A DNA stretch of 64,000 nt from Octopus vulgaris (taxonomy: Eukaryota), in the NCBI GenBank assembly GCA_951406725.2, contig OX597827.1, positions 71,052,001 through 71,116,000 of the forward strand, given 5' to 3'. The notes below the pieces were generated by a model, which was not told the origin of the DNA, made no database searches, and worked only from the letters and a program-made list of their open reading frames with translations. A program made the position numbers and the translations under genes. Numbering within the stretch: position 1 is the stretch's first letter; the number at the start of each line of letters is the position of its first letter. Shown here in pieces: positions 1 to 64,000 of this stretch.

Positions 1-1104
1 AGGAAACAACAAGAAATAATATGTGTCTCCTTTTACAGAAACAAAAGGGTTTATAGGACTGCAAAAGAAGTGCTCAAATATAAAAGAGACGAAGATAAAG
101 AAACATCGGTTATAGAGCAAACATTAAACTTGGGTCATCGACTTGACATACAACACCACCTCTCAAACATTTAATCACATATAAAATATCCCCATGTTTT
201 TTTTTTAAATATAAGGAGTAGATACAACTTTATTAAAAGGAATAGCTACATATTTAATAAAGAAATTAAAGATACATTAAGCATAGGGAATGGATAATAT
301 TTAATAGAAAGAATTAGATTTAAACTTAGGTGTTCAATCCATTGAGAAGCAAGCTTTCTCTACCGGCTGAGACCGGTTGTTACTCTTGAACATCCGTTCC
401 ACTGTTAACTGTCTTCGGCTCGTCTTAATGTCGGCCGCCGAGTGATCTTCGACCTGCCCCTTTTACACCTGCCGACAAGTGGCATCCAAGTCACTTAATG
501 AAAGGAGAATCACTTGTATTCCCCGTATGAGACGGCATGCAGTGCGAAGTTAAATTTTAATTTGATTTTATTGTATTTCGTAGCACGGAGGCCGTTGTGG
601 TAGCTTGGTGAATGGGCATCCAAGTTTACTTGCCTTCTTCAAAGAACAATAAAGCATTTTTTTTTCTGCTCTTATCCTCCAATTTTAGAATTAATAACTC
701 TGAGGAGCACAATTTTCGTTGAGTTAGATCTAACACTTACTTTTGTCTAACTTTTGGCCTTTGAATCCAAAAATGGCCCCAGTCTTTCAACTTGTGAGCT
801 ACAGGATACCCTCGCTTTGTCTAAAAAAAAACCCATAAAAATACCGTTTCTAACAAATGTGTGCTTATTTCATACGGATACTTACAAAATTTACATACAA
901 TGGAAAATAGTAAAGCATTTCTTGACAATAATATTTGTCCAAATTTATTTTGCTCACACAAAGTATATTGTCATTGTAAGTCAAATTGTTTGCAAGTATA
1001 CAGACATGACAGAAGTAAATAGACACCATTATAATCGTTCAAATTTATTTAAATCTGAAATTATACATTCAGATTATTTGCTAATTATTATAACGTGAAT
1101 ATCT

Positions 1105-1410
1105 AATAATTAGTAGACGTGCCCTTTGCATTTTTCAGTGCAAGATCTGTATTAGGCATGCTACTAATCAAATGACGAATGTTCTCTTAACGAATTTCAT
1201 ACCATGTTTCATGCAGTAATCTCAAAAAAAATCTAGATTTGAGGATGCTTTCTCGTTTTTTTTTTTTCTTTTTTACGAAGTGTCCAGTTCATTACGCCCC
1301 AGAGATGTTCATATCTGGTGACTGACTTGGCCATGGAAGCTTTTTAATGCCATTCTCTTCCAACCGATCTTTGGTCGTTTTAGCTGTATGACAAAGAGTC
1401 CCATTTTCCA
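1105..1410 (-). pseudogene. Tc1-family transposase C-terminal remnant
   Basis: Frameshifted minus-strand translation gives CHTAKTTK..LEENGIKKLPWPSQSPDMN and ISSMPNTDLALKNAKGTSTNY*, matching the Tc1 WPxQSPDLNPIE and SMPxRxxAVIxAKG motifs. Confidence 0.7.
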
Positions 1411-1898
1411 TATATAGAGAGTCTTCTTTAATAATCTTTTCTACTCTGGGCACAAGGCCCGAATTTTTTTAGTGTGCGGAGGCAGTCGATTATATCTACC
1501 CCAGTACGCAACTGGTACTTAATTTATCGACCCCGAAAGGATGAAAGGCAAATTCGACCTCGACGGAGTCTTCTTTAATAATACCCCCACTGGAGAAGAT
1601 TGGAAGGAGTCCTTTCTGCAATATAATGAAAACAAATGTTGCTTATTGACGATTTATTCACTGACTGCTTCACAATCACACTAAAAACTTTATTAAAAAA
1701 TATTTGAGGGTTATGGTGCAATCCTCTCAGTCTGGGAACTGAACTCAGTATAGATTCCTCTTGTAATTTTTGTTATATTCCCGATTAGGGTCTTTGTCAT
1801 CAAAAAGTGCCAACCCTTTAGTGATATCCTTTATTACACCCATGTGAGTGAGAACACTTTGAGATATTTTTGGTATCTAACATATGTCAGATACTGCG

Positions 1899-2236
1899 AG
1901 CGCTGCTTCTGATTGGTCAATCCATGGTGATGACCCGAGGTCACGGTGACAGCGCTGGCTTCTGATTGGTCAATTCATGGTGATGACCCGAGGTCACGGT
2001 GACGGCACTACTTTCATAAGTTACAACTAAACGTGAAGAATTTAGTTATTGGGTTAATAAAATATGGTCGTTTATTCGTGTGTAATAAATAAAATACCAA
2101 ACTCATTCCCTATGGATACCGTATTTATTACAACGAGTGGCTTGTAAACGTATCTAACTCGCTTTCGCTCGTTAGATTCGTTTACAAGCCACTCGTTGTA
2201 ATAAATACGGTATCCATAGGGAACTCGTTTGGTATT
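1899..2236. repeat. Two ~52-bp tandem CCAAT-box units followed by a 144-bp foldback (2093-2236); unclassified non-autonomous element
   Basis: agcgctg(g)cttctgattggtcaat..gaggtcacggtgac occurs twice; arm aataccaaac..gtaaacgtatctaac pairs with gttagattcgtttac..gtttggtatt around a tcgctttcgctc loop. Confidence 0.7.
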
Positions 2237-2508
2237 CTCTCTTTGAGCCTATTTAAGCAGAATTGGCTGAATTTCTGTATTTTCATGTCTTCCCAGCTTA
2301 CTTTGTTCTAACAGTATCAGCTCCTCGTTAGATAAACTTTTTTTCTATGTCTATGAAACACTAGCGGTTCAGCCACATCATCGTCCATGACATCTTCAGA
2401 CCTTACATTTGCAGGTGTCAAAATCTTTTCCAAAATTTGACGTAGACGTCCGGTTTATGAAAAACTTGTAAGCTCACGTATACAGTGTGGCTATATATGT
2501 TTCTAAAC

Positions 2509-3106
2509 GAAGGCAGCGAGCTGGCAGACACGTTAGCGCGTCGGGTGAAATGCTTAGCGGTATTTCGTCTGTCGTTACGTTCTGAGTTCAAATTTCGCCG
2601 AGGTCGACTTTACCTTTCATCCTTTCGGGGTCGATAAATAAAGTACCAGTTTCGCACTGGGATCGATGTAATCGACTTAATCCCTCTGTCCTTGTTTGTC
2701 CCCTCTGTGTTTGGCCCCTTGTGGGTAATAAAGAAATAGGTATTTCGTCTGTCGTTACGTTCTGAATTCAAATTCCGCCGAGGTCGACTTTACCTTTCAT
2801 CTTTTCGGGGTCGATAAATAAAGTACCAGTTACGCACTGGGGTCGATGTAATCGACTTAATACCTATGTCTGTCCTTGTTTGTCCTCTCTGTGTTTGGCC
2901 CCTTGTGGGTAATAAAGAAATAGGTATTTCGTCTGTCGTTACGTTCTGAGTTCAAATTCCGCCGAGGTCGACTTTACCTTTCATCCTTTCGGGGTCGATA
3001 AATAAAGTACCAGTTTCGCACTGGGGTTGATGTAATCGACTTAATCCCTTTGTCTGTCCTTGTTTGTGCCCTCTATGTTTAGCCCCTTGTGGGCAATAAA
3101 GAAATA
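2509..3106 (+). mobile_element. SINE family B (Nin-domain-like) head-to-tail trimer with 17-bp TSD
   Basis: tRNA-like head with gagttcaaattc B-box; Nin-like cctttcatcctttcggggtcgataaataaagtacc; TSD tatatatgtttctaaac at 2492-2508 and 3107-3123. Confidence 0.85.
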
Positions 3107-3490
3107 TATATATGTTTCTAAACACCATTCAAAGTTGAGGGTTTTACTTCACCTCACTACTTAGCTATGTTACCCACAACATTCATTATATTAAACTTAT
3201 TCTAGAAGTCTTTAATTATAGATTTATCTCCCCATTAAATGCTTTAATAAGTTGTTTGGAAATTTTCCCCGGATATGCCTTGAAATTAGTTGCTACACCT
3301 TGATCCATTGGTTGAAGTAAAGACCTTATGTTCTTGGGAATATATTCTACTTTCACATTGTCACAAAAACTCATGTAACTGAACTGGGTGGGGAGAAACG
3401 GATGTTGGAACTAATACGTCTGAGACTGTACTGTTTTACAACAGAACACAAGATGTTTGTAAACCATCCTTCGAAACGGTTCTTCCGTGC

Positions 3491-4079
<589 letters not shown>

Positions 4080-4301
4080 TTCTATTTCTGGCAAATCACT
4101 TCTGTCTCATTAAAACTCTCGCCATTCCCATTTCACTGGCTGAAACAGGTTGTTACTTGAACATCCGTACTAAACGCTGAAGAGCTAGCTATAAATCAAT
4201 TGTAATCTGGTGACGTGACAAAAGCGACATTTTATTGTTTCATGAGGGCGGAAAGGGCGGAAAGTACACTGGACATTTTCACTTCAATTATCACGTGCTA
4301 C

Positions 4302-5085
4302 AAGGCGGCGAGCTGGTAGAGCCGGACGAAATACTAAGCTATATTTCGTCTGCCGCTACGTTCTGAGTTCAAATTCCGCCGAGGTCGACTTTGTCTTTCG
4401 TCCTTTCAGGGTGGATTAAATAAGTACCAGTTACGCACTGGGGTCGATGTAATCGACTTAATCCCTTTGTTTGTCCTCTCTGAGTTTAGCCCCTTGTGGG
4501 TAGTAAAGAAATAGGTATTTCGTCTGCCGCTACGTTCTGAGTTCAAATTCCGCCGAGGTCGACTTTGTCTTTCGTCCTTTCGGGGTGGATTAAATAAGTA
4601 CCAGTTACGCACTGGGGTCGATGTAATCGACTTAATCCCTTTGTTTGTCCTTGTTTGTCCTCTCTGAGTTTAGCCCCTTGTGAGTAGTAAAGAAACAGGT
4701 ATTTTGTCTGCCGCTACGTTCTGAGTTCAAATTCCGCCGAGGTCGACTTTGTCTTTCGTCCTTTCGGGGTTGATTAAATAAGTACCAGTTACGCACTGAG
4801 GTCGATGTAATCGACTTAATCCCTTTGTCTGTCCTTGTTTGTCCCCTCTATGTTTAGCCCTTTGTGAGCAATAAAGAAATAAGAAACGTTAGCACGCCGG
4901 GCGAAATGCTTAGCGATATTTCGTCTGCCGTTACGTTCTGAGTTCAAATTCCGCCGAGGTCGACTTTGCCTTTCATCCTTTCGGGGTTGATAAATTAAGT
5001 ACCAGTTGCGTACTGGAGTCGATCTAATTGACTGGCTCCCTCCACAAAAATGTCGGGTCTTGTGCCTAGAGTAGAAAAGATTATA
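4302..5085 (+). mobile_element. SINE family B tandem array (4 units; last unit has the alternative tail ...cttgtgcctagagtagaaaagatta)
   Basis: Repeated ~175-185-bp units with the same B-box and Nin-like core. Confidence 0.85.
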
Positions 5086-5346
5086 CATACGTATGTGTGT
5101 GTATGATGTATGCGTGTTCCCAACACAACCACTACCATTACCTCCACCACCACCACCACCACCACTACAACAACAACAACCACCACCACTTACGACAACC
5201 ATTATCACCAACATCACCACTACTACTATCAACACCACAACCACTACCCACGACCACCACTAGCAAACACCATCGCCACAACCACCATCGAGAACAACAA
5301 CAACAACAACTCCAGAACAGAAACTGCGAAGAACAGTACAGATACT

Positions 5347-5572
5347 TTATTGCAAGGTGAGTAAAACACACAAGAACACCACGAGCCAAGGGGAAGTAAC
5401 TCTGCTGATATTACTACTTCCATACAAAGCAGTGTACTCAGATCTCACACTCATTCGCGTCTGGCACCGAGTGGGTAATGCTCCGTACAAGAAGTTCGAC
5501 ATAATTTGTCCAACTCTCCGATTGCAGCGTCTGTAGAGGGCAAGTTCACATCTATATCTTGTGACGGTTATG
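5347..5572 (-). CDS. Host gene terminal coding exon (ITVTRYRCELALYRRCNRR...GSSNISRVTSPWLVVFLCVLLTLQ*), GPI-signal-like end
   Basis: Acceptor tttttttcttctttgcttccgctctag|; phase 2; TAA at 5349-5347 lies inside an AATAAA. Spliced CDS is 696 nt = 231 aa plus stop. Confidence 0.85.
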
Positions 5573-5682
5573 CTAGAGCGGAAGCAAAGAAGAAAAAAAT
5601 GATATTTAAAAAATAAACAAATAAACAGACGTGCTTGCACAAGTCAAACCGAAAACAAAAAAAAAAAAGGAAGAAAATGAAT

Positions 5683-6367
5683 AGTGGCTGTGTGGTAGGT
5701 AGCTTGTTTACCAACCACATGGTTCCGGGTTCAGTCCCACTGCGTGGGCACCTTGGGCAAGTGTCTTCTACTATAGCCTCGGGCCGACCAAAGCCTTGTG
5801 ACTGGATTTGGTAGACGGAAACTGAAAGAAGCCCGTCGTATATATGTATAGGCGCAGGAGTGGCTGTTTGGTAAGTAGCTTGCTGACCAACCACATGGTT
5901 CCGGGTTCAGTCCCACTGCGTGGGCACCTTGGGCAAGTGTCTTCTACTATAGCCTCGGGCCGACCAAAGCCTTGTGACTGGATTTGGTAGACGGAAACTG
6001 AAAGAAGCCCGTCGTATATATGTATAGGCGCAGGAGTGGCTGTTTGGTAAGTAGCTTGCTAACCAACCACATGGTTCCGGGTTCAGTCCCACTGCGTGGG
6101 CACCTTGGGCAAGTGTCTTCTACTATAGCCTCGGGCCAACCAAATCTTGTGACTGGATTTGGTAGACGGAAACTGAAAGAAGCCCGTCGTATATATGTAT
6201 AGGCGCAGGAGTGGCTGTTTGGTAAGTAGCTTGCTAACCAACCACATGGTTCCGGGTTCAGTCCCACTGCGTGGGCACCTTGGGCAAGTGTCTTCTACTA
6301 TAGCCTCGGGCCGACCAAAGCCTTGTGACTGGATTTGGTAAACGGAAACTGAAAGAAGCCCGTCGTA

Positions 6368-6417
<50 letters not shown>

Positions 6418-6636
6418 TGTGTGTGTTTGTGTGTCTGTGTTTGTCCCCCTAGCATTGCTTGACAACCGATGCTGGTGTGTCTATGTCCCCGTTACTTAGC
6501 GGTTCGGCAAAAGAGACCGATAGAATAAGTACTGGGCTTACAAAAGAATAAGTCCCGGGGTCGAGTTGCTCGATTAAAGGCGGTGCTCCAGCGTGGCCGC
6601 AATCAAATGACTGAAACAAGTAAAAGAGTAAAAGAG
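5683..6636 (+). mobile_element. SINE family A (tRNA head plus CORE-like accttgggcaag), with the ~176-bp head segment present 4 times in tandem
   Basis: gtggctgt..ggttccgggttcagtcccactgcgtgggcaccttgggcaagtg x4, then (TA)n and the standard tail gactgaaacaagtaaaagagtaaaagag. Confidence 0.85.
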
Positions 6637-6905
6637 AGACATGTTTGCACAAGTTAAACCGAAAAAAAAAAAGAAAGAAAATGAAAAATAAGCGGAGCTA
6701 TAAACTGCCAAGAGATTGTATGAGATCCCTCTACATGCTAAAAGTAGAAACCAAATCTCTCTTTTTCTGAACACGCACTACACTACCATACCGTTCTGTA
6801 CCAAATACAATTCTATACTTTACACACACACTAGCATAGCAAGAGTGTGTGCCGCCTGGGGCAGCCCTTCCGTTTGCACAATGTTTACATATTGTTATTA
6901 TATTC

Positions 6906-7507
6906 AGTGGTTAGGGCAGCGGACTCGCGGTCTTAGGATCGCGCTTTCGATTCCCAGACCGGGCGTTGTGAGTGTTTATTGAGCGAAAACACCTAAAGCT
7001 CCACGAGGCTCCGGCAGGGGATGGTGGTGATCCCTGCTGTACTCTTTCACCACAACTTTCTCTCACTCTTACTTCCTGTTTCTGTTGTACATGTATTTCA
7101 AAGAGCCGGCCTTGTTACTCTGTGTCACGCTGAATATCCCCGAGAACTACGTTAAGGGTACACGTGTCTGTGGAGTGCTCAGCCACTTACACATTAATTT
7201 CACGAGCAGACTCTTCCGTTGATTCGGATCAACCGGAACCCTCGTCGTCGTAACCTATTTCTTTATTACCCACAAGGGGCTAAACACAGAGGGAACAAAC
7301 ATGGACAGACATAGGTATTAAGTCGATTATATCGACCCCAGTGCTTAACTGGTACTTAACTTATCGACCCCGAAAGGATGAAAGGCGAAGTCGACCTCGG
7401 CGGAATTTGAACTCACAACGTAACGGCAGCCGAAATACCGCTAAGCATTTCGCCCGACGTGCTAACGATTCTGCTAGCTCGCCGCCTTAACCGACGGAGT
7501 GCTTCCA
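6906..7507 (+). mobile_element. SINE family C (tRNA-derived) with a minus-strand family B SINE (about 7256-7487) inserted in its tail
   Basis: Head cagtggttagggcagcggactcgcggtc..ttcgattccc; tail gtcgtaacc|..|taaccgacggagtgcttcc with taacc duplicated. Confidence 0.8.
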
Positions 7508-7526
7508 TCCCATATTCATTTGTAGA

Positions 7527-8140
7527 ATGTCTTTTACAAAGAAAAGGAGATACGATGAGTCATATTTGAGCTTCGGTTTCACTGTGCTTACTGCTAGCAG
7601 AGTAGAAAGACCACAGTGTGTTCTGTGCTCTGAGGTATTGGCAGCTTCTTCGCTGAAGCCCAGCAGGCTAAAGAGGCAACTTTTATAAGTGAGGTGCATC
7701 TGTGTTATTTGTCCGCAAGCATGGGGTATAGTCTTGACAGGGGTATATTCTGGCCTGGTTGTCTGGAGGGAGCATAGTCTGGGCTAGCCCAGACTATAGT
7801 TTGGGCAGGGGTATATTCTGGGCTGTTACACCACCATTTTTCAATCCTGTTTAGACTTGTTGCGCCCATTCCCCAGCACCGATCGATAAAGCCGCAGAGA
7901 GACGCCTGCATTCAAGTACGTGCATGTATGCCCTGCGCGCGTCACCTCAAATGCATTATATCTGTATGGTTTTTTTAATACGTAAATTAGGGGTACTGTG
8001 TAGTGCGTGCATGTTCAATGGTTCCACTTTTAGCTAAAACCGGAAAACCTAGTGTTTTGAACATTATAAATCTAAAATTTGGCGACCCCTTAGCAAATTC
8101 CCTAAAATCGCTCCGCGGACCCCAGTTTGGGAACCAAGGC
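7527..8140 (+). mobile_element. hAT (Charlie/Buster-type) remnant: BED-finger N-terminus and 3' terminus
   Basis: 7527-7688 reads MSFTKKRRYDESYLSFGFT..ERPQCVLCSEVLAASSLKPSRLKR; cgcggaccccagtttgggaacca near 8115-8137 resembles a hAT end. Confidence 0.7.
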
Positions 8141-8433
8141 ACTAACCTTCGTCATCTGGCACCGGACCACCTCCTCCAATGCCCCCTCCATTATAGCAAG
8201 GCACCTGTTTTTGCCTCTCTGTCTCTCTTTCATCTTCTGACACAAGTTCCCCTGCTCAAATGCCCCTACCCTTCTCATAATTCCTTGTTTGCGAGTTACT
8301 TGGTAAACCTGCCAGTGGTGGTGCCACGTAAAAAGCATCCAGTTAACACTGTAAAGTGATTGGTATTTGGAAGGGCATCCAGCTGTAAAAACCCCAATAA
8401 TTGTCTCATATATTTTTAGCCTTCTATACTTAC

Positions 8434-8587
8434 TTGCAGGCTACGTCCTTCAGCTCTTTGCTAATCGGATGATTAGGTAGAGGCGTTTCAAATTTCTCCA
8501 TCATTTGTCCAATTGCCGTGGCGAAATCATGATAGCATTTTTTCAACTCATTGGTTATCTCCAAGCATTTGATACCTCTCATAAGGT
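8434..8587 (-). CDS. Host gene coding exon 4 (LMRGIKCLEITNELKKCYHDFATAIGQMMEKFETPLPNHPISKELKDVAC)
   Basis: Acceptor ctttcctatttttgagtag|; donor AA|gtaagt; 154 nt; phase 1 to 2; open frame. Confidence 0.85.
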
Positions 8588-9083
8588 CTACTCAAAAATA
8601 GGAAAGTAGTTAAACAGGTGTGAATACATTTACAACACAGTCGTGGAAACGAAAACAAAACGTTCAACTTTACTTTATACCAGCATTGCTTATTGATGCA
8701 AGCAGGTGTGGCTTGTTTGTTTGAAGAATGCACTTACACCTAGAGCACTTACCCCTTTATAATGACCAATCAAAATTGTATTGACCATTGTCCACAAGAA
8801 ATTTTAGGCGCAAAACCAAGCAAATCTTAAACAACTCTGGAGCCTCTTTTTACACATATAAGAGACGGCAAACCCAACATAAAGTCAGATAAGAGAAAAA
8901 ATCTATCAGAAAGGAACTCTATCTCTCTTTAAAAAATATCTTTTGATAAGCATAACAAATGCGCAACCGGTAAAAAGAACTTTCACCTAATTAAATACAC
9001 TCTCCCTTACTTAAATTATTTTGTCAGCATTTTCTTCATTTCCTTTTTTATATGTCACAACTCGTGTTCCACATCTCCTTTTT

Positions 9084-9120
<37 letters not shown>

Positions 9121-10028
9121 CAAAGTTGAGTTGTGGGGTATCGCACGAGTGGAATTATATACGAAAGAAGGTTTGAAAATGCAATTTAAAAGATGTTTAT
9201 TTACTTAACCGGTTTCACTCTTTGGAAAAAGATTGTCAAAAGTAACATAGAATACTATGAATTCAAAAACGTTTTTTACATAATTGCCACATTGAATATT
9301 AAGAATTCAAAAAAGTTTTTTTACATAATTGTCACATTACATGTATAAATATAATGTTTGGTAACAGGGATATATTAAGGGCATAAAGAAGTTCAACAGT
9401 GTGATGAGAATATTTGGAAAAATTGGCAGAAAAGAATAAAACAAATATATTATTGGAAATTTGGTTGCGTTAATTATTGGTTGTTGCAAATTGTCACATT
9501 ACATGTATATATAGAGAGTCTTTGGTAAAAAGGACATGTTAAAGACATAAGGAAGTGCAATAGTATGGTGAGAATATTTGAAAAATTGACAGAAAAAATT
9601 TAAATGAATATATTATACATCTCAGGGTCCGTACAGAATATTATGAATTGAAGGCGAGAGTTTGTTTTTACTGACCTGTTCGTTTTAGCAGAAATGTTGA
9701 ATTGAGAGAAATGTACCCGTTTTGTTCTGTTTATGGCTTCCCTTCAAGCATCAATGATTTTGGGGTTATCATGAGGTGAGTATGTGTGTCTCTCTGCGTG
9801 TGTATGAATAGATGTGTCTGTGTGCCCGTAGTATCTGGTCAGACGGCGTCTGTTTGTCACACACATACACACACACAACACACACACACACATAATATAC
9901 AAACACACAACACGCACACACAACACACACACATACAGAACACACACATACACAACGCACACACATATATAATATACACACACAGCATACAGATATAACA
10001 TGTATTTATATATAATACACACACATAT

Positions 10029-10061
<33 letters not shown>

Positions 10062-10585
10062 CACATGCACAAATACATACATACATAATATAAATATAAC
10101 ACAAATACACCTAGCACATATATACATACAATACACATACACAGCATATATATAATACACATACACAATATATACATACAATATACATGCACAATACATA
10201 CATATAATATATATATATAGACAATGCATATACATATATACATATATACATATAAATAGTGTTTACATACACATACATAAATATACCACATATACACACA
10301 ATATACATACATACAATGTATACATATACACGTACGCATACATATAACATATATATACACACACACATAACATACACATACACAATGCATACATATATAT
10401 ACATGCAATGTATATACATGTATTCATGCATATATAACACACCTACAATATACATATATACAATGCACACATACACACACATATACACATAATTGTACAC
10501 ATACATATACAATACACATACATACAATATACATATACACAATGCACATGCAAATAATGCACATATTTATACACACATATATATG

Positions 10586-10621
<36 letters not shown>

Positions 10622-10876
10622 CACACATACACACACATACATATATAAAATTCACACACACACACACACACAAAATACATACCTATAGCGTACACGCACA
10701 TATATATCTCTACATACCGCACACACACACAAACAATGTACTCACATATACACACATACCATGCATACACACACCCAACACATATATATATATATAAAAC
10801 AAATACACATGTAAATACATACACACGCACACAATGCACACACACACACACAGTGCACACACACACACACACATAT

Positions 10877-10934
<58 letters not shown>

Positions 10935-11119
10935 CACTCACACACATACATAACCTACATATATATAATGCATGCGTGTGCGTGCCGCGTATGTGTGCGG
11001 TCAATGCCCGCTAGTGTGTCCTATGTGTGCCGATGCGCGCATGTGTCCGCCCGCACGATATGCTGCGAGTGTGCGCGTGTCCCTGTGTGCTTGCTCTGGA
11101 TGTGTGCCTAGGGGGTATG

Positions 11120-12094
11120 TTAGAGTATGTTTAGTTGTGGTCTGTATTTTTGAATAAGATTACTTTCCCTATTTATTCGTGTTTGGTCTGTCGTGTTGTC
11201 CGAGCATTGGTATAGTGGGAAGACTAAGAATTTGGGGGACTTATTGTGTGCACAAAGGTCTAAGTGTCCACTTAGTGGTATCTGTCTTGTAGAGGGGTCC
11301 CTCAGTTGTTGTCGGTGAACTGTCATTCTTTCTCTGAGGGTAAGGCTCGTTTGCCCTATGTAGTCTTCGTGGCATCCTTCACACCTTATGACGTAGAGTA
11401 AATTTTTTGATGCGCACGTGAAATTATTTTTTATGATGAATGTGTGTCCCGAGTGGAGCTTGTACGTCGATCCCTCAATGAGGTGGATGCAAGTCCTGCA
11501 GTTGGGGCGACCACATTTTTTGATGGTGGGCGGTGGGTTTGTGTTGTGTAATTTTGCGTTGGTGAGGAGGTTTTTTAGGGATTTATGTTGTCTCTTACTT
11601 TTTATTATTTTATGAGCTGCCAGTATTTTTTTCAGGCGTGGGTCTTGATTTAGTTGTGGAATGTTGTTGTATATAATAGTGTAAGCTTCTGCATTCCTTG
11701 GGTTGTGTGTTGAGAGATAGGGGAGGCTATTTACTGTACTGTGGATGTGTTTGGGTTTTCGTAGGTCTTGAGTGTTGATTGATTTGGCCCGTTCTATTCC
11801 GTTGTCTACTAGTGATGCCGGGTAATGTCTTTCGAGAAGAATTGCCCTTAGTTCCCGGAGTCTTCTATTTCGTGTTGTGTCATTTGAGACAATAGTGCAG
11901 ATTCTTCTCGCTAGGTTGAAGGGGATATTTGTCTTTGTGTGTTTTGGGTGATTGGAGGTGAATAGAAGGTATTGTTTAGAGTCAGTGGGTTTGTAATGGA
12001 TGTCAGTTTCAATCTTGACGCCTTTTTTAATGATTAGAATATCAAGAAAAGGGAGTTGGTCCTGACTATATTCCATTGTGAATTGAATCTCCAA
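11120..12094 (-). CDS. Penelope-like ORF 3' part (RT end and thumb, CxxxxCxxC linker, GIY-YIG endonuclease); 5'-truncated, no genuine start
   Basis: IQFTMEY..LPFLDI..TDIHYKPTD; CGRPNCRTC; FTCASKNLLYVIRCEGCHEDYIGQT..RERMTVH..GH..RE..I..Y.P.LN. The mirror copy 12089-12927 (+) has two +1 frameshifts. Confidence 0.9.
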   Translation of the reverse strand: MEIQFTMEYSQDQLPFLDILIIKKGVKIETDIHYKPTDSKQYLLFTSNHPKHTKTNIPFNLARRICTIVSNDTTRNRRLRELRAILLERHYPASLVDNGIERAKSINTQDLRKPKHIHSTVNSLPYLSTHNPRNAEAYTIIYNNIPQLNQDPRLKKILAAHKIIKSKRQHKSLKNLLTNAKLHNTNPPPTIKKCGRPNCRTCIHLIEGSTYKLHSGHTFIIKNNFTCASKNLLYVIRCEGCHEDYIGQTSLTLRERMTVHRQQLRDPSTRQIPLSGHLDLCAHNKSPKFLVFPLYQCSDNTTDQTRINRESNLIQKYRPQLNIL

Positions 12095-13113
12095 TCACCC
12101 AAAACACACAAAGGCAAATATCCCCTTCAACCTAGCGAGAAGAATCTGCACTATTGTCTCAAATGACACAACACGAAATAGAAGACTCCGGGAACTAAGG
12201 GCAATTCTTCTCGAAAGACATTACCCGGCATCACTAGTAGACAACGGAATAGAACGGGCCAAATCAATCAACACTCAAGACCTACGAAAACCCAAACACA
12301 TCCACAGTACAGTAAATAGCCTCCCCTATCTCTCAACACACAATCCAAGGAATGCAGAAGCTTACACTATTATATACAACAACATTCCACAACTAAATCA
12401 AGACCCACGCCTAAAAAAAATACTGGCAGCTCATAAAATAATAAAAAGTAAGAGACAACCTAAATCCCTAAAAAAACCTCCTCACCAACGCAAAATTTAC
12501 ACAACACAAACCCACCGCCCACCATCAAAAAATGTGGTCGCCCCAACTGCAGGACTTGCATCCACCTCATTGAGGGATCGACGTACAAGTTCCACTCGGG
12601 ACACACATTCATCATAAAAAATAATTTCACGTGCGCATCAAAAAATTTACTCTGCGTCATAAGGTGTGAAGGATGCAACGAAGACTACATAGGGCAAACG
12701 AGCCTTACCCTCAGAGAAAGAATGACAGTTCACCGACAACAACTGAGGGACCCCTCTACAAGACAGATACCACTAAGTGGACACTAAGACCCTTGTGCAC
12801 ACAATAAGTCCCCCAAATTCTTAGTCTTCCCACTATACCAATGCTCGGACAACACGACAGACCAAACACGAATAAATAGGGAAAGTAATCTTATTCAAAA
12901 ATACAGACCACAACTAAACATACTCTAACATACCCCCTAGGCACACATCCAGAGCAAGCACACAGGGACACGCGCACACTCGCAGCATATCGTGCGGGCG
13001 GACACATGCGCGCATCGGCACACATAGGGCACACTAGCGGGTATTGACCGCACACATACGCGGCACGCACACGCATGCATTATATATATGTAGGTTATGT
13101 ATGTGTGTGAGTG

Positions 13114-13187
<74 letters not shown>

Positions 13188-13420
13188 ACTGTGTGTGTGT
13201 GTGTGCATTGTGTGCGTGTGTATGTATTTACATGTGTATTTGTTTTATATATATATATATGTGTTGGGTGTGTGTATGCATGGTATGTGTGTATATGTGA
13301 GTACATTGTTTGTGTGTGTGTGCGGTATGTAGAGATATATATGTGCGTGTACGCTATAGGTATGTATTTTGTGTGTGTGTGTGTGTGTGAATTTTATATA
13401 TGTATGTGTGTGTATGTGTG

Positions 13421-13462
<42 letters not shown>

Positions 13463-14809
13463 CATATATATGTGTGTATAAATATGTGCATTATTTGCAT
13501 GTGCATTGTGTATATGTATATTGTATGTATGTGTATTGTATATGTATGTGTACAATTATGTGTATATGTGTGTGTATGTGTGCATTGTATATATGTATAT
13601 TGTAGGTGTGTTATATATGCATGAATACATGTATATACATTGCATGTATATATGTATGCATTGTGTATGTGTATGTTATGTGTGTGTGTATATATATATG
13701 TTATATGTATGCGTACGTGTATATGTATACATTGTATGTATGTATATTGTGTGTATATGTGGTATATTTATGTATGTGTATGTAAACACTATTTATATGT
13801 ATATATGTATATATGTATATGCATTGTCTATATATATATATTATATGTATGTATTGTGCATGTATATTGTATGTATATATTGTGTATGTGTATTATATAT
13901 ATGCTGTGTATGTGTATTGTATGTATATATGTGCTAGGTGTATTTGTGTTATATTTATATTATGTATGTATGTATTTGTGCATGTGTTGTGTGTGTGTGT
14001 TGTGTGTGTGTGTGTGTTATATATGTGTGTGTATTATATATAAATACATGTTATATCTGTATGCTGTGTGTGTATATTATATATGTGTGTGCGTTGTGTA
14101 TGTGTGTGTTCTGTATGTGTGTGTGTTGTGTGTGCGTGTTGTGTGTTTGTATATTATGTGTGTGTGTGTGTGTGTGTTGTGTGTGTGTATGTGTGTGACA
14201 AACAGACGCCGTCTGACCAGATACTACGGGCACACAGACACATCTATTCACACACACGCAGAGAGACACACATACTCACCTCATGATAACCCCAAAATCA
14301 TTGATGCTTGAAGGGAAGCCATAAACAGAACAAAACGGGTACATTTCTCTCAATTCAACATTTCTGCTAAAACAAACAGGTCAGTAAAAACAAACTCTCG
14401 CCTTCAATTCATAATATTCTGTACGGACCCTGAGATGTATAATATATTCATTTAAATTTTTTCTGTCAATTTTTCAAATATTCTCACCATACTATTGCAC
14501 TTCCTTATGTCTTTAACATGTCCTTTTTACCAAAGACTCTATATATATACATGTAATGTGACAATTTGCAACAACCAATAATTAACGCAACCAAATTTCC
14601 AATAATATATTTGTTTTATTCTTTTCTGCCAATTTTTCCAAATATTCTCATCACACTGTTGAACTTCTTTATGCCCTTAACATATCCCTGTTTCCAAACA
14701 CTATATTTATACATGTAATGTGACAATTATGTAAAAAAACTTTTTTGAATACATAATATTCAATGTGGCAATTATGAAAAAAACTTTTTTGAATTCATAA
14801 TATTCTATG

Positions 14810-14854
14810 TTACTTTTGACAATCTTTTTCCAAAGAGTGAAACCGGTTAAGTAA
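14810..14854 (+). ncRNA. Minimal type-I hammerhead-like motif with U3:A8 core in the Penelope 3' end (mirror copy 9201-9245 on -)
   Basis: TTACTT-TTGACAA-TCTTT(TTCC)AAAGA-gt-GAAA-CCGG-TT-AAGTAA, followed by AATAAA. Confidence 0.6.
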
Positions 14855-14893
14855 ATAAACATCTTTTAAATTGCATTTTCAAACCTTCTTTCG

Positions 14894-14940
<47 letters not shown>

Positions 14941-14946
<6 letters not shown>

Positions 14947-15285
14947 AGGTTTGGAGATGATGTACAGGTATTATATATTAGAAGAAATGAGGTAATCAGA
15001 AGATCGGATGGTTCATATTTATAGATATTTATTTATATATTACATTTTTTACATATATATATAATATCATTCAGATCATATCATTCAGATTATTAGCGCT
15101 TTCTCCCATTCTAGTGGGGTTTTCAAAAATTAATGAAACGTTTAATTTGATTTGAAAACCCCACTAGAACGGGAGAAAGCGCTAGTAATCTGAATGATAT
15201 GATCTAATGATGGTAAAAATGTCGAAATAAATATCTATAAATATGAACCATCCGATCTTCTGATTCCTCATTCTTCTAATATATA
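14941..15285. mobile_element. Small foldback, probable inverted pLTR of a second Penelope-like family
   Basis: Arms about 14972-15127 and 15150-15285; ~31-nt unpaired tail; (TA)n flanks; TTGAAAA-cccc..ggga-GAAA-GCGC-TA motif in each arm. Confidence 0.65.
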
Positions 15286-15494
15286 TATATATATATATTC
15301 AACAACAATTAGGCGGCTATTGAGGCCGTTAGTAGTAATTCTTGGCGGTTTGAGTCAATTGTTCGAATGGCTATTGAGCCGTTCCTCAATTGTTGTTGAA
15401 TTTATATATATAGTCTCTGACTATTTTCTCATTCTCACTAGGCCGCTGGTGGCGAAAAAATTTCTATTGAATTTTTTGCTACCCTATATTGATT

Positions 15495-15578
<84 letters not shown>

Positions 15579-15751
15579 ATATTCCATAATTATATGCATA
15601 ATTATAATCAGGGGTCCATTAAGTGCCTCGCCACGTACTGAATTAGAAATAGATGCTAGTGTCTTTTCAACTACCATAAAAATCTCCTAGACAATAACAC
15701 ACTTTTTTTATGTAGACAAGAAAAATGATGAATCCACACGACTTCGATTAA

Positions 15752-15810
15752 CGACAGACGCGTTTCGAATTTAAAGTAAATTATATTTACCTATTATTCT
15801 CCTCAGTGCG
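15752..15810 (-). ncRNA. Minimal hammerhead ribozyme motif with canonical core
   Basis: Minus strand cgca-CTGAGGA-GAAT..ATTC-GAAA-CGCG-TC-tgtcg; stem I imperfect. Confidence 0.6.
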
Positions 15811-16018
15811 ATACTCCGAGTTATAAATTTGCGAGTGTTAGGATTAAATATGTACGCGATGAAGCGTCATCGCATAACTAATATTCAACCGCACTTCCCA
15901 AAATATACAGCCGAATATGATACATATCTATCCTTTATACCCACGTGTGTGTTACGACCTATCCCACAGAAAAACTGCAGTTTCGATCATGGAGTAAATT
16001 ATAATTTTAATAATATAA

Positions 16019-17444
16019 TTTTAGTCATTAAAAATGAAAGTCCGATTTTCTTATGCACCAAGTTTGACAGTGGTGAAAGAGTACAGCAGGGATCACCACC
16101 ATCCCCTGCCGGAGCCTCGTGGAGTTTTAGGTGTTTTCGCTCAATAAACACTCACAACGCCCGGTCTGGGAATCGAAACCGCGATCCTATGACCGCGAGT
16201 CCGCTGCCCTAACCACTGAATATAATAATGATATGTAATGTTTTATCCTGACAATTCTTTGTTTTACAACATTGCAGTGTTATATCTTCACTTTTCGAAC
16301 TGCTATTCATGCAGTCTGACTATATTGTGAGTTTTCTCTTGTAAATCAATTTTTATGAACTCATGGATAGATCATCAAAAATTCCCGTTGTTTATGAATA
16401 TGGGTTCTGTCGTGAAAATAATGCATCCCAGACGGCTCAAATCATCAATGAGGTGCTTGGTGAAGATGTGGCGAATGAGTGCACTATACGTCGATGGTTT
16501 GAGAAGTTCCAGTCTGGTGACTTTACTCTCGAAAATCAACCCGTGGTAGACCTGAGACTAAGTTGGATAATGATGAGCTGGAAACTGTAGTGGAAGCGGA
16601 TACATTTCAAACAACGCGTGAGGTAGTTTGATGTTTCAATTCCAAATGTATTGGCCCATCTGTAACAAATCGGAGATACAGAAGCTGGACAAGTGGGCAC
16701 CACACGAACTGAACGAACATCAAATGACACGTCGTCTTGAAAGTTGCTGTTCTTTGCTGTTACGGCATAAAAACGAATCAATTTTGCATCGTATTGTTAT
16801 GTGTGATGAAAAATAGATTCTTTTCAACAATAGCAAGCGTTCTGCACGGTGGTTGGATAGACTAAGTGCCAAAACACAATCCAAAGAAGAATATTCATCA
16901 AAAAAAGCTGATGGTGTCTGCTTGGTGGTCCAGTGCTGGTGTCATCCACTACAGCTTCATGAGACCTTATAAGTCAATTACAGTGGATGTCTACATCAAC
17001 CATTGGATGAAATTATGAGTGAACTTACAATTAAACAACCGAGATTGGTCAACAGAGACAGGCCAATTCTCTTGCAAGACAATACTTGACCACATGTTGC
17101 ACAAAGAACTTTACTCAAGTTACAGGAACTGACCTTGGAAGTACTCTATCATCCACCATACTCAGCAGACTTTGCACCAACTGACTATCTCATTTTCCAG
17201 GCATTAAATGACTTTTTGCAAGGAAAAAATCTAAAAAAAAAGATGCAAAAACAGCCTTTCGTGATGTCATCACCTCTTGCCCTCCAGAAGTCTTCACTGC
17301 TGGCATAAATAAGCTACTAATAAAATGGCAAAATTGTGTTGATAATTTAGGTGCATACTTTGATTAACTGCATTGCTTTTTGTTGAGATAAAGTAAAATA
17401 AACTTTCAGTTCAAAAATCGGAGATTTCATTCTTAATGACCTGA
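16019..17444 (+). mobile_element. Decayed mariner element (transposase pseudogene) with SINE C fragment about 16065-16220 (-)
   Basis: Imperfect TIRs ttagtcattaaaaatgaaagtccgatttt / aaaatcggagatttcattcttaatgacctga-TA; TIRRWFEKF, KWAPHEL, IVMCDEK*, HPPYSADFAPTDY. Confidence 0.9.
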
Positions 17445-17456
17445 TACATATTGATA

Positions 17457-19089
17457 TTAGGTTGTCTGGAAAGTTCTGAACGTTTTTTAATATGCAAAAA
17501 GGGATTAAAATAGACCTTTCGATAAATTTTTTTCAATGAAATAATTTCCGTTATTATTAATGATCAGGCAATTTAAATATTCCATCAGCATAAAATTTGA
17601 CTGGTTTTGATGGGAAAATGTTATCTAGATGCATTTTGACTCCGTCGTGTTTTTCCTTGCAAAAAATGTTTTTCCTTGCAATGTGTTCTATACAGACAAA
17701 AACAACTGGTAGTCGGATGGCGCAATATCAGGATAATATGGTGAATGTGGTAAGAGATCCCAGCCAAGTTCGTGTAATTTTGTTCGGGTATCCAAAAACA
17801 CATGTGGTCGGGCATTGTCTTGTTGGAACACTACTCCTTTCCTGTTAGCAATCTCCGGCCTCGATTCTTTGCTTTTTTGGTTCAAATTAGCCATCTGACG
17901 ACAGTACACATGAGAATTAATGGTCTGGTTTTGTGGGAGAAGCTCATAATGAATAATGCCTTTATGATCCCACCAAACACAAAGCATAGCTTTCTTTTGG
18001 CGTGGATATTCGTCTTTGGTTGCTGTTTTGGGGGATCCTTACACAAACTCCATGATCTTTTTCGTACTAGGTTTTCGTACACAATCCATTTTCCATCTCC
18101 AATCACAAGTTGTTTAAAAGAAAAGGTATGCTTTCATTCCGTTTCACAAACGGAATACCGGTCCAAACAGTATTTTCTGGGTGTTTGTGAGGAATCCATA
18201 CATTATAGCTTCATTAGGTGTTTATGAGCAGTACTTTTAGAACTTCCGACTCCTCTGCAAGTTCTCTAGTCGTGATATTTGAATTTTCTTCGGTTTTTTG
18301 CCTTCGAAACATATTCATCCAATTTTGGAGGTCTTCCACTGCAACTGTCATTTTCCAAGCTAAACTCTCGAGCTTTAAAGTTTGCAAACCACCTTCGAAC
18401 AGTTGATTCATCTACAGTATCATCAACATAAATTTCACAAATGTTTTTACAAGTCTTTGCCGTATTTTCTCCTTTTTTACGATGCAAATATGAAATTTTT
18501 GGTTATCCATTTCAAGTGCCAATAAAGGGTAATCAAAATCTCTCTATATATATAAAGCTGAAGCTGTCTGTGTATGGCAGGTTTGGTAGCTTTCAACTAA
18601 CACTATCTCCTCTGAGACCCTGCGGTGCAAGTTGACCAAAATTGAGAGTATGATAGAAGAAAACTTGCTCTTCCTTCAGTAGAAGAAAAAATTCAAATCG
18701 GACCATGTTAACACCAAAAATTATTTACATCAAAAAGGTGCTTTTTTTTTCTATGAAAATCCCTATTTTTTTACGATTTTTTGACTGCTGTGTTGCCATT
18801 TTTCGGTGTATTTCAACCAGAAAAATGTTCACTTAAAGAGAATAACAAGCTACATAATGCAAAATTTTTACTTTTCAAAAATTCCAATTCTAAAGGGTCG
18901 AAGAGAAAACAAACCCGAGCAACGCTGGGCGATACTGCTAGTGAAATATAAATCTATTTTTAGTTAAGAACAAAGTACAGATGCACTACCACTTCAAGCA
19001 ACGCTAAACTTTGTTTATGCCTCAGGTGTGTTTAATGAAGCGTTAAAAGATTCAGCTTTAAAACGCTCAAAACATTACGGACAACCTAA
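17457..19089 (-). mobile_element. Second decayed mariner element, interrupted by a non-autonomous Helitron
   Basis: TA-ttaggttgtc..aacgtttt / aaaacg..ggacaacctaa-TA; TVRRWFANF, LCVWWDHKGIIHYELL, QQDNARPH, HSPYYPDIAPSDY. Confidence 0.9.
18539..18941 (+). mobile_element. Non-autonomous Helitron
   Basis: A|TC 5' end; 3' hairpin cccgagcaacgctggg followed by CTAG|T; no TSD. Same family on the minus strand at about 43829-44194. Confidence 0.85.
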
Positions 19090-19335
19090 TATGTGTGTGT
19101 GTATTCGTCCCTGTGACTGCTTGAAAATTGGTGTTGGCGTGTTTACGTCCCTGTAACTTAGTCGTTTGGCAAATGAGACTAATAGAATAAGTAGCAGGCT
19201 TTTTACAAAATTTAATTAGTACTGGGTTCGATTCACTCGACTAAAATTCCTCAAGACAGTGCCCCAAGATGGCCGCGGTATAATAAGTGAAACAAGTAAA
19301 ACATAAAAGACACACACATACACACACACACACAC

Positions 19336-19397
<62 letters not shown>

Positions 19398-19429
19398 TAT
19401 ATATATATATATATACATACATATATACA

Positions 19430-19507
<78 letters not shown>

Positions 19508-20169
19508 GCTTACGTAACAGGATGGCGGTGCATAAATCACAAATTAGAAACCCTGAATACCGGAAAATATGGGTCAGACCCGATTCTGATTGGTCAAAAC
19601 ATTGATGACGTCTCGTTCTGCTGGACTAGCCACCTAACAGGATGATTGGTTTGGAACTATACGACGTCAGTGAAAAGTTCAAGTGACCACAGCTAAGCTG
19701 AGCTGATATAAACCCAACAATCACAAAATTCACCAAAATTGTACGAACAGACACCAACCAAAAATCATTACTGTTGCTCCCATTGGAACACAAGGTAAAA
19801 TCTAAAATGAACTCCTCGCTTTTTCAAGAACATGAATTTTTTATATTTGATTCTATTGAATGTATGTCACAATTATGAACTACTACATCATACTCTTTAA
19901 ACATATAGCATGGACTCCCTTTATTATATATGAATTTTTTATATTTGACTCTATTGAATATTATATATATGAATTTTTATATTTGACTCTATTGAATATA
20001 TGTCACAATTATGAACTATTACATCATACTCTTTAAACATATAGCATGAACTCTCTTTATTATATATAATTTTTTTTTGATAAGGTTCGTCATTTCAAGA
20101 ACCGAAACATGTTAAAAAATAAAAATTAAAATTTGTCTAATATAGCAGCATTTTCAAACTTCATTTTTT

Positions 20170-20173
<4 letters not shown>
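19508..20173 (+). mobile_element. Non-coding pLTR-like element between (TA)n tracts, with CCAAT/CRE/TATA-like motifs, an internal tandem duplication and a hammerhead-like motif
   Basis: gattggt twice, tgacgtc, gatataa; duplicated segment about 19830-20065; HHR-like motif at 20072-20118 followed by AATAAA. Confidence 0.6.
20072..20118 (+). ncRNA. Minimal hammerhead-like motif with U3:A8 core
   Basis: TTTTT-TTGATAA-GGTTC(gtcatttcaa)GAACC-GAAA-CATG-TT-AAAAA. Confidence 0.65.
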
Positions 20174-20235
<62 letters not shown>

Positions 20236-20597
20236 GAGTGGGTGTATGTATGTATTATGTATACTTGGATATGTGAGTGCATGTGCGTATTTGTGTGAGT
20301 GTGTGTTTGTGTTTGTGTTTGTGTATGTACGTGCGAGTGTGTATGTTTGTGTTTCTTCGTTTTTATATCGTGTGATTGTGAAAGAGCATCACCGTCGTAC
20401 AAGCAGTGTCGTTCATTTCCCAATATTTCTGTGAAAGCCAGCCTGGCCATGGAGAAATAATATTACCTTGCTTGGGAACGGATGAGGACTGGCGACAGGG
20501 AGAACATCTGGCCGAATTAAATTCGCCTCAAATAAACCCTTTCTGACCCCCATGCAAACATGGGAAAGTGGATGTTGAATGACGATGATGTGTGCGC

Positions 20598-20671
<74 letters not shown>

Positions 20672-21305
20672 AAGCTATAGCGTTGGGTATGGTATAGAAA
20701 TGTATGGTAATGTAGTGCGTGGTATAGCTCTATATGAACATGCACGCTGTTGCACTGTATATAGTGTGAAATAAGCATAACCACGGGATTGCACCTAGAA
20801 GGTCACCCTTCGTGGGACAAGTTCGGACAAGTTTGTTTATGAAAACCAGCAGTCACCCGTGTATACCACCCTCCCGTCTCCACGCTGTTATATGTAGCAA
20901 GGGTAAAGAGTAAAGATCCTCTTCAGTCGTGAATGACCACGGGATTGAACCTAGAAAGTTACCCTCCGCGGCACAAATCCGGGCAACGTTGTTTACGGAA
21001 GACCAGCAATCGCCTGTTCATACCAGCCTCTTCGCTCCATGCCGCCGATGTTATCCAAGGTAAAGGCAAGAGCCGATACAGCTTGAAAACCTTTCCGCAG
21101 GTAAATGGACTGGAAAAACATGAAATAACGTGTCTTGCTCCAGAATACAATACACAACCCGGTCCGAGAATCGAACTCACTATCTCATGGCTTTGAGCCC
21201 GACGCTCTAACCACTGAACCATGCGCCTTCACAGTACTGTATGGTAGTATGGTATATGCCTGTGTGATATAATATGCTGCAATGCAGACTAAGGAAACGT
21301 CTTAC

Positions 21306-21442
21306 CGTCTACGTCATGGCAGATTCCCGCGTATGAGATGTGCATCGAATCGTTTTGATAGAGCAAATTGAGGAACATGTCCTGCTCCTCGTCGGATTTA
21401 CTAATGCCTCGGGTCAGACAATTCACATACTTCGGGTAGGAC
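21306..21442 (-). CDS. Host gene coding exon 3 (SYPKYVNCLTRGISKSDEEQDMFLNLLYQNDSMHISYAGICHDVD)
   Basis: Acceptor atcatttcag|; donor G|gtaaga; 137 nt; phase 2 to 1; open frame. Confidence 0.85.
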
Positions 21443-21705
21443 CTGAAATGATACGTGTTATATATATATATATTTTACAATTTCAACAAACGCAGAGAAA
21501 TGGAGGAATCTTTAGCGTGGAGGGGGAAATCTTAGACACATCTCTTCTGGCGCTTTAGGTTCTAAGTTCAAATCGCATCGACGTTGTTTTCCCTTTTCAT
21601 TGTTGCGAGGTCGATAGAAAAAATACCAGTCACTTACTATGGTCAATGTAATCGACTGGTCCCCTCCTAAAATTACATGCATTGTGCCTGCCTCCAGTAG
21701 AAGGG

Positions 21706-22183
21706 ATTTTTAGTTTGCGTTTGACTTTTGCTTTGCATTTGTACAAGTTGTCTCCAAGTCTCACCCAGAGACCTCAAGAGACAACAAGTTGGAAGTTCAT
21801 GTTGGTGTTATGCCTAGGGTGCCATATATTTGGTTTTGTACATAGTGTTGTTCTAGAGAATGTTTAAGAAACCATAAGAAAATTATGTTTGTTTTAAAAT
21901 CTGAGATTACATAGACAGTATTTTACGTAGGATATGGGCAGTTCCCATGAGCACTATCTTTTGAATTTCTGCCATTTGGGGTTTCCTGGTATCTGAGCTA
22001 GGTAGCAATCAGCCCCTTTTGCTATCATTCCTAGAACACCTAGAACAACAGGTATTGTTTTAATCTTCTGGTTCCACATTTTACTAATTTCTATTTCGAG
22101 ATCTTTATACTTGCTCAGTTTTTGGTAGGTCTTGACAGATACGTTTATATAGATTGGAGGAGGAATGGTTTTCTGAAGTCTTT
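21706..22183 (-). mobile_element. Dong/R4-clade (RLE endonuclease) LINE 3' fragment abutting (ATT)n
   Basis: KLSKYKDLEIEISKMW..TIPVVLGVLGMIAK..; 3'UTR shared with 27722-27975 and 31752-32110. Confidence 0.8.
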
Positions 22184-22185
22184 CA

Positions 22186-22300
<115 letters not shown>

Positions 22301-22549
22301 GGGTGACCGTCTGCCAAGCAAATGGGAAGCAGTAATTGAAGTAGATGGTGAATATGCCCCGGAATAATTCTTTAAAGATGTTTTTGTTACATGTTATTAT
22401 TGTTTTTGCTGAATAAAATTTGTTGAAAAAAAAAAGCCGCAATAATTATGCACCAACTCAATACTATAGCCTCGGGCTGACCAAAGCCCGTGAATGGATT
22501 TGGTAGAGGGAAATCGAAAAAGGCCGTCGCGCGCGCGCGCGTGTGTGTG

Positions 22550-22602
<53 letters not shown>

Positions 22603-22614
22603 CGCTGAAAATTA

Positions 22615-22872
22615 TTGGGTTGGTGCATAATTATTGCAGCTTTTTTTTCAACAAATTTTATTCAATAAAAACAATAATAATATTTAACAAAGACATCTTT
22701 CAATAACGGTCTGACCGTCTGCCCAGCAAATGAGGAGCAGTAATTGAAGTAGATGGTGAATATGCTCCGGAATAATTCTTTAAAGATGTTTTTGTTACAT
22801 GTTGTTAATGTTTTCTCTTAATAAAATTTGTTGACAAAAAAAAAAAAGCCGCAATAATTATGCACCAGCCTG
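22615..22872 (+). mobile_element. mariner-derived MITE (partial second copy 22304-22461)
   Basis: TA-ttgggttggtgcataattattgc / gcaataattatgcacca; retains the RLPSK(W)EAVIEVDGEYAPE* C-terminus. Confidence 0.75.
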
Positions 22873-23761
22873 TTAATATAAACGTCTGCGAGTGAACTGA
22901 TTTTTGCAGCTCCTGAACAAAGTAGCCTTTGCGCCCGTAAATGCACTGAACATAAAATTGGGCCCTTGATAACAACATAACCAAGGATGTTCTGACTCAC
23001 CTAATGCGAGGCCGTGTGGTTACAAAGCTCACATTGTAACAAAGTGGTTTTGAGTTCAGTTCCACTGCTCGGTAACTTGAGCAGTTGCCTTATAGTATAG
23101 CTCCAGGACTACCAATACCCGGAAACTGTGTAGAAGCCTGTAATATGTGGTGTGTGTCTGTCTGTGTGTGCGTGTGAATGTGTATCTGTCTGTGTGTGCG
23201 TGTGCATGTGTATCTGTCTGTGTGTGCGGTCTGTTTATATATGCGTGTGCGCGTGTGTCTGTCTCTGTGTGTGCGTGTGCGCGTGTCCGTTTGTGTATGC
23301 GTGTGCGAGTGTGTGCGTGCGTGCGCGTGTGTCTGTTTGTGTGTGCGTATGTGTCTGTCTGCGGCTGCATGTGTGTGTGCGTCTGTCTGTGTCTGCGTGT
23401 GTGCGTGCGTCTGTCTGCGTGCGTCTGCGTGTGTGTCTGTCTGTTGGTGCGTGTACGTGTGTGTCTGTCTGTTGGTGCGTGTGTGTTTTTTGTGCTCATG
23501 TGTGCCGCTCCCCCACTGCTTGACAACTGGTGTTGGTTTGATTACGTCCCTGTAACTTAGCGGTTTCGACAACAGAACCGATAGAATAATTATAGACTAC
23601 AAAACAGAAAACAAAAATAAATAAATAAGTCCTAAGGGCTATTTGTTCGACTAAACCCTTTAAGGTGGTGCCCCAACATGACCGCTGTACATCGATTAAA
23701 AAAACTTTAAAATTTTTTTTTTTAAATAGAAAATATAAAAAAGTAAAAATCAACAACCAAC

Positions 23762-23903
23762 CCGCAGAAGATCTTAAATTGTTGCATGCCATAGGTATTG
23801 AGGGACAAGACCGCATCATTTGGGCTTTTGCCCATGACTTTGTAGTAACAGATCTGGACAATACTTGGGCTATATACTGCATCGCCGGCAGAGGGTGTCA
23901 CGC
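23762..23903 (-). CDS. Host gene coding exon 2 (VTPSAGDAVYSPSIVQICYYKVMGKSPNDAVLSLNTYGMQQFKIFC)
   Basis: Polypyrimidine acceptor ttctttgtttctttactccag|; donor GG|gttggt; 142 nt; phase 1 to 2; open frame. Confidence 0.8.
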
Positions 23904-23975
23904 CTGGAGTAAAGAAACAAAGAATTATTAATATACAAGCTTTAATAAAAGCGATGAGCTTCAGAATAGTTAGGA

Positions 23976-24523
23976 CTAGCAGCATAGCCCGGCGTTGCCC
24001 GGGTATGTAAGAGCCCCTAGTAGGCAACGACTAATCCCAATCTAGTCCTTTCCCTCTAGGGAACGAAGGCGCATGTGTAGGTTCAATGTCTTCTGTGTAT
24101 ACGATATTCCTAGCTGTTCCTTTGGGCGAAAAAACGATTTCCCAAAATGGCATGATTTTATCGATTTTTTCTGATGGTAAGGTATTGCATGGAAAACTAA
24201 CGTCAGAATTAAGTTTCTTAGGGTAACATTAAGCTTCACCATGAGTTTGGTGAAAATCGATTGCAAGTTGCGAAAACTACAACAGAAAACGTGTTGCATA
24301 TAAAAAGCTGAGATTCTTGACCCCCATGTCAAATTTATCGATTTTTTTCAAAACTTAGGGAACTGTTCAAAATTTTCACTGCGTTAGTTTTGAATTATGA
24401 CATTGGGCTATGTGTGTGTTTAGTTTCATCAGAATCGGTTGAAAGCCGTGGTCAGGGTGAGGGTACAACCTGACAGACACACAGACACACAGACAGACAA
24501 ACTGCCGTTTATATAGAGAGAGA
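23976..24523 (-). mobile_element. Non-autonomous Helitron (second family)
   Basis: Minus-strand TC start; hairpin cccgggcaacgccggg followed by CTAG; A|T insertion site. Confidence 0.85.
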
Positions 24524-24730
24524 TGTCAGATAAAATTCTTAGCGGCATTCCTTCTGGCGTATTGTGTTCTGAGTTCACATTTTATTGCGGTCGACTTTGC
24601 TTTTCGTTCTTTCGGGGGGGGGGGGCGATAAAACCGAGTGCCAGTCAAGAACTGGGGTCGATATAATCAACTTGCCCGTCACTTCTAAATTGCTTGTCTT
24701 CAACCAAAATTAGAAAAAAAAAATATATAT

Positions 24731-25132
24731 AGGTGCATGGGTGGGTGTGTGGTAAGTAGCTTGCTTATCAACCACAGATTCCGGGTTCAGTCCCACTGCG
24801 TGGCACCTTGGGCAAATACCTTCTACTATAGCTTCGGGCCGACCAAAGCTTGTGAGTGGATTTGGTAGACGGAAACTGAAAGAAGCCCGTCGTATATATG
24901 TATGTGTGTGTGTGTTTATTTGTCTGTGTTTGTCCCCCCCCCCCCCAACATCGCTTGACCACCGATGCTGGTGTGTTTACGTCCCCGTAACTTAGCGATT
25001 CGGCAAAAGAGACCGATAGAATAAATACTAGGCTTACAAAGAATAAGTCCCGGGGTCGATTTGCTCGACTGAAAGCGGTGCTCCAGCATGGCCGCAGTCA
25101 AATGACTGAAACAAGTAAAAGAGTAAAAGAGT
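24731..25132 (+). mobile_element. SINE family A. Other copies: 31037-31432+, 35098-35502+, 41809-42231-, 46371-46757+, 47466-47850-, 50141-50548-, 61916-62370-, plus fragments
   Basis: Same head, CORE-like block, central (TA)/(TG) tract and tail as 5683-6636. Confidence 0.88.
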
Positions 25133-25362
25133 ATATATATATTCATTTAAAATTTTGCCACGTGGCCAACAATTTCGGGGTCGTGTTAATTCGATGACAT
25201 CGATCCGAGTGTTCAAAGTGGTACTTATTTCATCGACCCCGCAATGGTAAATGGTAAAGTCAACCTCGGCGGAATTTGAACTCAGAGCTTAGCCATGGGC
25301 GAAATACCGCTAAGCATTTCGTCCGGCGCGCTAGCGGTTCTGCCAGCTCGACGCCTTCCTGG

Positions 25363-27975
<2,613 letters not shown>

Positions 27976-28016
27976 ATAATAATAATAATAATAATTAGAA
28001 TAATAAGAATAATAAT

Positions 28017-29300
28017 TTTTGCATAGCTCTAATACTCCTTACAAGTGAACTTAATGGAACAGGGTATAGATATAAAATTGGTAACAAAAAAATAAGTCAT
28101 TTATATGGATGACTTAAATGATCTTGAAAGATTACTACGATGATGAGCTTGAAGGAACTACGTACTGTGAAAGCATTCAGTGATGACATCGGGATGGAAT
28201 TTGATCTGGATAAATGTGCTAAGTCCACTTTCCAGAAAGGGAAATTGAAGACCATATTCAGTGGTGTTGGATGTTGACACAATCATAAAAGAACTCGAGC
28301 AGGAACGAACTTACAAAATCCTCGGAATACACGAGGGCTCTGACATTCAGCATGCAAGCATGAAAGAGAAGATCAGGAAGGAATGTTACAGGAGAGCTTG
28401 AGCAGTCCTAAAATCCGACTTAAATGCACGTAACAAGGTGTTCACTATAAATTCCTTAGCAGTTCCGGTTGTTATTTACAGTTTCAGTGTGTTGAACTAG
28501 AATATGAACAAAATAGAAAAGATTGACAGGAAAATCCGTAAGCTGCTGACTTACAATAAGATGCACCACTCAAAGGAAGACGCAGATCGTCTTTACCTAC
28601 CCAGAACTCATAAGCGGAAAGTGTAACCTCTCGAAAGAGCTGTTCTTCACTCCTGCTCCAGAGCGTAGGCTGCGGGGTCACTCCGAAAAGCTCTATTTGC
28701 GACGATTTCATCTCAATCGAAGGAGAGGGGCTTTCTCCGTCCGGGTTGCGGATCCGTGGAATAAGCTCCCAGACGAGATAGTGAAGATGCCGACGACCGC
28801 TCGGTTCAAAGTTTCCCTTGACCGCAAATGGCCTGAACTCTTTGCATGAACACCACCCTGTACATAACTCCATGTCCCCCTACATGGCCTTGCTTTTTGC
28901 TTTTTGAGCCAAAAAATTAACTAACTAACTAACTAACTAACTCAAGGAGGTCGAGGCTTGATCCAGTCTGAAATCTCTTACACAACCACCACAATTGGAC
29001 TGGCTGAATATCTAGAAACATCTAACAACTGGATGCTAAAGCCCGTTGACAAACCATGAAAAACGTAAGAAGCTTTATTCTGTTATGAAGGAGAGCAGAA
29101 CACTTTCAAGCGAATTTTTGCATAATGCCTACGTTGAACAGCATGATGGAAGTGCAACAACTGTAGTTGCAAAGTAGGTGAAATCGATAGCAAAGGAAAA
29201 TGCATCTGAACGATCGGCTGATAGATGGGAACAAAAACCTCTGCATGACAAATATGTGGCCCGTAGCAAACAAGCTGGTGTAGACCCGAAGCACACCCAT
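28017..29300 (+). pseudogene. Decayed Dong/R4-clade RT region, interrupted by a CR1 3' end
   Basis: SH..YMDDL, FSDDIGMEFDLDKCA, YKILGI, LNARNKVFTINSLAVPV, W..KPLH; multiple stops and frameshifts. Confidence 0.75.
28609..28942 (+). mobile_element. CR1-clade LINE 3' end with (AACT)n tail
   Basis: Homologous to 58280-58750; aactca on both sides. Confidence 0.8.
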
Positions 29301-30198
29301 AATAACAACCACTACATGGAGTGGAGGCGCAATGGCCCAGTGGTTAGGGCAGCGGACTCGCGGTCGTAAGAACGCGGTTTCGATTCTCAGACCGGGCATT
29401 GTGAGTGTTTATTGAGCGAAAACACCTAAGCTCCATGAGGCTCCTGGGGTGGGGGAATGAAGCCCGCTGTACTCTTTCACCACAACTTTCTCTCACTCTT
29501 TCTTCCTACTTCTGCCGCAAAGCAGAGGAACCATGGTGTAACCCACTATGGTGTGGTAAACTTTCTGACCCCAGTCTAGATTGCGAATCCTCTGTACCCC
29601 AGGATGGTTCAGCTCTCCACCCGTTAAAAGCCACCGTTTACGGAATGAAGATAACAACGTAGCTTTCGCGCCCGTGCAACCGCTAGTCTATCATGTGTGG
29701 TGGGTGGATCTTCAAGTTGCCACACGCATTCTTAGTAGCTTAGAGTAGGCTCGAATTAGAGATTATTCTTTGTGGCTAACGGCGCGAGTCCTGATTGGAA
29801 GAAGAAGAAGAAGAAGAAGAAGAAGAAGAAGAAGAGCATTGTCACTGAATTTTTTTTCCTTTTCCCCCCTTTATCTTCTTTGTTTACTTTTTTTAATTTT
29901 TGTTTTTTCTCTCTGTCCTTCTTCCTTTTTTCTCTATCACATGACTTTGTAAACGAACAATCTGGTGTGCTTATTTAAATATCCTACCAATGCGGTTCTC
30001 TGTCATAGGTGTCGGGAAGACACTCGGCAAGAAATGGAAACAGAATTGAAAGATGATAATGAAAATAAAAATAATGATAATCCTTTCTACTATAGGCACA
30101 AATGCCTGAAATTTGGGGTAGGAGGATAGACGATTACATCGACCCCAGTACTCAACTTACCCCTTCCTTCGAACTTGCTAAAATTTGAAATTAATATT

Positions 30199-30577
30199 AA
30201 ATCTCTGAACGAGGTATAAACAGTAACTGCACGACAATGTGAGGTATACTTGCCATCTCAATATGGCTAACCACTAAGGGTGGGTGTTACTGTAGCTTCT
30301 AGCCCCAGGAGAACGTCGTCTCCAGCTGGCTTTAGGCACACTTTCTGTGCCCTTATGGTATTTATCGTACGCTGATGACAGGTCAAAACCTAGAAACTGC
30401 AGTCCGTGCGTATCACTTAGGTTCACGAGGGAAGGGTGACCTCCCTTTGCAAATACCATAAGGGCACAGAGAGTATGCGTAAAGCCAGCTGGAGACGATG
30501 TTCTCCTGGGGCTACAAGCTACAGTAACACCCATCCTTAGTGGTTAGCCATATTGAGATGGCAAGTATACCTCACAT
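30199..30577. mobile_element. 379-bp non-coding foldback retroelement (inverted pLTR or retrozyme-like) with 11-bp TSD
   Basis: Arms about 30237-30363 and 30451-30577; 38-nt unpaired tail; direct repeat aaattaatatt at 30188-30198 and 30578-30588. Confidence 0.8.
30366..30410 (+). ncRNA. Minimal type-I hammerhead ribozyme with canonical core; predicted cleavage after GUC at 30404
   Basis: CGTACG-CTGATGA-c AGGT(caaa)ACCT a-GAAA-CTGCAG-TC-CGTGCG; 6-bp stem I; palindromic stem III. Confidence 0.8.
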
Positions 30578-31564
30578 AAATTAATATTCTTGTATGAGTA
30601 TACCCGCTTTCCATTGTAATGGTTAGCTTCTTTAACCTGGTGACATTAATTTTCGTGTCTGTTTTCATCATGTCTGAAATGGCCAGGTTTGGCCATTTCT
30701 ATTATCTTTATTATTGTTTCTGTTACATCTACCATCGTGGATATTTATTCTTGAGAAGTGCTTTTTCTGCTAAATATGAAATCTGTAGGTTTTAGTTCTT
30801 TGTTTATCCCCTTTAGATTATCACCTTCATAAATTCCACCATCGTTAGAAATTTTCTTTGTAAATTTTCCTCACATTCTCTTTTATTTATGCTTTTGCCG
30901 TGCTGTTCCGGTTTGGTTCTTGCTAGTCAAGTCTTCTGTAGTTTTGTATTTGGTTTTGTTGTGTTTGGTCATTTACTTCATTTTGCCCTGTATTTGGTCT
31001 ACTTTCGTTTTCGTTTGTTTGCCTCTGGAATGTCATCGTGTGGTAAGTAGCTTGTTTACCAACCACATGGTTCCGGGTTCAGTCCCACTGCGTGGCACCT
31101 TGGGCAAGTGTCTTCTACTATAGCCTCGGGCCGACCAAAGCCTTGTGAGTGGATTTGGTAGACGGAAACTGAAAGAATCCCGTCGTATATATGTATATAT
31201 ATATATGCGTGTGTGTGTTTGTGTGTCTGTTTTTGTCCCCCTAGCATTGCTTGACAACCGATGCTGGTGTGCTTATGTCTCCGTTACTTAGCGGTTCGGC
31301 AAAAGAGGCTGATAGAATAAGTACTGGGCTTACAAAAAAGAATAAGTCCCGGGGTCGAGTTGCTCGATTAAAGGCGGTGCTCCAGCATGGCCGCAGTCAA
31401 ATGACTGAAACAAGTAAAAGAGTAAAAGAGTAAGCATTCGCAGCCCTCAACCAGTCGGGCAATGCGCGGGTGTTTCAAGCTAACGAATGGTGAGGTGAAA
31501 AGTCGGGGGCGACAACAATCAAGGGACGTTAACAACGTCTTACACGGACAAGTAACTGACTTAC

Positions 31565-31601
31565 CTATAATGAGGATTATAAACAGCGAAAGGGTGTTCA
31601 T
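31565..31601 (-). CDS. Host gene coding exon 1 (signal peptide MNTLSLFIILII+G); the whole exon including 5'UTR is 31669-31565
   Basis: Acceptor (tta)n-ttccag| at 31670; in-frame TGA upstream of a GCC-ATG; donor ATAG|gtaagt, phase 1. Splices to 23903 to give MNTLSLFIILIIGVTPSAG-DAVY, a typical signal peptide. Confidence 0.8.
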
Positions 31602-31672
31602 GGCCAAAAGTAGAAACTGTATTGGCTTCCCTGACTTCTTTCCTTGGTATCAATACCAAACGGTGGTTCCTG

Positions 31673-31751
<79 letters not shown>

Positions 31752-31755
<4 letters not shown>

Positions 31756-32110
31756 CAATACCTGTTGTCATAGGTGCCCTGGGAATGATAGCAAAAGGGG
31801 CTGATTGCTACCTAACTCAGATACCAGGAAACCCCAAACTGGCAGAAATTCAAAAGATAGTGCTCATGGGAACTGCTCATATCCAACGCAAAATACTTTC
31901 TATGTAATCTCAAGTTTTAAAACAAACATAATTTTCGTATGGTTTTTTTTTTTTTAGGCATTCACGAGTACAACATTAAGTGCAAAACCAAATATATGGC
32001 ACCCTAGGCATAACACCATCATGAACTTCCAACCTGTTGTCTCTTGAGGTCTCTGGGTGAGACTTGGAGCCAGCTTGTGCAAATGTAAAGCAAAAGTCAA
32101 ACATAGAATA
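31752..32110 (+). mobile_element. Dong/R4-clade 3' fragment in (AAT)n
   Basis: KTIPVVIGALGMIAKGADCYLTQIPGNPKLAEIQKIVLMGTAHIQRKILSM* plus 3'UTR. Confidence 0.8.
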
Positions 32111-32133
32111 ACAACAACAACAACAACAACTAC

Positions 32134-32196
<63 letters not shown>

Positions 32197-32197
<1 letters not shown>

Positions 32198-32750
32198 GCC
32201 TTGATGCAGTACCAGGCACTGGCTCTCATGGCTTCTGATCTTAACTGATTGGAAGTGTTATCATGTACGTGTTTTGTCTTGGTATAAAAGACGGGCTACA
32301 GTAAATATTCTGCTCAATACCACAGATTTGCTTTCAGTTGTTTGACCTTAACCAGTTGAGCATGTCCCTTAGTGGCTGACAATATGTGCATCTCTGAACA
32401 TGAGCAGAAGTAGTGGGGGAGAATCATAGCCGTGTGTTGAGAGGGATTCTTTGGGGTTTGAATAGTTCACCTCTGGAAACATGGGTGGTTCGTTCAACAT
32501 CCTTAAACAACCCTTATTCAGGGACCTTTTGAGCGGGATGGGCTACTCGACCAGAAGAAAATTCCAACTGGGCCCCACCTGCAAGGTGATGTGCTGTTTA
32601 TCTTGATATGAGATCACCATGTCGCGCACATATGGTTGTGATGCATGTGCCTAGTGTACCCTTATCAGACGGGTGGTCATGATGGGTATATTGGGCTTCG
32701 TATATTTTACCCCAGTGTCACTCTAATGGCATGCACTGCTCTCTCACTCA
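32197..32750 (+). mobile_element. Unclassified ~550-bp interspersed repeat ending in (AAC)/(AAT)n; second copy 53295-53845 (-)
   Basis: Two near-identical copies in opposite orientation. Confidence 0.75.
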
Positions 32751-32782
32751 ACAACAACAACAATAATAATAGTAATTCATTC

Positions 32783-34270
32783 TTTTATTAGCCACAAGGG
32801 CTCAAATAAAACTACATTAAATGACATGCAGCAACATACAATGGGTTTTCCGTGTGTAAACAATATAAATAATTAAACTGAACAAATTAAAACTCCCAAT
32901 AGTTGGGGCGCTTTAAAGTCTTCGTGGAAAAAACCTACAAAAGCCATGGGTACTTGATCAACAGGGTAAGAGCCCTTCTTCTTTTTCTCACAGGTGTATA
33001 CTCAGAATTGGTCCTTTCACACTATGCATTCTTCCAACATTCACCCACTTTTCAACAAACTTGCTACAAGGCAACACTTCCCTCTCCACCCTCAGCTTCC
33101 TTTTCAAGTGAAACTTGAAAAAGTTGATGAGGGCTTGACCAAAGAGGAAGGTGTCTTTCTTTAGCCCTTTCAAGCGGGTCCACCATACCACCTCTTTCGC
33201 TACAGCCACTAGACAAATAAAAATTGCCAGCCCCACCCGGCCAAAAGAGAGCGGCAGGGCACTCTTCATAATGGATTCAGCTGATAGCCGGATCCGTCCT
33301 ACATGCGACCACAGGTGTTCGACATAAACCCACTGGTCAGCAATACTCGGGCACTGGACTAGGGCGTGCAGAACGGTTTCATCGTTCTGGGCGCCCGGCT
33401 GATGGGCGTTCGGGCAGGCCTGGCTGATTGCACTTCCGTGCCTGTAAAGTTTATCTTGAACAGGCAGCGCCCCTCGGTAGCACTGCCAGGCAAGGATTTC
33501 TGGAAGTTATCCATAGGCCCAGGCCTGAAAGTTCTCCGAAACAGACCGGTTAGTTGATCCCCATCGACGCCCAGAGTTTCCCCGAGAACGTCATTGCGCT
33601 TTCCCTCCACTAGCTCTCTAGAGAACGCTAGAGTGGAACTACCACCGACCGCATTGCGGCCTAGTAGAGGGCTGTGAGCGCTTGATGGCACTCGAGGTTC
33701 CAAGTGCTCCTCCTCGGTCTACGCCTATTCCACGTTTGCAGCTCAGCCAAAGAGACGAGCTGTGGAAAAGTGTGCCTGACATACAGTGACCACACTTGCT
33801 CACCGTCAAGGAAACGCTGGAGATGCTGCAACTTCAGCGCATGTCTGCACATCAGTAACCACGGCATGCCCAGCCCTCCATTCAGCGGCTGTTGACAGCA
33901 GAAGGGTCGCCTGAGCAGTGGAACGCGCCTCTTCCACAGAAAGCGGAAGAGTATGCGCACCAACATGGCCAACCAGCAAACGGAGCAAGGGACGACGGTC
34001 AAGCAGCAATAGATGACGGATGTGATGCACGCATTCGCCCCCTCCGCTCGACCTTTCAGGGGCAGCTTCCTTTCGGCCAATTTCTGGGTGAGATTGGCTA
34101 CCCTGCTCGTGACCTCGTCCCAGTTTTTCTCCACCGGGAGATCCGGACCAAACCAGACTCCGAGGAACTGTCCAGCACCCCACGGCGCTGTTGGGCGGCA
34201 TGGACTTGCTCCTCCAGGTGCCGAGTTGCAAGCCCACTCACTTTTCCGCGTTGATATTGGCTCCTGTCAC
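32783..34270 (-). mobile_element. L1-clade (Tx1-like) LINE 3' portion, decayed; further fragments 36105-36545 (+) and 56310-56570 (-)
   Basis: EKNWDEV..RKLPLKGR..N..IY..LFRFLW..R..C..P.NGGLGMP; C-terminal Zn-knuckle-like motif (..NDETVLHALVQCP); 3' end gagcccttgtggctaataaaag. Confidence 0.75.
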
Positions 34271-36824
34271 CGCTTAATAATAATAATAATAATAAAACAG
34301 AAAAAATTTTCGTGACCCTCTGTCCATATCTAACTGGGGAAAAGTCAGATATCAGATGTTGAACCCCCAATTCGAACTGCACTAACTATTCTGGTGTATA
34401 AAACCATCATCAGCCTAATCCCTTGAGGAGGTATACTCTGCAGCTCCAAAATCCTTTAGGTCTCTGGTCCTCCCTGTCCCTGCTGTGAGACTTGGACAGT
34501 CCGGAGCCCTTGTGGGAGGCGCCTGAACTCTTTCGGTGCCGGGACGCTTTGCAGGATTATGGGTTACCATTGGTGTGGAATGCGACCTGTTACTTGTTAT
34601 GATTTCGGAGTGCTAGCTCAGACATTTTGGTCATGTTGCTCGATTTTCCGAGTTAGACCCTGCTTAGCGTGTTCTCTTCACTGATGATTCGGTTGGGTTG
34701 ACGGCACGTGCTGGTCAACCACATATCGCATGATCACTGCCAGATGAGGCGGTATTTCGTGGAGATAGGGACCGACAAGGACTCTGCTTTGTGGGTTGCC
34801 TGAGAAGACCCTGGAAAATACCAACGAGGATCTGACTGGGTTGATGGCTCGTGTTGGTCGACCACAAGACAGATGAGGGGTGTCCCGTGGAGACGGGGAC
34901 TGACTGAGACTCTGCTCGATGAGCCGCCCCAGGAGGTCCCGCGAATGTATCGACAAATGGTGAATGCAGCAACGTGCTTCTCTCCACAAGTGACCTGACA
35001 TCTGACCTACCTCCTGCCCATCTTTGAATGGGTTACTCATGGTCGTTGGTTGGTAGAATCGGTAAAATAACGGGAAATACATTGCAGCTAACCATATAGG
35101 CACAGGAGTGGCTGGGTGGTAAGTAGCTTGCTTACCAGCCACATGGTTCCGGGTTCAGTCCCACTGCGTGGCATCTTGGGCAAGTGTCTATATCCCCAGG
35201 CCGACCAATGCCTTGTGAGTGGATTTGGTAGACGGAAACTGAAAGAAGCCTGTCGTATATATGTATATTTATATATATATGTATGTGTGTGTGTGTGTGT
35301 TTGTGTTTGTCCCCCTAGCATTGCTTGACAACCGATGCTGGTGTGTTTAAGTCCCCGTCACTTAGTGGTTCGGCAAAAGAGACCGATAGAATAAGTACTG
35401 GGCTTACAAAGAATAAGTCCCGGGGTCGATTTGCTCGACTAAAGGCGGTGCTCCAGCATGGCTGCAGTCAAATGACTGAAACAAGTAAAAGAGTAAAAGA
35501 GTATATTTAAAATTTCAATGCCAACGGCCAATTTGACAAACTTGCTCACGATATTTGGTTCTGTGCACATAGGGCTGCACGTGTGGGCGGGGGCGTATGT
35601 ATGCGTGTGTGCCTGTGTATGTGCATGCACGTGTGTGTGTGTGTATGTACGTGTATGTGTATGTATGCACGCGTGTATGTGTGTATATGCATGTGAGTGA
35701 GTGGGTGAGTGAGTGAGTGAGTGAATGAGTGTCATTGTCAGAGTTGTGGTCGAGTGAGTCACTAAGACCATTCAAATTTCTGGCGTATGAAACGTTTCGA
35801 CTCGTGAGTCTTGGCTCAACTGAAAAGACGCTGACTTATTTGACACCGGACGTTTTAATATTTCTCTCCTTTCAAGGCGGCGATCTCGCAGAACCGTTAG
35901 CACGCCGGGCAAAATGCTTAGCGTCATTTTGTCCGTCTAGGCGTTCTGAGTTCAAATTCAACCGAGGTAGCCTTCGCCTTGCATCCTTTCGGGGTTGATT
36001 AAAATAAGTACCAGTTGAACACTGGGGTCGATGTAATCAACTTACCCCCTCCCCCAAAATTACTGACCTTGTGCCAAAATTTGAAACCAATATTTCTTTC
36101 GTTCTCTCCCTCTCCTATCTCTTTAAAAAAAAGATGGGTGAATGTAGCAAGGATGGCATGTATGAATGACGAAGCCACCTTGAGCATGATCCTATGAACC
36201 TAGAAATTGAAAACAGAGGGTTACCCACTTGCAAACAAATGTGGTAACATGTAACAATACTGACCGAGGTTGCCGTGGTCTTTTTCGTAGGCTTTTCTTC
36301 ACACGGATAAACCTTATCTGCTTCCCCCTTTAGACCGTACATCATGACACTGTGATACAAGATCCCTATTGATCGTTTTTTTCCTCTTCCCCTTTTTTCC
36401 TTTTTTTCTTTTTTTCCCTTTTACGATCCCTTTTGATCGAAAACCTACGCCCCTTTTCTTTTCTTTTTTTTTTCATCCCCCAAAAGAAAGCTCTACCTTG
36501 TAATTTTTCCCATCTGTGTGCAGCCCTGTGTGGCTAATAAAGAAACTTATTTATCTAGCTAGCTATCTTATGCGCATATTTCTGCGCTCGTGCTAGGGCA
36601 TGTGCGGTTTGTCTCCAGCGCCTAAGAATACTGTCGCCAAAAACTGGCCGAATGTTCAACCACTCAGCCATGCCACGTTGCCAGCGCCGAAACAGCTGCG
36701 CCCAGTCGTCTTCTTCCGTATTTTTCTATTTCCGTCTGTTATACAATGCTCACAAGACCACTCATGTTTGGCTACATGATGAAAACCCAAACGTGACTTT
36801 TCCCTTTTCTACTCATGACAACAA

Positions 36825-36947
<123 letters not shown>

Positions 36948-37356
36948 TTAGTAATAATGAAGACTATTTCTACTTGATTACCTTTTTTTTGTTTTATTAA
37001 TAAGCAAGCATATAAGTAGGCAGGTAGGTAGGTAGGTAGGTAGGTAGTAGGTGGGGAGGGAGGGATCGGGGGAGGGAGGAGGGAGGGAGGAAGGTAGGTA
37101 GGTAGACAAGTAGTTAAGTAGGTAGGCAGGCATGTACGTAGAAAAACATAGATAGCTACAGACATACATACAAGCATACATATATACATAATACATATAT
37201 ACATGCATACACACATACCTAGGCAGACAGGCAGACAGGCAGACAGGCAGGCAGGCGAGCAGGAAGACAGGCAGGCAGACATGAAGACGTGCGTACAGGC
37301 AGACAGGCATGCACGTAGACAAAGAAGCTTTGATAGATAGATAAATAGATAGATAC

Positions 37357-37443
<87 letters not shown>

Positions 37444-37612
37444 TATAGATGGACGGACGGACAGACGGACGGACGAACGGACAGACGAACGGACGGACAG
37501 ACAGACAGACACACAGACACACAGACAGACAGACACACAGACACACAGACACACAGACACACAGACAGACACAGACACGCAGACACGCAGACAGACAGAC
37601 AGACAGACAGAC

Positions 37613-37696
<84 letters not shown>

Positions 37697-37998
37697 GGAC
37701 GGGCAGACGGACGGACGAACGGACAGACAGACAGACAGACAAACAGACAGATACATGTTGAATATTGTAAACTTTAAAGAATTCAAATGAAATATTGCGA
37801 ACAACACAAACCTTCCGTCGTTCCCAGGTTTGGGGATGGACTTCCGAAGCTCCGGAGTTTGTTTATAACGTAATCCAGTAACAAAGCTTTCATTCAGAAA
37901 AAAACCAAGAAATTTTTCAGTTTTCTCGGAGCCGCTTCAAAAGACGCTCCTATCCTCCAAAAACACAAATGATGATAATAATAATAATAATAATAATG

Positions 37999-38042
<44 letters not shown>

Positions 38043-38234
38043 TATAATAATAATAATGATAATAATAAAAATAATAATAATTATTATTATTATAATGGTT
38101 TCAAATTTTGGGTCAAGGCCAGCAACTTCGGAGCAAGGGTAAGTCGATTACTTTGACCCCCATCCCTGCATAATTGGTACTTATTTTTATCGAACCTGAA
38201 AGAATGAAAGACAACCGTTTGGACTATATATATA

Positions 38235-38313
<79 letters not shown>

Positions 38314-39398
38314 TGTTATCACCATCATCATCAATTGATGTCTGTTTTCTATGATGGCATGATTTGGACGGCTCAACAGGATCAGAGATGAGACACAGGA
38401 CCACGTCGAACTTCAATGCTTACTTTGGCATGGTTTCTGCGGCTGGATGCCCTTCCTAACGCCAACCCTCTTTACAGAGTGTACTTGCCGCTATTTTTCG
38501 CAGCAACGGCATTAGTAAGGTTACCAACAAACTCGCAAGCCCAGATTCCTCTACAGGGAGCGGTAGTATGGGGGTAGTATGAAGGACGATGGCTTGGCGC
38601 CTTTTCTTGAAGAGACTAAATTATGATGGCAGGAAAAGAACAGGAATCTTGCTGTGGAGGAGACACATTGACTATCTCAGCTGGAAAGAGAGATGAAAAG
38701 GTGCTGGTGATAAGGTGTGAGTAGATTTGGTAGAGGGGAAACTGAAAAGAATCCCGCCGTAAATGTGTGTATGTGTTTGTACCTTACCACTGCACAAGAT
38801 AAAATAAGTACCAGGCTTCAAAAAATAAGTAGTGGTATCGATTCGTTCGATTGAAATTCTTCAAGGCGGTCCCCCAGCATGGCCGCAGTAAAAGAGAAAA
38901 GATATTAAGAATGACGGGCAACCCTCATGGCAGGCAAAGTATTAAAAAACTAAAGTGATATTTTCCCTGCGGGAATATTATTCATCCGTGTTTGATTTCT
39001 GTAAAGGTAACTCTTATGTTTAAGGTTTCATTGTACAAAGTATTTCACACAAACATTTTTTTACGCGTTATCAAATATTTTCGAAAGTGGAAAAAAAAAA
39101 AAAAATGGAAAACCTTGTCGCCGTAACTCTCTCAGAATTATACAGGTACCCCATTTTGGTACCCATTTTAAGTCGGATCGCAGCCTAGAAATTCGAAACC
39201 ACTGATTTCAACGCTATCATATGGAACAGGTAACTTACCTGGCCTTGTTTTTTTAGTGTAACTAATTTTCTTGATCCAATTGGTCCAGTAGCCAAAGAGT
39301 TTGTCCGCTGTTTGGTCGCAGAACTAAGGATTCGTATCGCCTTTAACAGGCCAGTAATTCTGCTTTGCTTCCTTGTTTTTCTTTATTGGTAAGTGATG

Positions 39399-39479
<81 letters not shown>

Positions 39480-39990
39480 TTGGTGGTGGTGGTGGTGGAG
39501 TTATTGATAGGTGTAGAAATATAACAGTGAGTTGTAGAGTTAGCTAATGCCAGCAAAGACACTGAATTCAGGATCGTCTCTGCTTGATACAAAGAACGTG
39601 ATGGCGACAGGAAAAAATTGCTTGGCGTTAGAGCAGAGAATTAACTACAAAACGCTGAATACTTTCTGCTAAATTCTCTCAACTGCAATAGTCTTCTTTT
39701 ACTTATTTCTTCGTTTTGTTTTGTTCGGTTGTAAGGGTATATATCGATATTCATAAAATGGATTGGGATTAGAAATTTCATTCGAGAATAACAGATTTGC
39801 AGTTTTCAGTTTCGTGTTTCTTAGTTCTAATATCTGGCTTCGTTTTTCAGAGGTCCTATGTAAATATATATCAGTAATATACTGATATGATCCAACCTTG
39901 TGCTATTTACGTTAGAAGTTGACTTTTTCCCCTAGGTGTCCATCCATCAATTTTATTACCTCCACCTTATAAACTGAAGTTTACGTGTGT

Positions 39991-40094
<104 letters not shown>

Positions 40095-40860
40095 ACAGAA
40101 AAACAGACGACAGACAGAAAGGCAGACGATAGATGGATGGATGGATGGATGGATAGACAGAAAGGCAGACGACAGAGAGAGAGAGAGAGAGAGATGTTTC
40201 TATACAAGTTTATCTAGTGTTTATATATGTGTGTTTAAGATTCGTGCGTACAGATGTATGTATAAAGACGTACATATATATATGCAGACGTACTTATATA
40301 GATGCGTGAGTATAGATCTTGTCTATACAGATTTGTCTCTATAGATAACGTATGTAAAGTGATGTATTTGTATCTGTTCGTGTCAAAGCGTTGTATATAT
40401 ATATATAGATGTATGTATAGATGTGTATATAAAGATATTTATATATATACAGACATATATGGATAGATGTATGGATGGGTCTATACAAATATGCCTACAT
40501 AGCTTTGTCAAGGTGGTGCGTGCATAAGATGTCTATATAGATATTTCTGTGTAGATGAATGTATTTAGGTTTTCAAGTAAAATTTGGTCGCAATTTGTTG
40601 ATGGTTTTTTGGGGGGGTTTTTTGTCAAAAGACGGTAAACAACGTCTCAACGTCGCTATCTGTCTATCTTTCTATCTACTAACGTATTTATATATTTTGA
40701 GTAACGCTAGTTTATTTATATCTTGAATTGCGGCATTACGATTGAAGGAACTTGAAATGTTGTGAGTCATGGAAGATGTGCTTCAAGAACGTGATTCAAG
40801 CACATTTGGAGAGATTTAGCGAGGGACATCAAGTGAAAGAAAGAGAGAAGGAAGGAAGAA

Positions 40861-40997
<137 letters not shown>

Positions 40998-41050
40998 AAA
41001 AGACAAAAACAAACAATGGATGAATGAAAGAATGGAGGAAATAAAGAAAT

Positions 41051-41117
<67 letters not shown>

Positions 41118-41160
41118 CATACATACATACATACATACATACATACATACATACATACAT

Positions 41161-41199
<39 letters not shown>

Positions 41200-41277
41200 A
41201 AAGACAAAAACAAACAAAGAATGAATGAAAGAATGGAGGAAATAAAGAAATAAAAAAAGAAAGAAAGAAAGATATAT

Positions 41278-41308
<31 letters not shown>

Positions 41309-42577
41309 AAAAGACAAAAAAACAAACAAACATAAAGGATGAATGAAAGAATGGAAGAAATAAAGAAGGAAAGATCGAATGAAAGCATAGCACACAAGAA
41401 AAAGAAAAGAAAAGAAAGAGAAAGATAAAGAAAACATCAATAAGAATAAAGTTTGAAAAGAAAAGAAAGGAAAAAGAACTGGGGGAAAAAAAGACAGAAA
41501 ACGAACGGAAGAACGACAGTAAGAAAGCCAGAAACAGAAATACATAGAGATGAGAAACAATTTTGCTTTGGCTTAAGTCTTAATGCTGGAGAAAGTATTA
41601 TTTGGACGAGGTCAACTTTGCCCCGAGGTCAACTTTGCTCCGAGGTCAACTTTGCCCCGAGGTCAACTTTGCCTTTCATCCTTTCGGGGTCGATAAATTA
41701 AGTACCAGTTACGCACTGGGGTCGATATAATCGACTTAATCCGTGTGTCTGTCCTTGTTTGTCCCCTCTATGTTTAGCCCCTTGTGGGTAGTAAAGAAAC
41801 AGATATATACTCTTTTACTCTTTTAGTTGTTTCAGTCATTTGACTGCGGCCATGCTGGAGCACCGCCTTTTCTAGTCGAGCAAATCGATCCCGGGACTTA
41901 TTCTTTGTAAGCCCAGTACTTATTCTATCGGTCTCTTTTGCCGAACCGCTAAGTGACGGGGACGTAAACACACCAGCATCGGTTGTCGAGCGATGCTAGG
42001 GGGACAAACACAGACACACAAACATATACACACACATACATACATATATATATATATACATATATACGACAGGCTTCTTTCAGTTTCCGTCTACCAAATC
42101 CACTCACAAGGCTTTGGTCGGCCCGAGGCTATAGCAGAAGACACTTTCCCAAGATGCCACGCAGTGGGACTGAACCCAGAACCATGTGGTTGGTAGGCAA
42201 GCTACTTACCACACAGCCACTCCTGCGCCTATATACTTTATATATAAGCAAGAGATGTGGTCAGAGACTGTGGTATGGTGAAATTGAATCAACTTTCACT
42301 GGGGAATCATTTTTTTAATGTTTAAAATCACACACACACACACACACACACAAATTAACTGTTTATATCACTTACGAGCAAAACGCCCCCCCCCCACCTG
42401 TCCAATGGACGGTGCTGAGTTGTCAAACATTTAAACCAAATTTTCTCAAAACAACTTGTCCGACCGTCCCATAGGCCTCCCCTTTGAGAAAGACTGATTT
42501 AACCTAAATTTGAGACACCAGCAAAAGAAGAAATAAAAATAGACTTTTTTTTTTCTATTCCAAGAAAAACGATTTTA

Positions 42578-43335
42578 CAAATTCACGTTTCCACGGCCTT
42601 GTCGATCACATTCTCACCTGGAATCGATTTTTGTAATTTTTTCAAGACTTATACACGCCCTGATACACGCCCTGATACAAATTCACGTTTCCACGGCCTT
42701 ATCGATCACATTCTCACCTGGAATCGATTTTTGTAATTTTTTCAAGACTTATACACGCCCTGATACACGCCCTGATACAAATTCACGTTTCCACGGCCTT
42801 ATCGATCACATTCTCACCTGGAATCGATTTTTGTAATTTTTTCAAGACTTATACACGCCCTGTGGAGGTGCAATGGCCCAGTGGTTAGGGCAGCGGACTC
42901 GCGGTCATAGGATCGCGGTTTCGATTCCCAGACCGGGCGTTGTGAGTGTTTATTGAGCGAAAACACCTAAAGGCTCCACGAGGCTCCGGCAGGGAATGGT
43001 GGTGATCCCTGCTGTATTCTTTCACCACAACTTTCTCTCACTCTTACTTCCTGTGTCTGTTGTACCTGTATTTCAAAGGGCCGGCCTTGTCACTCTCTGT
43101 GTCATGCTGAATATCCCCGAGAACTACGTTAAGGGTACACGTGTCTGTGGAGTGCTCAGCCACTTACACGTTAATTCCACGAGCAGGCTGTTCCGTTGAT
43201 TCGGATCAACCGGAACCCTCGTCGTCGTAACCGACGGAGTGCTTCCATACACGCCCTGATACAATCGGATGGAGGATGCCCGAGATCCCAGAAGACACAT
43301 ACACACACAGATGGATCAGATTTTATATAATAGAT
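42578..43335. repeat. Three ~100-bp tandem units (the third interrupted by a full SINE C, 42862-43248 +), inside a probable Helitron-type element (TC-start-like end about 43334, -)
   Basis: Unit caaattcacgtttccacggcctt..atacacgccctgatacacgccctgata starts at 42578, 42678 and 42778. Confidence 0.75.
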
Positions 43336-43828
43336 CGTTCATTGCGGTATCGAAATTTTCGTGGCACAACTGTGACCTACTTCAATGACTTACTTTCAAG
43401 CGGTCGTGGTGATGGTATGACAGAAATGTTGATACTTCAACATCCATCCATCCAGCCATCCATCCATTTTCGCTGTCCCTTATTCCTTGGAAGTAGAATA
43501 AGGGATAGAAACCCCCAGCACTTCCTCCGTAGGATCCAATGAGAAGCAACCGTCGTTACAGCTTTTGTCTGGATTCCCAAGCGTATCCAACACAGACTAT
43601 GGATTTTATTGAGCCATCTTGTTCTCAGTCAATTCCTGAGTCTCTTCTTGTTTAGCTCAGCTTGAAGAATCCGTCTTGCGATCTTTCCCTGAAACGTTCT
43701 AATCACATGTCCGTAGAACCGAGCTGTGATCTCCCAATGTAGCTCGCAATTTCAACAAGAAGTGAAAAGTAAATTTATCAGATTTTAGAAAGCTACGTGA
43801 TTCATCCACGGTAAAACTTTTACTGAAA

Positions 43829-44194
43829 ACCACCAGTATCGCCCGACATTCCTCGGGTTTGTTTCGACCCTTTAGAATTGGAATTTTTGAAAAGTAAAAA
43901 TTTTGCATTATGTAGCTTCTCATTCTCTTTAAGTGAACATTTTTCTGGTTGAAATACACCAAAATGGCGAAACAGCAGTCAAAAAATCGTAAAAAAATAG
44001 GGATTTTCATGGGAAAAAAAGGACCTTTTTGATGTAAATAATTTTTGGTGTTAACATGGTCCGATTTGAAGCCTTCTTCTATCATACTCTCGATTTTGGT
44101 CAACTTGCGCCGCAGGGTCTCGGAGGAGATGGTGTTAGTTGAAGGCTACCAAACCTGCCATACACAGACAACTTCAGCTTTATATATAGAGAGA
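43829..44194 (-). mobile_element. Non-autonomous Helitron, same family as 18539-18941
   Basis: Reverse-complement similarity throughout; 3' CTAG degenerate. Confidence 0.8.
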
Positions 44195-45500
44195 TAAACA
44201 AATTCAATGCTTCCTGTAGAATAATTTGTCTTTCAGCTCTACTTCGTGGATTGACTAGCAAAGGATTTTGCTGGACACGATATTAAACGATATCTGCTGC
44301 ATCGACCCCTCTACATTGCGGGATTGTTTTTGCTCGGGTGCCATACCTTTATCCTAATTTGATGTAGAGGAGAGGCAATCCTGGGACCAATAACATCGGT
44401 TGACCGATAACGATCGGCGCGAAAATAAATCTATCAAACGAATGGTACATAGTTTTCTTCCAATCGACTGCGTTGCAGACAGCAGCTTCCAGGCTCATGA
44501 CCAAAGCGGTCATAAAAGTTAGCACTGGAGGATGTATCACAAGTAGTGCCTTAGACGAGCAACTTGTCCCTATTGAGCGGAGTAAAAATTTTTCCGGCCT
44601 CGATGCCTGTTGTTGCTGCGGTCGAGGCTAAAGGAGCCCAGTTGTAACAGGAAAGCAGCAGCACAGAGACCCTTTTTAAAACCTCGTGCACTGAGGTGTG
44701 ATAAACACCCTGCACTGTGACAAAAGAGAGAGTGTAGTTCTAACTTTTCAAAACTAACTCGATGGCAACATTTATGGAGCTCATTTTATATATATTTGAA
44801 GATTTTATTTATTTATTTATTTATGCGCCCTTTTCAAGCCTAGCCAGGCTCATGGGCCCGGTTTCCCGGTTTCTGTGGCGTATGTGTTCCCCCCAGCTGG
44901 ACGGGACGCCAGTCCATCGCAGCGTTAATCAAGAAACAGGAAGAGAGAGTGAGAGGAAGTTGAGGCGAAAGAGTACAACAGGGGTCGTCACCACCACCCC
45001 TTGCCGGGGCCTTGTGGTGCTTTTAGATGTTTTCGCACAATAAACACACACAACACCCGGTCTGTTAATCGAAACCGCGATCCTCCGATCGCGAATCTAC
45101 TGCCCTAACCACTGGGCCATTGCGCCTCTACATATCTGAAGATATGACAACTCGGTTTAATCATATAACTAATAATTATTCTTTGTTACTGAAACGTACG
45201 TGAAAATGATGTAAGTAAATATTTTATTTAGCATCTCTCCTGTTTTGTATCGTTTTCTCTATGTACCATGCGATATTCCAACCAAATCATACGCGGATAT
45301 GATACAAGTCCTCTGCAAGGCCTACCTGCAAGGGGGATGGCGATCCCTGCTGTATTCTTTCGCCACAACTTTCTCTCACTCTTTCTTCTGTTGGCCTGCT
45401 CGCTTAACCAGCCGAGTGGCGTCATTTGAAGGATAAAAACAATGCGAAGCGCATTGTGACCAGCGATGTGTAGCAACATCTGATACCCTGGTCGGTCACT

Positions 45501-45573
<73 letters not shown>

Positions 45574-45782
45574 GGAAAGTTTACGAAAATAAACAAAAGA
45601 CGAAGGCAGGTGGAGTACAAACAAACAAATGTATTAGTATAGCGTTCAGGAATAGAAAAAGTATTTTACGTTTCGAGCCTACGCTCTTCGACAGAAAGAT
45701 ACACAGAAAAAAAAACAAGGAGAGAAAAAAATGAGTGTAGGAGCTAACGATCTATCATGGCGTATATACATATATATATAGA

Positions 45783-45848
<66 letters not shown>

Positions 45849-47150
45849 GGTAATTAGGGGCTCATTTAGCAATGGATCGTTGCAGAAATCCAGTGGAAAA
45901 GCTTAGTTGTATATATAACCGGCTAAAATGATCCTTACGAGTAACATATATTTAGAATAAGATTCAGTAAAGCATAACATTAACAAATAGGTCGAATTTA
46001 ATTACTTTCAACGGCTGTTTCATTAGAAATAAACGTAATTAATTCTGACGTGGTTGCGTGGTAAGAAGCTTGGTTCCCGGTTCAGCTCAATTGCGTAGCA
46101 CCTTGGGCAAGTGTCTTCTAATATAGCCCCAGGCTAACTAAAGGCTTGTGAATGGATTTGATAGACGGAAACTGAAAGAAGCCCATCGTGTATATACGCC
46201 AACGCACGAAACTTTCGGACCTTGAGTCAATCTGTTGCTTCTGCTAAATTCTAATCTCTCTCTCTCTCTCTCTCTCACTCTCGCTCTATCTCTCCCCCTC
46301 TCTCTCTCTCTCTACATACATACATACATACATACAGACAGACAGACAGACAGACATATACATATATATAGGCGCAGGCGCGGCTGTGTGGCAAGAAGCT
46401 TGTTTCCCAACCACACGGTTCCGGTTTCATTCCCACTGCGTAGCACCTTGGGCAAGTGTCTTCTGCTATAGCCTCGGGCTGACCAAAGCCTTGTGAGTTG
46501 ATTTGGTAGACGGAAACTAAAAGAAGCCCGTCGTATATATATATGTGTGTGTATATATTTGTGTGTCTGAGTTTGTTCCCCACCATCGCTTGACAACCGA
46601 TGCTGGTGTGTTTACGTCCCCGTAACCTAACAGTTCGGCAAAAGAGACCGAGAGGATAAGTACTAGGATCACAATGAATAAGTCCTGGGATCGATTTGCT
46701 CGACTAAAGGCGGTGCTCCAGCATGGCCGAATACTGAAACAAGTAAAAGAATAAAAGAAAGAATATGTATGTTTGTATGTATGTATGTATTTATGTATGT
46801 ATATGTATATGTGTTTGTACCTTTGTGGCTGTGCTTGTCCCCACATCACCGGTGTTGGTGTGCTTACGTTCCCGTAAATTAGCGGTTCGGCAAAAGAGAC
46901 CGATAGAATAAGGACTAGATTTTCAAAATCTAAGTACTGGGGTCGATTTGTTCGACTAAGACCCTTCAAGGTGGTGCTCCAGCATGGCCGCAGTCAAATG
47001 ACTGAAACAAGTAAAAGAATAACGGAATTTAAGGCAAAGAATTAATAAGGTTTCAAGTGTGGCATTGTTCCGTTATCTGCATTCCAAAGATGGAGCATTG
47101 TATTTTTGTTAGAAACCAGCTCCTTCCAAATAGAAAGAATTTAAATAGCT

Positions 47151-47219
<69 letters not shown>

Positions 47220-48581
47220 TACATGCATACATATGTGCATAAGTTCAGGTTTATACCTGCAAATATTTGGGCCCTGGGATATGTAACATACTGCCTAAAT
47301 ACCAGTCTTGAGAAATTAGGCTTCTGAAAACCTGAAAGGAGAAAGCTAATACGAAGACTACAGATCCAATCCATCACTGGAACTGTAAAAAATCTGTAAA
47401 ACTTTCCTTGAGTTTATCATTTAAGCATATATGAACATGTCTAGATATGTAGCTATATGCATAATCTTTACTCATTTACTCTTTTACTTGTTTCAGTCAT
47501 TTGACTGCGGCAATACTGGAGCACCGCCTTTAGTCGAGCTAATCGACCCCAGGACTTATTGTTTGGAAGCCTAGTACCTATTCTATCGGTCTCTTTTGCC
47601 AAACCGCTAAGTGACGGGGACGTAAACACACCAGCATCGGTTGTCAAGCGATGTTGGGGAGGACAAACACAGACACACAAACATATACACATACATATAT
47701 ATACATATATACGACGGGCTTCTTTCAGTTTCCGCCTACCAAATCCACTCACAAGGCTTTGGTCAGCCCGAGGCTATAGTAGAAGACACTTGCCCAAGGT
47801 GCCACGCAGTGGGAATGAGCCCGGAACCATGTGGTTGGCAAGCAAGCTACTGAGAATACATACATACATAAAAGAAAACATACAAATCTGCACACATGCA
47901 TACATACATACATACATACATACATACATACATACATACATACATACATACATCATACATACATACATACATACTCTGTTGATGTTGTAATTCGAATGAA
48001 GGAGCTTTGGATCCAGATTAGACACCGGCTCTTTCTCTATTGCCAAGAAATCTTGAAATAAAACTCAATCGTGACACGCATACGTACATATACATGAAAA
48101 TGAAAAAAATATGCAAAACCCATTAACATAACAATGAAGACGTGGGGAAATGGAATTGTAAAGTTGAATCTAATGTATACATCATGGACACACAGGGGGG
48201 AAAAAAACAAGCGTCGAATATAGTACAAGTGTCAGAATACAAAGGGAGACGTGAAGAAGGCAGTTTGAAGCGCAAATGAAAAGTATAGACTCACACACAC
48301 ACACACATTATTATTGTTTGCAAGCAGCGTGCAGATACAAGAGCTATCAACTGAAAGCTCTGCATACCGTGCACTAGCATGCTTAAGGGGTCATCAGGAG
48401 AGAATGTGTGACGTTTCGGGAGCTCCCGCTCGACGGCATTATTTCACACTGGGCCCTCTTAACTGAAATGAGGCCACGCTTTCTAGATCCAGTGGTTAGT
48501 AGGCTTCATTCAATATTTTTCTAGTCTTTGTTCATCCTCCCTTTTTAAACAAATACATGTAGGTACATCAATGCAAAAATA

Positions 48582-49147
48582 TTGGGTTGTCCAGAAAGTT
48601 CGTGCCGATTCTTAAAGGAAAGAAAAAGGTCAATAAATACTTGCTATTACATTTTTAATCAACCAAATATGAACCATTTTGTTACACAATGCGTCTCCAT
48701 CTTTCCTTTAACTTGAAAATACCCTCTTCCCAGAATTGAGGTGGTTTCATGGCAAAGAATTCATCAAGGTATCGTTTTACGTTATCCAAGGAATTGAAAT
48801 TTTTACCATTAAGACTATTCTGCAGAGACCTGAATAAGTGGAAATCCGAAGAAGCAATATCTGGTGAATATGGAGGTTGGGGTCACATATCCCAGCCAAG
48901 CTGCAGCAATTTTTGTCTGGTTCCCAAAGCGTCAAGTGCTGAAAATGAACTTTCTTATCTTCCATTTTAAAGGGTTACAGAATAAACACAGTTTATAGGA
49001 ATATAAACCTTCTTCCACGAAAAGATAGCTTAAAATGTGCTCTAAATGGAGGTGTAGTCAAATCCTATTTTATGGACTCAACCATGTTCTAAAATAAGTT
49101 GAAAGGTAAGCTACTATAAATCGGCACGAACTTTCCGGACAACCCAA
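48582..49147 (-). mobile_element. Internally deleted mariner (MITE-like)
   Basis: TA-ttgggttgtccagaaagttcgtgccgatt / aatcggcacgaactttccggacaacccaa-TA; retains PPYSPDIASSDFHLFRSLQNSL..FWEEGIFKL. Confidence 0.88.
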
Positions 49148-49460
49148 TATATACAAACACTTAAATGCACAACATACGTACATACATTGCCGTTTTAAGG
49201 CATGGACACACTAGACAGTTTTCCGGGGAAGGGGTCTCGTGTATCTAGGGGACCAGTATTCTGTGACTTGCTGTCAATAAATGCTGTATTTTCCGACAGA
49301 CAACTCGAATTTTTCAGACCAAAATTCACAGCCAAGAAAAGGTAGGTCGACTTATACACGAAGATGACTGTGGAGGACCAAAATTTTCATGAGAAATGCA
49401 GCAGGATTTGCAAAGATTGTTATGATGTTCGAATGTTCCCATGATATACTACGTCGTCTT

Positions 49461-50723
49461 CGGGGCCAGGATTAACCAATAACCAAATAAGAACATGATT
49501 AGGGCATCAAGGGAAGGAGGGGGGCACCACAGAAATGGTAAATGGTTTACGGAACAGGCGGCGAGCTGGCAGAAACGTTAGCGCGCCGGGCGAAATGCTT
49601 AGCGGTATTTCGTCTGTCGTTACGTTCTGAGTTCAAATTCCGCCGAGGTCGACTTTGCCTTTCATCCTTTCGGGGTCGATAAATAAAGTACCAGTTACGC
49701 ACTGGGGACGATTTAATCGACTTAATACCTATGTCTGTCCTTGCTTGCCCCCTCTGTGTTTAGCCCCTTGTGGGTAATAAAGAAATAGGTATTTCGTCTG
49801 TCGTTACGTTCTGAGTTCAAATTCCGCCGAGGTCGACTTTGCCTTTCATCCTTTCGGGGTCGATAAATAAAGTACCAGTTACGCACTGGGGACGATTTAA
49901 TCGACTTAATACCTATGTCTGTCCTTGTTTGCCCCCCTCTATGTTTAGCCCCTTGTGGGTAATAAAGAAATAGGTTTACGGAACAGGAGAAATCACTTTA
50001 AACTTGCTAAAATGGTATTCAAGATGCTTCATCCCTACCAAGCATAGAAGCAGATGTGTTATGTAAGATTAATGTGGAGGATCTGATCAAAGACTTTGCA
50101 ATTAATCCCAGTAGGGGAAACTCTTTCAAATACAAATAAACTCTTTTACTTGTTTCAGTCATTTGACTGCGGCCATGCTGGAGCACCGCCTTTAGTCGAG
50201 CAATTCGACCCCGGGACTTATTCTTTTTGTAAGCCCAGTACTTATTCTATCGGTCTCTTTTTGCCGAACCGCTAAGTGACGGGGACGTAAACACACCAGC
50301 ATCGGTTGTCAAGCAATGCTAGGGGGACAAACACACACACAAACATATATACACACACTTATATATATATATATACATGTATACGACAGGCTTCTTTCAG
50401 TTTCCGTCTACCAAATCCACTCACAAGGCATTGGTCGGCCCGGGCCTATAGCAGAAGACATTTGCCCAAGATGCCACGCAGTGGGACTGAACCCGGAACC
50501 ATGTGGTTGGTTAGCAAGCTACTTACCACACAGCCACTCCTGCGCCTATGGTGGAAGTATTAAAAAAAATAAACACCGTTTTCCATCTTACTGTTTTGTT
50601 TCGTTTTGAAAAATAAAAATATATTTTACGGCTTAACATTGTTTATATTTTGAATTCCATATATAAAGGGGCACCAAATGTTTTTAAGTGCTTGGGGCTC
50701 CTATGGATCTTAATCCGACCCTA
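49461..50723 (+). mobile_element. hAT deletion derivative carrying a SINE B dimer (49556-49972) and a SINE A copy
   Basis: TIR-like cggggccaggattaa / ttaatccgacccta; SIEADVLCKINVEDLIKDFA resembles the hAT dimerisation domain; the SINE B dimer has TSD ggtttacggaac. Confidence 0.6.
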
Positions 50724-50875
50724 ATCGACTTGTTTGCCGAGAAATACGACAAATACGGGACATTGATTTGCCCGAAGGCCTATAATGTTACTTAGATGGC
50801 CCAGTATATACATACATTATACATACATACATTATACATACATACATTATACATACATACATTATACATACATAC

Positions 50876-50961
<86 letters not shown>

Positions 50962-51015
50962 CATACATACATACAAACATACATACATACATACATACAT
51001 ACATACATACATACA

Positions 51016-51046
<31 letters not shown>

Positions 51047-51435
51047 GTGTATATGTATGTACTGGATCATATAACATCCTACTACTATCGTGGCACGCCC
51101 GCATTCTTCTCCTCTTTCTTTTTCTTCTTCTTCTTCTTCTCCTTCATCTTCTTCTTCCCTGCCAAGAATTCACAACGACCTCGAACCCACAAGAGTAAAC
51201 AAGAGTAAACAAGAGAAACGTGAGACAGGCAGAAACAAGGAAAATGCCACTTGCATTTGAACACTATGCAAATGTTCTTTTTAAAAACTTCTCTTTTAAT
51301 TTTTCCAAAATTTAATTGTTCTTCCATACGTACAGTTGAAAAAGTCTCAATAACTGAAACCGGTACTGAAATGTTTTTTATTAAATTATTTTAGCATTTT
51401 CTATCTTCACTTTTTTTCCATGTATGTGTGTGTGC

Positions 51436-51467
<32 letters not shown>

Positions 51468-53249
51468 TTGCACATATGCATGCATACATACATAAATACA
51501 TACATACACACGTACATACATAAATACATACATACACACGTACATACATTTCAGAAAGAGAAATCGACCGGCTAATACATACATGCATTACAAGTGCAAT
51601 CTGTGAGTGGAACAGTAAAAATATGCGAGACTTTTCTCAAGTCCCAAATGTGAATTTGTAATTCGAAAAGAAGAACAAGTCAACATCATCGGTAACCACT
51701 GAGCCGCAGGTTTTATGTCGGAGTTATCCCAGTTACCCGAGTTGCCTTCTCCTAGAAGGATGCCCTAACAAAGGCTAGGAGTCCTTCACTCCCAATGGTT
51801 TAACCGCGCGATCGGGTATTCAGTCCGATTATTTCTATGTCCCCGCGCATGATCCAGCATTAAGACATTTATTGGATGGTCGTTGACTCTCAAGAGTTCC
51901 TCCGCCCTTTGACGGGTTTTGTTTTTCATCCCGCAGGGTGTCCAATAAACACCCTCCTCAGCAAGCAGGCTTGGTGGTGTTGCCGGTCTAGTCGCCGACG
52001 ACCCGACATGCAACAGGTTGTACTGGGTACATACATACATACATACATACATACAAACATACATAAATACATACATACATACATACATACATAAATACAT
52101 ACATACATACATAAATACATACATACATACATAAATACATACATACATACATAAATACATACATAAATACATACATACATACATACATAAATACATACAT
52201 ACATACATACATACATACATACATACATACATACATACATACATACATACATACATACATACATACATACATACATACATACATGATGGTAGAAACTCGA
52301 TTTCGAGCAATAATCTTGAAGTTCTTTTTTAAAGTAGGGAAAGGCCCTGCTACGGGGCTAATTACTCTCTCTAAACAACATGGGCATTTGCCCCCAAAAG
52401 AACTGGTCTAAACGAAGCAGCGGGTATTACATCTGAGTTTCCCTTCTGCTGGAGCAGTGGTTCTGAACCGGGGTTCATGTGACCCCTGAACGTCCGTACA
52501 AGATTTGGAGTGGGTGGGTGGAACGAAAGTAAAAGAGTAAATAGGGGGTCCACAATAGTATTTTAAGGGTTCATGAAAAAAATTTGATTTAGGTATATTT
52601 ATTGCAAGAAACAGTAATATTCCCTTCATGCTTCCAGTCGTTGAAACATGTTCTCTAGGTGAATGTTATGACAAAAAGTGGCCGTGTGGTAAGAAGCTTG
52701 GGCAAGTGTTTTCAACTAAAACCTAGGGCCGACCAAAGCCTTATAGTTGGATTTGGTAGATGGAAACTGGTTGACGTTTCAATTGCCCCGATTAGTAACA
52801 GTTAACTGTTGAATAACATATTTAGAATACCTGAGGAGAGCAAAGTGGTAATCGACAATAACAATGTCTGCGTGGAAGGTGTTTATAAGCCATTTAAGAA
52901 ACACACAAAAACCAGTAGATCCACTTCAACATTTAAATTTAATTTGCCAAAATATTTTCGTCGCTTCGAGACTGCGACCTGATATATATATATATAGGCT
53001 TGAAACGCAAAAGATTTTCTCACTTCTCGAGCGTTAAACTAATAAATCTGTTTGTTGTTTACACACCCGTCTTCGTCTTTTGCTTTTTTGTAATTTCTTA
53101 CTATATGTATATATATTCTAAATTATAACGTATATAAATAATCTTCTTATCTATCTATCTAATATCGAAGCCTCATTCTTTTGTCGTTACGCAGAGGCGG
53201 TACCATAGCCAATGAGGGTTATCCGAGGCGTGGTTATTGCTAGTTGAAA

Positions 53250-53281
<32 letters not shown>

Positions 53282-53861
53282 CATTATTATTATTATTGAG
53301 TGAGAGAGCAGTGCATGCCATCAGAGTGACACTGGGGTAAAATATACGAAACCCAGTATACCCATCATGACTACCCGTCTGATAAGGGTACACTGGGCAC
53401 ATGCATCACAACCATATGTGTGCGACATGGTGATCTCATATCAAGATAAACAGCACATGACCTTGCAGGTGGGGCCCAGTTAGAATTTTCTTCTGGTCGA
53501 GTAGCCCATCCCGCTCAAAAGGTCCCTGAATAAGGGTTGTTTAAGGATGTTGAAAGAACCACCCATGTTTCCAAAGGTGAATTATCCAAACTTCTAAAAA
53601 TTCTTTCAACACATGGCTATGATGCTCCCCCACTACTTCTGCTTGTGATCAGAGATGCACATATCATCAGCCACTAAGGGACATGCTCAACTGGTTAAGG
53701 TCAAACAACTGACAAGCAAATCTGTGGTATTGAGCAGAATATTTGCTGTAGGCCATCTTTTATACCAAGACAAAACAATGTACATGATAACACTTCCAAT
53801 CAGTTAAGATCAGAAGCCATGAGAGCCAGTGCCTGGTACTGCGTCAGATAGATAGACAGAC

Positions 53862-53954
<93 letters not shown>

Positions 53955-53990
53955 TATGGATGGATGGATGGATGGATGGATGGATGGATG

Positions 53991-54067
<77 letters not shown>

Positions 54068-54540
54068 GGCAAATGAAAGTTTCCACTTGAATGAAAATAT
54101 TCCAATGTTATACAAAAGAAACGGGTGAGTACATCAAAATAGGGACGTTTTTATGAAAAGACATTTATATTTTCGCTCAACATTATCTGGCCAGTCATTT
54201 GCAATACGTTGCCATAGATACCAAACGCTTTTGAAACAACGTTATCTCATACAATTTTTCAAAATCTATTTGAAAATTTATATATTATATGCATGTTACT
54301 GTGTGTGTGAGTGTATCCATATGTATATATGTGTCTATGTATCTATTTTCTATATATATTCTATTCTTTTACTTGTTTCAGTCATTCGACTGCGGCCATG
54401 CCTGAGCACCGCCTTTAGACAACAAATCGACCCCAGGACGTATATGGGGGGAGGGGCGTGCACGCGCGCGCGTGTTTGTAATAAAATAACAGTAACATGG
54501 CGGTTCGGCAAAAACGCAATACTGTAAGTACTGGTATCCA

Positions 54541-55040
54541 GCGGAGTAAAGAATACGTATACCACTCGTTTTCGGCGTAACAAAAACCCTAACCCTAATC
54601 CTAACCCTAAACCCTAACCCAAACCCTAACCCTGAACCCTAACGCAAAACTCAAACTCTAATCCTAAACCCAAACCCTAACCCTAAACCCTAACCCTATC
54701 CCTAAACCATAACCCTAAACCATAACCTTAACTCTAACCCTGAACCCTAACTCTAATGCTAAACCCTAACCCTAACCCTAAACCATAACCTTAACTCTAA
54801 ACCCTAACCCTAAGCTCTAACCCTGAACCCTAACCCTAATCCTAAACTCTAACCCAAACCCTAACCCTAAACCCTAACCCTAATCCTAAACCCTAACACT
54901 AAACCCTAACCCTAACACTAAACCCTAACCCAAACCCTAACACTAAACCCTAACACTAAACCCTAACCCTAAACCCGAACCCAAACCCTAACCCTAAACC
55001 CTAACCTTAAACACCCGGTGTACGTATTCTTTACTTTCGC
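54541..55040. mobile_element. TIR-bounded element filled with degenerate (CCCTAA/CCCTAAA)n; shorter inverted copy 57811-57974
   Basis: gcggagtaaagaatacgtatacc / ggtgtacgtattctttactttcgc; tggtatcc on both flanks. Confidence 0.75.
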
Positions 55041-55448
55041 CTTGGTATCCTAAAAAAATAAGTACTTGTGTCGATTTGTTCGACTAAACCCTTGCCGAAG
55101 AAATCTGTTTCTATAGTAACCAAAGATGCTGCTGCGCATGCGTACAAGGAGTGTAACCATCACATGTTCCATAATTGTTTGTTTCCATAGCAGACGGGAC
55201 TTAGTCTCCGGAAATTGAAAGTACCTGGGCATCTTTAATGCGTGGAAACAAACGCCGTTGTGGGACATTCCGTTCCATGGTTGACTCTTATCTTTGTGGA
55301 TTTATGTGGAGGAAAGATAAGAAAGATAATATATTTTATAAAATGCTAGTAAAAGAATGAATGTTTTACTTTAGTTCACTTGGTGCGGACAACTGACATT
55401 GTGCTACATCCCCCGCCGAAGTTGCTATATTAAGCAATAATAATAATA

Positions 55449-55508
<60 letters not shown>

Positions 55509-55531
55509 ATAATGATAATGATAATGATAAT

Positions 55532-56051
55532 GGTTTCAAATTTTTCCACAAGAGCAGCAATTTGGTGAGAAGGGGACTAGTCGATTACATTGACCCCCCA
55601 GTGATTAACTGGTACTTATTTAATCGACCCCGAAAGGATGAAAGGCAAAGTCGACCTCGGCGGAATTTGAACTCAGAACGTAGCGGCAGACGAAATACCT
55701 ATTTCTTTACTACCCACAAGGGGCTAAACACAGAGGGGACGAACAAGGACCAGACAAACGGATTAAGACGTTTATATCGACCCCAGTGCGTAACTGGTAC
55801 TTATTTAATCGACCCCGAAAGGGTGAAAGGCAAAGTCGACCTCGGCGGAATTTGAACTCAGAACGTAGCGGCAGACGAAATACCTATTTCTTTACTACCC
55901 ACAAGGGGCTAAACACAGAGGGGACGAACAAGGACCAGACAAACGGATTAAGACGTTTATATCGACCCCAGTGCGTAACTGGTACTTATTTAATCGACCC
56001 CGAAAGGATGAAAGGCAAAGTCGACCTCGGCGGATTTGAACTCAGAACGTA
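55532..56051 (-). mobile_element. SINE family B tandem array; other arrays 57391-57712 (+) and 62703-63240 (-)
   Basis: Repeated units; the 55532 and 57391 arrays show the aaagaaata|ggtatttcgtctg junction. Confidence 0.85.
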
Positions 56052-56571
56052 ATATTGTCACCGGAGTATTGGGTTCAATACCACCCCATCTGAAAAAAAA
56101 CATCTGAAAACTTTAGAAATACCCTACAGTCTAGGTGTCTTGCAAAAGTCGGCATTACTTGGAACTGCACCCATATTGCGTAAAGCACTGTCTGACTGAA
56201 GGTCCTTGTTGTGACTTGGCAAACTGTACAAACACCCGGTAAACACATTATCTTCAGTTCAACAACCTCACAATATTGTATACTATGCGACGTTAATAAT
56301 AATAATTATATGGCCACAAGGGCTTACATAAAAGACAGCACAAGACGATACAAAGGGTTTTACAGCGTGTAAACATTAAAAAAAAACAATAAAAATCAAA
56401 CATCCAGGATTGCAGCTCAGTCAAAGAGACGAGCTTCAGAAGAGCGAGTCTAACAAACAGCGACCACACCTGCTCACCGTCCAGGAAACGCTAGAGATGC
56501 TGTAGCCTGAGCGCATGTCTGCCCGTCAGCAACCACGGCATGCCAAGGCCCCCATTCAACGGCTGTTGACA

Positions 56572-56625
<54 letters not shown>

Positions 56626-58279
56626 TAGCGGAGTTTGGGAAAAAGCTGTCCTTCAAAGTCTCACACTTCGTGAAAAAGGTAAAGGTTCGAATGGTGAGGT
56701 GGTAAAAACGTTAAAAAAAATAACAGAAATTTAAGGGAAATTTTTTTTTTTTTTCAGAATTGTATGAAACAAGGAAATACCAAAGAATGTGTAGAGGGGG
56801 TGGATACAGTTTTCCTTTCCTGTGAGATATGAAACTTCGGACGACGCTTATTCCAAAACTTTGCCTAACAATCATCACATCATAAGAAGCTCTGTAAATA
56901 CAATTTTCATTGAAAACTCACCCTAAAGTAGATTCCTTAAACCAGACCAAAAATTATTTAGTAACAATACATAAAACAAACTTCGAGATAGATTTAACGT
57001 TGACAAAACAGGCCAAGCATTTGAATCTGCGTAATAACACAGCGTCTCTCATGTCACGTGGTTCAGTGCAAGAGAACAGAGTGCAGATGTAGTTTGTACC
57101 GAGTCAACGTTATTGACGATTATCCTTCAATTAAATTAGTTCACCAGGTGTACTAATTCCCAGTTTTTTTTTTTTCGTCGTGGATTTATATACCCCAGTA
57201 TTGGACTATTTTCTATAATGAATATCGTGGTGCTCCGTCGGTTATGATGACGAGGGTTCCAGTTGATCCGATCAACGGAACAGCCTGCTCGTGGAATTAA
57301 TGTGTAAGTGGCTGAACACTCCACAGACACGTGTACCCTTAACGTGCTAACAACTCTGCCAGCTCACCGCCTTAAGAAGCCTATGTATTATGTACTTTGC
57401 CTTTCATCCTTTCGGGGTCGATTAAATAAGTACCAGTTACGCACTGGGGTCGATATACTCGACTTACTCCGTTTGTTTGTCCTTGTTTGTCCTCTCTGTG
57501 TTTAGCCCCTTGTGGGTAGTAAAGAAATAGGTATTTCGTCTGCCGCTACGTTCTGAGTTCAAATTCCGCCGAGGTCGACTTTGCCTTTCATCCTTTCGGG
57601 GTCGATTAAATTAAGTACCAGTTACGCACTGGGGTCGATGTAATCGACTTAATCCGTTTGTCTGTCCTTGTTTGTCCCCTCTGTGTTTACCCCCTTGTGG
57701 GTAATAAAGAAATTTATAATGTTTTGATAAGTCTATCCTATCCTAACTGCTCCGAAAGGTCAATAATTTTATGGGAAGTGGGGGGCTAAGTGAATACATC
57801 GCCTTTGTTTGCGAAAGTAAAGAATGCGCACACCCGGTATTTAGGGGTTACGGTTAGGGTTTAGGGTTTAGGGTTAGGGTTAGGATTTAGGGTTAGGGTT
57901 AGGGTTGGGGTTTAGGGTTTAGGGTTAGGCTTAAGGTTAGAGTTAGGGGTGGTGTGCGTATTATTTACCTCCGCTGTTCAACGGATACTTTATTTTGTCG
58001 ACCCCCGAAAGAATGAAAGCAAAATCGACCTCGACGGAATTTGAACCTAGAGCGATGAAATGTCGCTAAGCATTTCCTCCGATGCACTAACGATTCTGCT
58101 CAAGGTCTTAAAAATATATATATTTTGAGGACTCACCCAGATTTAAATTCCTCAATCAAACAAAAAATGATTTTTTAAGAAAACGTTTGTGAAAATAATC
58201 TTAGAGGTAGATTTGACGTTTACGAAGACGTCAACACTTTTGAATTTATGTAAACAACGCATCTCTTATCACGTGATGT

Positions 58280-58750
58280 GTTAGTTAGTTAGTTAATTTG
58301 GCTCAAAAGCAAATAGCAAGGCCATGTAGGGGGACATGGAGTTAAGTACAGGGTGGTGTTCATGTAAAGAGTTCAGGCCACTTGAGGTCAAGGGAGGCTT
58401 TGAACAAAGCGGTCGTCGGCATCTTCACCATCTCGTCTGGCAGCTTGTTCCACGGATCCGCAACCCGGACGGAGAAAGCTCCTCTCCTTCGATTGAGATG
58501 AAATCGTCGCAGGTAGAGCTTTTCGGAATGACCCCGCAGCCGACGCTCTGGAGCAGGAGTGAAGAACAGCTCTTTCGAGAGGTTACACTTTCCGCTTATG
58601 ATGTTGTGGGCGAGAATGAGATCACCACGGCGGCGGCGTTTTTCAAGTGAATAAAGGTCGAGCGTCCTCAGCCTTTCTTCGTAGGACAAATTTTTGAGAC
58701 CATGAACCATGCGGGTAGCCAGCTTCTGGACTCTTTCGAGATGCTGTATG
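58280..58750 (-). mobile_element. CR1-clade LINE ORF2 C-terminus, 3'UTR and (AACT)n tail
   Basis: LSYEERLRTLDLYSLEKRRRRGDLI..RGH..KL..FS.RV..WN.LP..V..FK..LD. Confidence 0.9.
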
Positions 58751-58789
58751 TCGACAAGAAAAAATAGTCGACAAGAAAAAATACAGATT

Positions 58790-59250
58790 TGTCTATTTCG
58801 GTGTCATTAACTGAGACATTGGTCTTCTCAAGAAAGTCTTCCAAGTGCACTCTACATGTTCATAGAACATCACTGAGGCAAGTGGCAAAGTTTAAGTATC
58901 TTGGGACCGTATTCACGAGTGTTGGGAAACAGGAGGCTGAATTGGATGCTAAATTTTACAGGTTTTGGCACAGTAATGCATTCGCTCCAGCATTATTCTT
59001 ACCTCAGAAGAGAATTTTGTAAAGAAGCCAAACTCGTTATCTTCAATTTGGCTCTCGTACCTATCCTCGCCCGGGGCCATGAATGTTGTGTAGTGACTGA
59101 AAGAGTACGATCGCAAATACAAGTGGCTGAAATGGGGTTTCTGCGAAAGGTCTCTGGAGTAATGTTATTCGATAGGGTGCATAGCTCAGAGATCAAGGAC
59201 GTCTCTCCAAGTTGAACCACCACTTCTCCGAATTGAGGGATCACAGTTCC
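58790..59250 (+). pseudogene. RTE-clade LINE RT C-terminal fragment
   Basis: LRQVAKFKYLGTVFTS..; KLVIFN..VPIL..GHE..TERVRSQIQVAEMGFLRKVSG..DRV.SSEI. Confidence 0.8.
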
Positions 59251-60961
59251 GATACTATAAACATATCTTGATATTCTTTCGTTTCTTTTACTTGTTTCCG
59301 TCATTTGACTGGGGCCATGCTAGAGCATCGCCTTTAGTCGAGCAAATCAACCCCAGGACTTATTCTTTGTAAGCCTAGTACTTATTCTATCGGTCGCTTT
59401 TGTATGTACACGTGGGTGTGTATGTATGCACACATATATATATGTGCGTGTGCGGGTATGGGTGTGTGCATGTGTGGGTATGTATATGTGTGTATATGTG
59501 TATATGTATATATATACATATATATATGTATGCATATATGTGTATATATATATATATATGCGTGCGTGTGTCTGTGTGTGTATATATATGTATATGTATA
59601 CTGTCCGTGTATATATATGCATATTCTGTTAAAATCTTTTGCCCGCAAGTTTCTTACGTTCATGTCTACCTAATGTACCCACTATGACTCCGTATCTTAC
59701 CCGTGTGCAAGAACGAATCCTTTTGTTATACCTGTGTCTGTGCATATGCATACCTTTGTGTATAGGCATAGGGATCTACTCCCCCATGTGCGTGGGGGTG
59801 GACGCGAGCGCAGGTGTATACATATTCCTGCCCACACGCATAGAGATTCACTTCGTCTTGTACATGCGTGTAAGTGCGAGTGTGCCTATATGAACGCATG
59901 TGAGTGTATGTATGTACGTACGTATGCGCGTCGGTTCGTGTACCCAACTACATGCGCCTTTTTCCATATATATCTGTATATGTTTACACGAGAGTACGTA
60001 TGTATGCTTGTATGCGTGTAGTTGCGTATGCGTGCGTATATGTGCGCGTGTATATGGGTGTATGTATCCATGCGTGTACGTATGTACATGATGACCACTT
60101 AATACGTTACGAAGAACTAGATAAGCGACTCAACAACTCTAATTTACAATACACTAGGTCCCCAGACGCCCCGGTTGATTTATGACACCCAAGGCTTCTA
60201 CAACCAGAATTTGTCATTTTCCTGACCACCATGTTTGGTCCGTAACTACTATATATCACTTATCCTTATATTCTTTTACATTCCTACACTCTTATACCCT
60301 TTATACTTCTGATAATTTTTTTTATTTTTCTAATTTTTTAATTTTTAATTTATTTTTTTTTTTTATTTATTTTTTTATAACTTTATACCTTTATATTCAT
60401 TTATATTTTTTTATATTTTTTTATATCTTTTTATATCTCTTTATATCTTTATACTCTACATTTTTATATTTTTCTATACTTACTCTTTTTATATATTTTT
60501 TATCCTTCGTCCTGAATTCTCGCCCCTCCATCTTGATCCTTATTTGCTCTTATTACCAGGTTCCTTCACGTCTGTCTGTATTTTATATATGTATATATTT
60601 ATTTATTCATTTATTTATATTACCTCAACATCCAAACTTCCTCATTCTACATTGAGAGAAGGACGAGATGGACGCTTCATTTTTATGCTGTTGCCGCATT
60701 ATGTCGTACGCGAATGAGAGGATTTGCATCCCCAACGCAGAATTTTTGATGTAATACATGTCCTTGAGGTAGTAGTTGTGCGCGGCTGAAGAAGGCCATA
60801 GACATACATTATGCATTGTTATAAATCCGTCTAATAAAGGCCCGAAACATATGTACCGCTGAATCCTTGGCATCATGTTTTTATTTTTATTAACTTACTC
60901 CACCACCTACACCACCAAACGGTATATACAGGTGCTTACAATTATCAAGTACTCACCCTGA

Positions 60962-61020
<59 letters not shown>

Positions 61021-61399
61021 TACGACAGGCTTCTTTCAGTTTCCGTCTACCAAATCCACTCACAAGGCATTGGTCGGCCCGGGGCTATAGCATAAGACAT
61101 TTGTCCAAGATGCCACGCAGTGGGACTGAACCCGGAACCGTGTGGTTGGTTATCAAGCTACTTACCACACAGCCACTCCTGCGGTATGTGGATTCCATGA
61201 ACGTTTTAATCTGCCGTTATGGCAGATTCTTAATTTACAAGATAACGTAAGTACCTGAGAATAAACGAAATTCAAAACTGCATTGATACACCAAAATTGA
61301 AAACAATCTGAGCAAAATTAAAGGGGGCTGATTTTGTGAGTGAAACACAGAAGATCCGAATTGCCTATAACAGTCCATTTCTATTAATTTTTTTTCTTT

Positions 61400-62127
61400 G
61401 TGTTTTGTATATATATATCATCTTGTATTTCTTTTGTGCTTATAAACTGCATTCATCATGAACCGGCAGCAAAAACTGAAAGCTGCTCGCGCGAGAATGA
61501 AACTCTACAGGCAGAAGATAAGGGAAGAGTTGATGAGGGAAATCTTAAAGAGGGACAGGCAACGCCAGCAGCTGAGACGAGCGTCAGTGGAGGGTGAACA
61601 ACGCGAGGAACAAAATAGGAGCAAAATAGGAGGAGACAACAAATAAGACGAGGAAATATGAATGAGGAGCAGCGTACCACAGTACTACGAGCGGCAGAGA
61701 AACTTTATTTCAGCAAAGAGTAGAGAACATGAATCAACATGAGAGGGTTATTTATAAGCAAAACCGACGGGGAAGATATCGAGAAAGAGTTCAAAATATG
61801 AATGCTGGTGAAACTGAAAATTTAAGGAGGCATCAGATGCAGCGACAGCGTTGTGAGAAGACATAGGCCAGTGCTGATGCTGAACAGAGCTATTGTTAAT
61901 TCTTTTTTTTTAAATCTTTTTACTTGTTTCAGTCATTTTTGACTGCGGCCATGCTGGAGCACCGCCGTTAATCGAGCAACTCGACCCCGGGACTTATTCT
62001 TTTGTAAGCCCAGTACTTATTCTATCGGTCTATTTTGCCGAACCGCTAAGTGACGGGAACGTAAACACACCAGCAACGGTTGTCAAGCAATGCTAGGGGG
62101 ACAAACACAGACACACAAACACACACA

Positions 62128-62205
<78 letters not shown>

Positions 62206-63845
62206 TACGACGGGCTTCTTTCAGTTTCTGTCTACCAAATCCACTCACGAGGCTTTGGTCGGCCCGAGGCTATAGTAGAAGACACTTGCCCAAGGTGCCA
62301 CGCAGTGGGACTGAACCCGGAACTATGTGGCTGGTTAGCAAGCTACTTACCACACAGCCACTCCTGTGCCTTAATGAACATTGTATGTGAATACTGTGGT
62401 GCGTTTAGGTTTAGAAATGAAAGTAACAGTTGTTGCCGCAATGGATAGGTGAACGTGTCTGCATTGCAATCATATCCAGAGACACTAAAAACTTCATTTG
62501 AGGGAAACGACCAAGAGTTCGTTTCATTCCGTAGAAATACCAGAAATTACAATTGTATCTTCTCCTTTGCGTCATTTGGAGTCAAACTGGCAGCACCTCC
62601 AGGAAGGGGTCCGTATTGCTTCCGCATTCAGGGCCAAACTTACCACACAACGACAAACCTGCATCCTGCTAATGAGCGACTGCAATACGGCCAGTTATAT
62701 ACATATTTCTTTATTACCCACAAGGGGCTAAACATAGAAGGGACAAACAAAGACAGACATAGGTATTAAGTCAATTACATCGAAACCAGTGCGTATGTGG
62801 TACTTAATTTATCGACCCCGAAAGGATGAAAGGCAAAGTCGACTTCGACGGAATTTGAACTCACAACGTAACGGCAGACGAAATACGGCTACGCATTTCG
62901 CCCGGCGTGCTAATGTTTCTGCCAGCTCGCCGCCTTAATAAAGTCCTTTCTACTTTCGGCACAAGGCCTGAAATTTTGGGGGTAAGGGTGGGGTTTAGTC
63001 GATGATGTCGGTCCCAGTTATATACCAGTGCGTATATGGTACTTAATTTATCGACCCCGAAAGGATGAAAGGCAAAGTCGACCTCGACGGAATTTGAACT
63101 CACAACGTAACGACAGACGAAATACGGCTACGCATTTCGCCCGGCGTGCTAACGTTTCTGCCAGCTCGCCACCTTAATAAAGTCCTTTCTACTTTCGGCA
63201 CAATGCCTGAAATTTTGGGGGTAAGTGGGCCTTAGTCGATCCCAGTTATATACCATTGATGCGGATGAAGCTCTGCAGCACAGGATGGATGAGCCTCAAA
63301 ATTCTGAGTGTTCCTCTGTTGCTATGAGAAAAGCAAGTGATGTTATCCACCAAATTAATCCTTATGCAGAATTGTACAAGAACACGCATGCGGTTGAACA
63401 ACAAGAAGAGGAGAGAGCCAGAAGAGACAATGTACCAATATGGAGATGTGAGTTATGCTTCAGGAGAGGGTCCGATATCAGGCGCTACAACCTCCCCACC
63501 AGCAATGAAATAACAGCAGTGTTTGTTGTAGAAAATGGTGCCCCTCCTGAAAATAGAGACATTATTGTGTATCCCAGAGATGCTTCCCCCTGAAAAAATA
63601 TCTTAAACGCCATGAGCTACCCAATTATGTTTCCCCATGGGGAATTTGGAAGGTATTGTGAGATGCAACATGTCGAGGAACGCCAGACATGTGCGTTATC
63701 GTTTGATCATACAAGAATACTACAGCTATCGTCTTGCATTCAAAGGTGGGTTTAGCTGGAAAATTATTTCAACAGTATGTTGTGGATGCATATGTCAAGG
63801 CTGAAGTTCGTAGGTTGCAACATCTTAGGAACAATCAGACCGAGC
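61400..63845 (+). pseudogene. Decayed autonomous Helitron RepHel N-terminal region, split by SINE A and SINE B insertions
   Basis: CEYCGAFRFRNESNSCCRNG*; FRRNTRNYNCIFSFASFG..GRGPYCFRIQGQTYH..YGQLY; INPYAELYK; RRYNLPTSNEI; MSYPIMFPHGE; GKLFQQYVVDAYVKAE..L..LR.NQ. Confidence 0.88.
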
Positions 63846-64000
63846 TTCTTTCAGTTTCTGTCTACCAAATCCACTCACAAGGCTTTGGTCGGTCTGCGGC
63901 GATAGTAGAATACACTTGCCCAAGGTGTCACGCAGTGGGACAGAACCCGGAATCATGTGGTTGGTAAGCAAGCTACTTACATCCACTCCTGCCTTACATG

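What the first reader, a model, noticed from the sequence alone, without database searches (positions are those of the whole stretch)
19508..20173. Independent element with a clean U3:A8 hammerhead: a recurring variant ribozyme class across unrelated retroelements
Seen: TTTTT-TTGATAA-GGTTC(10 nt)GAACC-GAAA-CATG-TT-AAAAA then AATAAA, in a 665-bp ORF-less element with CCAAT/CRE/TATA-like motifs between (TA)n tracts. With 14810-14854 and about 15145-15190, three sequence-unrelated elements keep the same double change (C3U plus G8A) with different N7 and different palindromic stem III (CATG, CCGG, GCGC); two share a GUU site. Inference: selection on a variant hammerhead that CUGANGA pattern searches would miss, possibly defining a TA-targeting PLE or retrozyme lineage. 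U3:A8 variants are known to be viable, but I do not know of them being described as a prevalent form in this group.
Basis: partly seen in the sequence, partly recalled or inferred. Interest (0 to 1): 0.78.

Follow-up and report, generated by a model that had tools for sequence, protein, structure and literature searches.

The report
Retrotransposon hammerheads with swapped core pair
This stretch is the broken-off tail of a common jumping gene (a Penelope-like retrotransposon) that carries a predicted self-cutting RNA with an already described swap of one core base pair; other families in the same genome use the two remaining possible swaps, so searches for the standard core would likely miss a large share of these motifs.

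Summary
The U3:A8 hammerhead motif is real (20071-20119). The 665-bp element is not independent: it is a 5'-truncated, internally deleted 3' end of a Neptune-type Penelope-like element (PLE). Its first 70 nt encode GIY-YIG endonuclease, and full copies carry a 781-aa RT-endonuclease frame.

The other two motifs also belong to PLE families, 41-55% identical in protein. The 14816 family shares a 100/100 clade with this one, so its U3:A8 is likely inherited.

Canonical C3:G8 still gives the largest single count (21,847, another stem III). U3:A8 in PLE hammerheads is published (Cervera 2014, about 1,300 hits in Schistosoma).

Beyond the finding: this genome also holds G3:C8 (10,776 matches, very young PLE) and A3:U8 (1,907, control 473) families. 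In an unbiased 1.2-Mb sample, 31 of 31 hits are Watson-Crick at 3:8. PLE loci from other samples also show all four pairs. I found no held paper on natural G3:C8 or A3:U8, but key papers were unavailable. The scan earlier noted U3-A8 and G3-C8 swaps in a phage. Cleavage is untested.

The parts
19508..20173 (+). 5'-truncated, internally deleted 3' end (pseudo-LTR) of a Neptune-type Penelope-like element, between (TA)n tracts
   Evidence: 1509 first-look candidates in G000, 40 scored; maps in three pieces on L027, L282, L317; full copy L317 has a 781-aa RT-EN frame between (TA)n tracts
19508..19577 (+). Fragment of the GIY-YIG endonuclease coding region
   Evidence: tblastn, E 4e-8; the same frame in L027 matches Pfam PF01541
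19588..19712 (+). Promoter-like words of the pseudo-LTR: GATTGG 19588 and 19644, CRE-like 19606 and 19662, TATAAA 19707; function inferred
   Evidence: sequence; the CCAAT/CRE unit is repeated several times in fuller copies
19838..20076 (+). Two 103-nt direct repeats upstream of the hammerhead
   Evidence: D10, 93% identical
20071..20119 (+). Type I hammerhead motif, U3:A8 core, palindromic stem III, GUU triplet, predicted cut after 20113
   Evidence: 52 of 57 motif rows in family loci keep TTGATAA
9156..14899 (.). Second PLE family as a 5.8-kb inverted pair; 324-aa RT thumb/endonuclease frame at 11120-12094 (-)
   Evidence: inverted arms 95-99% complementary; ORF; PF01541
14810..14854 (+). 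U3:A8 hammerhead of family 2 (twin at 9239-9207 on -)
   Evidence: 31 of 31 motif-bearing rows U3:A8
15150..15190 (+). U3:A8 hammerhead-like motif of PLE family 3, weak stem I, CUA triplet; inverted twin near 15094-15126 (-)
   Evidence: 31 of 31 rows TTGAAAA; endonuclease 1.2-1.6 kb upstream in L060, L061, L306, L310
51333..51368 (+). U3:A8 motif resembling PLE family 4, a frequent type in the genome-wide list
   Evidence: RT-EN frames upstream of the related motif in L325, L326
30366..30410 (+). Canonical C3:G8 hammerhead in a retrozyme-like repeat, about 80% identical to a U3:A8 copy (L330)

Best explanation
The element is a truncated, internally deleted 3' end of a Neptune-type Penelope-like retrotransposon, and its hammerhead motif likely keeps the core 3:8 base pair as U-A instead of C-G and is predicted to cut only when two copies pair through the palindromic stem III. 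Shown: identity of the carrier, family-wide fixation of U3:A8, and Watson-Crick pairing at 3:8 across families (C-G, U-A, G-C, A-U). Inferred: the parent element is transcribed from the CCAAT/CRE/TATA-like region of an upstream pseudo-LTR; two motifs meet in tandem transcripts or in trans; cleavage after GUU is slow and probably protein-assisted; purifying selection acts on the transposing RNA of master elements. This solo copy is most likely a passive dead insertion. The swap was probably inherited by families 1 and 2 from a common ancestor and arose again in other lineages.
For: Carrier; the C-x4-C-x2-C linker fits the Neptune/Nematis definition in PMC8557442. Fixation: 52 of 57 rows; 31 of 31 and 31 of 31. 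Pairing rule: U3:A8 10,824 (control 169) against U3·G8 236 (177) and C3·A8 288 (102); G3:C8 10,776 (111); A3:U8 1,907 (473); unbiased sample 31 of 31 Watson-Crick; loci from other samples 32 of 33 rows Watson-Crick. Descent: five host families form a 100/100 clade, and six related loci from other samples beside it have C3:G8. Literature: U3-A8 natural and active in vitro (PMC3088659); PLE motifs inactive as monomers, weak as dimers (PMC4209133); in a PLE hammerhead C3G or G8C alone abolish cleavage, the double change partly rescues, and protein is needed (PMC11167929).
Against: No cleavage was measured. The monomer's minimum-energy fold pairs through the core (-8.3 vs -5.4 kcal/mol for the two-stem form). 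Stem I is only 3-5 A-U pairs in most family copies. Copy counts are amplification, so the independent events are few. Mismatched C3·A8 cores are amplified in small retrozyme-like groups (by eye, 11 plus about 9 of the 100 listed rows; a tandem trimer in L319). A looser sample scan gave 2 of 34 mismatched hits. In the anole PLE, cleavage was not needed for insertion in vitro and no RNA-seq reads ended at the site. The G3:C8 family's stem III duplex is only -0.2 kcal/mol, and the A3:U8 family's stem II only 2 bp.
Confidence: 0.8

Rival explanations
1. The hammerhead fold is kept for a non-cleaving role, such as a binding or positioning signal for the element's protein near the 3' end; the 3:8 pair is structural and cleavage is negligible.
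For: Cleavage not needed for insertion in vitro and no RNA ends at the site in a Poseidon PLE; weak stems in families 1, 3, A3:U8 and G3:C8; yet these families amplify well.
Against: All other catalytic positions (U4 G5 A6 A9, G12 A13 A14, A15.1-U16.1, H17) fit in every family found, though my descriptors required them; fungal PLE motifs cleave efficiently.
Confidence: 0.12
2. U3:A8 is AT-biased decay of a dead ribozyme, carried along by family amplification.
For: AT-rich surroundings; a CpG route (N7 = C, G8) is visible in the retrozyme-like family (C3:G8 L320, C3·A8 L319, 94% identical).
Against: Single changes are about 40-fold rarer; G3:C8 is not an AT-ward change and sits in a family with 40 of 40 identical copies; repeated separate swaps all end in Watson-Crick pairs.
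Confidence: 0.04
3. One reading: an independent non-coding element or retrozyme, one of three unrelated elements that converged on U3:A8 and define a new lineage.
For: Family 3 falls outside the 100/100 clade of families 1 and 2, so it may have gained U3:A8 separately; the deleted form has no long frame.
Against: Endonuclease remnant at the 5' end; none of the best-matching copies covers the query in one piece, so this deleted form was not seen repeated; not tandem; proteins 41-55% identical; one clade of all six host families is not rejected (p-AU 0.367).
Confidence: 0.04

Closest known systems
Minimal type I hammerheads of Penelope-like elements, incl. the U3-A8 form of S. mansoni Cercyon (Cervera & De la Pena 2014, PMC4209133)
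   Same: In the pseudo-LTR of a PLE, mostly solo truncated copies or inverted pairs; palindromic stem III; U-rich and AU-rich flanks; U3-A8 core found in large numbers.
   Different: Neptune-type carrier in another host; 6-nt palindrome; no extra nucleotide before stem II in this family. G3:C8 and A3:U8 families are not in the main text or in the supplement part I read.
Neptune/Nematis EN+ PLEs (Craig et al. 2021, PMC8557442)
   Same: RT followed by C-terminal GIY-YIG, C-x2-5-C-x2-C linker, microsatellite bias, optional 3' tail, inverted truncated copies, hammerhead near the 3' end.
   Different: Core not CUGANGA. Neptune rather than Nematis rests on recalled sequence character; no named reference was in the tree.
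Natural hammerhead core variants (Perreault et al. 2011, PMC3088659)
   Same: C3-G8 to U3-A8 covariation seen in nature; U10.1-U11.1 mismatch as in family 2.
   Different: There a few examples; here tens of thousands of copies and all four Watson-Crick pairs.
Non-LTR retrozymes (PMC7229834; bioRxiv 10.64898/2026.07.22.740005)
   Same: Type I hammerhead, PLE-related; the genome holds 360-bp tandem repeats of this kind with C3:G8, C3·A8 and U3:A8 cores.
   Different: The finding's element is not tandem and retains endonuclease sequence.

Membership tests
EN+ Penelope-like element | ORF with RT and C-terminal GIY-YIG endonuclease | tested here: met
   781-aa frame in full copy L317; homologues carry PF00078 and PF01541; remnant in the window
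EN+ Penelope-like element | 5' truncation, inverted pairs, optional 3' tail, microsatellite insertion | tested here: met
   inverted pairs and tail; (TA)n flanks
Neptune clade | C-x2-5-C-x2-C linker between RT and endonuclease | tested here: met
   shared with Nematis
Neptune clade | RT phylogeny with named Neptune references | not tested
   no named reference came from the tools; trees used unnamed rows
Type I hammerhead ribozyme | Core nucleotides with 3:8 Watson-Crick pair, stems I and II, NUH triplet | tested here: met
   U3:A8 in place of C3:G8; stem I weak
Type I hammerhead ribozyme | Match to an Rfam hammerhead model | tested here: not met
   no hammerhead family among 113 matches at E up to 1 in the window, not even for the canonical motif at 30372, so the test is insensitive here
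Type I hammerhead ribozyme | Self-cleavage at the predicted site | not testable with these tools
   needs an assay; contigs cannot show RNA ends
Non-LTR retrozyme | Tandem non-coding monomers, each with a hammerhead | tested here: not met
   single copy with endonuclease remnant

The most novel reading that the evidence does not exclude
PLE-borne hammerheads swap the 3:8 core pair among all four Watson-Crick forms, repeatedly and in successful lineages. Natural G3:C8 and A3:U8 cores are undescribed, functional, and present in over 10,000 and over 1,000 copies in this genome, so CUGANGA-based surveys miss about half of its hammerheads and may have wrongly scored some PLE families as ribozyme-free.
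Probability: 0.4. Interest if true: 0.58.

Novelty: new variant of a known kind. Interest (0 to 1): 0.4.

Why it matters
The finding as given is a new host and carrier for a published variant. The wider result matters more. It is natural, family-level covariation of the tertiary 3:8 pair through all four Watson-Crick forms, which suggests that PLE hammerheads are held in the active fold, a point still open because cleavage is weak and was dispensable for insertion in vitro. It supplies a ready panel for assay (C-G, U-A, G-C, A-U and a natural C·A mismatch sister). It also shows that hammerhead descriptors should use N3:N8 complementarity: the swapped-core patterns gave about 23,500 matches against about 22,100 for the two canonical patterns, both lower bounds from patterns with different gaps and tails.

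Tried and rejected
Rfam scan of the window: no hammerhead match. Monomer folding: no signal for the three window motifs (z -1.26, 0.59, 0.03).

Sequencing runs: no RNA holder listed. Contigs of four runs (X1, X10, X17, X18) cover the stretch, with no listed substitution inside the core, but five rows were hidden and contigs cannot show cleavage or expression.

Linking the host's abundant C3:G8 families to an ORF failed: stretches L332-L336 gave no frame tied to those motifs, so the trees lack host C3:G8 families. Four endonuclease types (L298, L304, L308, L311) got no hammerhead assignment. A 535-bp tandem repeat with a GTGACCA core has no clear stem II and was not counted as a family, though its copies are inside the 10,776 total. 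An A3:U8 copy beside a U3:A8 twin in L252 lies at an inversion junction and was set aside.

Papers not held: Lunse 2017, Hammann 2012, Przybilski 2007, Martick 2006. Literature searches for natural G3:C8 or A3:U8 listed none that I could tie to a natural case; the library lacks most subscription papers. Supplement file 1 of PMC4209133 could not be searched, and bioRxiv supplements are closed.

Full report
Observation. The motif is as described. Stem I lies at 20071-76 and 20114-19, the core TTGATAA at 20077-83, a 5-bp stem II follows, then GAAA, the palindrome CATG and a GUU triplet. A descriptor scan of the window found six motifs: this one, the 14816 motif and its inverted twin at 9239, a weak U3:A8 motif at 51336, and C3:G8 motifs at 30372 and 15806. 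The 15152 motif was missed because its stem I is about 2 bp. Rfam gave no hammerhead match in the window. As a monomer the motif folds no better than shuffles (z -1.26). The two-stem form scores -5.4 against a minimum of -8.3 kcal/mol, and the stem III palindrome can pair between two copies at -4.6.

What the element is. A search of G000 gave 1509 first-look candidates, of which 40 were scored. The query maps in three pieces on longer copies: positions 1-70 on the endonuclease region, about 61-136 on an internal CCAAT/CRE repeat, and 136-666 on the 3' end. In L027 the frame reads through a C-x4-C-x2-C linker into a GIY-YIG domain. A Pfam search listed many 781-aa frames; copy L317 is a full element of about 4 kb between (TA)n tracts. 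Copies end either in (TA)n or in a short tail, and some stand as inverted pairs. All of this fits EN+ PLEs with the Neptune/Nematis linker as described in PMC8557442 (passages). 'Neptune' itself is my recalled assignment. The host is named by no call; an octopus-like mollusc is my recalled guess.

Are the three elements unrelated? No. The 14816 motif ends a PLE arranged as a 5.8-kb inverted pair. The 15152 family has an endonuclease 1.2-1.6 kb upstream in four loci. Protein identity is 55% between families 1 and 2, 42% between 1 and 3, and 41% between 2 and 3. On a 16-row tree, families 1, 2, 4, 5 and the A3:U8 family form a 100/100 clade. Family 3 lies outside it, among six C3:G8 loci from other samples, but a single host clade is not rejected (p-AU 0.367). 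So families 1 and 2 likely inherited the swap, and family 3 is undecided.

Fixation within families. In 63 loci of family 1, 52 of 57 motif rows keep TTGATAA; four rows are duplicates from overlapping loci and one is probably mis-parsed. Subfamilies vary in stem II and in position 17 (U or A) while keeping U3:A8. Families 2 and 3 gave 31 of 31 motif-bearing rows each (one partial family 2 row had no motif). These are best-scoring copies, so they are biased towards the query.

With one fixed tail (GAAAC-SS-GTH, gap 12-22), whole-genome counts and backwards controls were: U3:A8 10,824 (169), C3:G8 248 (272), U3·G8 236 (177), C3·A8 288 (102). Many listed single-change rows look like decayed copies of U3:A8 families. 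This tail excludes most canonical families: a pattern with a CG stem III gave 21,847 (1,347). In 120 evenly placed 10-kb stretches, the final descriptor gave 16 C3:G8, 12 U3:A8, 3 G3:C8 and no mismatch, against 0.575 hits per shuffle. A stricter scan gave 24 paired of 25 and a looser one 32 paired of 34. Seven of the C3:G8 hits come from one tandem array.

Beyond the finding. A G3:C8 core with a 7-bp stem I and 5-bp stem II ends a distant PLE family, about 25% identical to the others. The 40 scored copies are identical over 161 nt, and the pattern count is 10,776 (111). This motif folds well (z -3.25) but its stem III duplex is weak. An A3:U8 core lies about 270 nt after an endonuclease frame in L303; its pattern count is 1,907 (473), and its stem II is only 2 bp. 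A 360-bp tandem family holds C3:G8 (L320), C3·A8 (L319, 94% identical) and U3:A8 (L331, 84-86%), which suggests a CpG-deamination route followed by compensation (inference). In 83 loci of related elements from other samples, 33 motif rows were found: 27 C-G, 3 U-A, 1 G-C, 1 A-U and 1 weak U·U on the opposite strand; no shuffle control was run there. A 33-row quick tree needs 6 changes for U3:A8, at least 5 forced by starred branches, and 2 each for G-C and A-U; the tool warns that quick trees with long rows deserve less trust.

Mechanism. Shown: carrier, position, fixation and pairing rule. Inferred: transcription from an upstream pseudo-LTR, pairing of two motifs through stem III, and slow, probably protein-assisted cleavage. 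PMC4209133 (parts 1-3 of the text, supplement part 2 and passages) found a minimal PLE motif inactive alone and weakly active as dimers. PMC11167929 (passages) found that C3G or G8C abolish cleavage in a PLE hammerhead, that the double change partly rescues it, that protein is needed, and that insertion in vitro does not depend on it. PMC8495972 (passages) says the same of the rescue. That any Watson-Crick pair is tolerated in vitro is my recall of Przybilski 2007, which was not held. Against a strict rule: small amplified C3·A8 groups (by eye, about 20 of 100 listed rows) and a U3·G8 PLE example in the Cervera supplement.

What is known. U3-A8 in nature: PMC3088659 (section 8). U3-A8 as an abundant PLE form: PMC4209133. 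Searches for natural G3:C8 or A3:U8 (listings only unless cited) showed none. Passages of PMC3884650, PMC7229834, PMC10085705, PMC6155905, PMC6765202, PMC13282606 and the 2026 retrozyme preprint added no such case. Lunse 2017 and Hammann 2012 could not be read and may hold one. An earlier scan note (e1-5996897) mentions U3-A8 and G3-C8 swaps in a phage; I did not test it.

Verdict. The finding as written is a published variant in a new PLE family, and its 'independent, unrelated' framing is wrong. The four-way covariation found while testing it is a modest new variant of a known kind, untested for activity. Interest 0.40.

Noticed in passing
L092:8249-8292 (-); L324; G000 genome-wide: Very young PLE family with a G3:C8 hammerhead core; 40 of 40 scored copies identical over 161 nt, 10,776 pattern matches.
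   Followed up: yes
L303:1758-1791 (+); L332:3608-3642: PLE family with an A3:U8 core and a 2-bp stem II, nested among U3:A8 families.
   Followed up: partly
L319, L320, L321, L330, L331; window 30366-30410: 360-bp tandem retrozyme-like repeats with C3:G8, C3·A8 and U3:A8 cores in close relatives; a possible CpG-deamination route.
   Followed up: partly
L369:113-155 and L394:1964-2005: G3:C8 and A3:U8 motifs with good stems beside PLE frames in metagenome contigs of other samples.
   Followed up: partly
window 19792-19800: Splice-donor-like AAG/GTAAAA downstream of the TATA-like word, kept in L027 and L317; could be the pseudo-LTR intron known from Penelope.
   Followed up: no
L317:1602-2205: About 600 nt of possible upstream frame, in another phase than the 781-aa frame; many copies share the 781-aa length, which may mean a frameshift or intron.
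   Followed up: no
L056-L080 (family 3): Many best-matching copies begin only 10-25 nt upstream of the hammerhead core, right after (TA)n or an inversion junction; may be query bias.
   Followed up: no
L318 (G000:C1:16526000-16530000): 535-bp tandem repeat with a G3:C8-like core, 4-bp stem I and no clear stem II.
   Followed up: partly
window 53183-53310 (+): U4 snRNA match (76 bits) whose 3' part is replaced by an (ATT)n tract; likely a pseudogene.
   Followed up: no
window 54584-55012 and 57841-57950: Interstitial telomere-like (TTAGGG) arrays on opposite strands.
   Followed up: no
window 15757-15806 (-): Canonical C3:G8 core with a long AT-rich stem II region.
   Followed up: no

Follow-up and report, generated by a model that had tools for sequence, protein, structure and literature searches.

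What is a hairpin of 379 bp, with near-perfect arms and a hammerhead motif in its loop, doing in the genome of Octopus vulgaris, and what put it there? It lies in the window analysed here, a stretch of 64,000 nt of contig OX597827.1 (assembly GCA_951406725.2, positions 71,052,001 to 71,116,000 of the forward strand), for which an earlier note, made from the letters of the DNA, had proposed a young, non-autonomous insertion of a Penelope-like element (PLE) or a retrozyme. Our analyses indicate that the hairpin is very probably a single insertion of a hammerhead-bearing repeat, carried out in trans by the reverse transcriptase (RT) and GIY-YIG endonuclease of a PLE.

Anatomy of the insertion

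Read directly from the sequence, the element spans 30199-30577 and is built from the following parts, unit positions being those of the family's repeat unit:

30188..30198, no strand: left copy of the flanking duplication (TSD), 11 bp, AAATTAATATT
30199..30236, minus strand: one-sided tail of 38 nt, equal to unit positions 1-38 in reverse complement (family unit 356 nt)
30237..30363, minus strand: left arm, an inverted 5'-truncated copy, unit positions 229-356
30364..30365, no strand: head-to-head junction, the two bases AT, within an imperfect GGT.ATT microhomology
30366..30577, plus strand: direct 5'-truncated copy, unit positions 144-356
30451..30577, plus strand: right arm, that portion of the direct copy with which the left arm pairs
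30578..30588, no strand: right TSD copy, 11 bp, AAATTAATATT, an exact duplicate of the left copy

The arms are 95% complementary, with 6 mismatches over 127 nt, and a loop of 87 nt lies between them. The direct copy begins where the hammerhead has its 5' edge and finishes in ...CCTCACAT, the usual 3' end of the family; the tail continues from the unit 3' end as it would on a head-to-tail template, and the last 4 nt of the left TSD equal unit positions 39-42, forming a microhomology with the tail. The outline given in the earlier note thus stands: the 379-bp hairpin has the same coordinates and is flanked by an exact 11-bp duplication, the arms of about 125 bp with few mismatches measure 127 nt with six, and the 38-nt tail sits on one side, at 30199-30236. 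The element was also right to be called non-coding. Its longest frame, 89 aa from stop to stop on the minus strand, has no Pfam match, and neither the frame listing nor the Pfam scan gives, for the element or the 356-nt unit, a reading frame with RT and GIY-YIG; lacking such a frame of its own, the element is filed as non-autonomous. The RNA is predicted to form a long duplex capped by a motif-bearing loop, as had been suggested, with a folding energy of -269 kcal/mol for the plus strand (z = -30.9 against shuffles) and -259.4 kcal/mol for the minus strand (z = -27.5). The word "young", by comparison, can be kept only in a relative sense: there are four private substitutions in the right arm and two in the left, over 127 nt each, and with two to four such changes per arm the copy is not brand new.

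The proposed setting, about 1 kb from the first coding exon of a host gene, found no support. The stop-to-stop frames listed near the site and throughout the window contained no host exon, nor did a Pfam scan of seven nearby frames reveal one; the frames within about 3 kb are derived from microsatellites or repeats, six of the seven scanned are without a Pfam match, and the seventh, with a sub-threshold zf-RVT match at 32988-33506, is transposon-derived. Elsewhere in the window, at about 9156-14899, there is a second, far larger palindrome. Among the joints listed in the search for an empty site, no contig joins across 30199-30588. Two contigs labelled as other organisms do reach into the element, one of 376 nt by 30 nt from the right flank and one of 98 nt, with a second such label, by 27 nt from the left; both overlaps fall below the 31-nt rule and give a weak hint that the insertion is shared. 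In its present place the element is, most likely, carried along passively and does nothing.

The repeat family and its insertion footprint

A search of the 2.8-Gb genome returned 2,937 first-look candidates, 40 of which were scored and yielded 101 matches; full-length hairpin copies show 84-92% identity. With the 5' part of the unit, 845 first-look candidates were obtained, and identity was 93-100% in 40 of the 42 matches listed. The family unit is 356 nt long and non-coding (no Pfam match), with a GC content of 0.43-0.44, 61-64% of its bases paired and a circular fold at z = -3.9 to -5.7. We chose 28 non-redundant loci with the 5' part of the unit: a single 5'-truncated copy is present at 12 of them and a direct partial tandem at 7, and at the other 9 the upstream copy is inverted and has a tail at its outer end. 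The window copy, an inverted twin with the tail outside, has the architecture of these last nine loci. Both the tandem and the inverted copies that the earlier note had wanted to tell apart are therefore present (7 and 9 of the 28), and its assignment to non-autonomous PLE or retrozyme insertions gains support from a non-coding, multi-copy family that occurs in both forms. Hammerhead motifs stand in pairs 354-356 nt apart at three loci (L010, L018 and L051), and the longest array sampled is a dimer.

The tails are informative about the template. At the outer end of most hairpin copies they measure about 39-48 nt and in a few they are longer; most other hairpin copies extend to about unit position 47 (AGCAATAAT...), as compared with 38 nt in the window copy. 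Because the tail is contiguous with the next unit in most of the copies compared, we take it to be the start of a unit read on from a head-to-tail template; at 3 of the 27 non-redundant hairpin loci there is a second tail run-on. The duplication reported for the window copy is real and also found in the family, with lengths of 8-20 bp (median 12) at 17 of the 27 hairpin loci, and 7 of the 27 are located in (TA)n/(CA)n microsatellites. The junctions at the centre vary among copies, recurring at an AGGTCA/TGACCT microhomology, and since they differ, the hairpins appear to have formed independently and not to have been copied from one master.

Much of this has been described for PLEs, whose end repeats are pseudo-LTRs (pLTRs). 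The available text of Craig et al. (2021, PMC8557442) reports inverted 5'-truncated copies, a tail of 30-40 bp at one end, hammerheads in the pLTRs and a (TA)n bias; Frangieh et al. (2024, PMC11167929) report that both strands are cleaved and extended and that two adjacent internal RT start sites bound the tail. As far as these texts go, endonuclease-positive PLE insertions are like ours in the inverted 5'-truncated copy, the partial tandems in the family, the one-sided tail (38 nt here), the variable duplication, the AT-rich or (TA)n targets, the hammerhead in the repeated part and the two alternative 3' ends bounding the tail. Similarly, the two fixed 3' ends, the scattered 5' stops and the microhomology junctions of the family have their counterparts in the behaviour reported for one lizard PLE in vitro. 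There are differences: unlike PLEs, the element and the unit have no RT/GIY-YIG frame and no sequence similarity was found to the 16 PLE loci examined, and the tails in the family reach about 47-48 nt, and more in a few, against the 30-40 bp given in the available text. The structure is nevertheless that of the published PLE footprint, and for this reason we class the element as non-autonomous, an insertion of PLE type or a "non-LTR retrozyme"; within that known class there is nothing unusual about it.

Of the other routes to such a hairpin, the least improbable is a retrozyme copied by a reverse transcriptase of non-PLE origin, such as that of a LINE, with the inverted half arising from snap-back synthesis or twin priming. 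Near the site LINE fragments are frequent, the zf-RVT match at 32988-33506 among them, and variable duplications and 5' truncation are also produced by LINE insertions. Twin priming, however, inverts upstream sequence and does not duplicate the same segment, which we count against a LINE, and no poly(A) or LINE-type 3' tail is seen at the 27 hairpin loci. A tail lying between two fixed ends and a (TA)n bias are, in the available text of PMC8557442 and PMC11167929, specific to PLEs, and we consider copying by a non-PLE reverse transcriptase unlikely.

Small size, lack of coding capacity, long near-perfect inverted arms and a flanking duplication would equally suit a MITE, in which case the arms would be the terminal inverted repeats of a non-autonomous DNA transposon and the 11-bp duplication the work of the transposase that moved it. 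Yet the ends are not mutual inverted repeats, with a 38-nt tail on one side only, the unit also occurs as 5'-truncated singles at 12 and as direct partial tandems at 7 of the 28 loci, the centre junctions vary between copies, and the duplication ranges over 8-20 bp where a fixed length would be expected. Asymmetric ends, a variable centre and tandem and truncated sister copies are retroelement-like, not cut-and-paste, and leave a MITE very improbable. We attach just as little credence to a single-copy insertion that some local process at the DNA level (fold-back replication or repair, for example) later made palindromic. Replication errors can yield palindromes, and the larger one at about 9156-14899 is in the same window, but the head-to-head layout with the tail outside recurs at 9 of 28 independently chosen loci, the duplication brackets the entire hairpin exactly, and the layout is an insertion form described for PLEs in the available text of PMC8557442. 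Insertion by PLE machinery is the reading that we retain.

The hammerhead motif

The loop of the hairpin carries these elements of a type-I hammerhead, all on the plus strand:

30366..30410, plus strand: type-I hammerhead motif, in the hairpin loop
30366..30371 with 30405..30410, plus strand: helix I, CGTACG with CGTGCG, 6 bp, one G.U among them
30372..30378, plus strand: core CTGATGA (CUGAUGA)
30380..30383 with 30388..30391, plus strand: helix II, AGGT with ACCT, 4 bp, loop CAAA
30393..30396, plus strand: GAAA
A30396-T30403 and C30397-G30402, plus strand: helix III, 2 bp, palindromic loop TGCA (UGCA)

The conserved type-I core is present in full and in order (C3 U4 G5 A6 N7 G8 A9, G12 A13 A14, A15.1-U16.1, H17), and three helices surround it, helix I being the open one. 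Alignment of the core equates C17 with C30404 and thus arrives at the cut predicted earlier, directly after C30404. A relaxed type-I descriptor, scanned on both strands, has exactly one match in the window; the same descriptor matched twice in 300 first-order Markov simulations of the window, so the match is improbable by chance. The motif had been called intact, a term that applies to the motif alone: the Rfam search at gathering score gives no hammerhead match for the window copy, nor does a search at E <= 10 over 30150-30650; C30379 and A30392, where helix II has its base, are unpaired (a C.A mismatch); helix III has 2 bp; and the motif is a single one. In the distal part of helix I, which in family copies has 5 bp and an internal loop, two of the five pairs are broken in the window copy.

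The hammerhead is a feature of the family. Its canonical core is kept in 37 of 50 family copies, and N7, the sole free core position, varies most (T in 30, G in 10, A in 6 and C in 3). Positions 10.1 and 11.1 are C and A in 47 of the 50 copies, as compared with G and C in the consensus of Rfam HH9; on a better family copy, at locus L031, the best Rfam score is 14.2 bits for HH9 against a gathering score of 52 (E = 0.3). One helix II pair switches from A-U to G-C in three rows of the alignment. Covariation is weak, with 93.7% of cells paired as against 93.3% in shuffles, and the three pair changes that affect both sides are matched by 79 of 500 shuffles.

Given a helix III that is both minimal and palindromic, the prediction is that cleavage requires a dimer, a double hammerhead formed in tandem transcripts via the 8-nt palindrome ACUGCAGU. 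When two 45-mers are co-folded, the model gives a double hammerhead with an intermolecular helix III of 8 bp at -26.7 kcal/mol, compared with 2 x -11.7 kcal/mol for the monomers; the hammerhead fold of the monomer reaches -4.9 kcal/mol against a minimum of -11.7 kcal/mol for a different fold. Having a single motif only, the window copy would be expected to cleave inefficiently, if at all. Among the 5' ends of 85 copy segments there is no peak where the cut is predicted, unit positions 184 and 185 being found once each; in these 85 segments, a sample biased towards look-alikes of the query, 5' truncation peaks at unit positions 163, 215 and 239.

According to the available text of Cervera and de la Pena (2014, PMC4209133), metazoan type-I hammerheads have helices I, II and III of 6, 4 and 1-2 bp, the last with a palindromic loop, and act as dimers. 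The window motif is like these minimal hammerheads in its helix sizes (6, 4 and 2 bp), its 4-nt palindromic loop, the unpaired nucleotide 5' of helix II and its predicted dimeric action, and differs from those in that text by an extra unpaired A 3' of helix II (the C.A at 10.1/11.1), and it falls below the threshold of every Rfam family. For an axolotl motif, too, helix II is reported to have a mismatch at its base (available text of the retrozyme papers PMC7229834 and 10.64898/2026.07.22.740005).

Head-to-tail repeats of 150-450 bp, each with a type-I hammerhead, define non-LTR retrozymes. In the available text of Cervera and de la Pena (2020, PMC7229834) and of 10.64898/2026.07.22.740005, the metazoan ones share with our family a low-GC unit (0.43-0.44 here) that is non-coding and about 300-400 nt long, a type-I hammerhead whose helix III has 2 bp and a tetraloop, and, as far as the partial tandems and dimers sampled go, a head-to-tail arrangement, with a period of 354-356 nt in the family; unlike them, the window copy is an inverted twin and not a tandem. 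No tails, inverted copies or duplications are described for metazoan retrozymes in that text, the sole mention of "TSD" concerning plant LTR retrozymes. Retrozymes are PLE derivatives according to the available text of the preprint by Li, Clavereau and Pollet (2026, 10.64898/2026.07.22.740005). Among the matches listed in the literature for octopus, cephalopod and squid, there was no description of retrozyme or hammerhead elements in cephalopods.

The remaining possibility, that the host has selected the hairpin or the hammerhead as a functional RNA (as a ribozyme within an intron that acts on a host transcript, say, or as a substrate for editing or small RNAs), is the least credible of all: double-strand-specific enzymes could plausibly act on a duplex of 127 bp and the fold is very stable, but the window copy is one of thousands, private substitutions in both arms break its pairing at six positions, and no nearby host exon was demonstrated.

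The probable mobilising enzyme and a proposed course of insertion

If a PLE inserted the repeat, its relatives may be sought in the same genome. PLE reading frames are numerous there, and the GIY-YIG family PF01541 gives 6,136 first-look candidates. A 781-aa open frame holds 16 of the 148 GIY-YIG matches listed and is present in all four copies fetched; the one that was scanned has RVT_1 together with a GIY-YIG domain at its C terminus, lies in (TA)n and has end repeats of 504 bp that are 100% identical. A blastn search with the unit found nothing in the four full-length 781-aa PLE loci, nor, with relaxed scoring, in 16 PLE loci (those 4 and 12 GIY-YIG loci), which are a small sample of the 6,136 candidates. 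A regular expression for the hammerhead core gave seven pattern matches on PLE loci, none of them judged convincing, and a covariance model of the family (R1) matched the window copy only, at 77.3 bits, the 16 PLE loci being negative. With no unit-like autonomous PLE among the 16 loci, we infer the mobilising enzyme from the footprint alone.

The following course of events would account for the layout. The PLE protein would bind head-to-tail, possibly circular, repeat RNA, and its endonuclease would nick an AT-rich target on both strands, at points about 11 bp from each other. Each freed 3' end would then prime cDNA at one of two internal start sites, the first at ...CCTCACAT, unit position 356, and the second about 38-47 nt further, in the next unit, whereby the tail would arise. 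Both cDNAs would stop early, at unit positions 144 and 229 in the window copy, and be joined head to head at a short microhomology; filling of the staggered nicks would leave the duplication. We lean somewhat towards seeing in the hairpins an in vivo record of a dimeric Penelope-type enzyme that primes on both strands, 38-47 nt apart, on multimeric or circular ribozyme RNA and whose products are joined by microhomology.

By itself, the window copy is transposon debris, though if transcribed it would form an RNA duplex of 127 bp. The family, on the other hand, is a clean natural data set on how PLE integration is completed and on the origin of tails and of tandem and inverted copies, and it is relevant to the question whether PLE machinery carries the small hammerhead "retrozymes" of animals. 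Should the hairpins be such a record, they would provide footprint evidence, beyond co-occurrence and phylogeny, that PLE machinery mobilises animal retrozymes, and hundreds of natural junctions in which the late steps of PLE integration could be read. In the octopus itself, the family has dispersed very stable RNA hairpins of at least 100 bp throughout the genome, a potential source of double-stranded RNA if they are transcribed.

The hairpin element and its family

The arms of about 125 bp, the 38-nt tail, the 11-bp duplication and the hammerhead arrangement in the loop are all present where the earlier note had placed them.

Features of the window element
30188-30198 and 30578-30588: target-site duplication AAATTAATATT, read from the sequence
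30199-30577: element between the duplications, 379 bp
30199-30236: unpaired one-sided stretch (tail), 38 nt, without counterpart at the other end
30237-30363 and 30451-30577: inverted arms, 127 nt each, 95% complementary, 6 mismatches, 87 nt between them
30366-30371 (CGUACG) with 30405-30410 (CGUGCG), + strand: helix I
in the hairpin loop, + strand: hammerhead core, CUGAUGA
following the core, + strand: helix II, AGGU/ACCU, then GAAA
around the UGCA loop, + strand: helix III, A-U and C-G pairs
30404, + strand: C17 of the hammerhead

RNA of either strand is predicted to fold into a single long hairpin (-269 kcal/mol, z = -30.9, for the + strand; -259.4 kcal/mol, z = -27.5, for the - strand) with the motif in its loop, in agreement with the rod-like duplex proposed before. 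A search with the element through the 2.8-Gb genome of the species itself returned 2,937 first-look candidates, 40 of which were scored and gave 101 matches; among these, full-length hairpin copies are 84-92% identical to the window element. There are also longer palindromic relatives, at 96-98% identity, whose two arms each contain the hammerhead. A query with the stretch 5' of the motif gave 845 first-look candidates, and at most of these loci ...CCTCACAT comes first, TGTCGTGCAG...ATTATTGCT second and TGCATACAG... third, the tail sequence running directly into the next unit. Because of this continuity, the family repeat is a 356-nt unit occurring head to tail, and the tail corresponds to the opening 38-47 nt of the unit that follows. 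Expressed in unit positions, the window element consists of the reverse complement of 1-38, the reverse complement of 229-356 and then 144-356; counting a 4-nt overlap with the duplication would take the tail to unit position 42. Both direct partial tandems and inverted copies, which the earlier note had proposed to tell apart by BLAST, were found.

The hammerhead motif and its conservation

The type-I hammerhead motif starts at unit position 144, with a predicted cut after 182. Our own relaxed descriptor (helix I with 6/6 pairs, CUGANGA, helix II of at least 3 pairs with at most 1 unpaired base per foot, GAAA, the A-U closing pair of helix III and H17) matched once on both strands of the 64-kb window, at the loop motif, and twice in 300 window simulations under a first-order Markov model. 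No Rfam hammerhead reached the gathering score in the window or E <= 10 in 30150-30650, and the best Rfam match on a better-preserved family copy was Hammerhead_HH9, which at 14.2 bits (E = 0.3) falls short of its gathering score of 52. The motif had been called a complete type-I hammerhead; the arrangement is indeed there, but it falls below the Rfam threshold, sets a C opposite an A at the helix II foot, where the Hammerhead_HH9 consensus has G-C, and has a helix III of 2 pairs only. Older, more diverged copies (loci L004, L022, L025, L027 and L018:1291-1366, - strand) read ...CCTC ahead of GAAAC. In one older copy the foot is G and C, versus C and A in the young subfamily, and for this reason the lack of pairing at the foot may have arisen as a derived trait in the most recently spread subfamily.

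Cervera and de la Pena (PMC4209133) describe the architecture of the window motif for most metazoan hammerheads: helix I of 6 bp, helix II of 4 bp and helix III of 1-2 bp, the last closed by a small palindromic loop. In PLE (Penelope-like element) motifs they report an unpaired nucleotide on the 5' side of helix II, and they describe activity as dimers in tandem transcripts. A U.U mismatch at the helix II base is reported for an axolotl retrozyme motif (PMC7229834). For the octopus monomer, the hammerhead secondary structure is predicted at -4.9 kcal/mol versus -11.7 for a competing fold; two 45-mers are predicted to co-fold into a double hammerhead (-26.7 kcal/mol versus 2 x -11.7) in which the palindrome ACUGCAGU pairs between the two molecules to give an 8-bp helix III. 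As the window copy contains just one motif and has 2/5 pairs broken in the distal helix I kept by the family, we expect it to show little or no self-cleavage.

Among 50 family copies spanning the motif, every core base is retained in 37 and the helices too in 35. N7, the sole core position that hammerheads leave free, is the most variable core position (T in 30 copies, G in 10, A in 6 and C in 3), and U4 has changed to C in 6 copies. One helix II pair goes from A-U to G-C in three alignment rows; covariation is weak overall (93.7% of cells paired versus 93.3% in shuffles), as expected for young repeats. No pile-up of 5' ends was seen at the predicted cut among 85 copy segments, a non-random set of the best-scoring look-alikes of the queries, and these segments therefore give no sign of in vivo cleavage.

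Age, locus and neighbouring features

The description of the insertion as young needs some qualification: the window copy belongs to the younger subfamily (loop 2 CAAA, relatives at 96-98% identity), though it is not a fresh insertion. In a site-by-site comparison with 95 further arm copies, its 127-nt arms bear private substitutions (4 in the right, 2 in the left). Contigs from DNA runs labelled as two other organisms cross from the unique flank into the element and, reaching just 30 and 27 nt into it, hint weakly that the insertion is shared. The joints listed include no empty-site joint, which had been suggested as a check. The host's first coding exon, supposed to lie about 1 kb away, was not found; the frames within 3 kb are microsatellite- or repeat-derived, and of 7 nearby frames, 6 have no Pfam match and the seventh has a sub-threshold, transposon-derived zf-RVT match.

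Elsewhere, a large palindrome occupies 9156-14899, with arms at about 9156-11957 and 12089-14899 and a 131-nt spacer; the arms, microsatellite-rich flanks included, are 95-99% complementary in blocks. Near its centre is a GIY-YIG-coding PLE fragment (11120-12094, - strand, PF01541, 25.1 bits), mirrored at 12087-12617. The palindrome could be a large inverted duplication, a head-to-head PLE insertion with flanks or an assembly artefact. A U4 snRNA match at 53183-53310 (+ strand, 76.3 bits) fits well over the 5' 75 nt and has a (TTA)n-like microsatellite in place of its 3' half, and is probably a U4 copy that is truncated or has decayed. A second very abundant short repeat, with frames ...RPCWSTAF... 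and ...GTEPGTMWLV..., has many copies on both strands of the window, the part at 31016-31100 reaching word depths in the millions.

Copies of the RPCWSTAF/GTEPGTMWLV repeat
31033-31400, 35439-35771, 41968-42318, 46275-46993, 47505-47990, 60894-61250, 62065-62448

Insertion forms and the Penelope-like footprint

The 5' part of the unit, a query without bias to hairpins, was used to select 28 non-redundant loci. These comprise 12 single 5'-truncated copies, 7 direct partial tandems and 9 loci that have an inverted upstream copy with the tail at the outer end, the layout of the window element. The hairpin set comprised 27 non-redundant loci (29 aligned, two duplicates dropped): 17 are bordered by duplications of 8-20 bp (median 12), another 7 lie within microsatellites that make any duplication unreadable, (TA)n at one flank and (CA)n(TA)n at the opposite flank, and 3 run on into a second tail. 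The unit position of the head-to-head junction varies among copies, and the recurrent junction, 163|215, lies at a short inverted match (AGGTCA/TGACCT) in the unit, which fits hairpins formed independently at microhomologies and not copied from a single hairpin master. At the right ends of hairpins in (TA)n (loci L006, L013, L020, L021 and L024), a (CA)n tract immediately follows ...CTCACA before (TA)n resumes; it resembles the product of stuttering, or of CA added without a template, at the AC-rich site where reverse transcription starts.

The PLE traits described by Craig et al. (PMC8557442) include 5' truncation, partial tandems, an inverted copy that stands at the 5' end and is itself 5'-truncated, a one-ended tail of 30-40 bp, hammerheads within the pseudo-LTRs (pLTRs), which are the end repeats of PLEs, and a (TA)n bias. 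In vitro, the protein of a lizard PLE cuts both target strands and extends them, prefers AT-rich DNA and begins reverse transcription at two adjacent internal sites, the tail being the sequence between these starts; its hammerhead mutants still inserted (Frangieh et al., PMC11167929). The octopus family has the matching pattern in vivo, with one end at ...CCTCACAT, the other about 38-47 nt further, and an AT-rich target ending in ATT; two cDNAs would meet head to head.

The genome supplies PLE enzymes: the Pfam GIY-YIG family gave 6,136 first-look candidates, and a 781-aa open frame contains 16 of the 148 matches listed and is present in all 4 PLE copies inspected. Locus L081 (G000:C6:133343000-133350500), like L078-L080, is a two-frame PLE in which an ORF1 of 333-479 aa precedes the 781-aa frame, an RT with C-terminal GIY-YIG; the L081 copy lies within (TA)n, its 504-bp end repeats being 100% identical, and this type has been active recently. 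No canonical hammerhead turned up by pattern search in these repeats. Since the unit showed no sequence similarity to the 16 PLE loci examined, its assignment to PLE machinery rests on the insertion footprint.

The ends are asymmetric, the centre varies and there are tandem as well as truncated sister copies, all of which argue against a MITE. The main point of the earlier note, a non-autonomous PLE or retrozyme insertion, is borne out by the tail, the duplications and the tandem, inverted and truncated sister copies: by most tests of membership, the window element works like a non-autonomous PLE-type insertion and, in newer terms, would be a non-LTR retrozyme. That retrozymes derive from PLEs has been argued from co-occurrence and pLTR phylogeny (preprint 10.64898/2026.07.22.740005); as the portion of its text that we searched does not describe tails or inverted insertions of retrozymes, the footprint evidence is a modest addition to the case for their PLE origin.
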